Origin: an uncultured Bacillota bacterium
Lineage (GTDB): Bacteria; Bacillota_I; Bacilli_A; RF39; UBA660
DNA length: 64,000 nt
NCBI GenBank assembly: GCA_947644695.1
Contig: CANSAJ010000004.1
Coordinates: forward strand, 5,750-69,749
Direction of reading: 5' to 3'
A program made the translations under genes and the position numbers. Below are positions 1 through 64,000 of the stretch, in pieces. The notes beneath the pieces were generated by a model that saw only the letters and a list, made by a program, of their open reading frames with translations, made no database searches and was not told where the DNA came from. Every line of letters begins with the position of its first letter. Position 1 is the stretch's first letter.

Positions 1-185
1 TGTATGCTTTTTAGTAAGTCTTCTATTACTTTTGATTCATTTCGTGCTGGAATTAATATGCAGAAGTTATGATTTTTTTGTCTATATTTTTTGGGATAAT
101 TTCTATTTAGTTTTTGTATTGTTATTTTTGAGAAAAATAGTATGAGTCCTATTATGAGTAATGTTATTCCAAGTTTTAGTATCAT
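1..185 (-). CDS. Glycosyltransferase family 2-like protein, N-terminal part (CDS runs off the window start)
   Basis: Minus-strand ATG at 185-183 overlaps the upstream stop as ATGA. Translation is MILKLGITLLIIGLILFF...NFCILIPARNESKVIEDLLKSI: a TM helix followed by the GT2-type ILIPARNE motif. Confidence 0.5.
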   Translation of the reverse strand, partial: MILKLGITLLIIGLILFFSKITIQKLNRNYPKKYRQKNHNFCILIPARNESKVIEDLLKSI

Positions 186-886
186 TTTTCCACCTTCTCT
201 TCAGGTACTATCATGTTAGGAAATGCTTTTCTTAGTCTTTCATCAGTATATACTTTGTCATAGAATTCACCTAGAATAGTAAATGGTGGATAGTTATTTC
301 TTCTTAATGTTTGTCTTATTAAAGCTGTCCATGATATAAACATGTCAAAGACTAGAAAAACTATAAAAATATTTAGTATTAGTTTGCCTAAATTATATGG
401 TATTTTTTCTATTAAGTTGCTAAGAAAAGGATAAATAAATTGTACAAATATAAGACATATAAATCCCCATATACACATTATTGGAATTGATGTTCTTCCA
501 TTTATGTTTAAAAAGTATGTTGAATAGTCCCAAGATATTGTACCTACAACTGTTTCTTGGAAATATCCAATTAAATATTCACTAATTCCACCTAGTAAAG
601 CTCCATATATGAATGTTTGATACCATTTATGTTTTTTATCTGCTAGAATAGCAGTCATTAGAACAGCACCTATACCATATATAGGACTAAATGGACCATA
701 AATAACGCCTCTTCTAACTTCCCAAAATATTGTTCCATTTTTGATGAAATGTTTTACAAGATTTAGTATCATTTCATAGTAATTTCCAAATATACATCCA
801 ATTATAAATATTATAAATAATTTATCAAAGCATTTTCCTTTAGCAAATATTTTGTCAGTCTCTTTTTTTGTTATCTCCATATACAA
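182..886 (-). CDS. Polytopic membrane protein (paralog of the partial CDS at 63516-64000)
   Basis: 234-aa ORF with several hydrophobic helices. It shares the YGP(F/Y)..(I/V)YGIG motif with the ORF at the other window end. The family name is not certain from memory. Confidence 0.6.
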   Translation of the reverse strand: MYMEITKKETDKIFAKGKCFDKLFIIFIIGCIFGNYYEMILNLVKHFIKNGTIFWEVRRGVIYGPFSPIYGIGAVLMTAILADKKHKWYQTFIYGALLGGISEYLIGYFQETVVGTISWDYSTYFLNINGRTSIPIMCIWGFICLIFVQFIYPFLSNLIEKIPYNLGKLILNIFIVFLVFDMFISWTALIRQTLRRNNYPPFTILGEFYDKVYTDERLRKAFPNMIVPEEKVEK

Positions 887-1019
887 CTCCTAAATATTTC
901 TTTCTATTTAATTATATCATATTATTGTTTTTAAATTTTATTACTTTTTTGTAATATTAATTTTTGTTTAAAAATGGTATGTAAATGTAGTATAATATGA
1001 GAGTAATTTGGAGGCAATT

Positions 1020-1619
1020 ATGAGTAAGGTTTTTACGTTTAGAGTTAGTATTGAAGGTTTGGAGAATAAGATATGGAGAATTATTGAGATTATTGATTTG
1101 AGGACATTGGCTGATCTTGCTTATAGTATTTTAGCTTCTTTTGATTCTCTTGCTTACCATATGTATTCTATTTCATATAAAGAAAGCAAGTATAGTTGTG
1201 TTAATTATGGTTTTGAGCCTTTTATTAATGATGTTTGTTCTTTAGCTTCAAGTGTTAGGTTAAATAAACTTAATTTAAGTAAGAATGATGTTATGGTTAT
1301 GGAATATGATACTGGAAGTCCAACAGATTTTGTAATTGAGTACCTAGGTAATCACGAATTGGAAACTGGTGCTGGAAGACGTTATCCATATATTAAGTCT
1401 GGTATGGGAAGTGGAATGATAGATGATATTAGTGGTCATCACCTATTTGAAATTATAGAAGATATTGATAGAAAAGGTATTTCTGATTACTTTTATACTA
1501 TGGGTTATGAAAGAGAATGTATATATGATTATCGAGTATATGATATAAATTTAGATAATGCTACACTTAAGGAAAAAATAGAAAAGATAAAAGAAGGTTA
1601 TGAAAGTATTTCTAATTAG
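1020..1619 (+). CDS. pRiA4b ORF-3-like (plasmid/IS-passenger type) protein
   Basis: The N-terminus FTFRVSIEGLENKIWRIIEIIDLRTLADLAYSILASFDSLAYHMYSI matches the Y.F.V.L.....IWR...V....TL.dLh pattern of the PRiA4_ORF3 family. GGAGG lies 5 nt upstream of ATG 1020; the ORF track starts at TTG 1008. Confidence 0.55.
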   Translation: MSKVFTFRVSIEGLENKIWRIIEIIDLRTLADLAYSILASFDSLAYHMYSISYKESKYSCVNYGFEPFINDVCSLASSVRLNKLNLSKNDVMVMEYDTGSPTDFVIEYLGNHELETGAGRRYPYIKSGMGSGMIDDISGHHLFEIIEDIDRKGISDYFYTMGYERECIYDYRVYDINLDNATLKEKIEKIKEGYESISN

Positions 1620-1638
1620 TGTTTTTGTTGGTAAAATT

Positions 1639-1647
1639 TGGTATAAT
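1639..1647 (+). promoter_or_regulatory. Extended -10 element (TGgTATAAT) ahead of the radical SAM operon
   Basis: TGGTATAAT sits in the 62-nt gap between 1619 and 1682, about 35 nt upstream of ATG 1682. No good -35 was seen. Confidence 0.3.
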
Positions 1648-1681
1648 GTTTGTGAGTATTTAAATTTAGAGGTTTAATAGT

Positions 1682-2848
1682 ATGAGAAAAAAGTTAGGAA
1701 TAATTGATGCTGATTTGTTAGATAATGGAACTAGACATCCTAATTTGGCGTGTATGAAAATATCTGCTTATTATAAAGATAAGGGATATAATGTATCACT
1801 ATTAGATTCTTATGAGAATTTAGATAGTTATAATTTAGTCTTTATAAGTAAGGTTTTTACTTTTACAAAAGTTCCTATGACTATTTTTAAAAGAGGAATT
1901 TGTAAGGATATAAATCATCCAGAAGATAGTTTAAAGAAGAATATTAGAATAGGTGGTACAGGTTTTTATTATGATAAAGCAGAGGATTTGCCTTATGAAA
2001 TAGAGCATCATATGCCAGATTATAGTTTATATGAAGATTATATTTTGGAAAAGATAAAGAATGGAGAACCTAGGAGTAGGTATGTAGATTATTTAGATTT
2101 TTCTATAGGATTTGCTACTAGAGGTTGTTTTAGAAAATGTGATTTTTGTGTTAATAAAAAATATAATAATGTATTTATAGCATCACCGATTAAAGAATTT
2201 TTTGATGAATCGAAACCTAAGATTTATTTATGGGATGATAATTTTATGGCTTCTCCTGATTTTAATTCTATTTTAGATGATTTAATTGCTACTGGAAAAC
2301 CATTTCAGTTTAGACAAGGTCTTGATATTAGACTTATGACTGGCGAGAAAGCTATGAGGCTTGCAAAGGTTAAGTATTATGGAGATTATATTTTTGCATT
2401 TGATCATATAGAGGATAAGGATATAATTTCTCGTAAATTAGAGTTATGGAGGAGATATTCTAATAAGTCTACTAAACTTTATGTTTTAACGGGTTATGAT
2501 AGCCAAGATGAAGTGGATATAAAGAATACATTTGAGAGAATAAAGATACTTATGAAGTATGGATGTTTACCTTATATTATGAGATATGAAGATTATAAAA
2601 ATTCTAGATTTAAGTCAATGTATATTCAGATTGCTAGGTGGTGTAATCAACCACAGTTTATTAAAAAGCAAAGTTTTAGGCAATATTGTGAGGATAATGA
2701 AAGGTATCATAGGATGAAGAAGAAAGATGTCGTTAAAAATTGTGCGTGTTATCAAACTATGTTAGATTTTGAAGAAGAATTTCCTGATATTGCAAAAGAA
2801 TATTTTGATTTAAGATGGGAAGACTTAAATGAATATTTAAAGAAATGA
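1682..2848 (+). CDS. Radical SAM enzyme with an N-terminal Rossmann/B12-binding-like domain
   Basis: ATRGCFRKCDFCVNKKY carries a canonical CX3CX2C cluster motif (Cys149/153/156, nt 2126-2149). The N-terminus LGIIDADLL...HPNLACMKISAYYKDKGYNVSLLD resembles the cobalamin-binding-like domain of class B radical SAM enzymes. Confidence 0.75.
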   Translation: MRKKLGIIDADLLDNGTRHPNLACMKISAYYKDKGYNVSLLDSYENLDSYNLVFISKVFTFTKVPMTIFKRGICKDINHPEDSLKKNIRIGGTGFYYDKAEDLPYEIEHHMPDYSLYEDYILEKIKNGEPRSRYVDYLDFSIGFATRGCFRKCDFCVNKKYNNVFIASPIKEFFDESKPKIYLWDDNFMASPDFNSILDDLIATGKPFQFRQGLDIRLMTGEKAMRLAKVKYYGDYIFAFDHIEDKDIISRKLELWRRYSNKSTKLYVLTGYDSQDEVDIKNTFERIKILMKYGCLPYIMRYEDYKNSRFKSMYIQIARWCNQPQFIKKQSFRQYCEDNERYHRMKKKDVVKNCACYQTMLDFEEEFPDIAKEYFDLRWEDLNEYLKK

Positions 2849-2849
2849 A

Positions 2850-3539
2850 GTGATAAGTATGAGTTTTTATGAAGAGTGGGAAAAAGTTTATAGTATTGAG
2901 AAGAGTAGTAATTTATATTTTGATGAGTTTTTGAATTTATCTCAAGATTCTTTGAAGTTATTTTTAGAAGGTCCAGATGATAAGCTTGTTCAAATGGTAC
3001 GTTTTTTGGTTAATATACCAATTAAAGAATTTATTTTAAGAATAAATTCATCTAAAGATTATAGTGCTCGAGATATAGTTCAGTTTAGTAATTTAGATAA
3101 TGCAATAATGGGGGTTTCTTCGGCTTTAAAGTTAAAGAAAGTATCTTTGTCTTTTTTGGAGATTGGTAGAATTTTATTTTTTAATAAGAGTGATGTTGCA
3201 TGTAAAAAATATGGAGAGAATCATTCTAAACTTGCAAGAGAACTTTCTATGGTTACTTTTGAAAGAAAGAGAGATGTAAAAATTTCTAATACACCATTTG
3301 GAGTTTTTAGTTTATCACTTGATAATGATGATAAGATTCAGGTAGTGAGAAGATTATTACTTCGTAATCCTTTTATTCAGACTTTTATTTATAATGCAAG
3401 AAACGGAAAAGTTAAGTATAGTGATATGACTAAGTGTTTGGCTTATAAAACATCTTTAAGAAGAAAATCTAATGTAAAAAAAATTATTAATATTATATTA
3501 GAAGGTGAAGAATGCTTGGATAACATTATATGGGAGTAG
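2850..3539 (+). CDS. Hypothetical protein (229 aa), operon member
   Basis: The ORF starts 1 nt after the radical SAM stop (GTG 2850 or ATG 2859) and ends 3 nt before the next ATG. No motif was recognised. Confidence 0.55.
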   Translation: MISMSFYEEWEKVYSIEKSSNLYFDEFLNLSQDSLKLFLEGPDDKLVQMVRFLVNIPIKEFILRINSSKDYSARDIVQFSNLDNAIMGVSSALKLKKVSLSFLEIGRILFFNKSDVACKKYGENHSKLARELSMVTFERKRDVKISNTPFGVFSLSLDNDDKIQVVRRLLLRNPFIQTFIYNARNGKVKYSDMTKCLAYKTSLRRKSNVKKIINIILEGEECLDNIIWE

Positions 3540-3542
3540 TAA

Positions 3543-5618
3543 ATGAGTTTAAGAGAATTAGATATAAAAAATTGTTATGAAACTACTGGAGATAAAATGC
3601 AGTTATTAGAAAAATTTTATATTCCAGTTTTACAAGAAACAGTTATATATTATAGGATAGCTGGATTTTTTAGTAGCAGTAGTTTATTAGTGGCATCTCA
3701 AGGTATAGAGGGATTAATTAAAAATGGTGGTAAGATGTGTTTGTTAATTTCTCCAGAGTTGTCAGAGCAAGACTATTTAATTATAAAGAATTCTCAAGAA
3801 AAGAAGTTAGATGAATCATTAAGTATTTTTTCTCAAATGGATATAAATGATTTTCCTAAAAGTGATAATTTGCAGGCTTTGGCGTGGTTACTAGCAGCAG
3901 GAAGGCTTGAGATAAAAATAGTTGTTCCTAAGAATTCTGCTGATAGTTTATTTCATCAAAAGATAGGCATTTGTTATGATAAAGAAGGTAATATGATTTC
4001 TTTTAGTGGTTCTATAAACGAATCTGCTCGTGCATGGCTTTACAATATAGAGGAATTTAAAGCCTTTAAATCTTGGGCTCCTGGGCAATCAGAATATTTT
4101 TATAATGATTTAAAAAAATTTAATTCTTATTGGAATAATGAGAGAACTGATGTAGCAGATGTTTATGATTTACCTGAATCATTTAAGAAAAAAATAATCG
4201 ATGTTAAACCTAGAGATATAAATGAGCTTTCTATTATGAAAAAGTATAGAGAGAAAGCTTTACAAAAAGATACTTTACTTTCTTTATTTGCTCATCAAAG
4301 ACGAGCTATTGAGATTTGGAAATCTAATAATTATAGACTTTTAATGGAAATGGCTACTGGAACTGGTAAGACTAGAACTGCTATTGGTTGTTTTTTGCAT
4401 TTAAAAGAATCTCTTAATAAATTCTTAGTTATTGTTGCAACTCCATATGATACATTATCTAGGCAATGGGAAAAAGATGTGAATGATTTAAATATTAAAT
4501 TTGATAGAAGTGTTATTGTGGATAGTACTAATTCTAAGTCATATGTTGATTTAGAGAAGATACTTTTGGATTTGAATATAGACTTAATAGATAATGCTAT
4601 TATTTATACTACACATAGAACTGCATCTGGAGATAAATTTATTAATATAGTAAAATCACACAATAGAAATTTAAAAATTTTATTTATTTGTGATGAAGTA
4701 CATGGAATAGGTGCCGATAAGCAAAGGGAAGCTTTGTTAGATATTTATCAATATCGTATAGGATTAAGTGCAACTCCCGAAAGGCTTTATGATGAAGAAG
4801 GGACTAATTTAATACGAAGTTATTTTGGAGATAAGTCATTTGAGTTTACAATTAAAGATGCTTTAAATACTATTAATCCTATAACTGGAAAACCTTTTTT
4901 AAATCCATTTTATTATTATCCATGTTTTGTGGATTTGACAGAAGAGGAGCTAGGAAAGTATAAAGATTATTCTAGAAGGATAGTAATTGAGCAGTCAAAA
5001 GAGAATCCAGATAGAGATATGATTGAAAGCTATTTAATGGAACGTGCTAAAATAGTTAAAAATGCTTGTAATAAATTATCTGTTGTAAAAACAATAATTG
5101 ATAGTATGAATATTAAAGAGAAGATTAAAGATACTATAATTTTTTCTACTAATAAACAACTTGAAGAGGTTATGTTATTTCTAAGTGAAATGAATATTAC
5201 TAGGAGTAAAGTGACTGAAAATGAATCAACTACTAAACGTATGGGTATAAATGATTATACTGAAAGAGAAGAGATAATAGATCAGTTTAGAAAAGGCAAC
5301 ATACAAGTTTTAATTGGAATTAAGTGTTTAGATGAAGGAATAGATATAAAAAATGCTAGAGTGGCAATTTTAATGGCTAGTAGTACTAATCCAAGAGAGT
5401 ATGTGCAAAGAGTAGGTAGAGTTATTAGAACTGATAAAGATAAAGATTTTTCTGTTATATATGATTTAATAGTTAGAACTTATTCTGAAGATAATGTCAA
5501 GAATAGAATTTTAGAAAAAGAAGCAAAAAGAGCTATGTTGATAGCTAGTAATGCAGTTAATTATGAACAGGTTAAAGAAGCTTTTGAGAGGAATGGAGTG
5601 ATTTTAGATGGCAATTAG
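3543..5618 (+). CDS. PLD-like (HKD) nuclease domain fused to an SF2 (ResIII/DEAH-type) helicase
   Basis: N-terminal HKD-type motif FHQKIGICYD...SGSINES (aa 138-160). Helicase motif I is MEMATGTGKTRTA, motif II FICDEVHG, motif III GLSATPER and motif VI QRVGRVIR. GGGAG RBS upstream. Confidence 0.85.
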   Translation: MSLRELDIKNCYETTGDKMQLLEKFYIPVLQETVIYYRIAGFFSSSSLLVASQGIEGLIKNGGKMCLLISPELSEQDYLIIKNSQEKKLDESLSIFSQMDINDFPKSDNLQALAWLLAAGRLEIKIVVPKNSADSLFHQKIGICYDKEGNMISFSGSINESARAWLYNIEEFKAFKSWAPGQSEYFYNDLKKFNSYWNNERTDVADVYDLPESFKKKIIDVKPRDINELSIMKKYREKALQKDTLLSLFAHQRRAIEIWKSNNYRLLMEMATGTGKTRTAIGCFLHLKESLNKFLVIVATPYDTLSRQWEKDVNDLNIKFDRSVIVDSTNSKSYVDLEKILLDLNIDLIDNAIIYTTHRTASGDKFINIVKSHNRNLKILFICDEVHGIGADKQREALLDIYQYRIGLSATPERLYDEEGTNLIRSYFGDKSFEFTIKDALNTINPITGKPFLNPFYYYPCFVDLTEEELGKYKDYSRRIVIEQSKENPDRDMIESYLMERAKIVKNACNKLSVVKTIIDSMNIKEKIKDTIIFSTNKQLEEVMLFLSEMNITRSKVTENESTTKRMGINDYTEREEIIDQFRKGNIQVLIGIKCLDEGIDIKNARVAILMASSTNPREYVQRVGRVIRTDKDKDFSVIYDLIVRTYSEDNVKNRILEKEAKRAMLIASNAVNYEQVKEAFERNGVILDGN

Positions 5619-5802
5619 TGAAAAGATTGTAAGTAGGATAAATGAATTAAATGAAGATGAAAAATTGAAGGAATTGATGTTTACAATTTTGGAGATGGAG
5701 AATTATGGACATTATAGATATATTGATAGATATGATACTTTAATTCAAGAATATATTAGTAAAGAGAAGGTAGGAGAGGATAGTAATGGTCAAGATAAAT
5801 AA
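5608..5802 (+). CDS. Small hypothetical protein (64 aa), operon member
   Basis: ATG is preceded by GGAGTG. It overlaps the helicase stop by 11 nt and the next gene by 17 nt. No motif was recognised. Confidence 0.45.
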   Translation: MAISEKIVSRINELNEDEKLKELMFTILEMENYGHYRYIDRYDTLIQEYISKEKVGEDSNGQDK

Positions 5803-7792
5803 AATTCAGTTTATTAATTATCGTCAGTATAAAAATTATTCTTTGGATTTTAATAGTAATGGAAGTAATAATTTACATATTATTAAAGCAAAGAATGGAA
5901 CTGGAAAGACTACTTTTTTGAATGGTATTTTGTGGTGTCTGTATGGGGAAGAAAAATATATTTCTAATAAAAATAAATCTTTACCAGTTTATAATCAATC
6001 TATTCTTTCGTCTTTTAAGCCATCTAGCAATGTTGAGGTTAGTGTTATTTTAGAAATTAGTGATAAAGATAGTAATATTGTTTTTACTAGGACACAATTA
6101 TTTAATATTGTAGAAGATCCTTTAAATGGTAATAGAAATGCAATTTCTTTAGGTTCGTCAGAATTGAAAGTTTTTGTAACTGAGAAGTCATCAAGCACTA
6201 ATTCTAAAGTTTATGAGGATGTATTGGAAACTGGTAAGTTTGTGAAGAAGTATTTTGATAAGGACATATTTGATTATTATTTCTTTGATGGAGAAAATTT
6301 AAAAGATTATTTTGATGAATCGAGTTCAGAAAGAATAAAGTCTTCTGTTTTTAGTATTTCTCAGGTAACTTTATTAGGTAATACTATTGCTCATTTGAAT
6401 AATTTAATAGATGGTAAGACTAGACAGATATCTAAAATTGGTGATGAAGATGTAAATGTTTATGATAAAGAAAGAAATTTAGAAAGAGAAATTAGAGAAA
6501 AAGAACAAGAAAATGTTAGACTTGCTGGAGAGATTAAGAAGTTACAAGAGGATTTTGAAGAAAAAGATTCTTTACTTAGAAATTATGCTCCCGTTAAACT
6601 TAGACAAGAAAGACGAGAGGTTCTTGATAAAGAACTTTTGGATTTGGAGAGTCAATTTAATGAATTTAAGAAAGATCAATATTCATTTATAAAGAGATAT
6701 TTAGTTTTGTTTAAGTTATATCCTAGAATTAAATCTACATTAAATATGATTAATAAAAAACAGTCAGAAGGGCTTTTGCCTCCTGTTATTGATAGGAATT
6801 TGATTTTGGATTTGGTTGATAAAAAGGTTGATACATGTCCTGTATGTGATAATCATATAGATGAAAAAGCACTTGTTCATTTAAGTGAACTTTTAGGGCA
6901 GCTTAATATTTCAACAGTTGCATCTCATAAATTGATTGAGATTAAAAGTAGTTTAGAGTCAGCGGTTGATGAATGTAAAGAATATAAAGATAAGAAGGCC
7001 AAACTCATTAGTAGAGAGAAGGAATTAAATTTTAAAATAGAAAAAGTAAGGGAAGAATTAAGTGATATTCATTCATATTTATCTACTTATTCTAATATGG
7101 ATTCAAATAGTATTAATGTTTCGCAAATAGAGTTAGATAGGAATCGAGTTAGAGATGAGTTGGATGTTCGTAAAAAGGTGATTGTATTAAATGAGAATAA
7201 TATTGAAATTTGTAAGGAAAAATTAGTTGGTATAAGAAAAGATATTGAAAATATAGAAGCTAGAGATAAGAATAGAACTTTTTTAGGTGAACAGCTTACA
7301 CTTTTGAGGAAGCTTTATGCTAATTTTTCTGGTATTCAAAATGATATTATGTTGGGTATTAGAGATGAAATTATGCGAAAAACTTGGCAAAGATTTGATT
7401 CTATGATTTGGAAAAAGAAGACTTTTAAATATTTAGATATTAATGATTCATATGAAATATCTGTTTATAATATGGAAGGTAATGAGATGACAGCTTCTAT
7501 GAGCGCTACTGAGCATATGGCTTTAGCTTATGCATTTACGTTTGCAATTCATGATGTTTCTGGTATAAATTCCCCTCTTGTTGTTGATTCGCCTTTAGGA
7601 CGTGTTTCTGATGAAAATAGAGAACTTATGGCTAAGGTACTTCTTAATGTGTCTCGTGAGAAGCAAATTATTATGTTGTTTACACCTGATGAGTATTCTA
7701 AAAATGTTGCTAATATTTTTAATGATGCATCTAGTTTAAGAGTTATTGCTTTGGATGGTAATGAAAAGGAAGTTCAGGAGGTTAGTTGTTAA
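5786..7792 (+). CDS. DndD-family SMC/Rad50-like ABC ATPase
   Basis: Walker A is KAKNGTGKTTFLNGILWCLYG. A long central coiled coil contains a CPVC hook-like motif. The C-terminus VVDSPLGRVSDENRELMAKVLLNVSREKQIIMLFTPDEY matches the D(T/S)PLGRLD...Q(V/I)I.L(S/F)T signature of DndD/SspC-type ATPases. Confidence 0.85.
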   Translation: MVKINKIQFINYRQYKNYSLDFNSNGSNNLHIIKAKNGTGKTTFLNGILWCLYGEEKYISNKNKSLPVYNQSILSSFKPSSNVEVSVILEISDKDSNIVFTRTQLFNIVEDPLNGNRNAISLGSSELKVFVTEKSSSTNSKVYEDVLETGKFVKKYFDKDIFDYYFFDGENLKDYFDESSSERIKSSVFSISQVTLLGNTIAHLNNLIDGKTRQISKIGDEDVNVYDKERNLEREIREKEQENVRLAGEIKKLQEDFEEKDSLLRNYAPVKLRQERREVLDKELLDLESQFNEFKKDQYSFIKRYLVLFKLYPRIKSTLNMINKKQSEGLLPPVIDRNLILDLVDKKVDTCPVCDNHIDEKALVHLSELLGQLNISTVASHKLIEIKSSLESAVDECKEYKDKKAKLISREKELNFKIEKVREELSDIHSYLSTYSNMDSNSINVSQIELDRNRVRDELDVRKKVIVLNENNIEICKEKLVGIRKDIENIEARDKNRTFLGEQLTLLRKLYANFSGIQNDIMLGIRDEIMRKTWQRFDSMIWKKKTFKYLDINDSYEISVYNMEGNEMTASMSATEHMALAYAFTFAIHDVSGINSPLVVDSPLGRVSDENRELMAKVLLNVSREKQIIMLFTPDEYSKNVANIFNDASSLRVIALDGNEKEVQEVSC

Positions 7793-7793
7793 T

Positions 7794-8237
7794 ATGAAGG
7801 ATAGAATTTTTATAAATGGTAAATATAGAGATTTTGTAGATGAACTAAAAAATAAGAAAATTTTAGATATTGATAATACTACTGAAAATAAAGATATATT
7901 TATTTTGTTAGCGGCTCTTGGTATTGATTCTCCGAAAGAGATTGATGGAGCAAAGCATGGTTTTATTAGGAAAGAATATCTTCATACTTATGAAATTGCT
8001 TTGATAACTGCTATGACTTTGGGAAATATAAGTGAAAATGAAGATGTGGATAAGTATTTTGTTGGAAATACATTTTATGATAATGCAGAAAAGTTTGTGG
8101 AGGCAGGATTTGGTGTGTTAAAGCAAAAGATAGAAGATGATAGTGCTGATGAAGAGTTGTTTAGAAAAAAATTAATGGAAGAGCTTGAAATACTTTATGA
8201 TGCTAATGTTAAGGCAGATTTAAATGTGGAAGTTTAA
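7794..8237 (+). CDS. Small helical protein (147 aa), possibly related to Dnd-system-associated small proteins
   Basis: ATG 7794 lies 1 nt after the DndD-like stop, with AGGAGG upstream; the ORF-track start 7746 is inside the previous gene. The pattern DIFILLAALGI...IALITAM...AEKFVEAGFGVL recalls small proteins found beside DndD-like genes, but this is recollection only. Confidence 0.45.
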   Translation: MKDRIFINGKYRDFVDELKNKKILDIDNTTENKDIFILLAALGIDSPKEIDGAKHGFIRKEYLHTYEIALITAMTLGNISENEDVDKYFVGNTFYDNAEKFVEAGFGVLKQKIEDDSADEELFRKKLMEELEILYDANVKADLNVEV

Positions 8238-8358
8238 AAAATGAATTAAAAGGAGACTATGATTTTGGGATTCTCGGGCTCTTTTTTTGTGTATTTACTA
8301 GTATAGGGTTTGTTTTTCTGCTATAATTTATTATGAGAAATAATTGGTAGGAGGGATT

Positions 8359-8715
8359 ATGTCAAGGATAGTAAAAAATAAAGAATTGGTAAATACAAGA
8401 TTAGCAACAAATTATGGGGGGTGGATGTATTGTGAAAAGTGTGGCGAAAATATAGGATATTTATGTTATTCAACTTATGATAAGATCGAATTAGATTATA
8501 AATGTAATTGTGGAAATCATGGTAGTGTTTTATTGGATTTTGAAGATAGTAAGGTAGGAAAAAGTAGTACTTCAGAGTTAGTTATGGTGAAAACAAGATT
8601 TTGTTGTCCAAAAGATAATGAGCCTTTAATTACAATACTGGATAAAAAAGTGACTAATTATGATTTGAAGATTACTTGTAAATCTTGTGAAAGTATTTAT
8701 CAGAAGTCAAAATAG
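8359..8715 (+). CDS. Cys-rich protein with two zinc-ribbon-like CxxC pairs
   Basis: CEKCGEN...CNCGNHG and CCPKDN...CKSCES. AGGAGGG lies just upstream of ATG 8359. Confidence 0.5.
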   Translation: MSRIVKNKELVNTRLATNYGGWMYCEKCGENIGYLCYSTYDKIELDYKCNCGNHGSVLLDFEDSKVGKSSTSELVMVKTRFCCPKDNEPLITILDKKVTNYDLKITCKSCESIYQKSK

Positions 8716-8803
8716 AGATTTAACAGTGTGATAATTGATGTTGGGCACCAAAATTGGAAGTTTTCAAAATAATGGGTATAGTATGAATTTGTGAAAGGTT
8801 AGA

Positions 8804-8830
8804 GAGATACTTTGAGAGGAGTGTCTTTTT
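8804..8830 (+). terminator. Hairpin plus T-run; sequence-related to the hairpin at 19013-19040
   Basis: GAGATACTT-N7-AGTGTCTT followed by TTT. The stem needs G:U pairs. Confidence 0.3.
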
Positions 8831-8934
8831 AAGTGAGAAATTATTTTGTAAGTATGTAAGTTTTTTAGCATTATTTAGGCAAACCCAACCGGAAACGTTG
8901 ATAAATGAGCGGTTAATTAGCACGGGTATATAGT

Positions 8935-9100
8935 TATAAGGATAATGATGTTTTAAATAATAAGTTAAATATTACTAATGATTTTTATGAGTCAGAAAAG
9001 AACTCGTTTCTTTAAGAATTTATGAGTTAAATGAAAATCTATTAAAGGGAAATATTAATGAAAGCAATATTTATTTTAAGATGTTTAAAGTATTATTAAG
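8935..9100 (+). pseudogene. Decayed N-terminal fragment of a Fic/DOC-family gene
   Basis: Reads YKDNDVLNNKLNITNDFYESEKNSFL(stop), then after a frameshift SLRIYELNENLLKGNINESNIYFKMFK. This matches the typical Fic N-terminus (vLkNKLgI...E......R..EL...p.kG.fd). The Fic core motif is absent. Confidence 0.45.
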
Positions 9101-9178
9101 TGTAATAAGCTTTGTGAAATGTATTTTAAATTCTAATAAAATAAAGTAGAATAGATTTATAGGTTAGGAAGATGGAAA

Positions 9179-9829
9179 ATGAAATGTGAAAAATGCGGGA
9201 ATATAATTGAAGATAAGTATATTTGGTGTCCAGTTTGTGGTACTAAAAAACCAAAGGGTGTAATAGTTAATAATACTGCTAGTTCTACTCAAGTTGATAA
9301 TAAATCGCAGGAAAATGAAAATATAAGTATATCATGTGGGAAATGTGGTAAAAAAATTAAATTAGGCTGTAATTTTTGTAATAATTGTGGGAATAAATTA
9401 ATAGGTGAAAATATTAGTAGTTATAATGAATCTTTAGTTGTGTATTGTGAGTGTGGACAAAAACTTGAATCAGGATGGAAGTTTTGTTCAAATTGTCAAA
9501 GACCAATCACTGTTGAAATAAGAAATGAAAAAAAGAGTGTTAATGAGAAACAAAATGACGCAAATATATATCTTTTAATATATGCAATTTCTGTTGGTGT
9601 TTATATGTTTGGTGGTCTTATTCCTTTTGTTTCATATAGTTCTTCATTATGCGGATTAGTGGCTTTAGTAACTATTATAACAGGGAAAATAAAATGTCCT
9701 AATAGTGTTATAATTAAAGTATTATTTTGGATTACGATAGTTTATATTATTTGTTTATTTATTTTGATGTTGTGGATGATTGTAGTATGTAATGATATGC
9801 TTGATTCGCTTCAATCTTGTCCAGGGTAG
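9179..9829 (+). CDS. Membrane protein with three N-terminal zinc-ribbon repeats
   Basis: CEKCGN..CPVCG, CGKCGK..CNNCGN and CECGQ..CSNCQ are followed by hydrophobic C-terminal helices. Confidence 0.6.
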   Translation: MKCEKCGNIIEDKYIWCPVCGTKKPKGVIVNNTASSTQVDNKSQENENISISCGKCGKKIKLGCNFCNNCGNKLIGENISSYNESLVVYCECGQKLESGWKFCSNCQRPITVEIRNEKKSVNEKQNDANIYLLIYAISVGVYMFGGLIPFVSYSSSLCGLVALVTIITGKIKCPNSVIIKVLFWITIVYIICLFILMLWMIVVCNDMLDSLQSCPG

Positions 9830-9837
9830 AGGTTATT

Positions 9838-10563
9838 ATGTTTAATACTAAGATATCACTCTATACTATAATGATTTTACTTTCGTTAATTTCTAATATA
9901 ATAGTAGTTATTCTAAGTTATAAAAAATTTAATATTTCTAGAGATGAAATAATTGGAGCATTGGTATATGAAAATGTTGGAATAATTGTAGGTGCTAAGA
10001 TGCTTACTTTCTTACAAAGTTATAGTTCTTATGTTAAATTTGATTTTTTTAGTTTAGGTTTATCATCATATGGTGGAGTAATTGGCGCTATTGTATGTTT
10101 AATAATATTTGCACTACAATTTAGAAAAAGTTTTAAAGATATTTTATTTATTTTTATGCCTTCTATTCCTCTTATGTATGCTTTAGGTAAAGTTGGTTGT
10201 TTTTTGGTTGGTTGTTGCTATGGAATAGAATATAATGGCTTAGGTCATATTGTTTATAGATATTCATTAGCTGCACCTAACGGAGTTAATTTATTTCCAA
10301 TACAAATATTAGAAACATTTTTGTTTATGTTAATATTTATTTATATGATTTACAATATAATAAAAAATGAGTTTAGTTTTAAAACGTTAGGGATAAGTTT
10401 CGTTTTATGTGGTATAGTAAAATTTTTTTTAGATTTTTTAAGAGCAAGTCATATTGGAATTTTTTTATCTTTAAATCAAATTATAAGTATAGTATTTATA
10501 GTTGCTGGAATAATTATAATTAAAAAACAGAAGAATAAGTGGAAGGTATATAGTAAAATGTAA
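9838..10563 (+). CDS. Prolipoprotein diacylglyceryl transferase (Lgt) family membrane protein, probably a paralog
   Basis: Multi-TM protein with LGKVGCFLVGCCYG, resembling the G(R/K).G.F..G...G motif of Lgt. AGAGG RBS precedes ATG 9838. It overlaps the preceding zinc-ribbon gene. Confidence 0.6.
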   Translation: MFNTKISLYTIMILLSLISNIIVVILSYKKFNISRDEIIGALVYENVGIIVGAKMLTFLQSYSSYVKFDFFSLGLSSYGGVIGAIVCLIIFALQFRKSFKDILFIFMPSIPLMYALGKVGCFLVGCCYGIEYNGLGHIVYRYSLAAPNGVNLFPIQILETFLFMLIFIYMIYNIIKNEFSFKTLGISFVLCGIVKFFLDFLRASHIGIFLSLNQIISIVFIVAGIIIIKKQKNKWKVYSKM

Positions 10564-10764
10564 AGATTGTAAAAGCTCTGTGTAAAAGACAATGAAGTAT
10601 TGTCCATATTGTAGTATAGCTTTGAGCTTGGATGTTTTAAAATTTTAAAAAAGCAAAGAACTTTGATGATTAGTGGTGTGATTATTATTTTCGTTTTAAT
10701 TGCAATTTTTAAGTGGAAAGATTGTATTATTTTTTGTCTAGTATTAAAAGAAAAAACTTGCTGA
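10558..10764 (+). pseudogene. Decayed zinc-ribbon plus TM gene fragments
   Basis: KCKDCKSSV(TAA)KTMKYCPYCSIAL is a CxxC-N10-CxxC ribbon broken by a stop. A TM-like piece, LMISGVIIIFVLIAIF, follows in another frame. Confidence 0.3.
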
Positions 10765-10903
10765 AAGAAAGTGAATAAAAAAGTATTTAGTTAAAGACAA
10801 ATTTAAGGAAAATAAAAAAACTTGATGGAGAGGGCATGCTTTAATTGATGATAGATCTTATGTTAAAAAAGTCTTTTATTAAATCATTACCAAACATTTT
10901 TTC

Positions 10904-10932
10904 TTGTGTTTTATTTAATTAAATGTTAGAAT
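10904..10932 (+). promoter_or_regulatory. Possible sigma-A promoter of the jet operon (TTGTGT-17-TAGAAT with TG extension)
   Basis: TGTTAGAAT at 10924-10932, with TTGTGT 17 nt upstream, about 25 nt before ATG 10955. Confidence 0.3.
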
Positions 10933-10954
10933 AATCGCAAGGAAGTGCCAAAAT

Positions 10955-12415
10955 ATGGAAATTTATGAAAAACTTGTTAATCAAATTTCTGAAGTTAAAT
11001 ACTTGTGTACTGAAAATTCTCGTAGATATCGTCCCATAATGAGATGTTTTTTTAATCACTATGAAAGACTTGAGTATTCTTTATATAAAGAAGATGTTTT
11101 TGAAGAATTATGTACAAATGAATTTTTTTATGATTATACTATTAATGAATGTGAAAGAGACCTAGATACTTTAGTGGAATGGATGAGTCTGACTAAAACC
11201 CATGATACTAAAAATGCCACTTCTATAGAAGAATTTAAAAATAAGAAGTTTAGATATCAAATGACTGAGTACGCTATAGAGATCGAAAGACTTGCTATTT
11301 CTCTTGAAGATATGGAAATTAAAACGGCTTCTTTAGAGCCTAAACTTTTTGATCGATTAAGAATGAATATTTCTAAGATGGAAGAAGTAGGTAAATTGTC
11401 ATTAGAAGAAGTGAATGAAGTTTGGAATAATATAAATGATGACTTTACTAAGCTAAATCAAAATTATCAAGATTTTTTGAAAAAGTTTAATGAAGAAAAA
11501 AGCGAAGAACTTATGCAAAGTGTACTGTTTTTACAATTTAAAAGAGATATTGTTAAGTATTTAAGAGAATTTGTTAAAGGATATCAAAAAAATATTTGTT
11601 ATATTAAAGATAGCATCAAAAAAATTAGTAATGCTGATATTAATTTATTTTTAAAAAGTATAGTTGAATATTTAAAAAAGACACCTACAGTTCTTAATAA
11701 TTTTAATTTTGAGTATTTTGAAGAAGTTAATAGAAATAAGATTTATAATATTTTTAAATGGTTTACAGGTACAGAAGTTGAAATGAGTGAAGGGGATAAG
11801 TTAATTGCTGCTACGGATAGTATTATTGTAAAAATAACTAAGTATGCTAATTCTCTTATTGAACTTCATGGTAATTTAACTAATAGAAAAGAAGAGTATA
11901 AGCATCTTTGTAAATTATTTGATAAATTAGATAATGTTAATGAGTGTCATAAATATTCATCTGTAATTTTGGGTATTCATTCTGTTAGACATTATGTTGG
12001 AAATAGTAATATTAATACTGATACTATACCTTGTACTTATGATATACCTTCAACTTCAATTATGCTTTCTTCTAGAACTAAATTTAAAAAAGAGAAAGTT
12101 TTTATGGAGGCTTTAAAAGATAAAAGTGCAGAAAAAAAGAGATTATTAGAAGAGTATAGAAAAGAAGTAGAGGAAAATAAGAGAATTCTTAAAAACTTAG
12201 TTAAGGATAAAAAGATAGAATTAAAAGGGAAAGTAAATTTATCTAAAGTAGAGAGAAGATATATACAAAAGTTACTTGCTTCTTCTTTGAAAAAGGAAAC
12301 AGAGTTTGGACTTACTTACAAAGTAATTAAGCATGATGGAAAGTGCGAAATAAATTCTCCTGATGGTGTTTTTGTAATGAATGAAGTTGAAGTTTTGTTT
12401 GAGGGGGATATTTAA
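10955..12415 (+). CDS. jetA: Wadjet JetA (MksF/kleisin-like; TIGR02677-type)
   Basis: First gene of four overlapping genes of 486, 388, 1359 and 425 aa. That order and those sizes match the TIGR02677/02678/02680/02679 cluster later named Wadjet. The N-terminal YRPIMRCFF motif fits the family as I remember it. Confidence 0.75.
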   Translation: MEIYEKLVNQISEVKYLCTENSRRYRPIMRCFFNHYERLEYSLYKEDVFEELCTNEFFYDYTINECERDLDTLVEWMSLTKTHDTKNATSIEEFKNKKFRYQMTEYAIEIERLAISLEDMEIKTASLEPKLFDRLRMNISKMEEVGKLSLEEVNEVWNNINDDFTKLNQNYQDFLKKFNEEKSEELMQSVLFLQFKRDIVKYLREFVKGYQKNICYIKDSIKKISNADINLFLKSIVEYLKKTPTVLNNFNFEYFEEVNRNKIYNIFKWFTGTEVEMSEGDKLIAATDSIIVKITKYANSLIELHGNLTNRKEEYKHLCKLFDKLDNVNECHKYSSVILGIHSVRHYVGNSNINTDTIPCTYDIPSTSIMLSSRTKFKKEKVFMEALKDKSAEKKRLLEEYRKEVEENKRILKNLVKDKKIELKGKVNLSKVERRYIQKLLASSLKKETEFGLTYKVIKHDGKCEINSPDGVFVMNEVEVLFEGDI

Positions 12416-13581
12416 TGGAAGTTAGAAGTAAAGAATTAAAATATCTTTTAAGTAATTATTGGTGTGTTAAAGAATTTAACACTAAGGAGTATTTTGATAT
12501 AAAAAATAATTTAGATTATTATAGAGAATTTATAAGAGATAAACTTGGTAGTAAGTTAATAGTTAATGATAGGTTTATTAAACTTGAAAAGATTCCATCA
12601 GTTCCTAAAACTTATATGGGAATTCCAAATTTTAATGAAAAGTTAGAGTATGTTTTACTTTTTATAATTTTACTTTTTTTGGAGGATAAACCTAAATCTA
12701 CACAATTTATTTTATCTAGTCTTATTGATTATATTAGTAATACATCTATAAAGTTAGAGATTGATAATGTTCCTAACTGGAATGTTTTACATCATAGAAA
12801 GTGTTTAGTTAACGTTATTAAACATTTATGTTCTGTTGGTGTTATTAAGGCTATAGAAGAAGAAAATTTTGCTGAAGATAGTGCTGCTGAGGCTCTTTAT
12901 GAAACAACTGGATTGTCAAATTATTATGTTAGAGAGTTTAAGGGTAATATTTTAGATTATGAGACACTGGAAGAATATGTTAATGATGAATTTAATAATC
13001 AAAGTATTTTAGTAGGAGATGTTAGGAGATATAAAGTTTTTAGACATTTATTTTATTCTCTTTGTGCATTTAAATGCGATTTAACTATGGCAGAAGAGGA
13101 TTATTTTAAGAAGTTTAGAGGTAGTATTAGTAATGAAATAGGAAAGTATTCATTAAGTGAGTTAGAAATAACAAAAAATATGGTGACATTAGTTAATAGT
13201 AATGAAAGTAGAGAAAAACAAGATTTTCCTAATAATAAAGCGATTAGTGATATAGTTTTACTTTTTAATAATAATGTACTTTCTAAAATAGAATCTGGTG
13301 AAATAAAATTAAATAATGAAGAATGTGCATTTGTTTCAAGAGAAACTGTTGCTAGAATTTTAAAAGAAGTAAGAGAAGACAATGTTATGTATTTTAGTAA
13401 AAATTATAAAGACATGACATTAGATAATTTTATTAGAGAAGTTACTAATTATTTAGTAGAGTATGATTTTGTTAGGAAAAGTGAGTTTGGATATAGTATT
13501 ATGCCAAGTGTTTCTAGATTAATTGGCTATATTCCTAAAGATAGTGAAGTTCAACTTAATTTATTTGGAGGTGAAGAATGA
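12415..13581 (+). CDS. jetB: Wadjet JetB (MksE-like; TIGR02678-type)
   Basis: Called on position and size within the four-gene cluster. Its start overlaps the jetA stop (ATG at 12415). Confidence 0.7.
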   Translation: MEVRSKELKYLLSNYWCVKEFNTKEYFDIKNNLDYYREFIRDKLGSKLIVNDRFIKLEKIPSVPKTYMGIPNFNEKLEYVLLFIILLFLEDKPKSTQFILSSLIDYISNTSIKLEIDNVPNWNVLHHRKCLVNVIKHLCSVGVIKAIEEENFAEDSAAEALYETTGLSNYYVREFKGNILDYETLEEYVNDEFNNQSILVGDVRRYKVFRHLFYSLCAFKCDLTMAEEDYFKKFRGSISNEIGKYSLSELEITKNMVTLVNSNESREKQDFPNNKAISDIVLLFNNNVLSKIESGEIKLNNEECAFVSRETVARILKEVREDNVMYFSKNYKDMTLDNFIREVTNYLVEYDFVRKSEFGYSIMPSVSRLIGYIPKDSEVQLNLFGGEE

Positions 13582-16500
13582 TGAAAAGATTTAGAATTAC
13601 TAAAATAGGACTTTTAAATTTTTGGCTTTATGATGAAGAAGAGTATGATTTTTATGGTGGAAAATTAATTTTAAGAGGTATAAATGGTAGTGGGAAATCA
13701 GTTACTATGCAATCTTTTATTCCTCTTATTTTAGATGGAAATAAAAGTCCTGATAGACTAGATCCTTTTGGTTCTAAAGAAAGAAAAATAGAAGATTATA
13801 TTTTGGGAGACGCTGATGGAGTTCAAAAAGAGGAGTCAATCGCATATTTATATATGGAAACATATTATGAAGAAGAGAATAAATATATAACTATTGGACT
13901 TGGATTTAGAGGGAGAAAAGGAAAGCCAGTGGAATCATGGGGATTTGCTCTTAAAGATGGTAAAAGAGTTTTAAAAGATTTTTATTTATATAAAGATCCT
14001 GTTAATAAGATTCCACTTTCTAAAAATGAACTTAAGAGTAGACTTGGAGATTTTAATGAGTTTACGGATACTATGAAAGATTATAAAGCTATGGTTAACA
14101 GGCTATTATTTGGATTTCCAAATTTAGATGTTTATGATGAATTTATTAAGCTTTTATTACAGTTAAGAAGTAACAAACTTTCAAAAGATTATAAACCTAC
14201 TAATTTAATAGATGTTTTGAATAAAGTTTTACAGCCTTTATCTGAAGAAGATTTAAGACCATTGTCTTTAGCTATAGAGCAAATGAATGGTGCTAAGGAA
14301 AGAATAGAAACTTTAGAAAGTAATTTAAAAAAATTAAATGATTTTTTGAGAGTTTATAGAAATTATAATGAGGCTGTAATTCTTGAAAAAGCAAGAAACT
14401 ATAAGAAAGAAAATGATGAATATAATTTAGAAAAGAAACAACTTTTAGATACAGAAAATGAAATAAATAGTTTGAAAGAAGAATTAGAAAATAAAAATGT
14501 TAGACATGGTGAAGTTTTAGAAGAACTTGATATAAATTTTGAAAATAAGAAACAATTAGATAATACAGATTTAAATAAAAAGGTTGAATCTCTTTCAAGA
14601 ATTAATGAAAGTATTAATGTATTAAATGATAAAGTTAGTGTTTTAGATAAAAATTTAGAAAATGATGAAGAAACTAAACTTGAACTTGATATTAAAATTA
14701 GTGAAGTATCTAATGAGATTTATGGCTTAAAAAAAGATATTACAGATTTGTGTGCTTCATTAAAAGATACTAAAGATGATAGTTATTTTGGTGAAATAGC
14801 GTTTTTTGTGGATGAACTTATGCTTAATATGGATAAAGAATTTTCTTTTGATAGTATTTTTATGTCACTTAGAAGTTATTTAGAGAAAATTAATTTGTTG
14901 ATAACTTATTTTGAAGAACAATCAAAGTTATTTAGTGAGAGTGAAAGTACAAGAATTGAAAGAGAAAAGCTTGAAAGGGATTATAAATTCTTAGAGAGTG
15001 ATATTAAAGGACTTGAGAGTAAACGCAAAGATTCGATTAAAACATGGGAAGAAGATTTTATAAATTTAATAAATAATAATAAATTTTTAAAATTAAGTGA
15101 TTTAAATAAGAAACAGATTTTTGGTTATATTGAAGATTATAGTTTAAGTAATTTTGAAAAAATTGTTAGATTATATAAGTCATGTTCAAATGATTTAATA
15201 AATAATATTATTCGTAATAATTTAATTTTAGATAGTAAGAAAGATAAAAAAAGAGAAGAACTTTCTTTATTAGAAATTCAGTATGATGAAGTTAATAATG
15301 CTGATACTTTAGATCTTCCTACAAATTTAGATACAAACAGAATTCTTGAAGAAAATGGTATTAATAATATACCTTTGTATAAGTGTATTGAATTTAAAAG
15401 TGATGTTAGCGATAATTTTAGAGATAAGATAGAGGCGGCATTATTTAGTTCTAATATTTTGAATGCTAGAGTTATAAATGAAAGTGACTTATCGAGAGTG
15501 AGAAATCTAGATGTTGAAGTTTTATTTCTAACTAAGGCTTCTAAGAAAAAGAATAATTTACTTAAGTATTTTGATGTAAATGCAGATGATGTAAACATTA
15601 ATAAAAAATATATCTGTGAAATTCTAGAAAGCATAAGCGTTAGTGAAGAAGATGAAGTTTCAATTTTAGTAGATGGTATTTCAAAGATAGGCGCACTTAG
15701 AGTAAAAGCTGATAAGAAATATAAGCAAATGTATATTGGTTATAAGAAAAGGCTAGAGCTTAAAAATAAGAAATTAAGTGAACTAAAAGAAAGCATGAAT
15801 TTTATTAAAAACGAAATATCTAAAATTGATGATTTAATTTTGGATGGGAACGCACAAATTTCTGTTATTGAAGAAGAAGAGAGCAATTTACCTAACAATG
15901 ATAATATTAATGAAATAATTGCTAAAATAAATGAATTAAATATTAAGCTTAGTTATAATGATGAAAGACAAAAGGAGTTAGAAAAAGTTCTTTCTTTATT
16001 TGATTTAAAACTAGGTGAGTTAAGGGATAAAATAATGGAAAATAGCAAAGGATTAAGTATTCCGCTTAATTTGGAACAGTATAAGATAGTTTCTAAAGTT
16101 GTTGTCTCTATTAAAGAAAGTTTGCAAGAATTAAAGAATTTACATTCAAATTATGTTAATAAGTTAATAACTATTGAAGGTTTTAAAGAGCGCTTAGATT
16201 ATATTATAAATAATATAGCATTTGTAAAAGCTGAAAGAAATGAAAAAGAGAGAGAATTAAATGTTAATATTGCTTCAAGAGATAAGATAAATGAACTTTT
16301 AAATAGTAAAGAGTATGTAGACGAGAAAGAAAAAATTATAGAATTAGATAGTTTGATTAAAGACCTGTCAAATGAAAAAGAAGACTTGGTTAGAAGTATT
16401 TCTAAATTAGAAGAAAGATTAAAAAATAAAAATGAATTATTTGCTACACTTAAAGAAAGTGTTAACTTTAAAGAAAATCGTTCTAATGTATTTAGAGAAG

Positions 16501-17657
16501 TGTTCTTGAGAGAATATAACTTAGGTTACCTTTATAAGAATGTGGATGACGATATTGATCTAAAAGTTAATAGTGTTATTAGTGATTATGGAAGTAAAAA
16601 GAATATTTCTGTGGTTGAGACTTCAAATAATTTTTGGGCTATGTATAATAAGTATAGTTTGGATTTAGCTGATTATTCGTTTAAAAGTATTACATTATTT
16701 AATGATTACGATGGAGATAATGAAATATTTAAAAAGATATATGATAGTAATGTAAGAATAGATATAACGGCTATGTATCAAGGTGTGTCAGTATCAGCGA
16801 TAGAATTAGCTGATAAGATATATGATGATATTGAAGAAGGAAAATTGCTTATAGATAAAGAAGATAGACATTTATTTGAAGATATTTTACTAAATACTGT
16901 TGGTAATAAGATTAGAGATAGGATACATGCATCAAATGAGTGGGTTAGTAAAATAAATGAAATTATGAGAAAAATGCAAGAAAATAGTGCGCTTAGTTTT
17001 AAGCTTGTGTGGAAAAGTGTTAGTGCAGAGAGCGAAGGAGAATTAGACACTCGAGAAATAGTTAGAATGTTAAAGATGGAACCCGGTCTTTTAAGTGATG
17101 TTGACAGTGTGAAGATAACTAATCATTTTAGAAGTAAACTTAGAAAAGCAGAGGAACTTTATAAGGATAGTTATGTTTCGTTTTATAAGATTGTTGAAGA
17201 TATTTTAGATTATAGAAATTGGTTTTCTTTTATACTTATGTATCAGAGAAAAGGAGATAATTTAAAAGAACTTACTGATAAAACTTTTTCTAAGTTTAGT
17301 GGTGGAGAAAGAGCTAAAAGTATGTATATACCTCTTTTTGCCAGTGTTTTTGCTAAATATAATATGGCAAGAAGTGATGCTCTTAGAATAATCGCCTTAG
17401 ATGAGGCTTTCGCGGGAGTAGATGAAGATAATATTAGAGAAATGTTTGGTATTCTTAAATTTTTAGATATTGATTATATTATTAATTCTCAAGTTCTATG
17501 GGGTGATTACGATACTATTCCCGATATTTCAATATGCGAACTTATTAGACCTGCTAATAGTCAAGTTGTAACTGTAGAAAGATATAGATGGAATGGTAAA
17601 TATAAAGAGATTATTAATAATAGAAAAGAGTATAATGAGGAGTTAGAAAATGCATGA
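13578..17657 (+). CDS. jetC: Wadjet JetC (MksB-like SMC ATPase)
   Basis: 1359 aa. Walker A is LRGINGSGKSVT, followed by about 1000 aa of coiled coil. C-terminal signature FSGGERAKS and Walker B RIIALDEAFAGVDEDN. Confidence 0.9.
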   Translation: MMKRFRITKIGLLNFWLYDEEEYDFYGGKLILRGINGSGKSVTMQSFIPLILDGNKSPDRLDPFGSKERKIEDYILGDADGVQKEESIAYLYMETYYEEENKYITIGLGFRGRKGKPVESWGFALKDGKRVLKDFYLYKDPVNKIPLSKNELKSRLGDFNEFTDTMKDYKAMVNRLLFGFPNLDVYDEFIKLLLQLRSNKLSKDYKPTNLIDVLNKVLQPLSEEDLRPLSLAIEQMNGAKERIETLESNLKKLNDFLRVYRNYNEAVILEKARNYKKENDEYNLEKKQLLDTENEINSLKEELENKNVRHGEVLEELDINFENKKQLDNTDLNKKVESLSRINESINVLNDKVSVLDKNLENDEETKLELDIKISEVSNEIYGLKKDITDLCASLKDTKDDSYFGEIAFFVDELMLNMDKEFSFDSIFMSLRSYLEKINLLITYFEEQSKLFSESESTRIEREKLERDYKFLESDIKGLESKRKDSIKTWEEDFINLINNNKFLKLSDLNKKQIFGYIEDYSLSNFEKIVRLYKSCSNDLINNIIRNNLILDSKKDKKREELSLLEIQYDEVNNADTLDLPTNLDTNRILEENGINNIPLYKCIEFKSDVSDNFRDKIEAALFSSNILNARVINESDLSRVRNLDVEVLFLTKASKKKNNLLKYFDVNADDVNINKKYICEILESISVSEEDEVSILVDGISKIGALRVKADKKYKQMYIGYKKRLELKNKKLSELKESMNFIKNEISKIDDLILDGNAQISVIEEEESNLPNNDNINEIIAKINELNIKLSYNDERQKELEKVLSLFDLKLGELRDKIMENSKGLSIPLNLEQYKIVSKVVVSIKESLQELKNLHSNYVNKLITIEGFKERLDYIINNIAFVKAERNEKERELNVNIASRDKINELLNSKEYVDEKEKIIELDSLIKDLSNEKEDLVRSISKLEERLKNKNELFATLKESVNFKENRSNVFREVFLREYNLGYLYKNVDDDIDLKVNSVISDYGSKKNISVVETSNNFWAMYNKYSLDLADYSFKSITLFNDYDGDNEIFKKIYDSNVRIDITAMYQGVSVSAIELADKIYDDIEEGKLLIDKEDRHLFEDILLNTVGNKIRDRIHASNEWVSKINEIMRKMQENSALSFKLVWKSVSAESEGELDTREIVRMLKMEPGLLSDVDSVKITNHFRSKLRKAEELYKDSYVSFYKIVEDILDYRNWFSFILMYQRKGDNLKELTDKTFSKFSGGERAKSMYIPLFASVFAKYNMARSDALRIIALDEAFAGVDEDNIREMFGILKFLDIDYIINSQVLWGDYDTIPDISICELIRPANSQVVTVERYRWNGKYKEIINNRKEYNEELENA

Positions 17658-18927
17658 TTATACTAAGTTCTTTAAGAGTAATTCGGGCTATAATAGATTT
17701 GTAAAAGGTATTTATGATAAATATAGGTCTTTAGGCAAGTTTGCTGGTGTTGTAAAGTTAAAAAATTTATCTTCTGATGAGGCTAATGTACTTTCAAGAC
17801 TTTTTGGGGTTTCAATGAATTCTTCTGAAAATGTTAATTTGTCTATAAAGAAATTTTTGAAAATTATGAGCGAGTCTAAGTATAATGATTTTGATATTGC
17901 TACTTTTATAAGTGAATATTTTGACATTTCTTTGGAAAGTAAGAGTGCTGAAAAAGCAAAAAAAAGAGAAACTGAAATGGAATTTTATGAGCAATTTTGT
18001 GTTGGTAATTCTCTAGGTAATGCTTGGATGAGAGAAGTGGTTTCTCAACGAGACGTTTCTTTTAAAATTATTCATGAAAGGTATAATAAGGATAAGGTTA
18101 GTTTAGAAAGAGAGATTGTTAATATAATTAGTTGTATTAATAATTTACCTCAAGAGTCTACACTTTTATCTATTTATTCAGCTTCTATAACTGGAGATCC
18201 ACATTATCTTGATTTAGATGGAACCCATTCTTCTCTTTTCTTTTATGCTTTATGCTATTTGGATGAAATTAAATATCCTGTAAGTAGAGAAGATAAAATT
18301 TTGTTATTAAGTAAGTTTAATATTTTGATAGATAATTTATCTAATTCAGTTATTACTTATAAATTGATAAGTGATAGTAATGCTATTAATGAATTTTCAA
18401 AAAATGGTGAGGCCTTAGTTTTGACTATGCAAAATATTATGAATAGAAAGGTCTTTAGTGGAATTAATAATTGTGTGTTTGTTTTTGAAAATCCTTCTAT
18501 ATTATCTTATATAATTGCAAATAAACTTAATATATCAGTTGTCATTGTTGGTGGTTTTCCTAATACATGTGTTTATTTATTGCTAGATAAACTTGTGAAA
18601 AATGGATGTGCACTTTATTATAATGGTGATTTTGATCCAGAAGGGCTTTTGATAGCCCAGATGTTAAAGGATAGATATGAGGATAAGATTAATTTATTAT
18701 GTTATGATAAAGAGAGTTATGTTAAATCTAAATCAAAAAAACTTATAAGTGAGTCTAGATTAAAGAAGTTAGATAAAGTATTCAATCGCGATTTAATAGT
18801 TATGAAAAAATTACTTTATGAAAACTGTATTTCAGGTTATCAAGAGAATTTAATGGAGATATTGAAGATGGAGGTTGAAAAGATTTTAAAATCTAACTTT
18901 TCTATTACTATTTCAGAAGATAGATAA
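17650..18927 (+). CDS. jetD: Wadjet JetD (Toprim/topoisomerase VI-like nuclease subunit)
   Basis: C-terminal Toprim motifs FVFENPS (Glu) and YYNGDFDPEGLLIA (DxD). It overlaps the jetC stop by 8 nt. Confidence 0.85.
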   Translation: MHDYTKFFKSNSGYNRFVKGIYDKYRSLGKFAGVVKLKNLSSDEANVLSRLFGVSMNSSENVNLSIKKFLKIMSESKYNDFDIATFISEYFDISLESKSAEKAKKRETEMEFYEQFCVGNSLGNAWMREVVSQRDVSFKIIHERYNKDKVSLEREIVNIISCINNLPQESTLLSIYSASITGDPHYLDLDGTHSSLFFYALCYLDEIKYPVSREDKILLLSKFNILIDNLSNSVITYKLISDSNAINEFSKNGEALVLTMQNIMNRKVFSGINNCVFVFENPSILSYIIANKLNISVVIVGGFPNTCVYLLLDKLVKNGCALYYNGDFDPEGLLIAQMLKDRYEDKINLLCYDKESYVKSKSKKLISESRLKKLDKVFNRDLIVMKKLLYENCISGYQENLMEILKMEVEKILKSNFSITISEDR

Positions 18928-18929
18928 AC

Positions 18930-18998
18930 TATATATTATGTAGATGATGGTATTATGAATGAAATGCGAACTTAATTAGGGTTGAATATTGTTGAAGT
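18930..18998 (+). repeat. Degenerate duplicate of the amidase RBS and 5' coding end (partner at 19155-19222)
   Basis: ATATATTATGTAGATGATGGTATTATGAATGAAATGCGAACTTAATTAGGGTTGAATATTG aligns with ATATATTATTATAGGTGATGATACTATGAATGAAATGCGAGCATTAACAGGGGTTGTAATTG. The copy reads MNEMRT(stop). Confidence 0.6.
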
Positions 18999-19012
18999 TA
19001 TAAAAAGTGTAA

Positions 19013-19040
19013 GAGATACTTTATTTGAAGTGTCTTTTTT
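19013..19040 (+). terminator. Hairpin plus T-run after the jet operon
   Basis: GAGATACTT-TATTTG-AAGTGTCTT followed by TTTT. It uses the same stem sequence as 8804-8830. Confidence 0.4.
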
Positions 19041-19179
19041 GGTTGTTTATTTATTTGATTTTTAAGTAAGATTGCTCATGATATTTGATAAATTTTAGAG
19101 TTTGTACTTAATAAATTATATTTGAAAAATAATTAACACTTATTGTGAATTTTCATATATTATTATAGGTGATGATACT

Positions 19180-19454
19180 ATGAATGAAATGCGAGCATTA
19201 ACAGGGGTTGTAATTGATGCAGGGCATGGAGGTGCTGATCCTGGCGCTAGTGGCAACGGAATTATAGAAAAGGATTTGACTTTATTAATTAGTAAGTATA
19301 TGTATGATAGGCTTAGAGAAATGGGAGTGCCTGTTAAGATGACAAGAAGTGGTGATGAAACTTTAGATAGTACAGTTAGATCAAAAAGGATTACAGATGC
19401 GTATGGTACTGGAAAAGATGTACTTGTAATATCGAATCACATAAATGCAGGAGG
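19180..19454 (+). pseudogene. N-acetylmuramoyl-L-alanine amidase (Amidase_3), 5' segment of a gene split by a mobile element
   Basis: GVVIDAGHGGADPGASGNG...VISNHINAGG is the Amidase_3 N-terminal half. After GG the frame runs into element sequence (ATFA-stop at 19470). The reading frame resumes at 30745. Confidence 0.8.
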
Positions 19455-19464
19455 TGCTACATTC
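19455..19464. repeat. Left terminal inverted repeat of the element (TGCTACATTC)
   Basis: Exact reverse complement of 30735-30744. It is preceded by GG (19453-19454). Confidence 0.75.
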
Positions 19465-19540
19465 GCATGATGTGATTAAATTAAAATGTTTAATATATGT
19501 ATTTATATTAACTAAGAATAATTCAATTAAAATTAATTAA

Positions 19541-19565
19541 GAGAACTTTGTTGTTCTCATTTTTG
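19541..19565 (+). terminator. Hairpin plus T-run just inside the element's left end
   Basis: GAGAAC-TTTGTT-GTTCTC followed by ATTTTTG. It would stop read-through from the truncated amidase 5' segment. Confidence 0.4.
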
Positions 19566-19672
19566 TGTTTAAGATTTTTTATCAGTTACTATAAGGTTTA
19601 AAAAATAGATTATATGTCCATATTCTAGAATAATTAATTTTTTTAATTTGTATCATGAATCAAACACGATAT

Positions 19673-19718
19673 TTTAAAGTGCAAAATAACAGTTTAAAGT
19701 GCAAATTTTGCACTTTAA
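19673..19718. promoter_or_regulatory. Direct repeat plus perfect palindrome upstream of the Fic gene (candidate operator)
   Basis: TTTAAAGTGCAAA occurs twice (19673-19685, 19693-19705). The second copy is part of the palindrome TTAAAGTGCAAA-T-TTTGCACTTTAA (19694-19718), about 55 nt upstream of ATG 19775. Confidence 0.4.
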
Positions 19719-19774
19719 GAGTATGAAAAAGTTGCAATGTATGTTATAATGTATATAGTTAGGAGGACTTAGTT

Positions 19775-20833
19775 ATGACCAAAAAAGAAGAATGGAATAT
19801 TGAATTATCACAATATATAAAACAAGGTGAACCAAGTAAAATTGAAAAAGCAAAAAATTGGGAAACTGCTATTGGGTTACAGAAGGTAGATGGTCTTAAT
19901 CCCTCTAAATATTTAATTGGAACTGCTAAAGAACATATTGAAGGAAATATAGATATTAAAGAAGTAGAAAGCAGAATAAATAATTATTATAAGGTTCTTA
20001 ATGAAAGAAAAATAGAAGAACAAGAAAGTACTGAAGAAGCAGATAAAGTATCAGTAAGAATAACTGAGATTTTAAGTGAAAATTCATTTAATTTTAATCC
20101 TACAGAACTTATTAGTATTCATGCAAGATTATTTAAAGGTGTATATAAACATGCTGGTCAATTAAGAGATTATGATATGACAAAGAATGAATGGGTGTTA
20201 AATGATGACACAGTAACTTACGCTCCATATGGAACGCTTATGGCAGCTTTACAATATGATTTTGAACAAGAAAAAAATTTTTCATATAAAGATTTATCAT
20301 TTGATGAATCAATAAAACATTTATGTAAATTTACTTCAAATATTTGGCAAGTTCATCCGTTTTGTGAAGGTAATACGAGAACAACAGCTGTATTTGTTAT
20401 TAAATATTTAAGAACATTTGGATTTAAAATTAATAATGATGTCTTTGCAGAAAATTCTTGGTATTTTAGAAATGCTTTGGTAAGAGCTAATTATAAAAAC
20501 TTTGAAAAAAATGTATTCGAAGATATATCATTTTTAGAAAAATTTTTTTATAATCTTTTATCTAATGCAAATTATGAATTAAAAAATAGATATGTTCATA
20601 TTGATTATGAACAGGAAAATAATCAAGAAAAGACGATACATAACGAATATACATTGGAAGAACAAGCTATTATTAATATTATCAAAAACAATCCAACAAT
20701 TAAACAAGAGGAGATTGCTAAAGAAATTAATAAATCAGTAAGGACTGTAAAAAATAGAATGATAGATATGCAGGAAAAAGGAATAATAGAAAGAAAAAAT
20801 GGGAAAAGAAATGGTGAATGGATTATTTTATAA
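19775..20833 (+). CDS. Fic-domain protein with a C-terminal winged-helix DNA-binding domain
   Basis: Fic core motif HPFCEGNTRTTAVF (HPFx[D/E]GNxR). C-terminal wHTH-like IKQEEIAKEINKSVRTVKNRMIDMQEKGIIERKNGKRNGEW. AGGAGG RBS. Confidence 0.85.
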   Translation: MTKKEEWNIELSQYIKQGEPSKIEKAKNWETAIGLQKVDGLNPSKYLIGTAKEHIEGNIDIKEVESRINNYYKVLNERKIEEQESTEEADKVSVRITEILSENSFNFNPTELISIHARLFKGVYKHAGQLRDYDMTKNEWVLNDDTVTYAPYGTLMAALQYDFEQEKNFSYKDLSFDESIKHLCKFTSNIWQVHPFCEGNTRTTAVFVIKYLRTFGFKINNDVFAENSWYFRNALVRANYKNFEKNVFEDISFLEKFFYNLLSNANYELKNRYVHIDYEQENNQEKTIHNEYTLEEQAIINIIKNNPTIKQEEIAKEINKSVRTVKNRMIDMQEKGIIERKNGKRNGEWIIL

Positions 20834-20859
20834 TAAAAATAATTTAGTTAGGAAGTGAA

Positions 20860-21003
20860 ATGATGGGAAATTTTTATAGGAAATCAATGTTGAAAAAGTG
20901 TAATTTACATATTCATACAATAAAATCGGTATATGATAATGGCAAATATGGTGATGAAGAAAAGTATAATGGTTTATTAAAAAAACTAATAGGTGGTGAA
21001 TAG
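20860..21003 (+). CDS. 47-aa micro-ORF, possibly a remnant of a PHP-domain gene
   Basis: AGGAAGTGA RBS. Its stop lies 1 nt before the hsdR ATG. CNLHIHTIKSVYDNG resembles the N-terminal (D/N)LHxHTxxSxxDG motif of PHP phosphoesterases. Confidence 0.25.
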   Translation: MMGNFYRKSMLKKCNLHIHTIKSVYDNGKYGDEEKYNGLLKKLIGGE

Positions 21004-21004
21004 T

Positions 21005-24000
21005 ATGGAGTTTAGTGAAAATACAAGAGTTAAAATACCAGCTTTAGTACATGCTACAAGGCTTGGCTATAAATACTTATCTTTAAAAGAAGTAAAAGAA
21101 CAATTAGATTCTAGAATGAATATTTTTAAAATTATATTTAAAGATAGCATAAATAAAATTAATAATACTGATTTAAAAGAAAGTGATATTGATAGAATAC
21201 TTGATGAAATAGATATTGAATTAAATAATAAAGATTTAGGTAGAAAATTTTATAAAACATTATTAGATGGATTGGATGGAATTAAATTAATTGATTTCGA
21301 TAATGCTGAGAGAAATACTTTAAATGTTCTGACTGAATTACCATATGAAAATGGAGAAGATAATTTTAGACCAGATGTAATTATGCTTATTAATGGTATG
21401 CCACTAGGGTTTATTGAAGTAAAAAAGCCAAATAATAGAGACGGTATATTAGCTGAGAGAAATAGAATTAATGATAGGTTTCATAACGAAAAATTTAGAA
21501 AATTTATGAATATTACTCAATTATTAGTGTTTTCTAATAATCAAGATTATAATAATGATTCTATTGTACCAATAGAAGGAGCTTTTTATGGTACTCCAAG
21601 TGATAAAAGTGTTTTCTTTAACTGTTTTAGAGAAGAAGAGCCATCTATTTTTGATAAGATTGGTGATATATCAGATTCCGAAGAAAACTTTATATTGAAA
21701 GATAACAATTATGTTTCAATAAAAGGAACTAATGAATATAGTACTAATTTAAGTAGAATGACACCCACAAACAAATTGATAACATCATTATTTCACAAGA
21801 ATAGAATATTTAAATTGTTAAGATATGGAATAACTTATGTAGAAAAAGCTAATAAGAATGGTGTTGTTGAAATACAAAAACATATTATGAGATATCAACA
21901 ATTATTTGCAACTTTTGCTATTGAAAATAAAATATCAGAAGGAGTTAAAAAAGGCATTATTTGGCATACTCAAGGTTCTGGTAAAACTGCATTAGCATAT
22001 TTTAATGTTAAATATTTAACTGATTATTATGCAAAACAATCTAAAGTCGCTAAATTCTATTTTATAGTTGATAGACTTGACTTATTAAAACAAGCTTCTG
22101 AAGAATTTGAAGCTAGAGGTTTAAATGTTGTTAAAGTTAATTCTAGAGAAGACTTTAAGAAAAATATTGCAATGACTGGCGAGGTATCTAAAACAGGCAA
22201 ATTAACTATCAATGTTGTTAATATTCAAAAGTTTTCTGAAGATTCAACTGTAAAAGATTCTGATTATAATATTGATGTACAAAGAATTTACTTTTTAGAT
22301 GAAGCTCATAGGGACTATAATCCTAGAGGAAATTTCTTAGCTAATTTAATGGCATCTGATAGAAATTCAATTAAAATAGCATTAACAGGCACACCTTTAG
22401 TAAATCAAGAAATAGATGGTATTAAATATTCTTCAAAGGATATTTTTGGAGATTATATTCACAAATATTATTATAATAAATCTATTATGGATGGATATAC
22501 TTTAAAATTAATTAGAGAAGGTGTACAAGCTGAATACAAAGTTAAAATAGCTGAAGCACTAGATCAAGTTAGAAAAATATTAAAAGATGCAAAAGAAAGT
22601 GATATAGTATCTCATCCAGTTTACACAGAAGCATTAGCTGAATACATAACAAATGATTTTGGGGCTTCTAGAGTTAGATTTGGTGATGATACTATAGGTG
22701 CTATGATTGTCTGTGATTCACAAGCACAAGCTAGAAATCTATTTAAATCATTAGATAAATATGATTTTTCAAAAATTCTTATTCTTTATAATGAAGATAA
22801 TAAACAAGTTAGAGAAGAAGAAATAAAAGCTTATAAAGAAGGAAAAATAGATATTTTAGTGGTTGATAATATGTTATTAACTGGATTTGATGCACCTAGA
22901 CTTAAAAAATTATATTTAGGAAGAGTAATTAGAGCTCATAACTTATTACAAGCATTAACGAGAGTTAATAGACCATATAAAAATTTTAGACATGGATATG
23001 TTGTTGATTTTGCAGATATTAGAGATGAATTTGATAAAACAAATCAGATATATTTTAATGAATTACAAGAAGAATTAGGAGAAGACTTTGAACATTATTC
23101 AAGTATCTTTGTATCAAGTGAAGATGCTGAAAAAAGAATTTGCGAAATAAAAGATAAATTATTTTTATTTGATTTTTCAAATAAGGAAATATTAAGTTCT
23201 CAAATTAGTTCTTTAGGGAAAAAAGATTTAATTGATTTAAGAAGGTTAGTTAGGGATTATAAAGATTTATATAATATAATTAAATCTTTAAATTATACTG
23301 ATTTGATTGAAAAAGTCGATATATCTAGTGTTGATAATATGTCTAGAGAAATTAATAGAAGATTAGATATTCTTAATTTATCAGAAGATGTTAATAGTAA
23401 TGATGGATCTAATCTCCTAAATACTGTGTTCGAAAATTTGGATATTAAATTTAGGAAAATTAATGAGGGTGAACTCGTTATATCTGATAAATATTTAGAT
23501 AAAATAGAGGAAGTACGAAAAAAGTTTATTGATAATATTGATAAAGATGATAAATACTATACTTCATTAGCGAATGAATTTAATAATTTATTTAAAATGA
23601 AAAACATAGAAGAATTAACCATTGATGATATTAATGATAATATGGAAAAATTAACTGAAATTGAAAAGAGTATTGATCAATTGAATTTAAAGAATAGTAT
23701 GCTTCTTAATAAATTACTTGGTGATGAAAAGTATGTAAAAATTTATAAAAGGGTTAAAGATAGAATATCAGATTTTAGCGATTTAAAATTGGTAGAAATC
23801 CTTTTAAAAATTAAAAATCAAGTTGATGATTTGATTTTAAGAAGAAATGATGTTTTGGATAATGTTGAATTCTTTAAAAGCGAAGTTGGTAGATGTGTTT
23901 ATATGACATCTAATGAAGAAACAAAGATTATTGATGAAATAGATTTCTTTGTAGACTTAATAGTAACAATGTATGAATTTGAAAGGAGGGTAAGTAATAA

Positions 24001-24007
24001 TGGATAA
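21005..24007 (+). CDS. hsdR: Type I restriction enzyme, R subunit
   Basis: About 1000 aa. The N-terminal nuclease region contains the motif GFIEVKKP. Helicase motif I is HTQGSGKTALA, motif II YFLDEAHR, and a later motif is LTGFDAPRL. Confidence 0.9.
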   Translation: MEFSENTRVKIPALVHATRLGYKYLSLKEVKEQLDSRMNIFKIIFKDSINKINNTDLKESDIDRILDEIDIELNNKDLGRKFYKTLLDGLDGIKLIDFDNAERNTLNVLTELPYENGEDNFRPDVIMLINGMPLGFIEVKKPNNRDGILAERNRINDRFHNEKFRKFMNITQLLVFSNNQDYNNDSIVPIEGAFYGTPSDKSVFFNCFREEEPSIFDKIGDISDSEENFILKDNNYVSIKGTNEYSTNLSRMTPTNKLITSLFHKNRIFKLLRYGITYVEKANKNGVVEIQKHIMRYQQLFATFAIENKISEGVKKGIIWHTQGSGKTALAYFNVKYLTDYYAKQSKVAKFYFIVDRLDLLKQASEEFEARGLNVVKVNSREDFKKNIAMTGEVSKTGKLTINVVNIQKFSEDSTVKDSDYNIDVQRIYFLDEAHRDYNPRGNFLANLMASDRNSIKIALTGTPLVNQEIDGIKYSSKDIFGDYIHKYYYNKSIMDGYTLKLIREGVQAEYKVKIAEALDQVRKILKDAKESDIVSHPVYTEALAEYITNDFGASRVRFGDDTIGAMIVCDSQAQARNLFKSLDKYDFSKILILYNEDNKQVREEEIKAYKEGKIDILVVDNMLLTGFDAPRLKKLYLGRVIRAHNLLQALTRVNRPYKNFRHGYVVDFADIRDEFDKTNQIYFNELQEELGEDFEHYSSIFVSSEDAEKRICEIKDKLFLFDFSNKEILSSQISSLGKKDLIDLRRLVRDYKDLYNIIKSLNYTDLIEKVDISSVDNMSREINRRLDILNLSEDVNSNDGSNLLNTVFENLDIKFRKINEGELVISDKYLDKIEEVRKKFIDNIDKDDKYYTSLANEFNNLFKMKNIEELTIDDINDNMEKLTEIEKSIDQLNLKNSMLLNKLLGDEKYVKIYKRVKDRISDFSDLKLVEILLKIKNQVDDLILRRNDVLDNVEFFKSEVGRCVYMTSNEETKIIDEIDFFVDLIVTMYEFERRVSNNG

Positions 24008-25652
24008 GGAAAGACAATTAATAGTTAAAACATCAAGAATGATAGATGATCTAAAAGCAGTATGTGGTGAATATGGATTATCTAATACGGGAAATGAATA
24101 CAAAATTATTGCTGATTCTTTCCTTTATAAATATTTAAATGATAAATTCTTATATGAATTTAAAAGAATAGATAAAAATCTATCTAAGGGTTCTACAACA
24201 AAAGAAGTAGAAGAAGAAATAATGAAACTTAGTCCTGTAGAAATGTCTAAATATAGATATGGATTAGGTGCAAATGTAGCATATATTAGAAAGGAATTTT
24301 TGGTTAGTTATTTATTTAATAACAAAAATTCAACTACTCCTAAGTTTTATGAATTGTTTGATAATGCTTTAGATGGAATTTCAAACGATAATATTGATAT
24401 ATTCTCAGTAAGAACTGGTAGTAAAGAAAAAATAAAATTATTTAGTCCTATTTCTCAATATATTATTGAATCAAATAAGAAGAATGATTTTGCTAAAGCT
24501 ATAATTGATAAATTAGTAGAATTTTCTTTTGATGAAGTATTTGAAGAAAAATATGATTTCTTTGCAACTATATTTGAATATTTAATTAAAGATTATAATA
24601 AAGATTTTGGTAAGTATGCAGAATACTATACACCTAATTCAATTGCTAGAATTATTGCTAAAATATTAGTACCTGATACTGACAAAGTAAGAAATGTATC
24701 TATATATGATCCAGCAGCTGGATCTGGTACATTATTATTAGCTTTAGCACATGAAATAGGTGAAGAAGACTGCACATTATATACTCAAGATATTTCTCAA
24801 AAATCAAATGAATTTTTAAGATTAAACTTGATATTAAATAATTTAGTACATTCATTGGATAATGTTGTACATGGTAATACATTATTAAATCCTGCGCATT
24901 TAAATAAAGAAGGGAATAAATTAGCACAATTTGATTACATAGTAAGTAATCCGCCTTTTAAAACTGATTTTAGTGATTATAGAGATAAGTTAGAGGATGA
25001 TAAATATTCAGATAGATTTTTTGCTGGTGTTCCAACAATACCAAAAAAAGAAAAAGATAAAATGTCGATATATCTTCTTTTTATACAGCATATAATTTAT
25101 TCTTTAAAAGACAATGGGAAAGCTGCTATAGTTGTTCCAACTGGTTTTTTGACAACTCAAAATAAAATAGAATTCAAAATAAGAAAATATTTAATAGAGA
25201 ATAATTACATTGAAGGAATCATTTCAATGCCATCTAATATTTTTGCCAACACAGGAACGAATGTTTCGATTATATTTATTAGTAGAATTAAAATTAATCA
25301 TAATGTATTTATGCTAGATGTTACATCTTTTGGAAAAAAAGAAAAAGATGGAAAAAATCAAAGAACAATATTATCAAAAAACGAACTAAATACAATTGTG
25401 GATTTATATACAAAACAAGAAGTCAATAAAAAAATTAGTGTCTTAACAGATACTGATACAATAAAAAATAATAAATTTTCATATGCACCTAATCAATATT
25501 TTGTTGTGGACATAGTCAAAGATAATATTTCAAAAGAAAGATTTAAACTGGATATGTCGAATTTTAGAAGAGAATTAAAGGATAGCTTATCTAAATCAGA
25601 AAAATTATATAAAGAGTTGCTTGAGGAATTGGAGAAAATAAAATATGAATAA
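24000..25652 (+). CDS. hsdM: Type I R-M N6-adenine DNA methyltransferase, M subunit
   Basis: SAM-binding motif IYDPAAGSGTLL and catalytic VSNPPFK. It overlaps hsdR by 8 nt. Confidence 0.9.
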   Translation: MDKERQLIVKTSRMIDDLKAVCGEYGLSNTGNEYKIIADSFLYKYLNDKFLYEFKRIDKNLSKGSTTKEVEEEIMKLSPVEMSKYRYGLGANVAYIRKEFLVSYLFNNKNSTTPKFYELFDNALDGISNDNIDIFSVRTGSKEKIKLFSPISQYIIESNKKNDFAKAIIDKLVEFSFDEVFEEKYDFFATIFEYLIKDYNKDFGKYAEYYTPNSIARIIAKILVPDTDKVRNVSIYDPAAGSGTLLLALAHEIGEEDCTLYTQDISQKSNEFLRLNLILNNLVHSLDNVVHGNTLLNPAHLNKEGNKLAQFDYIVSNPPFKTDFSDYRDKLEDDKYSDRFFAGVPTIPKKEKDKMSIYLLFIQHIIYSLKDNGKAAIVVPTGFLTTQNKIEFKIRKYLIENNYIEGIISMPSNIFANTGTNVSIIFISRIKINHNVFMLDVTSFGKKEKDGKNQRTILSKNELNTIVDLYTKQEVNKKISVLTDTDTIKNNKFSYAPNQYFVVDIVKDNISKERFKLDMSNFRRELKDSLSKSEKLYKELLEELEKIKYE

Positions 25653-26817
25653 AATATCTGTTGGCAAAGATTTATATGTTAAAGGAAGAATTGGATGGAG
25701 AGGTCTTAATAAAGATGAATATTTAGATCAAGGTGATTATAAAATAATAAATGGAACTGCATTAATGGATGGATTTATTGATTGGAATAAATGTGGCTAT
25801 ATTACAAAGAAAAGATATGACGAATCTCCTGAAATAATGTTAGAAGAAAATGATATTTTAATAACAAAAGATGGTACAATTGGGAAAATAGGATATGTTA
25901 AAAAAATTGCATGTAAATGTAGCGTGGCATCCGGAATATTTGTTGTAAGAAATACCAAAAAAGATATTTTGGATACTGATTATTTATATCACTTATTAAA
26001 TAGCCATATCTTTAAAGATTTTGTTTTTAGAAATAAAGCAGAAGGCAGTACTATTAATCACTTATATCAAAGGGAGTTAGATAAGTTTGTTATTGAGTTG
26101 CCAAGTATAGATATACAAAGAAAAGTATCGTCAATACTAAATAAAATAGATGACCTTATAAACAATAATATATATACAAATAGAATAATTGTTAATAGTA
26201 TTAAAGAAAAGTATGATTATATTTTTTATAACCTTGATAATAAATATAACGATTTGGTATTTTCTAAGGAATTAAATAGAAATATTATAAAATCATGGAA
26301 AGTAGTAAAATTAGATGCAGTATTAAAAAAAATTCCAAAGAATAAGCAGTATAAAGTAAGTGAATATTTAGATCATGGTGAATACCCCATAATGGATCAA
26401 AGTTCAGACTATATATGTGGCTTTTGTAATGAAAAAGAAAATTTATTGGATTTAGGAGATTGTGTTATATTTGGAGATCATACTAGAAAATTAAAATATG
26501 TGAATTTTCCATTTGCTCGAGGTGCTGATGGAACAAAGATATTGTGTTCTAGTGAAAAAAATCTTAGTAATTATCTTATGTACCTTCAATTATTAGATTA
26601 TAATATATCTAATCAGGGTTACTCAAGATATTATAAGTATTTAAAGGAAAAATATGTATTTATACCAGATGATTATACTTCAAATATATTTAATAAAGGA
26701 ATTAGACAGCATATGAATGTTTTAAGGAATAACATTGAATTGAATATAGCATTAGGTAGATTAAAAATGTATATTTTACCGTTATTGATGAATGGTCAGT
26801 TAAAAATAGAAGATTAA
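25645..26817 (+). CDS. hsdS: Type I R-M specificity subunit (two target-recognition domains)
   Basis: 390 aa. Central conserved spacer LPSIDIQRKVSSILNKIDDLINNN and a C-terminal coiled region. It overlaps hsdM by 8 nt. Confidence 0.85.
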   Translation: MNKISVGKDLYVKGRIGWRGLNKDEYLDQGDYKIINGTALMDGFIDWNKCGYITKKRYDESPEIMLEENDILITKDGTIGKIGYVKKIACKCSVASGIFVVRNTKKDILDTDYLYHLLNSHIFKDFVFRNKAEGSTINHLYQRELDKFVIELPSIDIQRKVSSILNKIDDLINNNIYTNRIIVNSIKEKYDYIFYNLDNKYNDLVFSKELNRNIIKSWKVVKLDAVLKKIPKNKQYKVSEYLDHGEYPIMDQSSDYICGFCNEKENLLDLGDCVIFGDHTRKLKYVNFPFARGADGTKILCSSEKNLSNYLMYLQLLDYNISNQGYSRYYKYLKEKYVFIPDDYTSNIFNKGIRQHMNVLRNNIELNIALGRLKMYILPLLMNGQLKIED

Positions 26818-26903
26818 TTTCGAAGTTATAAGATAAAAGTAGCCGCAAAAATGATATGGTTTCTTTTATTGACAAGTTCAATGATCTTCTTTTTGTTTAT
26901 TTG

Positions 26904-26912
26904 TGGTATAAT
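26904..26912 (+). promoter_or_regulatory. Extended -10 (TGgTATAAT) placed to start transcription at the candidate retron a1 repeat
   Basis: TGGTATAAT ends 4 nt before the a1 repeat (26917). A TTGACA at 26869 is too far away (32 nt) to pair with it. Confidence 0.35.
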
Positions 26913-26916
26913 TCTA

Positions 26917-27063
26917 TTAAGGGATTTGCATATCACGAGCGATACGCAGTGTGCTTAACAATGGTTACATTGTTAAATATAATATTTTAGGACCTGTGAC
27001 ATATTATATATTAACTTTTAAATAATTATTCAATAACTATAAATGTTAGAAATCCCTTCTTAA
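26917..27063 (+). ncRNA. Candidate retron msr-msd non-coding RNA
   Basis: Inverted repeats TTAAGGGATTT (26917-26927) and AAATCCCTT(CT)TAA (27050-27063) bracket the region just upstream of the RT gene. A G (26928) follows a1. Perfect 9-bp hairpin TTAACAATG-GTTA-CATTGTTAA (26955-26976), a second 9-bp stem ATATAATAT/ATATTATAT (26977-27009), and a locally GC-richer segment at 26921-26955. Confidence 0.45.
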
Positions 27064-27075
27064 GTTGGTGGTAGG

Positions 27076-28737
27076 ATGTATAATGAATTTGGGCGAATTC
27101 AACACTTTAAAAATATTGAAACAAAATATGATTTACTATATGTTTTAAATGTAAGTTCTAAAAAATATAACTATTTGATTTATCAGAAAAAAAATTTATA
27201 TACATCATTTTATATAAATAAAAAACAAGGTGGATTTAGAAAAATTCTATCTCCGTGTTTTGATTTAAAGAAAATTCAAAAAGAATTAAACATAATATTG
27301 AGAAATAATTATGAGTTTAATAAGGAAACTGTTCATGGTTTTGTTAAAGATCATAGTATAAAAACTAATGCAAATGTTCATAAAGAGGCTAATTATGTAG
27401 TAAATATCGATTTAAAAAACTTTTTTGATACTATTCATTTTGGAAGAGTTAGAGGAATGTATATGAAATCACCCTTTAATTTTTCAGACTATATTGCAAC
27501 AAATTTAACAAAAGTAGTATGCTATGAAAAGAAATTACCACAAGGTGCTCCAACATCTCCAACAATTTCTAACATTATTTGTTATAGAATGGATAGAGAA
27601 CTAGCACATTTATGTAATAAATATAATTGTAGATATACACGGTATGCTGATGATATTACGATTTCAACAAAAATGCTTTATTTACCAAAGGAAATAGCTA
27701 AGTTCAGTAATGGACAAGTAATTTTGTCTAATAATATTATAGATATAATAAAAAAAGAAGGGTTTATTATTAATTATGATAAACTTAAGATTAGCCCTAA
27801 ATCTAATAGGCAAGAGGTAACAGGATTAATTGTGAATAAAAAGGTAAATGTTCAAAAGGTATATATTAAAAAATTAAGAGCATTATTAAATAATGTTTCA
27901 AAATATGGTTTTTATTTAGAAGGATGTAAATATTTTAAAAAAAGTTTGAATGATTGTTCAAAAAAGGAGTTTGTAGAACATAAATTTATTAATGTATTAA
28001 AAGGCAAAATTGAATTTTTAAAAATGGTAAGAGGTCTTGATGATTATGTATATATAAAATACGCATCTTTATTTAATGAATTAATTGATTATGATTATTT
28101 TGATACCGATTATGGATTGACTATGAAAGAATTTATAGAGAAAAGGGTATATCCGTTGATAAGTTATGATGAAATGGTACAAGGTACGTGCTTTATGGTG
28201 GATGAAATTGGTATGATTACATCGACTCATGTATTAATTTCACCACAATCTTTTATTAATGAAAAAAAATATAAAGAAATAGAATTAAAAGATAAATTTA
28301 ATTTTTGTGATGTAGGAAGTAAGCCTTTCTATATTTTTGATCATTATAATAGAAAATATATAATAAACCCTGAAATAACAAGGGAACAAATAAATTCAGA
28401 TATACTATTTTATAATTGTCTACCTTCTAAAAAAAGATTTAAAATTAATACGAATTATGAACCCAAAATTGGAGAGAAGGTTTATATTGCAGGATATGGA
28501 GAATTTAAGGATTTTAAAACATCGTCAATTAATTATATTGAAAGTAATGTAACAGGCTATACAGAGTTTTTAGGAAGAAAGGTCGTGTGTATTAATAGTA
28601 AAATATATCATGGTATGAGCGGAGGGCCAGTATTAAATTCTAATCGTGAAGTAATTGGAATAATATATGCAGGACTTAATTTGGATGATAATGATAAAGT
28701 TATTTCTAAAACAAATGGTTTTGTATTATTTCAATAA
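27076..28737 (+). CDS. Retron-type reverse transcriptase fused to a C-terminal trypsin-like serine protease domain
   Basis: RT motifs NIDLKNFFDTI, LPQGAPTSP and YADD (aa 190-193), plus the retron-typical RQEVTGLIVN. C-terminal region (aa ~355-553) has TSTHVL (His385), SDILF (Asp442) and HGMSGGPVL (Ser515). Confidence 0.85.
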   Translation: MYNEFGRIQHFKNIETKYDLLYVLNVSSKKYNYLIYQKKNLYTSFYINKKQGGFRKILSPCFDLKKIQKELNIILRNNYEFNKETVHGFVKDHSIKTNANVHKEANYVVNIDLKNFFDTIHFGRVRGMYMKSPFNFSDYIATNLTKVVCYEKKLPQGAPTSPTISNIICYRMDRELAHLCNKYNCRYTRYADDITISTKMLYLPKEIAKFSNGQVILSNNIIDIIKKEGFIINYDKLKISPKSNRQEVTGLIVNKKVNVQKVYIKKLRALLNNVSKYGFYLEGCKYFKKSLNDCSKKEFVEHKFINVLKGKIEFLKMVRGLDDYVYIKYASLFNELIDYDYFDTDYGLTMKEFIEKRVYPLISYDEMVQGTCFMVDEIGMITSTHVLISPQSFINEKKYKEIELKDKFNFCDVGSKPFYIFDHYNRKYIINPEITREQINSDILFYNCLPSKKRFKINTNYEPKIGEKVYIAGYGEFKDFKTSSINYIESNVTGYTEFLGRKVVCINSKIYHGMSGGPVLNSNREVIGIIYAGLNLDDNDKVISKTNGFVLFQ

Positions 28738-28918
28738 TTTTTTTGTTTACTTCTTGGTGTATAAACTTGTAATTTTAGAAATATGCAAGTCCTTTTTTGC
28801 GAACTTTTACATTTTATAAATATGTCAAATTGTAATTAGGTTGCTTATTTGAAGAGAATAAATTATCTAATAAAATAGTATTTTAAATCATACCTTTTAA
28901 ATAGGAGGTATGTTTTTT

Positions 28919-29044
28919 ATGCCAATAAATAAACAATTAAAAATAAATAATGAATATTTTAGTGATAAAGATTTTCAAGATATTATATATAATTATTTAA
29001 TAAAAATGTTTAAAATATCAAATAATGATTTTGAATTATTCTAA
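28919..29044 (+). CDS. 41-aa micro-ORF between the RT and the recombinase
   Basis: AGGAGG lies 11 nt upstream of ATG 28919. No motif was recognised. Confidence 0.25.
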   Translation: MPINKQLKINNEYFSDKDFQDIIYNYLIKMFKISNNDFELF

Positions 29045-29092
29045 AAATGTGTTATAAATATAATGTCTTGGAGAATATTTCATATGAACTAA

Positions 29093-30700
29093 ATGGATAG
29101 GAGGAATATGTATAACAATTTAGTTAGTCCTACAAATTATAAAGTAGGAATATATATAAGATTGTCTCAAGAAGATTCTGATAAAAAATATGAATCAGAT
29201 AGTGAGAGCGTTGTTAATCAAAGAAATATATTAACATCTTATTTAAAAGCTAATAATTATATTTTAATAGAGGAATATATAGATGATGGATATTCAGGAA
29301 CAAATTTTGATAGACCTGGATTTCATAAATTAATTGAAGATATTAACGATAAAAAAATAAATATGGTAATAGTAAAAGATTTATCTAGGCTAGGTAGAGA
29401 TCATGTTATGACAGGATATTATATAGAAACGTTTTTTCCAGAAAATGATGTTAGGTTTATTTCAATAATGGAAAGCTATGATAGTGCTAAAAGGCAAGCA
29501 AGTAATGACTCATCAACTTTTATTGTTGCTTGTAATGATTATTATAGTAAGCAAAATTCTTATAAAATTAGAGATGTATTGCATTCTAAAAAAGTTGCAG
29601 GTCAATTTGTTGGAAGCAAACCATCTTATGGATATATGAGAGATTCTAATGATAAAGGACATTTAATACCTGATCCAAAAGTTGCTGATAATGTTAGAAA
29701 TATATTTAAATGGTTTTCTGAAGGATTAAATCTAAAAGAAATAGCAGATAAATTAAATGATTTAGGAATTCAAACGCCTAGTACTTATAAAAATAGTCCT
29801 AATAAAATAGAAAAGTGGAATTATGATACTGTTAAGTCGATATTGCAAAATAGGATTTATACAGGTGATATGATCCAGAATAAGGAAATGAAAATAAATT
29901 ATAAATCTAAAAAGCGAATACATTTAGATGAGCAAAATTGGATAATAGTTGAAAATACTCATGAGCCTTTAATTGATAAAGCAACTTTTTTTGAAATAAA
30001 TAATAAAGGTAGATATACAATACCTAAAACAAAAACAAAGAGAGAAAAAAGATTATTAGAAAATTTATTTGTTTGTAAAGAATGTGGTAATAGCCTAACA
30101 ATTAATTACCGAGAATCAAAAGATTGTTGGAGTATTAATTGTAATAGATTTACTAGATATTCTGTCAATAATAGATGTGTTTCACATTATATGCTTTATA
30201 ATCCATTAGAAGAGTTAATCCTAAAAAGAGTAAAATCTACTTTAGATAAATTTATGAAGAAATTAGATATAGATAATTTAGCTAATGAAGTTTATAAAAG
30301 ATTAAGTAATGAAAGTAATAATAACTTTAAGGAGTTAGATAAACTTGTTGAAAAAAGAGAAAAATGTCATAAAAAGCTAGTAATAATGTATAATGATAAA
30401 CTTGAAAACAAAATTGAATCTTATACTTATGAAATACTTAAAGAAAGCATAGAAAAAGAAATACAAGAATTAACTTCCAAAATAGAAAAGTTAGAAAATC
30501 TTAAAAGTCAAAAAGTAGTATATAATACTAAATTATCAGATGTCGTTGATAAAATAAAAAAATTATTGGATTTGGATCATCCAACTCGAGAACTTTTATT
30601 AGATGTTATAGATAAAATTGTGATAGATAAAGATAGAAATATAGAAATTTTCTACAAATTTGGTATTGCTAAAACTGATAAATTAAATAATAAAAATTGA
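29093..30700 (+). CDS. Large serine recombinase
   Basis: N-terminal resolvase-type catalytic region VGIYIRLSQED (Ser), DDGYSGTNFDRPGF and KDLSRLGRD. Recombinase domain, zinc ribbon CKECGN...C and C-terminal coiled coil. ATG 29108 is an alternative start. Confidence 0.9.
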   Translation: MDRRNMYNNLVSPTNYKVGIYIRLSQEDSDKKYESDSESVVNQRNILTSYLKANNYILIEEYIDDGYSGTNFDRPGFHKLIEDINDKKINMVIVKDLSRLGRDHVMTGYYIETFFPENDVRFISIMESYDSAKRQASNDSSTFIVACNDYYSKQNSYKIRDVLHSKKVAGQFVGSKPSYGYMRDSNDKGHLIPDPKVADNVRNIFKWFSEGLNLKEIADKLNDLGIQTPSTYKNSPNKIEKWNYDTVKSILQNRIYTGDMIQNKEMKINYKSKKRIHLDEQNWIIVENTHEPLIDKATFFEINNKGRYTIPKTKTKREKRLLENLFVCKECGNSLTINYRESKDCWSINCNRFTRYSVNNRCVSHYMLYNPLEELILKRVKSTLDKFMKKLDIDNLANEVYKRLSNESNNNFKELDKLVEKREKCHKKLVIMYNDKLENKIESYTYEILKESIEKEIQELTSKIEKLENLKSQKVVYNTKLSDVVDKIKKLLDLDHPTRELLLDVIDKIVIDKDRNIEIFYKFGIAKTDKLNNKN

Positions 30701-30734
30701 TTTTTTTTAGTTAGTCTACCTACCTATGCACCTA

Positions 30735-30744
30735 GAATGTAGCA
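30735..30744. repeat. Right terminal inverted repeat of the element (GAATGTAGCA)
   Basis: Exact reverse complement of 19455-19464. It is followed by GG (30745-30746). Confidence 0.75.
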
Positions 30745-31887
30745 GGTGGCGATGGTGCAGAAGTAATATATGCCCTTCGTAATAATTCTAGATTTTCTGA
30801 TTTAATTTTAGAAGAACTAGCTAATGAAGGACAGAATATTAGAAAAAATTTTCAACAACGACTTCCTTCTAATCCAATAAAAGACTACTATTTTATACAT
30901 CGTAATACTCCTGATACAGAAGCTGTGATAGTGGAATATGGTTTTCTTGATAGTACTAAAGATGATGTGAATCAGCTTAAAAATGATTGGAAGGATTATG
31001 CTGAAGCTGTTGTGAGAGCTATTGCTAAATATAAGAATATTTCATATACAGCGCCTTCTGGAGGGGATTATTATACAGTTCAAAAGGGAGATTCATTATG
31101 GAGTATTGCTACTAAATATGGTTTAACAGTTAACGAACTTAAAGAACTTAATGGTATTACTAATAATGTAATACATGTTGGACAGAATCTTAAAGTTAAA
31201 GTTGAGAGTGAAAAACCTGTTGAAGATTATCTTGTTTATACAGTAAAGAGTGGAGATTCATTATGGAAAATAGCAAGTAAATATGATACAACTGTAGCTA
31301 CACTTAAAAGTATAAATAATTTAAAAAGCGATAATTTAACAATTAATCAACAGTTATTAGTTCCTAAAAATAAAGATATGGATATAACTATAGATCAAGA
31401 TGATAAAGGTATAACCTATGTGGTAAAAAGTGGAGATTCACTATGGAAGATAGCTAATAGTTATGGGGTTAGTGTTGATAAAATAAAAAGTGCTAATAAT
31501 TTGAAAAGTGATGTATTAAGTGTTGGTCAGAAATTATTGATACCAGTAAGTGACGTGAATGTTGAAGAAAAACCTACTGAACCAACAAGTGGAGTTAGTT
31601 ATGTAGTTGTTAGTGGAGATAATTTATATTCTATAGCTAATAAATATGGTGTTAGTGTAGATGATATAAAAAGACTTAATAATCTTAGTAGTAATACACT
31701 TAAAATAGGTCAAGTTTTAAAAATTCCTGGAACAGATCAGTATGTAACTTATACAGTAAAGAGTGGAGATTCATTATGGAGTATTGCTAATAAATACGGT
31801 GTTAGTGTAAATGAACTTAAAAATATTAATAATTTAGAAGGAAGTTTATTAAGTATTGGTCAAAAGTTATTAATTCCAACAAAATAA
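30745..31887 (+). pseudogene. N-acetylmuramoyl-L-alanine amidase, 3' segment (rest of Amidase_3 plus five LysM repeats)
   Basis: The frame is open from 30745: GGDGAEVIYALRNNSRF...VIVEYGFLDS. Five LysM units follow (Y.V..GDSLW.IA.KYG..V..LK..N.L....L..GQ.L.IP). It is in frame with the ORF-track start 30925. Confidence 0.8.
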
Positions 31888-31949
31888 TAGGGTGACATAT
31901 AAATGTTACTCTTTTTATATTTAATAAAAAAAACTCCGAAAAACGGAAT

Positions 31950-32372
31950 TTAATATATTTGTGGACAAATGCCAGGATCTGGTTGATAGAAGCAGTGGTT
32001 CTTATATCTTCCAGCAAAAGCTTGGTCATACCAAGTATTTTTACAAGAGGCTCCACTTGCAGGTGCATAGAACCATAAAGCATTAGTTGCTGGATGATAA
32101 TATTCACCTCTTAAAACTCTTTTAGCTAGTTCTTTTTCTTTAGTAGTAGCCCCTTTATAAAATAGTGAACTTTGTGTACCGCTGAATTGGTTTTTCTGGT
32201 ATACAGCATCTGTAACAGACCTTATATTTTTAAAGGTTAAGCAGTTCGCAAGTGCTCGGTTAACAATAACATTCCCTACCATTAACATACCTAAATCTCC
32301 TTCACCCACAGCTTCAGCGCGCATAAGTCTTGCACATAAATCTAATTCTTTATCTGTATAATTTAATAACAT
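31950..32372 (-). CDS. SleB-type cell wall hydrolase domain protein
   Basis: ARLMRAEAVGEGDLGMLMVGNVIVNR...AVYQKNQFSG matches the Hydrolase_2 (SleB/CwlJ) domain. Confidence 0.8.
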   Translation of the reverse strand: MLLNYTDKELDLCARLMRAEAVGEGDLGMLMVGNVIVNRALANCLTFKNIRSVTDAVYQKNQFSGTQSSLFYKGATTKEKELAKRVLRGEYYHPATNALWFYAPASGASCKNTWYDQAFAGRYKNHCFYQPDPGICPQIY

Positions 32373-32493
32373 AATTTCACCTATATTATTATATGATTTT
32401 AGAAAGTAGTTATTTACACTATTTGATACTTTAATAATTTTATTTTGCTTTAAAACGATTTAAGTATGGTAGAATATATAATGAGGAGGCGTT

Positions 32494-33543
32494 ATGGAGA
32501 AGATAAGAGTATTTCAGTATGGATGCGGTAAAATGAGCGTTTATACTATGAAATACGCATTAGAAAGTGGAATGGAATTAGTAGGAGCAGCTGATGTAAA
32601 TCCAGCTATTATAGGAAAAGATATTTCTTTCCTTATTGGTGGAGAAAATAGAAATATTACAATTTCGTCAGCTGAAGATGTAGAACAAGATCTTTTAAAG
32701 AGTAATCCAGATATATGTATTATTACAACTATGAGTTTGCTAAGTGATTGTGAAGATATTTTGCTATTATGTGCTAAGTTAGGTATTAATGCTATTACTA
32801 CTTGTGAAGAAGCATTTTATCCGTTTAATTCTAATCCAAATTTGACTAATAGAATTGATTTATTAGCTAAAGAAAATAATTGTACTATTACAGGTAGTGG
32901 TTATCAAGATGCTTTTTGGGGTAATTTAGTTTCTACTATTTGTGGAGCAACACATAATATTACTAAAATTAAAGGAAGTAGTAGTTATAATGTTGAAGAT
33001 TATGGTATAGCTTTAGCTAAAGCGCATGGAGCAGGTTTATCAGTTTCAGATTTTGAAAGAGAAGTAGCCAGTGCTGATAATATAAGTCAAGAAGAAAGAA
33101 ACAAATTGATTCAAAATGGTGAATTTCTTCCATCTTATATGTGGAATGTTAATGGGTGGCTTTGTGATAAATTAAAGTTACATGTTAAGACTCAGAGTCA
33201 GAAGTGTATTCCTACTTTTAATGAAGATGATATATTTTCTGAAACTTTAGGAATGACAGTAGAAAAAGGTAATTGCACTGGAATGAGTGCAGTAGTTACA
33301 ACTGAGACTGAAGAGGGAGTAGTCTTGGAGACTGAGTGTATTGGAAAAATATATTCAGATAAAGATTTTGATAGTAATGAGTGGACTGTGTGTGGAGAGC
33401 CAGATACTACGATGGTTATTAATAGACCAGGAACAGTATGGCTTACGTGTGCGACCGTTGTGAATAGAATTCCTGATGTGCTTAATGCACCTAGTGGGTA
33501 TGTTCCTACTAGTAGAATGGGTGAACTTAAAAAATTATGTTAA
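32494..33543 (+). CDS. DapB-like NAD(P)-binding oxidoreductase (amine dehydrogenase family candidate)
   Basis: N-terminal IRVFQYGCGKMS Rossmann-type loop. Size and layout resemble 2,4-diaminopentanoate dehydrogenase-type enzymes. The assignment is tentative. Confidence 0.45.
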   Translation: MEKIRVFQYGCGKMSVYTMKYALESGMELVGAADVNPAIIGKDISFLIGGENRNITISSAEDVEQDLLKSNPDICIITTMSLLSDCEDILLLCAKLGINAITTCEEAFYPFNSNPNLTNRIDLLAKENNCTITGSGYQDAFWGNLVSTICGATHNITKIKGSSSYNVEDYGIALAKAHGAGLSVSDFEREVASADNISQEERNKLIQNGEFLPSYMWNVNGWLCDKLKLHVKTQSQKCIPTFNEDDIFSETLGMTVEKGNCTGMSAVVTTETEEGVVLETECIGKIYSDKDFDSNEWTVCGEPDTTMVINRPGTVWLTCATVVNRIPDVLNAPSGYVPTSRMGELKKLC

Positions 33544-33582
33544 AAGGGTTTTTATTTAAACTCTTTTTTGTTATTATAATTA

Positions 33583-34068
33583 TTGGTGATGTGGATGAGA
33601 CAAGAGCATACTTTAGAGCCTGTTTATTATAAAGATTCAAAGGTTTTGATTTTAGGATCTTTTCCTAGTATAGTTTCTAGAAAGAATTTGTTTTATTATG
33701 CTCATCCTCAAAATCGTTTTTGGAAAGTTATGTCAATTATTTTTGATGAGGAGATCATTGATAGAAAAGAATTTTTGAAAAGTCATAAAATAGCTTTGTG
33801 GGATGTTATATCTTCTTGTGAAATTAATGGTTCAAGTGATAGTTCAATTAAGAATGTTATTCCTAATGATATTAGTTTAATATTGGAGAATACTAATGTT
33901 AAATGTATATTTACTGTAGGTAGAACAGCTTATAATTTATATAATAAATATATATTTAAAGATGTTAATGTGGAAGCCATGCTTTTACCAAGTACGTCAC
34001 CTGCAAATGCACAGAAAAAATTAGAAGATTTGGTGCAAGATTTTAGGATAATACTTGATTATTTATAA
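33583..34068 (+). CDS. Hypoxanthine/deoxyinosine DNA glycosylase (UDG superfamily)
   Basis: VLILGSFPS..S.....YYAHPQNRFW and the C-terminal LPSTSPAN are typical of this UDG family. The start may be ATG 33595. Confidence 0.65.
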   Translation: MVMWMRQEHTLEPVYYKDSKVLILGSFPSIVSRKNLFYYAHPQNRFWKVMSIIFDEEIIDRKEFLKSHKIALWDVISSCEINGSSDSSIKNVIPNDISLILENTNVKCIFTVGRTAYNLYNKYIFKDVNVEAMLLPSTSPANAQKKLEDLVQDFRIILDYL

Positions 34069-34105
34069 AGTTATTTGATATAATGATTTTGGTAGCACAG
34101 ATTAT

Positions 34106-34179
34106 AGAGGATTAGTTAAATGGTATAATAATGGTCTCCAAAACCACTGTTGGGAGTTCGATTCTCTCATCCTCTGCCA
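34106..34179 (+). tRNA. tRNA-Trp (anticodon CCA), CCA-end encoded
   Basis: Acceptor stem AGAGGAT/ATCCTCT, anticodon arm TGGT-CTCCAAA-ACCA, T-arm GGAGTTCGATTCTC, 3' GCCA. Confidence 0.9.
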
Positions 34180-34257
34180 ATTGAATGAATCAAATATTAT
34201 GTTTGTTTAAATACAACTTATATATTTTGAGGTGAATTTTGTATTGAAAAAAGAAAT

Positions 34258-34728
34258 ATGGTTAGGCGTCCTCCGGGTATAAGAGCTTTAATTGTGAATA
34301 ATGATAATCAAATATTATTGTCGAAAGAGTTTAGATATGAATTAAATGATTGGGATTATCGATTATCTGGTGGGAAAGTTTTTGAGTCACTTAATGATTA
34401 TAAGGTTGCCTTAGAAAATAATACAGTTATGGAAAATGTTTTAGAAACTGTTCCTAAATAAGTTTTAGAGGAAGTAGGATTAATAGTTAATAATCCTAAG
34501 CTTTTAAAAGTATCTTTGGCTGGTGCAGGTGTTATATGGGATTTATACTATTTTGAGATAAAAGATTACGTTAAGTCAGAAAATGGACCGCAATTAGAAG
34601 AAGAAGAAATTATAAATGGATATAAATGGTATGAATTTAATGAAATAGTTAATATGTGTCAAAATAATAAAATTCAAGAAGATAGAACTGTTGGAGTGTT
34701 GTTAACTTATATTTTGAATCATTCATAA
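34258..34728 (+). pseudogene. Nudix hydrolase gene with an in-frame TAA inside the Nudix box
   Basis: The two ORFs 34258-34461 and 34516-34728 share one frame. The sequence reads SGGKV...ETVPK(TAA)VLEEVGL, so the stop (34459-34461) sits at the conserved Glu of the RE..EE.G box, consistent with GAA to TAA. Confidence 0.65.
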
Positions 34729-34768
34729 AATTAAACTTAATATTTATTTAGATGTTATAGGAATAAAT

Positions 34769-35098
34769 ATGGAAATTGTGTATAATAAATTAGTTCGTGA
34801 TAATATTCCTGACATTTGTAAATCTAATGGAGATGAACCTTTTATTAGAGTTTTAAATGATGAAGAATATTGGGAATATTTACTTAAAAAAGATAATGAG
34901 GAATTAGAAGAAGTTAGAACTGCTAAATCTTTGGATGAAAGAAAAAAGGAATTAGCAGATAAATTAGAGTTAATTAAAGCTATGGCAGAATTTAGTGGTT
35001 TTAGTTTAGATGATATTCTTGAAGAGGCTGCTAGAAAGAGACAAAAAAATGGCGGTTTTGATAAAAGATTATTGTTGGAAAAAGTGCTAAAAAGATAG
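34769..35098 (+). CDS. MazG-like / PRA-PH-like all-alpha NTP pyrophosphohydrolase
   Basis: The N-terminus MEIVYNKLVRDNIPDI and EELEEV...ELADKLELIKAMA are typical of the family. Confidence 0.65.
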   Translation: MEIVYNKLVRDNIPDICKSNGDEPFIRVLNDEEYWEYLLKKDNEELEEVRTAKSLDERKKELADKLELIKAMAEFSGFSLDDILEEAARKRQKNGGFDKRLLLEKVLKR

Positions 35099-35109
35099 TA
35101 AAATAAGTA

Positions 35110-35157
35110 GAATCAATATTATATTAAGAACTGATTAATATGATATTGATTCTTTTT
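35110..35157 (+). terminator. Hairpin plus T-run
   Basis: GAATCAATAT (35110-35119) pairs with ATATTGATTC (35143-35152), followed by TTTTT. The loop is long. Confidence 0.35.
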
Positions 35158-35195
35158 AAGTTTAATAAATGAAAATATTTTTATCCAAGATTTAA

Positions 35196-36008
35196 TTATT
35201 GTGTTAAAGTCCTTTTTGCTGTATCATCTTTTTCAAAAATGATATCTTTTAGTTTTTCATTTTCTTCTTCTAATATTGGAGAAGTATAATCAAGTAAATC
35301 ATCATGTGAATAACCTTTATCAAAATTTAATAAATAATTCTTACATTTTATTAAGTTACTTATCCTTTGATTATAATTATATTTTTTTTCTCTATTTTTG
35401 CTTATTTCATCTGTTATTTGTTGAAAGAAAGTAAAAGATTCTTGTTGTATTGTTATTGATGTTGCTCTTGCTTCGAAACAAAATAATGGGTATATGCTTA
35501 TTCTTTCGTTGTGTATAATTCCTTTATATGGCACAGATGTAAGTAAGCTTTCTAATTCTTGATAGCCTTTTTGATTTGGAAGATTCCTTCTATAAAGGTT
35601 CCTATTATAGAATTCTAATGCTTTTTTTATGTAATTTAATTTTTGTATAGCAGTAGCGTCATATAAAGTTCCATAGGGTATTCTAAATTCTACATATAGT
35701 CTTCCATAGAAACCTACGCCAATATATCTTTTTAGGATTTCATTAGGTATGTCAATTTCTATTATTGTATTTGAGCCAAAATGTGGATCACTTATAAATC
35801 TTAAAGTGTCAGTTAGGCTTAGAAAAAAGTATTTAAACATTTCATGTTCTTTTGGAAAAGTATTTATACCTTCATTTAATACATGAGGTTTTTTCCATAA
35901 ATATTCATAAGAAGGCGAAATTAATCCTAGTTGTTGATGGTTTTGAAATTCATTAAAAGAACCATCTTTATTACTTTTGGACCAATTTAGGAATCTATAT
36001 ATTTTCAT
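35196..36008 (-). CDS. Hypothetical protein (270 aa), no recognisable motif
   Basis: Long ORF with a GGAGGAAG RBS on the minus strand upstream of ATG 36008. It is the only minus-strand gene in this local block. Confidence 0.55.
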   Translation of the reverse strand: MKIYRFLNWSKSNKDGSFNEFQNHQQLGLISPSYEYLWKKPHVLNEGINTFPKEHEMFKYFFLSLTDTLRFISDPHFGSNTIIEIDIPNEILKRYIGVGFYGRLYVEFRIPYGTLYDATAIQKLNYIKKALEFYNRNLYRRNLPNQKGYQELESLLTSVPYKGIIHNERISIYPLFCFEARATSITIQQESFTFFQQITDEISKNREKKYNYNQRISNLIKCKNYLLNFDKGYSHDDLLDYTSPILEEENEKLKDIIFEKDDTAKRTLTQ

Positions 36009-36165
36009 AATTATCTTCCTCCTTTTTAAGTTGTTATTTTAACATAAAAATATTTAGATATAAAGTAGATAATTTGTTTATTGATATATATATAAATAAT
36101 TATTATAATATTATTAGTATTTTTTACAAAATGTTAATGAGTAAAATTTATTAAGGAGGAATTTT

Positions 36166-36582
36166 ATGTTAGAAGTAGTAGGAACTATGTTTTTTAAAGA
36201 AGGAAAGCTTTTAATAGATAAACCAAGGAAGCGACCTACTTATCAGATGATAGGAGGTTCGGTTGAAAAAGGTGAGACACCATTAGAAGCTGCGATACGA
36301 GAGTGTCATGAAGAATTAGGAGAACATGTAGTAATTGATGAGAAGTGTTTTGAATTGGTAATGGATTTTAATGAGATAGCAACTAGTGACCAAAAGACGG
36401 AGATACATTTTTATGTTTTTAAATATAATGGTGTGTTAGAAGGTGAACTTACTGTTTCAGAAGAAATTGAGAGTTTTATGTGGTTTGGCGAAAATGATGA
36501 TTTAAATTTGTTATCAAATACTTTGAAAAATGAAGTTATTCCATATTGTATAGAGCATAAGTTAGTGAGAAAAAATGATTAG
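36166..36582 (+). CDS. Nudix (MutT-like) hydrolase
   Basis: Intact Nudix box GGSVEKGETPLEAAIRECHEELG. Confidence 0.8.
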   Translation: MLEVVGTMFFKEGKLLIDKPRKRPTYQMIGGSVEKGETPLEAAIRECHEELGEHVVIDEKCFELVMDFNEIATSDQKTEIHFYVFKYNGVLEGELTVSEEIESFMWFGENDDLNLLSNTLKNEVIPYCIEHKLVRKND

Positions 36583-36611
36583 TAACATTAAATTTAGTGT
36601 TACTTTTTTTT
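36582..36611 (+). terminator. Rho-independent terminator
   Basis: GTAACA-N10-TGTTAC followed by TTTTTTTT. Confidence 0.5.
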
Positions 36612-36658
36612 CTTATTATGAAGATTATTTCATATAATTATTTATAAGGGAGTAGTAT

Positions 36659-37006
36659 ATGGTTAATGATGCTTATGAAGATTTTATGTCTCAGGATTTT
36701 TCTTGTTTAGCTGATTGGATTTATTCACTTAATGCTTATGAATTTACTTTAGTTGCTACATTAATTGGTTTTATAATTGCTCCATCTTTATCTATTAATC
36801 AACAGAATTCTTTGGGTAACTTTTTTGAGCAAATTGGGCAGACTTTGTTAACAATAACATCTCAAAATCAAACTATTAAACATAAGAAAAAGCAGTTTTC
36901 TACTATTAATACTGATAAAGAGACAGATTTAGAGGTCGAGATAGAAAGAATAAAGGCGGAATTATTACAACTAAGAAGAGATAGTTTGATGAATGATAAT
37001 ATATAA
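36659..37006 (+). CDS. Small membrane-associated hypothetical protein
   Basis: 115-aa ORF with one hydrophobic helix (FTLVATLIGFIIAPSL) and a charged C-terminus. Confidence 0.45.
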   Translation: MVNDAYEDFMSQDFSCLADWIYSLNAYEFTLVATLIGFIIAPSLSINQQNSLGNFFEQIGQTLLTITSQNQTIKHKKKQFSTINTDKETDLEVEIERIKAELLQLRRDSLMNDNI

Positions 37007-37092
37007 ATGTTAAGTTTAGTTGACATATTTCCAAGTGCTATTGCTGGATTTTTTAAATAGTGTTTTGTATAATTTGTACATGAGGTGAGAGA

Positions 37093-37734
37093 ATGAATAT
37101 AGGTGATAAGATTTTAGAATTTAGAAAATCTAAGGGGTATTCTCAAGAAGATATTGCTAATAAATTGAATGTATCTAGACAAACAATATCTAAGTGGGAA
37201 ACTAATCAAAGTACGCCAGATTTTGATAAAATAGTACCGCTTTGTCAATTGTTTGATATAACTACAGATGAGTTATTAATGAATAGTAAAGTTTCAAGTA
37301 AAAAAATAAAACTATCAAATAATGAAGGGAATCTTAGTTATGAACAGCAAGAAGATATTAAGAAAAGAAAGTTTGCTTTTAGTTTAAGTATTTCAATATT
37401 TTTGTATTTTTTATCAGTGATGTGGGTTATTTTTTCTGAATTTATTAAAGTAGATGAAAATATAATGGTTTTAATATTTTTAGGAATAGTAGGAATAGCA
37501 ACTGTAATAATTGTGTATTCTTCTATGGTAAATAAAAGTAGAAAAGAAGAATTAGAAAAAGAAAAAGTTAATCCTATAGTTAAGAAAATTAATAATATTT
37601 TAGCTTTAGTATTTTTAGTTGTTTATTTATTTGTAAGTTTTATAACTAATGCGTGGTATATAACTTGGATTTTATGGGTGGTATATTCACTTGTTGTAGA
37701 AATTGTTAAAGTTTTGTATGAATTGGAGAGATAA
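37093..37734 (+). CDS. XRE-family HTH regulator with C-terminal transmembrane segments
   Basis: LEFRKSKGYSQEDIANKLNVSRQTISKWETNQSTPD is a Cro/C1 HTH. Hydrophobic helices follow. Confidence 0.8.
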   Translation: MNIGDKILEFRKSKGYSQEDIANKLNVSRQTISKWETNQSTPDFDKIVPLCQLFDITTDELLMNSKVSSKKIKLSNNEGNLSYEQQEDIKKRKFAFSLSISIFLYFLSVMWVIFSEFIKVDENIMVLIFLGIVGIATVIIVYSSMVNKSRKEELEKEKVNPIVKKINNILALVFLVVYLFVSFITNAWYITWILWVVYSLVVEIVKVLYELER

Positions 37735-37736
37735 AA

Positions 37737-38576
37737 ATGAATGATAATGGTAATAAAATTTTAAAAATAACACTTTTATCAATTTTAAGTGTGTTTTTGA
37801 TAGGAATAATGATATTTGTAATTGTAGCTAAATGGTCTTTTGAAAGTTTTTCAAATGTTTTTAAGGATAAAAATAATTATGAGTTAATTTATTCTGAGAT
37901 TTTTGATGATGTTAATAATGTTAATTTTGATTTAGTTAATGCAGATTTAGATATTAGATATAGTAATGATGATAAAGTTAAGTTAGAAATTTATGATAAT
38001 AATAAAGAGTCTTTTGATGTTAATTTTTCAGAAAGTAGTTTAAGTGTGAAGTTTAAATCATTTAAGGCATTTTGTATAGGATTTTGTTTTTCAAATAGGA
38101 GAGCTGTTCTATATTTGCCACAAGATTATAGTGGGAAGATAGATGTTTATTCTGCAAGTGGTGAGATAGAGTCTAAGAGTTTTAAATCTTCTAATATATT
38201 AATATCTACAGTAAGTGGTGACGTTTTTCTAGAAGGAGCAAAGGATACTAATATTAAAACTGTAAGTGGAGATATTACTATTTATGATGCAGATTCTCTT
38301 CTTGGTAGTTCTACAAGTGGAAGTTTAGAAGTTTATAATTTATTAAGTTATATTGATTATAGTTCTGTAAGTGGAGATATAGATATTTATAACTTTAAGG
38401 TTCTTTCAAATTCTAATATTTCAACTATAAGTGGAGATGTAAATATTGAGGGTATTAATCCAGTTAATATAAATACATCAACTGTATCAGGAGAGGTAGA
38501 AGTTAATACAAAAGATATAAATAGTGAAATAAAATTATCTATAAAAACTACTTCTGGAGATATAGAAATTGATTAA
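37737..38576 (+). CDS. DUF4097-like repeat (putative adhesin/beta-helix) membrane-anchored protein
   Basis: N-terminal TM helix, then repeated (V/I)SGD(I/V) units (TVSGDV, TVSGDIT, SVSGDID, TISGDVN, TVSGEVE, TTSGDIE). Confidence 0.6.
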   Translation: MNDNGNKILKITLLSILSVFLIGIMIFVIVAKWSFESFSNVFKDKNNYELIYSEIFDDVNNVNFDLVNADLDIRYSNDDKVKLEIYDNNKESFDVNFSESSLSVKFKSFKAFCIGFCFSNRRAVLYLPQDYSGKIDVYSASGEIESKSFKSSNILISTVSGDVFLEGAKDTNIKTVSGDITIYDADSLLGSSTSGSLEVYNLLSYIDYSSVSGDIDIYNFKVLSNSNISTISGDVNIEGINPVNINTSTVSGEVEVNTKDINSEIKLSIKTTSGDIEID

Positions 38577-38692
38577 AGAATTCTTAAGGGAATTCTTTTT
38601 TCATAAAAATATCATTATTAAATTTCTTTTTTGAGTTTAAAAAATATTATCTCATGATATAATAATATTGTAAATTATTGGAGGAGTTATAA

Positions 38693-39271
38693 ATGAAGAA
38701 AATATTAATAATATTATTAAGTGTTTGTTTAGTTTTGTTTCCAGCAGTATTAAATGCTTCTGAGATAGAATCTTTAAATTTAGAAGAGGTTCTTAAAAGT
38801 GAGGGAATTGTGCCTTCTTTTGATAAATATAAAGAAAGCGAAAAGCAAACTACAATATATTTTTTTAGAACTGCAGGAGATAGTAATTCAATTAGTTTTT
38901 TAAATTACTTGAATAGTATATATAATGATTATGGTGAATTTTTTAAAGTAAAGACTTACGAAGTAGGGGCTAATTCTGAAAATAAAAAGCTTATGGATAA
39001 TACTATAGATTATCTTAATAGCGATGTAACTTCTACTCCATTTATTATAATAGGAGATGTTCATTTTATTTCATATGATGAGGGAGTTAATGAAAACATT
39101 ATTAAAGCTATCGTAATGGATTATGAGAGTGAAGAAAAAGTAGATATTATTGACGAAGTATTAGTTAGATATTATAGAAATTATGATTTGTATATTGGTA
39201 TTATTCTGATACTTGTTATAGGATTAATTGGTGCATTTGTTTATGCTTCTTTAAAGGGAAGTAAAGAATAG
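38693..39271 (+). CDS. Exported protein with a C-terminal membrane anchor
   Basis: Signal peptide MKKILIILLSVCLVLFPAVLNA and a C-terminal TM helix. No catalytic motif. Confidence 0.5.
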   Translation: MKKILIILLSVCLVLFPAVLNASEIESLNLEEVLKSEGIVPSFDKYKESEKQTTIYFFRTAGDSNSISFLNYLNSIYNDYGEFFKVKTYEVGANSENKKLMDNTIDYLNSDVTSTPFIIIGDVHFISYDEGVNENIIKAIVMDYESEEKVDIIDEVLVRYYRNYDLYIGIILILVIGLIGAFVYASLKGSKE

Positions 39272-39280
39272 AATAAAAAA

Positions 39281-39300
39281 AGTGGTTTGTTTAGACCACT
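39281..39300. terminator. Bidirectional terminator between convergent genes
   Basis: AGTGGT-TTGTTTAG-ACCACT, flanked by an A-run upstream and a T-run downstream. Confidence 0.5.
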
Positions 39301-39301
39301 T

Positions 39302-39706
39302 TTAATTTTCTAAGTTAGTTAATATTTCTTCAGAAATTTCTGAAGCTTTTTCTTTTAGATCTTCAATTAAATCTTCAAATTCATCCATTCCTTTTTTCTT
39401 TGTGTAGCTTATTAATTTGTTGATTTTTTTGATTACTTTTTTAGCTTGTTTTTTAGCCTTTTTGTATTCTTCTATTGTATCAAGTTTAGCAATTTCGATA
39501 TCTAAGTCATCTAGTTTTTTTTCTATGTATTTTTTGATGTCTTTTTTATCTAGTCCTTGAAGTTTAATTTTTAAATCAATAAAGCTTTCTTTAATTTTTT
39601 CTCTAGTTTCGCTTCCTTTTCTAGGAGCAAATAGTATTCCTACAATACTTCCAATAACAGCGCCTGTACCTAATGCTGTTAATATTTTAAGTTTTTCCTT
39701 TTTCAT
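39302..39706 (-). CDS. YtxH-like general stress protein
   Basis: The N-terminus LGTGAVIGSIVGILFAPRKGSETREKI is typical of YtxH. The rest is charged helical. Confidence 0.7.
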   Translation of the reverse strand: MKKEKLKILTALGTGAVIGSIVGILFAPRKGSETREKIKESFIDLKIKLQGLDKKDIKKYIEKKLDDLDIEIAKLDTIEEYKKAKKQAKKVIKKINKLISYTKKKGMDEFEDLIEDLKEKASEISEEILTNLEN

Positions 39707-39801
39707 TTGTTCACCTTCTTATTAATATTATATCACTTAAATTGGAATTTATTAACATTTTAGTGATTATATTTACATACAAAAAACGAGAAATTTCTCG
39801 T

Positions 39802-40404
39802 TTAGCAACTTGTACATACATTATTTTCAAGTTTATTAAAGCTTTCTTTTAATTTATTTTTTAAGTTTGATATTCTTTCGTTATTCCAATATGTTTCTGG
39901 TGTTAGTGTATCGTCAGTTATTACAGAACTTTCGTTATCGTGTCCAATTATATTTCCTTTGTTTACTATGGTTACATCAGGAACATAGATTCTATGATTA
40001 CCTTCATCATCATAAAGTAGATTATCATTTAATATTTCAATTAATTTTTTATAGTTTTTTGTATTATTTTTTCTATCTTCAAGTATATTTACATAGTATA
40101 TTTTCTCTATATTATTTTCTTTAGCAGTTTCGTTTAATATTTTTACGTATGATTGGCACCATTGGCATTCAGGAAATCCTAGATATATTACTCCAGTACC
40201 ATTTTCAAGTATTTTTATAACACTTTCTATATTAGAATATACGAATACATTATTATCTGATACTCCAGAATATTCTTTTTTAAATTTTTCTGCATCTGTT
40301 AATATAGTGTTGTTGTTTTCAAATTTTTTATAAATTAGTATAGATATAGAAATAATCCCTATTAATACTATACTACCAATTAAAATTTTTTTTATTTTTT
40401 TCAT
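39802..40404 (-). CDS. Membrane-anchored thioredoxin-fold protein
   Basis: MKKIKKILIGSIVLIGIISISIL anchor and CxxC motif FPECQWCQ. AGGAG RBS precedes the internal ATG at 40404; the ORF track starts at 40443. Confidence 0.6.
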   Translation of the reverse strand: MKKIKKILIGSIVLIGIISISILIYKKFENNNTILTDAEKFKKEYSGVSDNNVFVYSNIESVIKILENGTGVIYLGFPECQWCQSYVKILNETAKENNIEKIYYVNILEDRKNNTKNYKKLIEILNDNLLYDDEGNHRIYVPDVTIVNKGNIIGHDNESSVITDDTLTPETYWNNERISNLKNKLKESFNKLENNVCTSC

Positions 40405-40517
40405 TTTACATCTCCTGATATTATTATACATAATAAAAAGCAAAACAGAAAGAAATATATTCTTTGTTTACTAAAAAGTTACAAAATATAGCATATTATG
40501 GTAAAATTTAGTAAGAG

Positions 40518-41255
40518 ATGATAGGTATGGTTTTTAGAAAAGCAATTTTAATTATTCATGGTTTTGCTGGTGGTACTTTTGATTTAGAGTATTTAGCGAA
40601 TAGTTTAGAGTTTCAAAGAAATTTTGATGTTTTCAGTTTTACATTGCCAGGTCATGATTATGGTTTAGGTTCTGTTAAGAAAGGTGAATGGATCAACAGT
40701 GCTGAAGAGCATATTCTAAATCTTATTAATAATGGATATAAAAGTATTTATGTAGTAGGGCATAGTATGGGTGGGGTAATTGGAACTTATCTTGCTAGTA
40801 AGTATAAAGAGGTAAAGAAACTTGTTTTGGTGGCGCCTGCATTTCATTCGTTTATGTATAAAGATACTAAGTTTAATATTTTTGATTCTTTAAAAACAGG
40901 ATTAAAAAATATTAGAGATTATAAAGTTTCGGCTGTGTTTGCAAGGCTTAGAAAGTTGCCTAGACATTCTTTTGTAGAATTTAGATCTTTGGTTAAAACA
41001 TGTTATAATTCTCCTTCTTTTGTGTATGTTCCTACTTTGATTATTCAAGGGAATAAGGATAATATTGTACCTATTAGTAGTGTTAATTATGTTTTTAGAA
41101 CGTTGAAGAGCAAATATAAAGAAATGATTTTTGTGAGAGATACAGGTCATGATATTTTTAGAGGTAAGAGAAATGATGATGTTACTAAAGAAATAATAAA
41201 GTTTTTAAAGCATAAAAATAGAAGAATAGAAAAAGAGGAAAAAAGAGAGATATAA
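40518..41255 (+). CDS. Alpha/beta hydrolase (esterase/lipase type)
   Basis: IIHGFAGG and the nucleophile elbow GHSMGG. C-terminal His motif GHDIF. Confidence 0.8.
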   Translation: MIGMVFRKAILIIHGFAGGTFDLEYLANSLEFQRNFDVFSFTLPGHDYGLGSVKKGEWINSAEEHILNLINNGYKSIYVVGHSMGGVIGTYLASKYKEVKKLVLVAPAFHSFMYKDTKFNIFDSLKTGLKNIRDYKVSAVFARLRKLPRHSFVEFRSLVKTCYNSPSFVYVPTLIIQGNKDNIVPISSVNYVFRTLKSKYKEMIFVRDTGHDIFRGKRNDDVTKEIIKFLKHKNRRIEKEEKREI

Positions 41256-41258
41256 GTT

Positions 41259-43610
41259 ATGATAGATGTTAGTGTAGAAAGTGTAAAAGATGATTATTTA
41301 AAGTTGCTTTCAGATAATGAATATATATCTTTTAGAATGTATAATGAATTTTTAGAAAAATATAGTGATCTTTTTATTAATCAAAGTGATAATGATATTA
41401 TTAAGTATATTTCTAATAAGGGTTATTCAGAGATTGAAAATCATAATGATAGAGTTATAGATAAAGAACTAGTAAAATATAAAGATTATTTTGATAATAT
41501 GTTTAATTCGATTGATGATAAAATAATCTTAGATGATGAACAGAGAAAAGCAATTTTAAATAAAGAAGATTATTCTTTAATTATAGCAGGTGCTGGTGCC
41601 GGAAAGACTACTACTATGGCAGCAAAAGTAAAGTATTTGATAGAAAAATGTAATGTGGATCCTAGAAAAATTGCAGTTATATCTTTTACTAATAAGGCTA
41701 CTGAAGAATTGGAAGATAGAATTAAATTTGAGTTTGGATTACCAGTAGATGTTATGACATTTCATTCTTTAGGAATTAAAATAGTTAGAAGAATGTTTGA
41801 TAATCCGCTTAAGCCGCTTTCTAATAATGAACAAAGGGAAATTATTATTAATTTTGTAAAAGATTATTTGTTTAAGAATAAAAGATTATTAAAAAAATAT
41901 GTAGAAGTTTTTAAGAATTTTAGATTTGATGGAAAGCCTATGTTTTCAAAAGGTTTTTTAGAAAATTATTTGAAGTTTGATAGTTTTGCTGATTATTTTA
42001 ATGATTATAAAGCAAGAAAACAAGCTCAAGATAGAGATAATTTAGTAGAAATTATTCATAATAAGACAACACATTATATTAGACAAACTACTCCTAGAAG
42101 TATTAAGAACGAACAAATGAGGTCTAGAGCTGAGGCTAGGATTGCAAATTTTCTGTTTGTTAATGGAATAGATTATAAGTATGAAGAAGTATATCCGGAA
42201 AAAGTTGATTATGAACTTACATATTTGCCTGATTTTACTTTAGAAGTTAATGGTGAGCTTATATATATTGAGTATTTTGGATTGTCTGGTTTTTATGAGA
42301 ATGGAAGTATAAGTGAAAAAAATCAGAAGAAGTATAATTATTTGAGAGAGAAAAAATATCAATTTCATAAATTAAAGAATAATAAGTATATAGAGTTAGA
42401 TTATAAGAAAGAAAAAGATGGTGTAACTATTGATTATTTGAGTAATTTAGAGAATAAATTGAAAGCTTATGGTGTTAGGTTTAATAAGATTTCTAATGAG
42501 GAGATTTATAATCAGTTTTTAGATAATAATATGTCTGCAGAGTTTTATAATTTCGTTGATTTTTTTATTGATGTTATAGATAAGTTAAAAGCTACAGATG
42601 CAAGGGAGCATTATGTTGATTTATTAAGTAAGTATATTTCTAATATTCCAGATGGCGAAGATATTAAAGAATCGAGGAAATTAGAAGCTAATCTTTTTAT
42701 ACATGTTTATAAGTATTACCAGAATGAATTAATGCCTAAACATAAAGTGGATTTTTCTGATATGATTTATTATGCAAATAAGTATATTAAGACTATTCCA
42801 TCAGTAAAGAATGTTTTAGAATATGAATATTTGATTATAGATGAGTATCAAGATATATCTATAGATAGGTATTTGTTTGCTAGAAATATTTCGATGATTT
42901 CTAATGCAAAAGTAATTAGTGTTGGAGATGATTGGCAGACTATTTTTTCATTTGCTGGTTCTAGAATAGATTTATTTTTTAAATATAATATGTTATTTCC
43001 GGGTGCGAGACAGTTATTTATAAATAATACTTATAGGAATAGTCAAGAACTTATAGATAAAGCAGGGAGTTTTGTAATGAAGAATCCTTTTCAGATTAAA
43101 AAACAATTGTTTTCAAATAAAGTTAGAGAAGATCCTATTAAAGTAGTTTTTTATGAGGATAATCAATTTGAAAGGGTTTCTAAAATATTAGATTTTATTT
43201 ATAGTAAAGATAATATTAGTAATGTACTTATATTGGCAAGGCGTAATAAGATTATAGATAGATTAATTGATAGTGAGTTTTTTAGTCAGGGAGTTGATAC
43301 AAGGGTTATTTATAATAAGTATCCTAATTTAATAATAGATGCGATGAGTATTCATAGTGCTAAAGGTTTAGGTGCTGATTATGTTATAATTTTAAATGTT
43401 ACAAATAATGATTTTCCACTTCATGAAAGAATAGATAATTGGTTAGTTGAGCTTTTTAAACCACATGGTTTTTATGAAAATTTTAGTGATGCTGAAGAAA
43501 GGCGAGTATTTTATGTTGCTCTTACAAGGGCTAAGAAGGATGTTTATTTATTAAGTCCACTTTCATCTAATAAAAGGTCACCGTTTTTAAATGAATTAGA
43601 TGTTTTTTAA
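41259..43610 (+). CDS. UvrD/Rep-family helicase (helicase IV-like) with an embedded PD-(D/E)xK-like segment
   Basis: Walker A AGAGAGKTTT, motif II IIDEYQD and C-terminal SIHSAKGLGADYV. The inserted YLPDFTL...IYIEYFG resembles a restriction-endonuclease-fold module. Confidence 0.75.
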   Translation: MIDVSVESVKDDYLKLLSDNEYISFRMYNEFLEKYSDLFINQSDNDIIKYISNKGYSEIENHNDRVIDKELVKYKDYFDNMFNSIDDKIILDDEQRKAILNKEDYSLIIAGAGAGKTTTMAAKVKYLIEKCNVDPRKIAVISFTNKATEELEDRIKFEFGLPVDVMTFHSLGIKIVRRMFDNPLKPLSNNEQREIIINFVKDYLFKNKRLLKKYVEVFKNFRFDGKPMFSKGFLENYLKFDSFADYFNDYKARKQAQDRDNLVEIIHNKTTHYIRQTTPRSIKNEQMRSRAEARIANFLFVNGIDYKYEEVYPEKVDYELTYLPDFTLEVNGELIYIEYFGLSGFYENGSISEKNQKKYNYLREKKYQFHKLKNNKYIELDYKKEKDGVTIDYLSNLENKLKAYGVRFNKISNEEIYNQFLDNNMSAEFYNFVDFFIDVIDKLKATDAREHYVDLLSKYISNIPDGEDIKESRKLEANLFIHVYKYYQNELMPKHKVDFSDMIYYANKYIKTIPSVKNVLEYEYLIIDEYQDISIDRYLFARNISMISNAKVISVGDDWQTIFSFAGSRIDLFFKYNMLFPGARQLFINNTYRNSQELIDKAGSFVMKNPFQIKKQLFSNKVREDPIKVVFYEDNQFERVSKILDFIYSKDNISNVLILARRNKIIDRLIDSEFFSQGVDTRVIYNKYPNLIIDAMSIHSAKGLGADYVIILNVTNNDFPLHERIDNWLVELFKPHGFYENFSDAEERRVFYVALTRAKKDVYLLSPLSSNKRSPFLNELDVF

Positions 43611-43670
43611 GTCAATTACCCATTCCAAGTTAGTGTATATATCATAGATTAATATTGGGTTGGTGTTTAT

Positions 43671-44471
43671 ATGATTGATAAGTTAATGGAAATTAATCCT
43701 GTGATACTAAGTGTGTTTGCAACTTTATTTACTTGGGGAGTTACAGCCTTAGGTGCGTCTTTAGTTTTCTTTTTTAAAAAAACTAATAGAAATGTTATGG
43801 ATGCTATGCTTGGTTTTGCGGCTGGAGTTATGATTGCTGCTTCATTTTGGTCTCTTTTAGATCCTGGTATTTCTTTGGCAGAAGAATTAGGAAAGTGTGC
43901 CTGGTTAATAGCGCTTGTAGGATTTCTAAGTGGTGGGATTGTGTTATTTTTAGGTGATAAAGTTTGTAATTTATTTATGAAAAAATCTAAAAATACAAAG
44001 AATAGTGGTTTTAAGAGATGTTTATTGTTAATAACTAGTATTACTTTACATAATATTCCTGAAGGTTTAGCAGTTGGTGTTGCATTTGGCTCTTTGGCTT
44101 ATAATATGACTGAATCTTCATTGCTTGCAGCTTTAGTACTTGCTTTGGGTATAGGACTTCAAAATTTTCCAGAAGGAAGTGCTGTTAGTTTACCTTTGAG
44201 AAGAGAAGGATATAGTAGAAGTAAATCTTTTATGTATGGACAGTTTAGTGGAATAGTGGAGCCTATAGCTGGGGTTATAGGAGCTATATTAGTAACAAGA
44301 ATTCAAAATATATTACCATTCTTTTTAAGTTTTGCTGCAGGTGCGATGATTTATGTTGTAGTAGAAGAGTTAATTCCTGAGAGTCAAAGTAATAAGTCTA
44401 AGGATTTGATGGCATTTTTTACACTTATAGGATTTTCTATTATGATGGTTTTAGATGTCGCTTTAGGTTAG
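43671..44471 (+). CDS. ZIP-family divalent metal transporter
   Basis: The conserved motifs HNIPEGLAVG and QNFPEG, plus multiple TM helices. Confidence 0.85.
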   Translation: MIDKLMEINPVILSVFATLFTWGVTALGASLVFFFKKTNRNVMDAMLGFAAGVMIAASFWSLLDPGISLAEELGKCAWLIALVGFLSGGIVLFLGDKVCNLFMKKSKNTKNSGFKRCLLLITSITLHNIPEGLAVGVAFGSLAYNMTESSLLAALVLALGIGLQNFPEGSAVSLPLRREGYSRSKSFMYGQFSGIVEPIAGVIGAILVTRIQNILPFFLSFAAGAMIYVVVEELIPESQSNKSKDLMAFFTLIGFSIMMVLDVALG

Positions 44472-44545
44472 TGGGTTATCCCACTTTTTTTGATATATTT
44501 TGCATTTTAAATATGATAAAATATTATTAGAATAGAGGTGAAAAT

Positions 44546-45295
44546 ATGAAATGTTTAATAACAGGGGCATCATCTGGTATTGGTAAGGATATGGCGATTT
44601 ATTTTTCAAGTTTAGGACATCAAGTTATAATGGTTTCAAGTAATAAAGAAAAGCTTATGAATGCTAGTAAAGAAGTATCTAATTCAGTTATTTATGTGGC
44701 TGATTTAGCTAATCCAGAGGATGTTGATTCTTTGTGTGATTATATTTTAGAAGAGAAGCCTCATATAGTAATTAATAATGCTGGATTTGGTGCTTTTGGT
44801 TTTTCTGATGAGATAAGTTTAGATAGAGAAATAGAAATGATTAATGTTAATGTAATTTCTCTTCATAAAATTACAAGAACTTGCTTAAAATATATGGAAG
44901 GGGTGAGTAACTCATATATTTTAAATGTTTCTTCTTCTGCAGGCCTTATGCCTGGAGGGCCACTTCTAAGTGCTTATTATGCAACTAAGAGTTACGTTAG
45001 AAGTTATAGTCTTGGTATTTATGAGGAGTTAGTAAAAAAGAAAAGTAGTATTAATTTATCGGTTTTGTGTCCTGGACCAGTACATACGAATTTTAATAAA
45101 GTAGCTGGAGGGCATTTTAGTGTTAAGTCTCTTAGTAGTGAATATGTCGCTAAATATGCGATTGATAAGATGTTTAAGCATAAGCTAATTATTGTACCAG
45201 GATTTAGTATGAAGTTTGGTGTATTTTTTAGTAGATTTCTTCCTATAAAAGCTTTACTTGCTATTACGTTTTCAATACAGCATAAAAAGAGGTGA
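44546..45295 (+). CDS. Short-chain dehydrogenase/reductase
   Basis: ITGASSGIGKD cofactor motif, NNAG, and the catalytic YxxxK (YYATK). Confidence 0.85.
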   Translation: MKCLITGASSGIGKDMAIYFSSLGHQVIMVSSNKEKLMNASKEVSNSVIYVADLANPEDVDSLCDYILEEKPHIVINNAGFGAFGFSDEISLDREIEMINVNVISLHKITRTCLKYMEGVSNSYILNVSSSAGLMPGGPLLSAYYATKSYVRSYSLGIYEELVKKKSSINLSVLCPGPVHTNFNKVAGGHFSVKSLSSEYVAKYAIDKMFKHKLIIVPGFSMKFGVFFSRFLPIKALLAITFSIQHKKR

Positions 45296-45846
45296 TAAGT
45301 ATTATGAAGGTTAAAGTTAGACATGAATTTTTTACTTTTTCACCTTATTATTTAGGTTCTATTATGTTGTTTATTTGTTCAGTTATGTTGCTTTGTTTTA
45401 ATGGTTTAAACTTTTATTCATTTGCTGTTATATTTTGTTTTGCTTTTTATAGTTTAAGAGTTTTTTCTGTGATTTTTAGGGTTTCTATAAATGTTGATGA
45501 AGAAAAAATAGTTGCAAGATATTTAATAAAGAAAAAAGAACCAAGTTTATTTAAACGTATTTTTAATCCTTTTAGAATTGCTAAAGGAGGGCGTTATTCG
45601 TATTCTGATTATTGTTATTTTCTTACAGAAAGTTTAATCATATTAGAGGATATAAAAGAATATTATTTTTTTAAGGATAAAGGAAATGGAAAAAGTGAAG
45701 ATATTATAATAGTTAAAAAATCGGGTAAAAAAACTAGAATACCTATAAGTCAGTTTAGAAAAAAAGATTTAAAATTAATGATTAACGACATTTATAATAA
45801 AACTGGTGTTTTGCCAACAGGATCTTTGAGTAGCTTTATTAATTAA
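45292..45846 (+). CDS. Membrane hypothetical protein
   Basis: Two N-terminal TM helices. It overlaps the SDR stop by 4 nt. Confidence 0.45.
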   Translation: MISIMKVKVRHEFFTFSPYYLGSIMLFICSVMLLCFNGLNFYSFAVIFCFAFYSLRVFSVIFRVSINVDEEKIVARYLIKKKEPSLFKRIFNPFRIAKGGRYSYSDYCYFLTESLIILEDIKEYYFFKDKGNGKSEDIIIVKKSGKKTRIPISQFRKKDLKLMINDIYNKTGVLPTGSLSSFIN

Positions 45847-45881
45847 TTTGTATTCATGTTATAATAATTATAGGAGGATTA

Positions 45882-46751
45882 ATGAAACGATTTGGTGATA
45901 GAAGAGATGGTATAAAAGTTAGAGACAAAGATGCAATGCATAAGCTTATTAATCATATTAAACCTAATAGATGTGATAGTGATGTGTTTATTAACAAGAA
46001 GATGGATGTTACTTTATTAGTGAAATATATGGAAAATAAGAAAAGACAAGAAAAAGATTTAACGTATTATCATTTGTTCTTAACTGTAATTGCTAAAACA
46101 ATTTATAATAAGCCACTTTTGAATAGGTTCGTGATTAATAAGGATCTATATGATAGGAATGAGGTCTCTATTGGTTTTACTGCAAAATCTGATTATAGTG
46201 ATGAGTCTAGAGATATTCTTTCTATAGTAAAAGTTTTACCTGATGATACACTCGAAAATGTTAAAGCTAGTGTTATTAGATCTGTTAAGAAAGTTAGAAA
46301 TAATGAAGAAAGTGGTACTAATAAAGTTATTTCTATTTTAGGAAAATTTCCTAAGTTTATGATTTCATTAATTGTAAAGATTGTTAAGTTTATGGATAGG
46401 CATGATATGTTACCTAAGTCTATGATTGAAGATAATCTTTATTATAGTAGCGTTATAGTTTCAAATTTAGGAAGTATTCATAGTGGTGCGATTTATCATA
46501 ATTTAACAGATTTTGGGACTAGTTCCATTTTAGTTACTATAGGAGAAATACAATTAGAGAAAACTATTATTAATAATAAAGAAGAAGAAAGATATATGTG
46601 TGAATTTGGTATTAATATTGATGAAAGAATTGCAGATGGTGTTTACTTTGTTAAGTCTATAAACTTAATGCAAGATATTTTAAATAAACCTGAGTTACTG
46701 GAAAGGAGAGTAAGTGAAAAAGTTGAAGAAACAACAAAATATAAATATTGA
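45882..46751 (+). CDS. 2-oxoacid dehydrogenase acyltransferase catalytic-domain-like protein
   Basis: C-terminal INIDERIADG resembles the DHRxxDG active-site motif, with Glu in place of His. The size fits the catalytic domain only. Confidence 0.45.
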   Translation: MKRFGDRRDGIKVRDKDAMHKLINHIKPNRCDSDVFINKKMDVTLLVKYMENKKRQEKDLTYYHLFLTVIAKTIYNKPLLNRFVINKDLYDRNEVSIGFTAKSDYSDESRDILSIVKVLPDDTLENVKASVIRSVKKVRNNEESGTNKVISILGKFPKFMISLIVKIVKFMDRHDMLPKSMIEDNLYYSSVIVSNLGSIHSGAIYHNLTDFGTSSILVTIGEIQLEKTIINNKEEERYMCEFGINIDERIADGVYFVKSINLMQDILNKPELLERRVSEKVEETTKYKY

Positions 46752-48453
46752 TAAACCTTGGATAAAGTTTTATGATCCTGGGGTTCCTTTGACAATTGAT
46801 TACCCGAATAGTATGTTGTGGGAAATGGTTAGGGATGCTTCTTTAAAGTATCCTACTAAGCTTGCTTATGAATATTATGGAACTAGTGTGACTTTTAGAA
46901 AATTTATGAGTGAGATAGAAGAAGCAGCGATGGGACTTAAAGCTATAGGTGTAGAGAAAGATGATGTGGTTACTATATGTGCACCTAATATTCCTCAAGC
47001 TATTGTTATTTTTTATGCTATTAATATGGTTGGTGCGATTGCAAATATGATACATCCTTTAAGTGCGGAAAAAGAGATAGAGCATTATTTGGTTTTGTCT
47101 AAGAGTAAGTATGTTTTTACAATTGATATTGCAGTAAATAAGATTATGAATATAATAGATAGTACAGTTGTTAAGAAAGTTGTGGTTATGAGTGCTAGTG
47201 AGAAAATGAATAAGTTTGTTAAGGCTGCTTATATTTTGACACAAGGCAGAAAGATAAAAGTTCCATATGATAAAGATAATGTGTTTTCTTGGGCTTCATT
47301 TTTAGATTTTGGATATATGTATGATGGAGAATGTGTTTGTAAAAGAGATACTAATGATCCAGCTGTTATTTTATATAGTGGAGGGACTACAGGTAGTCCT
47401 AAAGGAATACTTTTATCAAATAAGAATTTTAATGCTGCGACATTACAGACGACATCTATGATCCAGCCTGTGAATCCTGGAGATACTATTTTGACTATAA
47501 TGCCTATATTTCATGCGTTTGGTTTAAATGTCTGTATTCATACACCTTTATGTGCAGGGGTTAAGTGTATTTTGATACCTATATTTAATTATAAAAAGTT
47601 TGGTAGATTAATAAAGCAATATAAACCTAATTTTATTGTAGGAGTTCCTACTTTGCTTGAGACTATGATTAGTGATGAGGGTCTTAAATATATGGATTTA
47701 TCTTTTATAAAAGATATTATTACAGGTGGAGATGTTATTAGTATACCTTTAAAAAAACGTGTAGATTTATTTATGAAGGAGCATGGTAGTAATGCGACTG
47801 CTAGACCAGGTTATGGTCTTACTGAGGGAAGTGGTGCTAGTTGTCTGCTTCCTGTAAAAAATCAACCTGAAGGTAGTATAGGAGTTCCATGTCAAGATAT
47901 ATTTTATAGAATTGTTGATCCAGTGACTAAAGAAGTTTTACCTTATGGTAAAGAAGGAGAAATATGTATAAGTGGTACTTGCGTAATGCTTGGATATTTA
48001 GATAATGAGGAGGAAAATAAAAAGACTTTAGTTCCTGATGAAAATGGTGTTTTGTGGCTTTATACTGGTGATATAGGAAGAATGGACGAGAATGGATTTG
48101 TTTATTTTGTTCAAAGGATTAAAAGAATTATTATATCTTCTGGTTATAATTTGTATCCGACTCATATTGAAAATGTTATTGAGTTGCACCCAGATGTAGA
48201 GACCGCTTGTGTTATAGGAGTACCTCATCCTTATAAAGGACAAGTTGCAAAGGCTTTTATTGTTTTGTCTCCAGGAGTGGATAGTTCAGATTCAGAAGTA
48301 ATTATTAAAGAAATAAAGAAGTTGTGTAGTGTTTATTTAGCTAAATATTCTATTCCATATGAATATGAATTTAGAGATGAACTTCCTAAAACTATGATAG
48401 GGAAGGTAGCTTATAAAATTTTAGAGGATGAGGAAGAAAGTAAGAGGGTATAA
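46714..48453 (+). CDS. AMP-dependent acyl-CoA synthetase/ligase
   Basis: AMP-binding motif ILYSGGTTGSPKGI, YGLTE, and GDIG...DENGF. The true start may be downstream of 46714, which overlaps the previous gene by 38 nt. Confidence 0.85.
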   Translation: MKKLKKQQNINIDKPWIKFYDPGVPLTIDYPNSMLWEMVRDASLKYPTKLAYEYYGTSVTFRKFMSEIEEAAMGLKAIGVEKDDVVTICAPNIPQAIVIFYAINMVGAIANMIHPLSAEKEIEHYLVLSKSKYVFTIDIAVNKIMNIIDSTVVKKVVVMSASEKMNKFVKAAYILTQGRKIKVPYDKDNVFSWASFLDFGYMYDGECVCKRDTNDPAVILYSGGTTGSPKGILLSNKNFNAATLQTTSMIQPVNPGDTILTIMPIFHAFGLNVCIHTPLCAGVKCILIPIFNYKKFGRLIKQYKPNFIVGVPTLLETMISDEGLKYMDLSFIKDIITGGDVISIPLKKRVDLFMKEHGSNATARPGYGLTEGSGASCLLPVKNQPEGSIGVPCQDIFYRIVDPVTKEVLPYGKEGEICISGTCVMLGYLDNEEENKKTLVPDENGVLWLYTGDIGRMDENGFVYFVQRIKRIIISSGYNLYPTHIENVIELHPDVETACVIGVPHPYKGQVAKAFIVLSPGVDSSDSEVIIKEIKKLCSVYLAKYSIPYEYEFRDELPKTMIGKVAYKILEDEEESKRV

Positions 48454-48481
48454 AAAAATCCCAGTTTAGATTGGGATTTTT
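48454..48481. terminator. Bidirectional terminator between convergent genes
   Basis: AAAAATCCCA-GTTTAGAT-TGGGATTTTT. Confidence 0.55.
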
Positions 48482-48484
48482 TGT

Positions 48485-48868
48485 TTATTTTATTTCGATT
48501 GATTTTTTCGTACTTTTTTCCTCTTCTTTAGGTACTGTTATTTTTAGTGTTCCATGATTGAATTCAGCATTTATAGATTCGTGTTCAACATTTCCAATAT
48601 AAAATTGTCTTTTGAATGAACCGTAAAATCTTTCTCTTTTGATGTAATGTTTACTATCATTGTTTTCTTCTAAGCTTCTTGAAGCTTCTATGGTAAGGTA
48701 TCCGTCTTCAACATCGATATTAATGTCTTTTTTGTCAAATCCTGGGATATCAATTACTATATTATATTTACCGTCCTCTTCATAAATGTCGCAGTTCATC
48801 ATTTTTTTATCTGCTTCAAAGTCATCGAAAAAGTTATCTAAATAAAATCTTCCTGGTAATAAACTCAT
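48485..48868 (-). CDS. Hsp20/alpha-crystallin small heat-shock protein
   Basis: DIPGFDKKDINIDVEDGYLTIEA...RERFYGSFKRQF...NHGTLKITVPK is a typical alpha-crystallin domain. Confidence 0.9.
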   Translation of the reverse strand: MSLLPGRFYLDNFFDDFEADKKMMNCDIYEEDGKYNIVIDIPGFDKKDINIDVEDGYLTIEASRSLEENNDSKHYIKRERFYGSFKRQFYIGNVEHESINAEFNHGTLKITVPKEEEKSTKKSIEIK

Positions 48869-48892
48869 AATTATTTCCTCCTTACGTTTATT

Positions 48893-48921
48893 ATGATAAC
48901 ACTTTGATTAGCACTTGTCAA
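48893..48921 (-). promoter_or_regulatory. Sigma-A-type promoter of hsp20 (TTGACA-17-TATCAT) overlapping CIRCE
   Basis: On the minus strand, TTGACA (48921-48916) is separated by 17 nt from TATCAT (48898-48893). An AAGGAGG RBS follows. Confidence 0.45.
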
Positions 48922-48934
48922 TATTGAGTGCTAA
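48908..48934. promoter_or_regulatory. CIRCE element (HrcA operator)
   Basis: TTAGCACTT-N9-GAGTGCTAA differs at one position from the consensus TTAGCACTC-N9-GAGTGCTAA. It lies 40 nt upstream of the hsp20 start. Confidence 0.75.
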
Positions 48935-48964
48935 CTATTATTATTTTATACAAAAAAAGAGGTT

Positions 48965-49216
48965 TTATTCCTCAAAAAATTCTCCTAGCTTAACTTCTAA
49001 TTTGTCAGCTATAAGTTTTAAAGTTTCTATAGATATTGTTGCATATACTTTTTGTGATTCTAAATTCTTAACATATCCATATGATAAGTTACATAGTTCA
49101 GCTAATTCTTCACCTGTGTAACCGCGAAGTTTTCTAAATTTTTGTATATTTCTTCCAACTACATTATAGATGTTACTAGATGTAACTTCTTCTTTGATGT
49201 ATACCATACTGTTCAC
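48965..49216 (-). CDS. XRE-family HTH transcriptional regulator (83 aa)
   Basis: VGRNIQKFRKLRGYTGEELAELCNLSYGYVKNLE is a Cro/C1 HTH. Confidence 0.75.
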   Translation of the reverse strand: MNSMVYIKEEVTSSNIYNVVGRNIQKFRKLRGYTGEELAELCNLSYGYVKNLESQKVYATISIETLKLIADKLEVKLGEFFEE

Positions 49217-49460
49217 CCGTTTTTATTTTCTCATAATTTATCATTTTAGTTAGTCATTTCATATATGACTTATATATATAAATAATTAACCATATTTTAC
49301 CATTTTTTCATTTATCTTTATATAAAAAATTAATAAAAGTTTTGTATTTATTTAAGTATTATTATTATAAATATATAAAGTTGTTATATTAGTAATTTTT
49401 TAGTATATGCTTTTACTAATTTATTTATTATGATATAATTTTTACTGGAGGTATTTAATT

Positions 49461-50000
49461 ATGGAATTAAAAGGTAGTAAAACTGAAGCTAATTTGATGG
49501 CTGCATTTGCAGGTGAGAGTCAAGCTAGAAACAAATATACTTATTATGAAAGTCAGGCAAAGAAAGAAGGATATGAACAAATAGCAGCTATTTTTAGAGA
49601 AACAGCTGATAACGAAAAAGAGCATGCTAAATTATGGTTCAAATTATTAAATGATGGAAATATTCCAAATACAGTTAGTAATTTAAAAGATGCAGCTAGT
49701 GGAGAAAATTATGAATGGACTAATATGTATAAAGAATTTGCAGAAGTTGCTCGTGAAGAAGGATTTGATGATATTGCAGCTTTATTTGATGGAGTAAATC
49801 AAATAGAGAAAGAACATGAAGAAAGATATCTTAAATTATTAAAGAATATTGAAGATGATATGGTTTTTGTTAGTGAAGAGGAAACTATATGGGTTTGTAG
49901 AAATTGTGGTCATGTTTATAGAAGTAAAGAAGCACTTGAAGTATGTCCAGTTTGTAAACATGGTAAAGCTTATCAAGAAAGAAGAGCTACAAATTATTAA
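49461..50000 (+). CDS. rbr: Rubrerythrin
   Basis: Ferritin-like diiron motifs (E..A...[17 protein letters not shown]) plus a C-terminal rubredoxin-like CRNCGH...CPVCKH. Confidence 0.9.
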
Positions 50001-50055
50001 TTATATGGCTTTAGTAGAAATGCTAAAGTTTTTATATTTAGAAAAAACAAAAAAA

Positions 50056-50075
50056 CTCGTAAAATACGAGCTTTT
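50056..50075 (+). terminator. Rho-independent terminator
   Basis: CTCGTA-AAA-TACGAG followed by CTTTT. Confidence 0.45.
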
Positions 50076-50222
50076 CTGTGTGTTTCGTTGAACACATTTG
50101 TGAATATTTATTCCTTTTACAGGAACGATTAAATTGTACTATAAAATTTTAAAATTGTAAATAGAAAATTTTAAAAAACATAAAAAAAATTCCTAAATTT
50201 ATAGGAATTAATATACTTTAGA

Positions 50223-50298
50223 TGGCGCCCGATGCAGGACTCGAACCTGCGACCTAACGGTTAACAGCCGTGCGCTCTACCGACTGAGCTAATCGGGC
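50223..50298 (-). tRNA. tRNA-Asn (anticodon GTT), CCA-end encoded
   Basis: The reverse complement reads GCCCGATTAGCTCAGTCGGTAGAGCGCACGGCTGTTAACCGTTAGGTCGCAGGTTCGAGTCCTGCATCGGGCGCCA. It has a 7-bp acceptor stem, anticodon loop CTGTTAA and T-arm GGTTCGAGTCC. Confidence 0.9.
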
Positions 50299-50387
50299 AA
50301 CTGCAATTAGTATTTTATAATATATCATATGCAAAGTCAATAAAAATTATACAAAAATATGGTAAAAAGTTGAAATAAATTCAATTT

Positions 50388-51740
50388 TTACCACATATAT
50401 GTGTAATTTCCTTCAGATTTATATACATTATCCATAGTATTTATGAATTCGTATAGTTCATATAATTTTGAACCTGTTTTAGAGAATTCTTTAATTACAA
50501 GACCACCTATTAAGCTTTCTGCAACATATATATTGTTATCGTCTATGCCTGCGATTAATCCTATATGACCATCCCATCCTATTAAATCACCAGGTTTGTA
50601 ATTCCCTTCTAGTACAAACTCTCTTGTAAGTGGGTGGTGTTCACCTAGGTCTCCAATATCATCATCTCTTTCTGTATTACCAGAGCCAGAATCACCTACA
50701 TCGAATCCTGCATTTAATAGAGCCCAGGAAACGAAACCACTGCAGTCTAATCCATTAGGGTATTTTACGCCATAGTGATAAGTATATTCTTCATGCCAAT
50801 TCATAAGTGGACAACCCCATATTGCTGGTCCTGAAAATGTTGCTTTAATATCATTAAATTTACTTTCGTTTAAGTAAAGTCCTTTTTTGTAATATCTTCC
50901 TTCTCCATCTACATAGTCTATACCTTCATAATTGTTTAAGCGTCCGTTTTCAAAGAAGTATGGTATTCTGTACGGAAATTCAAGGATCAAAAATCTTAAA
51001 GATGCTATTACTGCACCTCTGGTTTGATATCCTGCTTCGTTAATTTTGTATTCTAGCACTTCATCTAAAATTTTATTTTCTTCTTCAGTATATCTTCTGC
51101 ATGTGAGAAATTCTTTATTGTTATCTAGACTTGCTTTTTTATAGAGATTAGATGTAGTGACATTTATTTCTTTTGATATTCCATTTGTAGTTGTTACAGT
51201 TATTATAGCTTTTCCTGGATTTTTAGGTATAATTGTTTGTTCGTTAATTACTGCAATATTTTCATCTGATGAATGGTATGTTAAAGTATTATCTGTATTT
51301 CCTAAGCTTATTATTTCTGGTTTTATTTCAAATGTTTCTTCAAGATTTAAATATATTTTTTCTTTATTAAGTTTTAAGTCTAGTATTTTATCTATATTTA
51401 TTTCATTAGATTTTATTTCTTTTATATTATTTTTATCATCTTTTATATATATATAATAAGAGCCAGCATTAACGTTAAAGGTGCATTTGTTGTTATCAGA
51501 TGGTGTCCACGTTAGGGTGTCATTGACTTTATTTTCAGTATTTATCGCGCAGTATATGTTTTTATTTAGTTTATTTATAATTTTTACAGTTAATGTTTTT
51601 GTGTTATCATCATTAATATTTTCGTTTATTATTATGTTTTCAATTTCTATTTTTGATATGTCTTTGTAAAATATAAAAAGGCATATTCCTATTAAAAGAA
51701 TAATTGTAGAACTTAAAAAGATTAATAAAAATTTTTTCAT
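50388..51740 (-). CDS. Secreted NlpC/P60-type (C40) peptidoglycan peptidase with a Big_2-like domain
   Basis: N-terminal TM/signal anchor. Ig-like segment TLTYHSSDENIAVINEQTIIPKNPGKAIITVTT. Catalytic Cys motif NGLDCSGFVSWAL and a downstream His (DGHIGLIAG). Confidence 0.8.
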   Translation of the reverse strand: MKKFLLIFLSSTIILLIGICLFIFYKDISKIEIENIIINENINDDNTKTLTVKIINKLNKNIYCAINTENKVNDTLTWTPSDNNKCTFNVNAGSYYIYIKDDKNNIKEIKSNEINIDKILDLKLNKEKIYLNLEETFEIKPEIISLGNTDNTLTYHSSDENIAVINEQTIIPKNPGKAIITVTTTNGISKEINVTTSNLYKKASLDNNKEFLTCRRYTEEENKILDEVLEYKINEAGYQTRGAVIASLRFLILEFPYRIPYFFENGRLNNYEGIDYVDGEGRYYKKGLYLNESKFNDIKATFSGPAIWGCPLMNWHEEYTYHYGVKYPNGLDCSGFVSWALLNAGFDVGDSGSGNTERDDDIGDLGEHHPLTREFVLEGNYKPGDLIGWDGHIGLIAGIDDNNIYVAESLIGGLVIKEFSKTGSKLYELYEFINTMDNVYKSEGNYTYMW

Positions 51741-51878
51741 GCAATCACCTATTTTGTTTTAATTATAACAAAACTATTATTATTCTGCTATTTAAATCTA
51801 AAAATATTTGTGTAAACTTTTTTTTAAATATTAGTTTTTTATAAATAAATGTTATATAATTGTTTTAAGGTGGTTCTT

Positions 51879-52835
51879 ATGGATAAAGAAATGGAAGTTG
51901 TTAATTTTGATGATATGAATAATAAGTTTAGTGTATTAGAAACTTATGGAGAGAATTTAAGTAAGAAAGAATATATTACTAATCCTGCGATTGGTAGGGA
52001 TGAAGAAATTAAGAATACTATGCTAATTTTACTTACTCCTGAGAAGAGTGCAATGTTAGTAGGTAAGCCTGGTATAGGTAAAACTGCAATTGTAGAAGGT
52101 ATTGGTTATAGAATGCAAAGAGGATTAATTCCTGATGCATTAAAGAATTATGAACTTATTAAAATCAATGTATCAAGTCTTTTAGGTAATATTCAAAACG
52201 ATAAGGGTGTTAGTGAAAATAAGTTACAAATTCTTGTAAGTGAATTAAAAGATAAAGAAAATATAATTTTATTTATAGATGAAGCTCATTTACTTGTTAG
52301 TAGAAATACTTCTAATTTAAATGTGGATTTTGCTAATATGTTAAAACCTGGTTTAGATAGAGGTAGTATTAAGATGATAGGTGCTACTACTACAGAGGAA
52401 TATGATGCGTATATTTTAAGAGATAGAGCATTTTTAAGAAGATTTCAAAAAGTTGATGTACTTGAACCTACTATAGATGAAACTGTGCAAATATTACTTG
52501 GAACTTACCCTAAATTAGAGAAACAAAGTGGTGTGAAAATTCCTTATAGTGATTATCAAAAGGAAAAGTTATTTAGGTTTTTAGTTGAGTATACTGATGA
52601 GTATAAGAGAATTTATGAAATTGGTAATAGATATCCTGATATAGCAATTACTTTACTTGGTAATGCTTTTAGTAATGCAGTTTATGAAAACAAGAATGTA
52701 TTAGATATTACACATATTTATAAAGCAATAAAAAATACTAAGAATGTGTATGAAGATGCTAAGAGAAAAGGAATAGTAGAGTTTATGGAAATTTTTAAGG
52801 ATATTATTGAAGAAGAAAATGCAGTTTTAGATTAA
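51879..52835 (+). CDS. Stand-alone Clp/Hsp100 D1-like AAA+ ATPase
   Basis: GRDEEIKNTMLILLTPEKSAMLVGKPGIGKTAIVEG, Walker B ILFIDEAH, and IGATTTEEY...D.AF.RRFQ. No N-domain, M-domain or second AAA module. AAGGTGG RBS precedes ATG 51879. Confidence 0.7.
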   Translation: MDKEMEVVNFDDMNNKFSVLETYGENLSKKEYITNPAIGRDEEIKNTMLILLTPEKSAMLVGKPGIGKTAIVEGIGYRMQRGLIPDALKNYELIKINVSSLLGNIQNDKGVSENKLQILVSELKDKENIILFIDEAHLLVSRNTSNLNVDFANMLKPGLDRGSIKMIGATTTEEYDAYILRDRAFLRRFQKVDVLEPTIDETVQILLGTYPKLEKQSGVKIPYSDYQKEKLFRFLVEYTDEYKRIYEIGNRYPDIAITLLGNAFSNAVYENKNVLDITHIYKAIKNTKNVYEDAKRKGIVEFMEIFKDIIEEENAVLD

Positions 52836-53042
52836 ATTATAGTAAATAAGTGTAAAGTTTTTAGAAAAAAGTTTAGAGTAAAATTTAATATTGGAGTATT
52901 GTTTTTTTTAAATTGATAAAAAATGATACTTTTTTTATATGTAAAATGATATTTTTTTAAGAAATTAGTGTTTAAATTTGAATTTTTAGGATGTTTGCTT
53001 TTCCTTGTTTGTTATGTTACTTTGATATTGAAGGAGGAGTTT

Positions 53043-53903
53043 ATGTATTCATTAGAATTGAAAAATGTCACAAAGGTAATAGGGAAAAACCTTATTATAG
53101 ATGATGTTAGTTTTAAATTAGAGAAAGGGAAGATATATGGTTTAGTAGGTGCTAACGGAAGTGGTAAGTCAACTATTCTTAAGATTATTATGGGTCTTTA
53201 TAGTTCAACTGGAGAAGTTTTTATTAATGGTAATAATATTAAAAGGAGTTATAAAGAGGTTCTTTCTTGTATAGGGGGTATAGTGGACTATGTTAGTTTT
53301 TATGATTTTTTGACAGCTTATGAAAATTTGCGTTATTTTGCTTTAATTTATGAGGTTCCATTAAATAGAGTCGATGATGTTATGAAGTTAGTTGGTCTTG
53401 TTAAAGATAAGAAAAATGTTAAAAACTTTTCTTTAGGGATGAAGCAAAGATTGGGGATTGCAATAGCACTTCTTAAAGACCCGGATATTCTTATTTTGGA
53501 TGAGCCTACTAATGGTTTGGATCCTAAGGGTATAGTAGAGTTTAGAGAATTACTTCTTAGTTTGGAAGATAAAACTATTATTGTGTCATCTCATATTATT
53601 TCTGAAATAGAAAAAATTGCATCAGAGATTTTATTTATTCATAATAAGAAGATATATCAAAAAAGTATTGTTAGTAATAATGCTAAAAAGAGTGTTAAGT
53701 TTTCGTTAACGGATTATGAGAAAGCTAGTCGTATTTTGAATGTACCATCTTTGGCTGAAGACAAAAGTGTATTTATGACTGATGAAGAAGTTATTGATAG
53801 TGTTAATAAATTATCTAAGGAATCAGTAGGAGTGTATAGAATAAATGATAATAATTCATTAGAAGAAATGCTTATTTCGATGATGGGAGATGATGAAAAG
53901 TGA
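53043..53903 (+). CDS. ABC transporter ATP-binding protein
   Basis: Walker A GANGSGKST, signature FSLGMKQRL, Walker B ILILDEPTNGLD. AGGAGG RBS precedes ATG 53043. Confidence 0.85.
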   Translation: MYSLELKNVTKVIGKNLIIDDVSFKLEKGKIYGLVGANGSGKSTILKIIMGLYSSTGEVFINGNNIKRSYKEVLSCIGGIVDYVSFYDFLTAYENLRYFALIYEVPLNRVDDVMKLVGLVKDKKNVKNFSLGMKQRLGIAIALLKDPDILILDEPTNGLDPKGIVEFRELLLSLEDKTIIVSSHIISEIEKIASEILFIHNKKIYQKSIVSNNAKKSVKFSLTDYEKASRILNVPSLAEDKSVFMTDEEVIDSVNKLSKESVGVYRINDNNSLEEMLISMMGDDEK

Positions 53904-54850
53904 TTAATTTAGTCAGGGCAGATTTATATAAAGAAGTTAAAAAGAAAAGTTTTTTATTTAGTATTATGTTGATTGTATTTGTGAGTATTTTTTCTTTAAT
54001 TATAATTGCTAAAAATATAGATTTAAAAAGTGAGTTAAATAGTGTTTATCCACTTTTTAGTGAAGAAGAGTATAAAGATGTTAATAAGTATGGTAGTTAT
54101 CTACAATATAAAAATGATTATGATAAATATTTAAAGGTTGTTAACATAGAGAATGAGGTTATTCAAAAAAATAAACTAAGTAATTCACATTATTTACTTA
54201 GTTATACACATAATTTTGTTTTTATGTTAGGTGTTTTAATTATATTTATTTCTTTTCATAGTTTTAGTTATGATTTTCAAAAAGATTCTTTAAGATATGT
54301 TTTTATGAGTAGACATAGTAGAAGAAAAATATTATTTTCAAAAGTGTTTTCTAATTTTATTATAAGTTTATTATTTCTTTTAATTTTACTTGTTACAATT
54401 TTTATTACTACTTCTTTTATTACTAGTGAGAACGTTTTTTTAAAAAAAGTGTTTGTTAATATAAATGAAAATATAAAAGAAGTTTATGTAGTGTATAATT
54501 ATTTTAGGATAAGTATTTTGTATTTAATTCCATTTTTATTTATATCTATATTTAGTATGTTTCTTAGTATATTGTTTAGAGGTAATAGTATAGGACTTGT
54601 TATAAGCGGTATTTTATATTTTATTTCTTTAGTGGTTAGTCAAATATGTTTTAAATATGGTCTAGATTTTGTTAAATATACATTTTTGCCTTATATAGAT
54701 TTTACTTTTCTTAGTGATAAAGTTAATGTTTCTTTTAATAATTTAATTTATAATATGAATTTTTCTTATAAGGTTTCAATAATGTTTTTATTATTATATG
54801 TATTTTTATTTTTAATTTTGTCTTCTAAGTTACTTAAAAGAGATGTTTAA
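53900..54850 (+). CDS. ABC-2-type transporter permease
   Basis: Overlaps the ATPase gene by 4 nt. Six or so hydrophobic helices. Confidence 0.6.
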   Translation: MINLVRADLYKEVKKKSFLFSIMLIVFVSIFSLIIIAKNIDLKSELNSVYPLFSEEEYKDVNKYGSYLQYKNDYDKYLKVVNIENEVIQKNKLSNSHYLLSYTHNFVFMLGVLIIFISFHSFSYDFQKDSLRYVFMSRHSRRKILFSKVFSNFIISLLFLLILLVTIFITTSFITSENVFLKKVFVNINENIKEVYVVYNYFRISILYLIPFLFISIFSMFLSILFRGNSIGLVISGILYFISLVVSQICFKYGLDFVKYTFLPYIDFTFLSDKVNVSFNNLIYNMNFSYKVSIMFLLLYVFLFLILSSKLLKRDV

Positions 54851-54852
54851 AA

Positions 54853-54870
54853 AAACTCCTTTTGGAGTTT
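54853..54870. terminator. Bidirectional terminator
   Basis: AAACTCC-TTTT-GGAGTTT with flanking A and T runs, between convergent genes. Confidence 0.5.
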
Positions 54871-54873
54871 AAT

Positions 54874-55464
54874 TTAGTAACCTTTTTTCTTATATTCATC
54901 ATGTAATTCTTTAAATCTATTAAAGTGTATTACTTCTCTTTGTCTTAAAAAACTAAGAGGTGCGAGTAAGTCTGGATCAGTAGTTAAATCCATTAGGTTT
55001 TCATAAGTTGCACGTGCTTTTTGTTCGGCTGCCATATCTTCTTGTAAGTCAGCTATTGGGTCACCTGTTATAGATATGTAAGCAGTAGTAAATTGAACTC
55101 CATTAGCATCTACAGGCGCGATTCCTTTTTTGTGACCTGCATAATATGAAGCAAGCCCAGCATTTTTAATTTCATCTATAGTTGCATCTTTTATTAGTTG
55201 TCTTATCATAGTAGATATCATTTCTACATGTCCTAGTTCTTCTGTTGCAATATCAGATAATAACGCGCGTCCTTTTTCATCTGGCATAGAAAATCTTTGA
55301 CATAAATATCTTAGAGATGCACCAAGTTCTCCATTGGCTCCTCCTAATTGTTCATTTAGAATTTTTGCCATTTTTATGTCTTTTTTTCTAATATTAATTG
55401 GGTATTCTAACATTTTTTCATATTTAAACATTATTTTAAACCTCCTTCGTTCATCCAAGGCCAT
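54874..55464 (-). CDS. cotJC: Spore coat protein CotJC (manganese catalase family)
   Basis: LGGANGELGASLRYLCQRF and EELGHVEMI are the ferritin-like/Mn-catalase motifs typical of CotJC. It sits immediately downstream of cotJB. Confidence 0.85.
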   Translation of the reverse strand: MALDERRRFKIMFKYEKMLEYPINIRKKDIKMAKILNEQLGGANGELGASLRYLCQRFSMPDEKGRALLSDIATEELGHVEMISTMIRQLIKDATIDEIKNAGLASYYAGHKKGIAPVDANGVQFTTAYISITGDPIADLQEDMAAEQKARATYENLMDLTTDPDLLAPLSFLRQREVIHFNRFKELHDEYKKKGY

Positions 55465-56042
55465 GGGTCATTAGTCCATTTGTAGTTGTCATAAAATGAA
55501 GTATCAGTTACACATAGTGGACCATAATTTTTTTCATATATTTCTTTATATTTTTTTAATTCATTGCTAGCATTTTTAAATTCATTAAACATTTCTTTAT
55601 CAAATGGATAGATATCAAGATATAGATTTAGGTCTATTGTTCTAAATGTTAGTTCTTGAATTTTAAGAAGAAGTTCATCTTTTTCACCTTTTACAACAAC
55701 TCTATAGATGTAGTTTTTGTAAGGAATATATTCATTTTTAAAAGAATTTCCTTTATTTAAAGATTCTTTTGTACTATATAATTCTCTTTTTTCATTTTTT
55801 CTAAAGTTATTTATATTAATATTATTTATGTCAAACTTAATATCATTATCCCATTTTTTTAAGTTATTATTTATATAGTTGTTTTCATAATTATTTGTTT
55901 CTTTATTCTCAGTTGAAAATTCATAATTATTAATTTCTTTATTATCATAGTCATAATTGTTTAATTCTTTATTATCATAATTGTTTAATTCTTGACTTTC
56001 GTCTTTATATTTTAGATGATTATGTCTTTCATCATAATACAT
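55431..56042 (-). CDS. cotJB: Spore coat protein CotJB with a low-complexity Asn/Tyr-rich N-terminal extension
   Basis: The C-terminal half LLLKIQELTFRTIDLNLYLDIYPFDKEMFNEFK matches the CotJB domain. The N-terminal half carries repeated (K)E(L/I/T)NNY(D/E) units. Confidence 0.75.
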   Translation of the reverse strand: MYYDERHNHLKYKDESQELNNYDNKELNNYDYDNKEINNYEFSTENKETNNYENNYINNNLKKWDNDIKFDINNININNFRKNEKRELYSTKESLNKGNSFKNEYIPYKNYIYRVVVKGEKDELLLKIQELTFRTIDLNLYLDIYPFDKEMFNEFKNASNELKKYKEIYEKNYGPLCVTDTSFYDNYKWTNDPWPWMNEGGLK

Positions 56043-56206
56043 TTTTATCCCCTCCTAGTTTTATTCTATGTTAGTTTATGTACCCTGAACGGGCTTATGT
56101 ACATTTTGTTTTTTTTAATTAGTTACTTTTAAGTGTAAATAATTATGTTTATGTACTTGAATATAAATAACTCCTGATGTTAAAATTAAGCGTAGGTGAT
56201 AAGTAT

Positions 56207-56656
56207 ATGAATTATAAAATTACATCAAACTCTGATATGGATACAATAGAGTTGGCTCAAAATATTGAGAGTGAAAAATTTCCAAATATGGTTATATGTC
56301 TAGAAGGAGATTTAGGAAGTGGTAAAACATTGTTTACTAAAGCTTTTGCTAAATCTATGGGTATAGATGATAACATTACTTCTCCAACTTTTAATATTAT
56401 TAAAGAGTATGAGGGAGAAATGAAATTGTTTCACATGGATGTTTATAGGCTTAGTGAAGTTAAAGAAGATTTAGGAATAACTGAATATTTTAAAAAGAAG
56501 GGTGTTACTATTATTGAATGGTCTGATTTGATTCAGGATATTTTACCTAAGAAACGTTTAGATATAAAGATAAAGATTGTTGGGGAAAATAAAAGAATTT
56601 TTCAAATTATTCCTAGAGGAGAAGAGTATGAAGATTTATGTGAGAGAGTGCTTTAG
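56207..56656 (+). CDS. tsaE: tRNA t6A37 biosynthesis ATPase TsaE
   Basis: LEGDLGSGKTLFTKAFAKSMGI...SPTFNI...HMDVYRL is typical of TsaE/YjeE. AGGTGA RBS precedes ATG 56207. Confidence 0.85.
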   Translation: MNYKITSNSDMDTIELAQNIESEKFPNMVICLEGDLGSGKTLFTKAFAKSMGIDDNITSPTFNIIKEYEGEMKLFHMDVYRLSEVKEDLGITEYFKKKGVTIIEWSDLIQDILPKKRLDIKIKIVGENKRIFQIIPRGEEYEDLCERVL

Positions 56657-56712
56657 AAATTCTCTTTTTTTTTATTTGTAAAAATGTTAAAATATACATA
56701 GGATGTGATTAA

Positions 56713-57267
56713 ATGTTTACTTTATTTTTAGATACTCATGGGGAAATTATTACAATTAGTCTGTATAATGAAGAAAAGATTATTACAAAAACACAAGAGA
56801 GTGAATATAGTCATGCAGTGTATGTAGTTCCAATGATAAAAAGTATTCTGGAGGAAAATAATATTACAGTTAAAGATATTAAAAATATAGTAGCAGTTAA
56901 TGGACCAGGAAGTTTTACAGGACTTAGAATTGGACTTAGTGTTGCCAAAACAATGGCATATTCTTTAGGAATTCCTATTTATTTGATTTCCAGTTTAAGT
57001 GCTTATTTAGTTAGTGATGAAAGTGATCGTGATAAAGCTTGTATATTAGAAGATAATAAAGGATATTATATAAGTGTTTTTAATAAGGATAATGAATGTT
57101 TAGTTGATGAATGTTATGTTGAAAATAAAGATAAATATAAAGATATATATAGTGTGCCACTTGTGATTGATGTTAAGAAAGTAATTGATTTTGCATTAAA
57201 AGATCAAGCAGTGGATGCTCATTTGGTTAGAGCTAATTATGTGAAAAAGATAGAGGTTGAAAAGTGA
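56713..57267 (+). CDS. tsaB: tRNA t6A37 biosynthesis protein TsaB
   Basis: NGPGSFTGLRIGLSVAKTMAYSLGIP. Short form of 184 aa. Confidence 0.85.
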   Translation: MFTLFLDTHGEIITISLYNEEKIITKTQESEYSHAVYVVPMIKSILEENNITVKDIKNIVAVNGPGSFTGLRIGLSVAKTMAYSLGIPIYLISSLSAYLVSDESDRDKACILEDNKGYYISVFNKDNECLVDECYVENKDKYKDIYSVPLVIDVKKVIDFALKDQAVDAHLVRANYVKKIEVEK

Positions 57268-57602
57268 TAAAGATAGAAGAATTAGAAAATAGTAAAGTTA
57301 AATTTTATTATGAAATTAATTATGTTGAAGTTGGTTATGTTTTAGTTGAAGATGTAATAGATGTAATTAATATAGTAGATGTTAAAGTTGTAGATGAGCA
57401 TAGGAGAAAGGGTATTGCTCGAGAATTATTTAAGTATATTTTTAATTACTATAAAGATAGAGAGCTTAGATATATGTTAGAGGTAAGAAAAGATAATTTA
57501 CCTGCGATTAGTTTGTATGATAGCTTAGGCTTTAATAAGATATATGTCAGAAATAAATATTATAAAGATGTGGATGCTATTATAATGGAGTATAAAAATT
57601 AG
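57264..57602 (+). CDS. rimI: GNAT acetyltransferase, RimI-like (short)
   Basis: Positioned between tsaB and tsaD. HRRKGIARELF matches the acetyl-CoA-binding Q/RxxGxG/A motif. At 112 aa it is shorter than a typical RimI. Confidence 0.6.
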   Translation: MIKIEELENSKVKFYYEINYVEVGYVLVEDVIDVINIVDVKVVDEHRRKGIARELFKYIFNYYKDRELRYMLEVRKDNLPAISLYDSLGFNKIYVRNKYYKDVDAIIMEYKN

Positions 57603-57615
57603 AGGGAGTGGTATT

Positions 57616-58635
57616 TTGAAAGATGTATATATATTAGCTATTGAATCAAGTTGTGATGAAACTAGTGTAAGTATTGTTAAAAATGGAAAAGAAGATATAG
57701 CAACTACAATTAATTCTCAAATAGATACTCATAAATTATATGGTGGTGTTGTGCCAGAAGTTGCTAGTAGACTTCATTTGGAAAACATAACTTTAGTTAT
57801 TGAGGAAACGTTAAATAAAGCTAATATGAGTGTATCTGATATGGATGCTGTTGCTTGTACATATAGTCCAGGGCTTTTAGGAAGTTTGTTAGTTGGACTT
57901 GAAAGTGCAAAGACACTTAGTTTAGTTTATGATAAACCTTTTATTAAAGTAAATCATATGATGGGGCATATAGTTGCTAATAATATAGATCAAACTTTAG
58001 AATATCCTTTAATTTCTTTAATTATAAGTGGTGGACATACTGATTTAATTTATATGGAGAATGAAAATAGTTTTAAATATGTTGGTCAAACATTAGATGA
58101 TGCTGTTGGTGAATGTTATGATAAGGTTGCTAGAATATTAAATATGCCTTATCCTGGAGGGCCTAATGTTGAAAAACTTGCTTTAAAAGGAAAAGATAGT
58201 TATAGTATGCCTAATATTTTAAATGATGATAGTTGTAATTTTAGTTTTAGTGGTATTAAGAGTCATGTTAATAATTTAGTTCATAATTCTAGACAAAGAG
58301 GAGAAGATATTATAAAAGAGGATGTTGCTTGTTCGTTTCAGAATGCAGTTACTAATTGTTTAGTTAATAAAACTCTTTTGGCTTTGAAAAAATATAATGT
58401 TAGTAATTTAAGTATTGCAGGAGGTGTTGCATCTAATTCTTTTATTAGGAAAGCTTTAACTAACATGTGTAATGAGAATGGTATTAAAGTTTTTATACCT
58501 AATAAAAAATATTGTACAGATAATGCCACCATGATTGGTGCGGCAGCTTATATTTTATATAAAAATAATCAGTTTAGTTCTTTAGATGTTAATGCAAGTA
58601 GTCATGAAGAGCTTAATTTTAAGGAGAAAGAATAA
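57616..58635 (+). CDS. tsaD: tRNA N6-adenosine threonylcarbamoyltransferase TsaD
   Basis: ILAIESSCDETSVSIV, MMGHI and GGVASN motifs. TTG start with a GGGAG RBS. Confidence 0.95.
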   Translation: MKDVYILAIESSCDETSVSIVKNGKEDIATTINSQIDTHKLYGGVVPEVASRLHLENITLVIEETLNKANMSVSDMDAVACTYSPGLLGSLLVGLESAKTLSLVYDKPFIKVNHMMGHIVANNIDQTLEYPLISLIISGGHTDLIYMENENSFKYVGQTLDDAVGECYDKVARILNMPYPGGPNVEKLALKGKDSYSMPNILNDDSCNFSFSGIKSHVNNLVHNSRQRGEDIIKEDVACSFQNAVTNCLVNKTLLALKKYNVSNLSIAGGVASNSFIRKALTNMCNENGIKVFIPNKKYCTDNATMIGAAAYILYKNNQFSSLDVNASSHEELNFKEKE

Positions 58636-59189
58636 TGTTAAGTTTTTTAAAAGAATATATTATGCATCCTAGAAGTGTAGGTGCGGTTGCTCCAAGTGGT
58701 AAGAATTTGTCTATAAAAATGATGGAACCTATTAATTTTGAAAAAGCAGATGTGATTGTGGAATATGGTCCTGGTACTGGTTCTTTTTCTAGAGAGTTAG
58801 TTAAGAGTAAAAAGGAGGGGACTGTTTTAATTTTAATCGAGCAGAATGAGAAGTTTTGTGAGATTTTAAATCATGAATTTAAAGATATTAAAAATGTACA
58901 TATAGTAAAAGATAGTGCAGAGAATGTTATAGAAATTTTAAAATTTTTAGGTTTTGATCATGCTGATTATATAGTTTCTGGCTTACCTTTTATATCATTA
59001 CCTAAAAATGTGTCTTTAAAAATCTTTAATGAGACTAAGAAGATAATTAATAAAGGATATTTTATAACATTTCAGTATTCAAAGGTTAAGAGACATTTTT
59101 TTGAGAAATATTTTGATTTTCAAGATATTTTACGTGTTTTAAAGAATTTACCTCCTGCATACGTTTTTGTCCTTAAGAATAAAAAGTAA
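58635..59189 (+). CDS. Class I SAM-dependent methyltransferase
   Basis: Motif I VEYGPGTGSFS. Overall it resembles phospholipid/rRNA-adenine N-methyltransferase-like proteins. Confidence 0.65.
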   Translation: MLSFLKEYIMHPRSVGAVAPSGKNLSIKMMEPINFEKADVIVEYGPGTGSFSRELVKSKKEGTVLILIEQNEKFCEILNHEFKDIKNVHIVKDSAENVIEILKFLGFDHADYIVSGLPFISLPKNVSLKIFNETKKIINKGYFITFQYSKVKRHFFEKYFDFQDILRVLKNLPPAYVFVLKNKK

Positions 59190-59281
59190 TAAGTGTTAAT
59201 GATATATAGATTTTATTGAAAGTTATTGAAATAACTTTCTTTTTGTTATAAAATTGTTTTATAGAATATCGGAGGATAGTT

Positions 59282-59896
59282 ATGGAAAAAGAATCTAATA
59301 AAAGTTATATTATTACTATGATTGTTGGAGTTTTGTGTTTAATAGTAGTGGTATTTTCAGTAACTTATGCTTATTTTAGGCCTAGAATTACTGGAGAAGG
59401 AAAGCCTATAGAAGCTATTGCGGGGACTGTGAAGCTTAGTATTTCTGAATCTAAGATAACAGCTAATGCTTTGGCGCCTATTAGGGATACATCTAAGGAT
59501 ACAAAGGCTCAGAAGAATACTTTTACTATTTCACGTACAGAAGATAGTAATTTGGGAGCTTGTTATGCTTTATATTTAGTGGTAGATGAAATAGGTTCAG
59601 CTATGCAGAATGAATATTTTAAATATGAACTTGATTATGGAGCAGATACTCCTATAAGTGGAGATTTTTCTAATTTAACTTTTGATGATGAAGGTAAAGC
59701 TAGTATTGGTCTTTTGGTAAATCAAGAGATTACAGATTCTAAACCGCAGAATAGTTATACATTACGTTTGTGGTTAAGTTATGATCCTGATGTTGATCAA
59801 ACTAGTTTAATAACAGGAGATGCTACTACTAGAACTTTTAAGGGGCATGTATATGCGTCTGGTAAAAGTGGAGTGTGTGAAGTACAAGGTAATTAA
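59282..59896 (+). CDS. Membrane-anchored hypothetical protein
   Basis: N-terminal TM helix YIITMIVGVLCLIVVVFSV and a beta-rich extracellular part. No motif was recognised. Confidence 0.5.
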   Translation: MEKESNKSYIITMIVGVLCLIVVVFSVTYAYFRPRITGEGKPIEAIAGTVKLSISESKITANALAPIRDTSKDTKAQKNTFTISRTEDSNLGACYALYLVVDEIGSAMQNEYFKYELDYGADTPISGDFSNLTFDDEGKASIGLLVNQEITDSKPQNSYTLRLWLSYDPDVDQTSLITGDATTRTFKGHVYASGKSGVCEVQGN

Positions 59897-59967
59897 TATC
59901 TTGTATTTTTTTTTGATTTAATTCATAAAGACTAATATTTTTTAATATACTTTTACAGGTGAATATT

Positions 59968-62550
59968 ATGTTTAATATTAAGGGTCTTACAGAAGAAGAA
60001 GCAGTAAAGTCTCGTGAAAAAAATGGTAGTAATTCTATAACTCATTATAAAAAGCATACGTTATTTAATTTAATATTAGAGTCATTAAATGATCCAATAA
60101 TTAAGATATTATTAATAGCTCTTGGTATTAAAATATTATTTCTTTTTCATGATAGTGATGTTTATGAGACTATTGGTATTATAGTAGCTATTATTTTAGC
60201 AAGTGTTATTAGTAGTTTAAGTGAGTATGGAAGTGAGAAGGCATTTGAGAAGCTTTCAAGTGAGACTTCTAAGATTAGTGCTAAAGTTATTAGGAATTCA
60301 AAACTTATTAATATTCCTATTGATGATGTGGTTGTTGGGGATATGGTATTTTTAGAAAGTGGGGATAAAGCACCTGCTGATGGTGTAATGGTTGAAGGGA
60401 ATATATCTGCTGATGAGTCTATGTTAACGGGTGAAACTAAAGAAAAGTATAAAAATCCAAATGATGAGGTTTTTAGAGGTAGTGTTATTACAAGTGGTAG
60501 TGGTATTCTTAAAGTGTCTAAAGTTGGGAATGAAACTTTTTATGGAAAGATAGCTAAGGATATTCAAGAAAAGACTCCAGAAAGTCCTCTTAAAAATAGG
60601 CTTAGAGTTCTTGCTACTTTTATAAGTAAGATTGGTTATTTTTGTGCTTTTTTGGTTATACTTTCTTATCTTTTTAGTGTGATATTTATTAATAATAACT
60701 TTGATATGGATAAGATTATTCCTATGATTAGTAGTTTTAAAGTTATGGGGCCTCATTTACTTTATGCACTTACATTAGGTGTCACTATTATAGTTGTTGC
60801 AGTTCCAGAAGGACTACCTATGATGATTACTTTAGTTTTATCTTCAAATATGAAAAGGCTTCTTAAGAATAATGTTTTAGTTAGAAAACTTGTAGGGATA
60901 GAGTCTAGTGGTAGTTTAAATATTTTATTTAGTGATAAGACTGGTACAATTACTAAAGGTAAGTTAGATGTTGTAGGGTTTGTTGATTATAATGGGAAAA
61001 AGTATAAATCTTTTAATGAGGTTTCTTCTTTAAAATTAGGTGAAATTTTAAAAGTTGGCCTGGTTTATAATAATGCCTCTTCTTTTTCTGGAGATTCTAT
61101 TATAGGTGGAAATATTACAGACAGAGCGATTTTGTCTTTTGTTAAAAGTGATGATAAGTCTAAATATAAGATTCTGGATAAAGAGGATTTTGATAGTAAG
61201 CGCAAATATTCTAGTGTTACTTTAAATTATGAAAATAAAACAGTTTTTTATAAGGGTGCTTATGAGATTCTTATTGATAAGTGTACAAATTATTGCAGAA
61301 CTGATGGATCTAAGATGCTTATAAAAGATAAGAAGGAATTGATAAAATTAGGTAATAAATATACAGAAGAAGGTTTTCGTGTGTTGGCAGTTGCTATTTC
61401 TAAGGATAATAATTTTACTAATTTATCTTTTGTTGGAATGTTATTAATTAAAGATGAGGTTAGAGAGGAAGCTATTAAGGGTATTGAATTAGTAAAAAAG
61501 GCAGGTATTCAAACAGTCATGATAACTGGAGATAATGCTTTAACTGCTAAAGTTATTGCTGAAGAAGTAGGGCTAGTGGAAAGTGATAGTGATTTGGTTA
61601 TAACTAGTGAAGAATTAAGAGGTATGACTGATTTTGATGTTAAAAGAATTCTTCCTAATTTGAGAGTTGTTGCTAGAAGTTTACCAGAGGATAAAAAAAG
61701 ACTTGTGTATTTAAGTCAGGAAATGGGACTTGTTGTAGGAATGACAGGTGATGGTGTAAATGATGCTCCAGCTTTAAAGAGAGCCGATGTTGGTTTTGCC
61801 ATGGGAAGTGGTACAGAGGTTGCAAAAGAAGTTAGTGATATTATTATACTTGATGATAATTTTCTTAGTATAGCTAAGACTGTACTTTTTGGTAGGACCA
61901 TATTTAAAAGTATAAGAAAGTTTATTATTTTTCAGTTAACAGTAAATATTACAGCTGTCAGTCTTTCTGTAATAGGTCCATTTTTTGGAATAATAGCTCC
62001 TGTAACAGTAATTCAAATGCTTTGGATTAATATGGTTATGGATACGTTAGCGGGCGTTGCATACGCGTTTGAACCTCCTTTACTTGAATACATGGAAGAA
62101 AAGCCTAAGAGGCGTGATGAGAAAATTATGAATTCTTATATGGTAAATGAAATTTTGATTACAGGGGCTTATCTTAGTTTATTATGTATGTGGTTTTTAA
62201 AGTCTAAGTTTATTGGAGAAATTTATAGAATAGGTGAGGATTCTAAATATTTAATGACTGCATTTTTTGGGCTATTTATATTTATGACTATTTTTAATAC
62301 TTTTAATGCAAGGACACATAGATTGAATATATTTGGTAATATTTTAAGGAATAAAGTTTTTTTAATAATAATTCTGTTTGTTGTTATTATTCAAGTTTGT
62401 ATGATTTATTTTGGTGGAAGTATTTTTAGAACTACTGGTCTTACATTTTTAGAGTTTGATGTTATGTTAGTTTTAGCTTTTAGTGTTATTCCTTTTGATT
62501 TCATAAGAAAAGTAATTCTTAAGAGATTAGGAAGATCTATAGGGGTATAA
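59968..62550 (+). CDS. P-type (Ca2+-type, P2) cation-transporting ATPase
   Basis: TGES-like LTGET, phosphorylation site SDKTGTITKG, and the hinge motif GMTGDGVNDAPALKRADVGFAMG, plus PEGLP. AGGTGA RBS precedes ATG 59968. Confidence 0.9.
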   Translation: MFNIKGLTEEEAVKSREKNGSNSITHYKKHTLFNLILESLNDPIIKILLIALGIKILFLFHDSDVYETIGIIVAIILASVISSLSEYGSEKAFEKLSSETSKISAKVIRNSKLINIPIDDVVVGDMVFLESGDKAPADGVMVEGNISADESMLTGETKEKYKNPNDEVFRGSVITSGSGILKVSKVGNETFYGKIAKDIQEKTPESPLKNRLRVLATFISKIGYFCAFLVILSYLFSVIFINNNFDMDKIIPMISSFKVMGPHLLYALTLGVTIIVVAVPEGLPMMITLVLSSNMKRLLKNNVLVRKLVGIESSGSLNILFSDKTGTITKGKLDVVGFVDYNGKKYKSFNEVSSLKLGEILKVGLVYNNASSFSGDSIIGGNITDRAILSFVKSDDKSKYKILDKEDFDSKRKYSSVTLNYENKTVFYKGAYEILIDKCTNYCRTDGSKMLIKDKKELIKLGNKYTEEGFRVLAVAISKDNNFTNLSFVGMLLIKDEVREEAIKGIELVKKAGIQTVMITGDNALTAKVIAEEVGLVESDSDLVITSEELRGMTDFDVKRILPNLRVVARSLPEDKKRLVYLSQEMGLVVGMTGDGVNDAPALKRADVGFAMGSGTEVAKEVSDIIILDDNFLSIAKTVLFGRTIFKSIRKFIIFQLTVNITAVSLSVIGPFFGIIAPVTVIQMLWINMVMDTLAGVAYAFEPPLLEYMEEKPKRRDEKIMNSYMVNEILITGAYLSLLCMWFLKSKFIGEIYRIGEDSKYLMTAFFGLFIFMTIFNTFNARTHRLNIFGNILRNKVFLIIILFVVIIQVCMIYFGGSIFRTTGLTFLEFDVMLVLAFSVIPFDFIRKVILKRLGRSIGV

Positions 62551-62564
62551 AAAAAACAGCTGTA

Positions 62565-63002
62565 TTATAGATAAGCTTCTAATAATTCAGTTTGTTTTTT
62601 TCCAAAGTTTAATATTTCTTCAGCTAGTTTTAAAGTTTCTTTACTAGCTTCTTTTTTATATTTTTTAATTTTTGCTTCTATATCAATGTTTCCCATGTTA
62701 AATCCTCTTATGAGAATACTTGCTATTTTAGAGTCGCTGTTGTCTTTTTTTACTTCCATTTTCATGGCTGTGTCAGCTGTTAGTTTTTTAAGTAAACCAC
62801 TGGTTGCAGGTTCTAATTTTTCTTTTTTCATTAATTTTTTACATTTTTTATAAAAGCTTTCATATCTTTGTAATTCTTCTTCTAGGAGAAATTTAATTTT
62901 ATTGTTTTTTTCTTTTATTAATTCTAATAGTTTTTTAGCACTAGATAAACCCATTTTTGTATTGTCATGTATAAGTGTTAATAGTTCTTCATTTTCATTC
63001 AT
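62565..63002 (-). CDS. Helical hypothetical protein (145 aa)
   Basis: Lys/Glu-rich predicted helical ORF. No motif was recognised. Confidence 0.5.
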   Translation of the reverse strand: MNENEELLTLIHDNTKMGLSSAKKLLELIKEKNNKIKFLLEEELQRYESFYKKCKKLMKKEKLEPATSGLLKKLTADTAMKMEVKKDNSDSKIASILIRGFNMGNIDIEAKIKKYKKEASKETLKLAEEILNFGKKQTELLEAYL

Positions 63003-63126
63003 AAAATCACCTGTTTTTATTATTAACCTGTTTGTTTAAATATATACTCTTAGTATTTTTATTAGTTTAAATTAAACTTTAAATTTTATTTTAAAAGATG
63101 TATAATATTAGAAAGGGAGGTTCGAT

Positions 63127-63519
63127 ATGAATAGGTTTATTAAGTACTTCTATGTGTTTATAACAGCGTTGTTTGCATTACTTACTGCATATGAAATATA
63201 TATGTATATGAAAATTGATTCTAACTATATTGGCATTTTTTATTTATTTTTTAATTTCTTTGTTATGTTTTTATTGTTTACAATTACGTTTAATTATAAG
63301 ACTGCTAATAAGAATATTAGATTTAGTAAAAATATAGTAGTTATTATTGTTGGTATATTTTCTAGTTTTGTATTAGCACTTTTATTACCAAATATTTTTC
63401 ATTATACAGATGATTCATTTTTGTTTGAAAATTCGATTTATGTAATTAGTAAAATAATAAAACCTATAATATATATTAGTTTAGGTGCAGTTAGTGCACT
63501 TGAAATGAAGAGGCGTTAA
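63127..63519 (+). CDS. Membrane hypothetical protein
   Basis: Four hydrophobic helices. GGGAGG RBS upstream. Confidence 0.5.
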   Translation: MNRFIKYFYVFITALFALLTAYEIYMYMKIDSNYIGIFYLFFNFFVMFLLFTITFNYKTANKNIRFSKNIVVIIVGIFSSFVLALLLPNIFHYTDDSFLFENSIYVISKIIKPIIYISLGAVSALEMKRR

Positions 63520-64000
63520 ATAAAAGCATTTATAGATGTTATAATAAGATCAATGATCATTATTATGAAGATACCTAAGAATAAAGTTTTAGGTATTTTT
63601 TTTATGATTTTATCTGTAATTGGTTTTATATAGTAATATACAAGCATTGAACCTATAGTCCATATGGTAGTTACTTCTACACTAATGAATTCGCCGATGT
63701 TTAATGGAAGTTTTTTGTAGTTCCACATTTTTACATGATATATGTTTTTAAGCATAATGCCTCCGATAAATTCTAATATCATTAAAGATATGAAAGCTGT
63801 TATAAACATATAAAATATTTTTTTGTAGTCAGGTTTAACTTTAGTAAATTTTTTGAAAAGTAAGAACATTAAAGTTAATCCTATACCATATACAATTGTA
63901 TATGGACCATACATAAATCCACTTTCACTGTTGATGTGAAATATGAAAGCAGTTAATGTTTCAAAGATATATCCGATTATTGAATAAAAAACAAAATTAT
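63516..64000 (-). CDS. Polytopic membrane protein, paralog of 182-886 (5' end beyond the window)
   Basis: The frame stays open upstream of the track's Met (63914) to the window end. IGYIFETLTAFIFHINSESGFMYGPYTIVYGIG aligns with FGNYYEMILNLV...RRGVIYGPFSPIYGIG of the ORF at 182-886. Confidence 0.55.
   Translation of the reverse strand, partial: NFVFYSIIGYIFETLTAFIFHINSESGFMYGPYTIVYGIGLTLMFLLFKKFTKVKPDYKKIFYMFITAFISLMILEFIGGIMLKNIYHVKMWNYKKLPLNIGEFISVEVTTIWTIGSMLVYYYIKPITDKIIKKIPKTLFLGIFIIMIIDLIITSINAFI

Follow-up and report, generated by a model that had tools for sequence, protein, structure and literature searches.

Retrons in which a trypsin-like protease is fused to the reverse transcriptase (RT) constitute type XI in the classification of Mestre et al. 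2020 (PMC7736814), who recognised no ncRNA in it, a statement that a 2026 preprint repeats for canonical protease-fused type XI systems. In the census of Khan et al. 2024 (PMC10849725), which contains type XI members from an uncultured Ruminococcus (1163), Clostridium sp. SS2/1 (1165), Paenibacillus (1168), Nitrospira (1143) and Sphingomonas (1122), all three of the type XI retrons assayed (1122, 1143 and 1163) gave RT-DNA in E. coli. The yields of the three were 0.02, 0.26 and 0.79 times that of Eco1, a 40-fold variation within the type. In the literature searched, we found no publication on the mechanism, trigger or substrate of type XI, nor any test of a type XI retron against phage, in agreement with the earlier impression that RT-protease retrons lack mechanistic study. 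A trimeric msDNA cage, triggering by DenB and tRNA cleavage are known solely for the nuclease fusion Eco2 (PMC12916289, PMC12405507).

The locus described here lies in a stretch of 64,000 nt of genomic DNA (the window), and all of its features are on the + strand. It contains an RT-protease gene (27076..28737, an ORF of 553 aa) and is an ordinary, well-preserved member of the already catalogued type XI. The initial annotation had left the type number open and proposed typing by retron HMMs; the best PADLOC model was RT-Protease_XI, matching nearly the full length of the protein (residues 8-543) with an E-value of 3.6e-149 and 496 bits. The next-best models were those of other clade-8 fusions, RT-TIR_XII with 377 bits (E 3.7e-113 over residues 7-338) and RT-Toprim_I-C with 361 bits, and the type XI profile thus beats those of other retron types for the RT of the window as judged by PADLOC scores. 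Standard annotation with PADLOC or DefenseFinder would flag the locus automatically. We consider it very probable that it represents a complete canonical type XI retron, that is, a one-gene anti-phage system equipped with its own ncRNA.

The region upstream of the gene starts with an extended -10 element, TGgTATAAT (26904..26912). No good -35 element was found at 17 nt from it, the sequence TTGACA at 26869-26874 being 32 nt away, and transcription is predicted to start around the 5' border of the first repeat arm (about 26919-26921). This arm, a1 (TTAAGGGATTT, 26917..26927), and the 3' arm a2 (AAATCCCTT followed by cttAA, 27050..27063) delimit an ncRNA of 147 nt (26917-27063), and their cores pair exactly in 9/9 positions (AAGGGATTT at 26919-26927 with AAATCCCTT at 27050-27058); conservation does not reach an outer TT/AA extension of the helix beyond a 3-nt bulge. 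Directly 3' of a1 follows G26928, the candidate branching (priming) guanosine, and then msr stem-loop 1 (CAC-GA-GCG-ATA-CGC-A-GTG, 26934..26951), a hairpin that had been overlooked in the initial annotation and shows the strongest conservation within the RNA. Stem-loop 2 (26955..26976) is a perfect hairpin with a 9-bp stem (TTAACAATG at 26955-26963 with CATTGTTAA at 26968-26976, 9/9) and a 4-nt GTTA loop, which is either the last msr hairpin or straddles the boundary between msr and msd. The msd, the template for RT-DNA, is predicted to extend over 26977..27048 and consists of a second exact 9-bp hairpin (ATATAATAT at 26977-26985 with ATATTATAT at 27001-27009, 9/9, 15-nt loop) and an AT-rich tail, its boundaries being those we infer. 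The motif ATGTTAGA (27043..27050), which occupies near-invariant alignment columns, adjoins a2. The promoter element, the closing repeat, the adjacent G and both 9-bp hairpins were therefore all present as initially described, while the remark that the stretch is less AT-rich than its surroundings holds for the 5' half (26917-26976, 38% GC) but not for the whole ncRNA, which has 26.5% GC versus 26.3% in the window and only 16% in the msd half. No terminator-like site was found between a2 and the ATG, and a ribosome-binding site, GGTGG (27067..27071), serves the RT-protease gene.

The upstream structure is convincing solely via the comparison with homologous loci and not from the window alone. 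In dinucleotide shuffles of the gap, a 9-nt long-range repeat arose by chance in 15% of cases and two 9-bp hairpins in 1.3%, while all three repeat features together were obtained in 0.1%. The single-sequence fold energy of the region was unremarkable relative to shuffles (z = -1.34), and single-sequence folding was not taken as evidence. A pairing of G26928-C-A with TGC at 26952-26954, which appears in the MFE fold, was rejected because it is not kept in the related loci L093 and L095 or in census ncRNA 1163. Searching 26700-29100 against Rfam 15 in E-value mode returned chance-level matches only (U54, 6A) and no retron family.

For the comparison, we used 12 homologous loci with different flanking genes, whose proteins are 91-41% identical to that of the window and which all show a gap of 190-340 nt with the same layout. 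In the resulting MAFFT alignment of 13 sequences (A3), the a1/a2 helix was paired in 93% of cells with compensatory changes at 8/9 pairs, and hairpin 1 was paired in 100% with compensatory changes at 2/6 pairs, for example from CAC/GTG to CGT/ACG. The G after a1 is an invariant column. The whole structure was 85.9% paired, versus 43-51% when the partners were slid by 1-3 columns, and the observed covariation was reached by none of 500 shuffles. Stem-loop 2 was paired in only 69% of cells because its register shifts between loci; both this element and the msd hairpin showed poor covariation support in the sequence-based alignment, and the msd region varies in sequence and length among the loci. 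The census ncRNAs 1165 and 1168 were left out of the pair counts because MAFFT could not set them in register. The motif adjoining a2 reads ATGTWAGA in the relatives and AGGTAGA in census ncRNAs 1163, 1165 and 1168. In 13/15 related loci, a TGnTAnAAT-like element precedes the hairpin-1 core by 34-43 nt, and purine-rich sequences (GGTG, AGGA or GGAG) were found 5-12 nt ahead of the start codon in all relatives.

A covariance model built on this structure also matched two loci that had not been used for training, L003 (E 1e-5) and L002 (E 7.5e-5), in both cases just upstream of the RT genes; hairpin 1 recurs in these two loci as well as in census ncRNA 1163. With filters off, the model gave the window 148 bits and no other site more than 22 bits, whereas Infernal with default filters missed most true sites including that of the window, and default-filter negatives were therefore treated as uninformative. 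The a1/a2 pairing, whose loss from homologous loci would have spoken against a retron, is thus kept. Among 35 RT-protease loci from many phyla, an upstream helix scoring at least 29 was detected in 18, against a count of 0-1 for each of the three control windows. In 26 of these loci, the top helix had its a1 at -113..-190 and its a2 at -3..-30.

In the census type XI ncRNAs, as in the window, a1 and the G are followed by a small hairpin with a GCG/CGC stem, an msd that varies, an A(G/T)GTAGA-like motif and finally a2, and a G comes after a1 in 1165, 1168 and 1143. They are too diverged from the window's ncRNA for MAFFT to align all of them, and the clade of the window differs by its extra perfect stem-loop, which at 26955-26976 occupies the place of the start of the msd in 1163. 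At the protein level, identity between the window and the closest Clostridia-type relatives found is only about 35-45%. The census RT-DNAs are 55-82 nt long and start 0-1 nt 5' of a2 (PMC10849725); around the first templated base, the three sequenced type XI RT-DNAs read ..GGTA/GAG, ..GGCG/GAA and ..ATTG/GAA, and the corresponding boundary of the window would be ..GTTA/GAA. When aligned to 1163, the 3' end of its RT-DNA falls at window position 26963. In the proposed mechanism, a single transcript from the conserved extended -10 element would begin at a1 and contain the msr-msd followed by the RT-protease gene. Pairing of a1 with a2 in the folded RNA would place G26928 beside the 3' end of the msd template, and the RT would prime from the 2'-OH of this G and copy the msd leftwards from about A27048. 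The expected product is a branched msDNA of roughly 70-90 nt (72-86 nt from the predicted boundaries), whose 5' end, templated by A27048, would read TAACATTTATAG... and whose 3' end would fall near 26963-26977.

Alternatively, the locus may be retron-derived without producing abundant constitutive msDNA, the 5' RNA acting mainly as a regulator of RT-protease translation or activity and reverse transcription occurring on infection only. The same non-constitutive model was lately proposed for type VI retrons (bioRxiv 10.1101/2025.10.22.683967), and the low yield of one type XI member, at 0.02 times Eco1, would fit it. Moreover, the 3' end of a2 lies only 13 nt upstream of the start codon and 4 nt upstream of the RBS, so that the fold could influence translation. 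We nevertheless regard this model as unlikely, since the two other type XI members assayed gave substantial RT-DNA on plain expression in E. coli, and the combination of a1/a2 helix, adjacent G and template represents the canonical geometry for priming.

The protein expected to act on this RNA consists of an RT domain at about 27214-27831 (residues 47-252; Pfam RVT_1, E 3e-26), a helical linker at about residues 260-355 and a trypsin-like protease domain at about 28183-28662 (residues 370-529; Pfam Trypsin_2, E 3e-10). The motifs reported initially were recovered at their positions, with NIDLKNFFDTI at residue 110, YADD at 190 (190-193) and RQEVTGLIVN at 245, as were TSTHVL at 382, SDILF at 441 and GMSGGP at 513, which contain the predicted catalytic triad of His385, Asp442 and Ser515. 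The retron-type motifs NAxxH (98-102, NANVH) and VTG (248-250) are intact, and these two together with YADD, His385 and Ser515 are invariant in sets of 19 and 71 homologues, the triad Asp residing in a DxA/DIL motif in 71/71 homologues. The closest PDB sequence is that of retron Eco2/Ec67 (E 2e-52). AlphaFold2 modelled the 553-aa monomer with a pLDDT of 91.6, and in Foldseek searches the RT part matched Eco2 (E 1e-28) followed by other retron RTs, while the C-terminal domain matched DegS.

The preservation of these residues also bears on whether the locus could be a decaying remnant, recognisable in sequence but with its function lost. A close relative (L001) retains the ncRNA but has its whole protease domain deleted, which shows that decay does occur in this lineage. 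The ORF of the window is full length with all catalytic and family-invariant residues intact, and its promoter, RBS, a1/a2 helix and hairpin 1 all fit the family consensus, which makes decay of this particular copy very improbable. The last reading, a non-retron defence RT (Abi, DRT/UG or group II intron-derived) with a protease, preceded by ordinary promoter or 5' UTR structure, is already contradicted and hardly credible: the weak NCBIfam matches to a group II intron RT (E 7.5e-16) and Drt2 (E 1.5e-10), both well below cut-offs, are expected for any RT, whereas retron models score better by roughly 100 orders of magnitude, NAxxH and VTG, both specific to retrons, are invariant, group II, DRT and Abi RTs come after the retron RTs among structural neighbours with E-values of 1e-11 or worse, and the covariation of the upstream RNA is that of a retron ncRNA. 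The matches in PADLOC, among PDB sequences and in Foldseek thus all group the RT with retrons.

The locus sits in a defence island, with Pbe, Wadjet II, a Fic candidate system and a type I R-M system immediately upstream. We considered whether the LysM gene downstream of the retron might be the 3' half of an amidase gene that the island interrupted; an N-terminal half was not found within the window. Close relatives were taken from metagenome contigs via exact-protein look-ups. Each of the relatives inspected has other flanking genes, among them GmrSD, R-M genes, SIR2, DUF4190 and genes for an M78 peptidase and a serine recombinase, and no accessory gene is conserved. A profile search of genome contigs yielded for the most part RT-only matches belonging to other clade-8 types (I-C, XII, cyanobacterial) and only about 29 loci with a full-length RT-protease. 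In tblastn searches of phage and plasmid collections, we found no close relative (best match 35% identical) and no sign of phage or plasmid carriage of the retron. This best match is annotated merely as 'reverse transcriptase domain-containing protein'.

Returning to the canonical type XI retron as the preferred reading, its presumed anti-phage function may be pictured by analogy with Eco2/Ec67, its closest characterised relative. In the Eco2-type mechanism, an oligomer scaffolded by msDNA blocks the fused effector, the Toprim domain in Eco2, which becomes active when phage infection causes the msDNA to decay. For type XI, the complex of msDNA and RT would keep the fused trypsin-like protease inactive, phage activities degrading or modifying the msDNA would release it, and the freed protease would abort the infection by cutting proteins of the host or the phage. 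This model is borrowed from a nuclease fusion, and carrying the Eco2 cage over to type XI is an extrapolation between effectors. That type XI msDNA restrains a serine protease fused in cis, and that its phage-triggered loss leads to cleavage of specific host or phage proteins, is proposed tentatively, as quite possible. If true, it would represent a proteolytic abortive-infection effector under the control of reverse-transcribed DNA, a mechanism new for any retron. The Firmicute clade would then offer a compact test model with its conserved promoter, 147-nt ncRNA, covariance-supported fold and the protease-deleted relative L001.

Compared to known systems, the modest value of the locus is comparative. 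Eco2/Ec67 (type I-C1, RT-Toprim; PDB 9i2f, 9lm3, 9s1f) belongs to the same RT clade and is the closest solved structure, with 33% identity over about 368 columns. Both are minimal one-protein systems with an upstream ncRNA and an effector fused in cis to the RT past a helical linker, but the effector of Eco2/Ec67 is a Toprim RNase, that of the window a serine protease. The RT part of RT-TIR_XII systems is also closely related. A preprint on such systems likewise describes candidate ncRNAs flanked by a1/a2, located no more than 300 nt upstream of the RT. The window contains the canonical protease fusion and has no TIR and no stand-alone WYL or DnaB_C accessory genes. With type XI as defined by Mestre et al. 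2020, the window shares the fusion of an N-terminal retron RT to a C-terminal trypsin-like protease within one ORF, and its architecture is no different. The difference concerns the ncRNA, which was unrecognised there and is conserved and covarying upstream of the gene in the clade of the window. The consensus of this Firmicute clade, comprising an extended -10 element, the a1/a2 helix, an invariant G, a GCG/CGC hairpin and ATGTWAGA adjoining a2, agrees with the empirically validated census ncRNAs and should be useful for annotating type XI msr/msd regions and for designing experiments on protease effectors.

The open reading frame at 27076-28737 on the forward strand codes for a protein of 553 amino acids with a reverse transcriptase domain (Pfam RVT_1, residues 47-252, E 3e-26) and a C-terminal protease domain (Pfam Trypsin_2, residues 370-529, E 3e-10). 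The initial annotation had read this gene and the gap preceding it as a retron with a fused RT-protease and an msr/msd locus, and all protein motifs it named were present at the residues assigned to them. The top PADLOC model was RT-Protease_XI (E 3.6e-149), which aligned residues 8-543 with profile positions 2-499 of 510 and was followed by the RT parts of RT-TIR_XII and RT-Toprim_I-C. The NCBIfam search, in which the RT part alone gave sub-threshold matches to the Ec67-fusion and TIR-retron models, agrees with this typing. Judged by these profiles, the protein is the type XI retron RT-protease of Mestre et al. Two alignments, one of 19 and one of 71 homologues, showed no variation in N98-A99-x-x-H102, Y190-A-D-D193 and T249 of the VTG motif, which are retron signatures, or in His385 and the G-x-S515-G-G motif of the protease. 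The column of Asp442 contains Asp in 44 of the 71 homologues, while in the others the Asp sits two residues towards the N-terminus, within the usual D-x-A motif, and every member therefore possesses an Asp for the catalytic triad.

Among solved sequences, that of retron Ec67/Eco2 ranked nearest (E 2e-52), ahead of Ec86 and further retron RTs. An AlphaFold2 model calculated from the 71-sequence alignment was confident (pLDDT 91.6); structurally it was again closest to Eco2 (E 1e-28, 33% identity over about 368 columns) and to further retron RTs, with the RTs of group II introns, DRT and Abi systems far below, and DegS matched the C-terminal domain. Because retron RTs came first in both sequence and structure, an affiliation with non-retron RTs, which would have spoken against the original reading, is not seen. 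A Bacilli MAG contains a related locus (L001, 2839-4062) whose RT gene is 61% identical, ends at residue 353 and has lost the whole protease domain, while its upstream ncRNA is intact (119 bits) and its Zip and DUF4190 neighbours are those of the full-length loci L090 and L091. Its truncated protein cluster comprises 39 member sequences on 17 contigs, and the locus is a natural protease-less derivative.

The RT-protease gene is separated from a type I restriction specificity gene (25645-26817) by an intergenic gap of 258 nt (26818-27075). The three inverted repeats recognised there earlier are exact, namely the closing repeat a1/a2 (26919-26927 with 27050-27058), stem-loop 2 (26955-26963 with 26968-26976) and a hairpin in the predicted msd (26977-26985 with 27001-27009), and the extended -10 element TGgTATAAT (26904-26912) and the candidate priming guanosine G26928 immediately after the first arm are also present. 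The stretch with the predicted ncRNA had further been described as less AT-rich than its surroundings, which holds for its 5' half (38% GC) but not for its 3' half (16% GC), compared to 26% for the window. Dinucleotide shuffling of the gap produced a long-range repeat of 9 nt in 15% of cases and all three features together in 0.1%, and the fold predicted from this single sequence was no more stable than shuffles (z = -1.34). Judged from the window alone, the repeats are suggestive, but short of compelling.

Comparison with eleven homologous loci, whose proteins are 91% to 41% identical to that of the window, revealed a gap of about 190-340 nt upstream of every RT gene; the genes beyond it vary (GmrSD, type I or type III restriction, a DpnII system, a Zip transporter or a serine recombinase). 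These gaps share one layout, which starts with a TGnTAnAAT element and continues with a1 a few nt downstream, a G, the first hairpin CATATCAC-GAGCGnTACGC-aGTG, a second hairpin whose loop is GGTTA-like in most members, a variable AT-rich stretch, the motif ATGTWAGA, a2, a purine-rich ribosome-binding site and the ATG start codon. In 13 of 15 loci the core of hairpin 1 is preceded at a distance of 34-43 nt by the extended -10, and from this spacing the first base of a1 is predicted as the approximate transcription start.

The a1/a2 arms covary from locus to locus, reading GGGATTT/AAATCCC in the window, GGGAAATT/AATTTCCC in L092, AAGAAGAGAACT/AGTTCTCTTCTT in L093 and GTAAAAAGGACT/AGTCCTTTTTAC in L095. 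In a sequence-based MAFFT alignment of 12 loci and one experimentally validated ncRNA, the a1/a2 helix was 93% paired with compensatory changes at eight of its nine pairs, hairpin 1 (26934-26951) was 100% paired with two compensatory pairs, and the G after a1 formed an invariant column. Stem-loop 2 was only 69% paired because its register shifts between loci. Pairing of the whole structure amounted to 85.9%, versus 43-51% after sliding the 3' partners by 1-3 columns, and none of 500 shuffles reached the observed covariation. A covariance model derived from that alignment and run with filters off scored 148 bits in the window (next-best site in 15 kb: 22 bits) and matched elements just upstream of the RT genes in two loci outside the training set, from a Clostridium MAG (L003, protein 35% identical, E 1e-5) and an Oscillospiraceae MAG (L002, 36% identical, E 7.5e-5). 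The default filters of Infernal lost true ncRNA matches in the AT-rich window, L081, L084, L091, L093 and L095, training sequences included, and only the run with filters off recovered the ncRNA of the window itself; negatives obtained with default filters in low-GC DNA should thus not be trusted.

Without reference to any structure, the best long-range helix was also sought in 35 RT-protease loci, whose hosts include Firmicutes, Proteobacteria, Acidobacteriota, Chloroflexota, Deinococcota and Parcubacteria, among others. An upstream helix scoring at least 29 was found in 18 of them, versus 0-1 of the 35 for every one of three control windows, and in 26 loci the top helix had its a1 start 113-190 nt and its a2 end 3-30 nt before the start codon. 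The a1/a2 pairing is therefore retained among homologues. The observation behind the initial annotation is thereby confirmed, and its interpretation is supported by the protein typing and the conserved, covarying RNA: the locus is a well-preserved new type XI retron of a known, automatically annotatable class.

A defence island of about 25 kb, with the retron as its last cargo gene, extends upstream over 3543-26817 and contains PbeA (3543-5618), PbeC (5786-7792), a type II Wadjet system (10955-18927; JetA 10955-12415, JetB 12415-13581, JetC 13578-17657, JetD 17650-18927), a Fic-wHTH protein matching the PADLOC candidate system PDC-S72 (19775-20833) and a type I restriction-modification system with hsdR, hsdM and hsdS (20993-26817). 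No family matches were obtained for the ORFs at 1682-2848, 2850-3539, 7746-8237 and 8344-8715. Downstream follow a large serine recombinase (29093-30700) and a protein with five LysM repeats (30925-31887), whose N-terminus (IVEYGFLDS...AIAKY) resembles the end of an Amidase_3 domain; the N-terminal amidase half was not found within the window. Homologues of the recombinase (52% identical) and the LysM protein (48%) occur in L095 (1145-5786), where the two genes flank the type XI retron, whereas it precedes the recombinase in the window. This suggests that both are related integrative elements with the same target gene, carrying the retron as cargo. A terminator-like hairpin (28889-28912), 150 nt past the RT-protease stop codon, overlaps the AGGAGG ribosome-binding site of a small ORF just upstream of the recombinase gene (ATG at 28920, about 41 amino acids), whose putative product is possibly an excisionase-like protein or a directionality factor. 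Elsewhere, a SIR2-domain gene starts 14 nt past the RT-protease stop in L086 (2949-3680), and an HTH/M78-peptidase gene overlaps the RT stop in L093 (4670-6306), with a DUF4411 gene after it; none of these genes is conserved family-wide, and they may be add-ons or separate systems.

Type XI was described as being without a recognisable ncRNA module (Mestre et al., PMC7736814), and a 2026 preprint restates this, with candidate ncRNAs reported solely for type XI-like lineages that lack the protease. The census of Khan et al. (PMC10849725) includes 'clade 8, type XI' among its validated ncRNAs, and its tables contain ncRNA sequences for all five of its type XI retrons. RT-DNA was measured there for three of these, at 0.02 (Sphingomonas), 0.79 (Nitrospira) and 0.26 (uncultured Ruminococcus) times the level of Eco1. 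The census RNAs share with that of the window an a1 followed by G and an AGGTAGA motif abutting a2, and census retron 1163 also shares the first hairpin (CGTT-AGCG-TTA-CGC-AACG). Templating begins 0-1 nt 5' of the a2 helix in all three sequenced type XI RT-DNAs (..GGTA/GAG, ..GGCG/GAA and ..ATTG/GAA); the corresponding window sequence is ..GTTA/GAA, and synthesis of its msDNA is therefore predicted to start opposite A27048. The RT-DNA 3' end of retron 1163 maps to window position 26963 in the aligned ncRNAs, inside the perfect stem-loop 2 (26955-26976). The msr/msd boundary is therefore uncertain and may lie within a hairpin in this clade, and the predicted msDNA would be 72-86 nt long.

No terminator-like site was found between the ncRNA and the RT-protease gene, and one transcript from the conserved promoter would carry both. 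The RT would recognise the folded RNA, prime from the 2'-OH of G26928 and copy the msd. The msDNA may then restrain the fused protease until a phage activity removes it, a tentative proposal by analogy, to which we give slightly less than an even chance. The main rival, namely that the RNA is chiefly a regulator and DNA is made only upon infection, as proposed for type VI (bioRxiv 10.1101/2025.10.22.683967), appears improbable because two type XI members yielded abundant RT-DNA without phage. RT-protease retrons had been noted as lacking mechanistic study, which agrees with our literature search, where no mechanistic or phage-assay study of type XI was found. For the proposed restraint by msDNA, the closest among the characterised systems is Eco2, an RT-Toprim retron that consists of one protein and belongs to the same clade; in its trimer the nuclease is caged by branched msDNA until the phage nuclease DenB degrades the latter and the freed Toprim domain cuts tRNA (PMC12916289, PMC12405507). 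A useful by-product of the comparison is a covariance-supported ncRNA consensus for the canonical, protease-fused type XI retrons of Firmicutes, with which the few examples validated by experiment agree.
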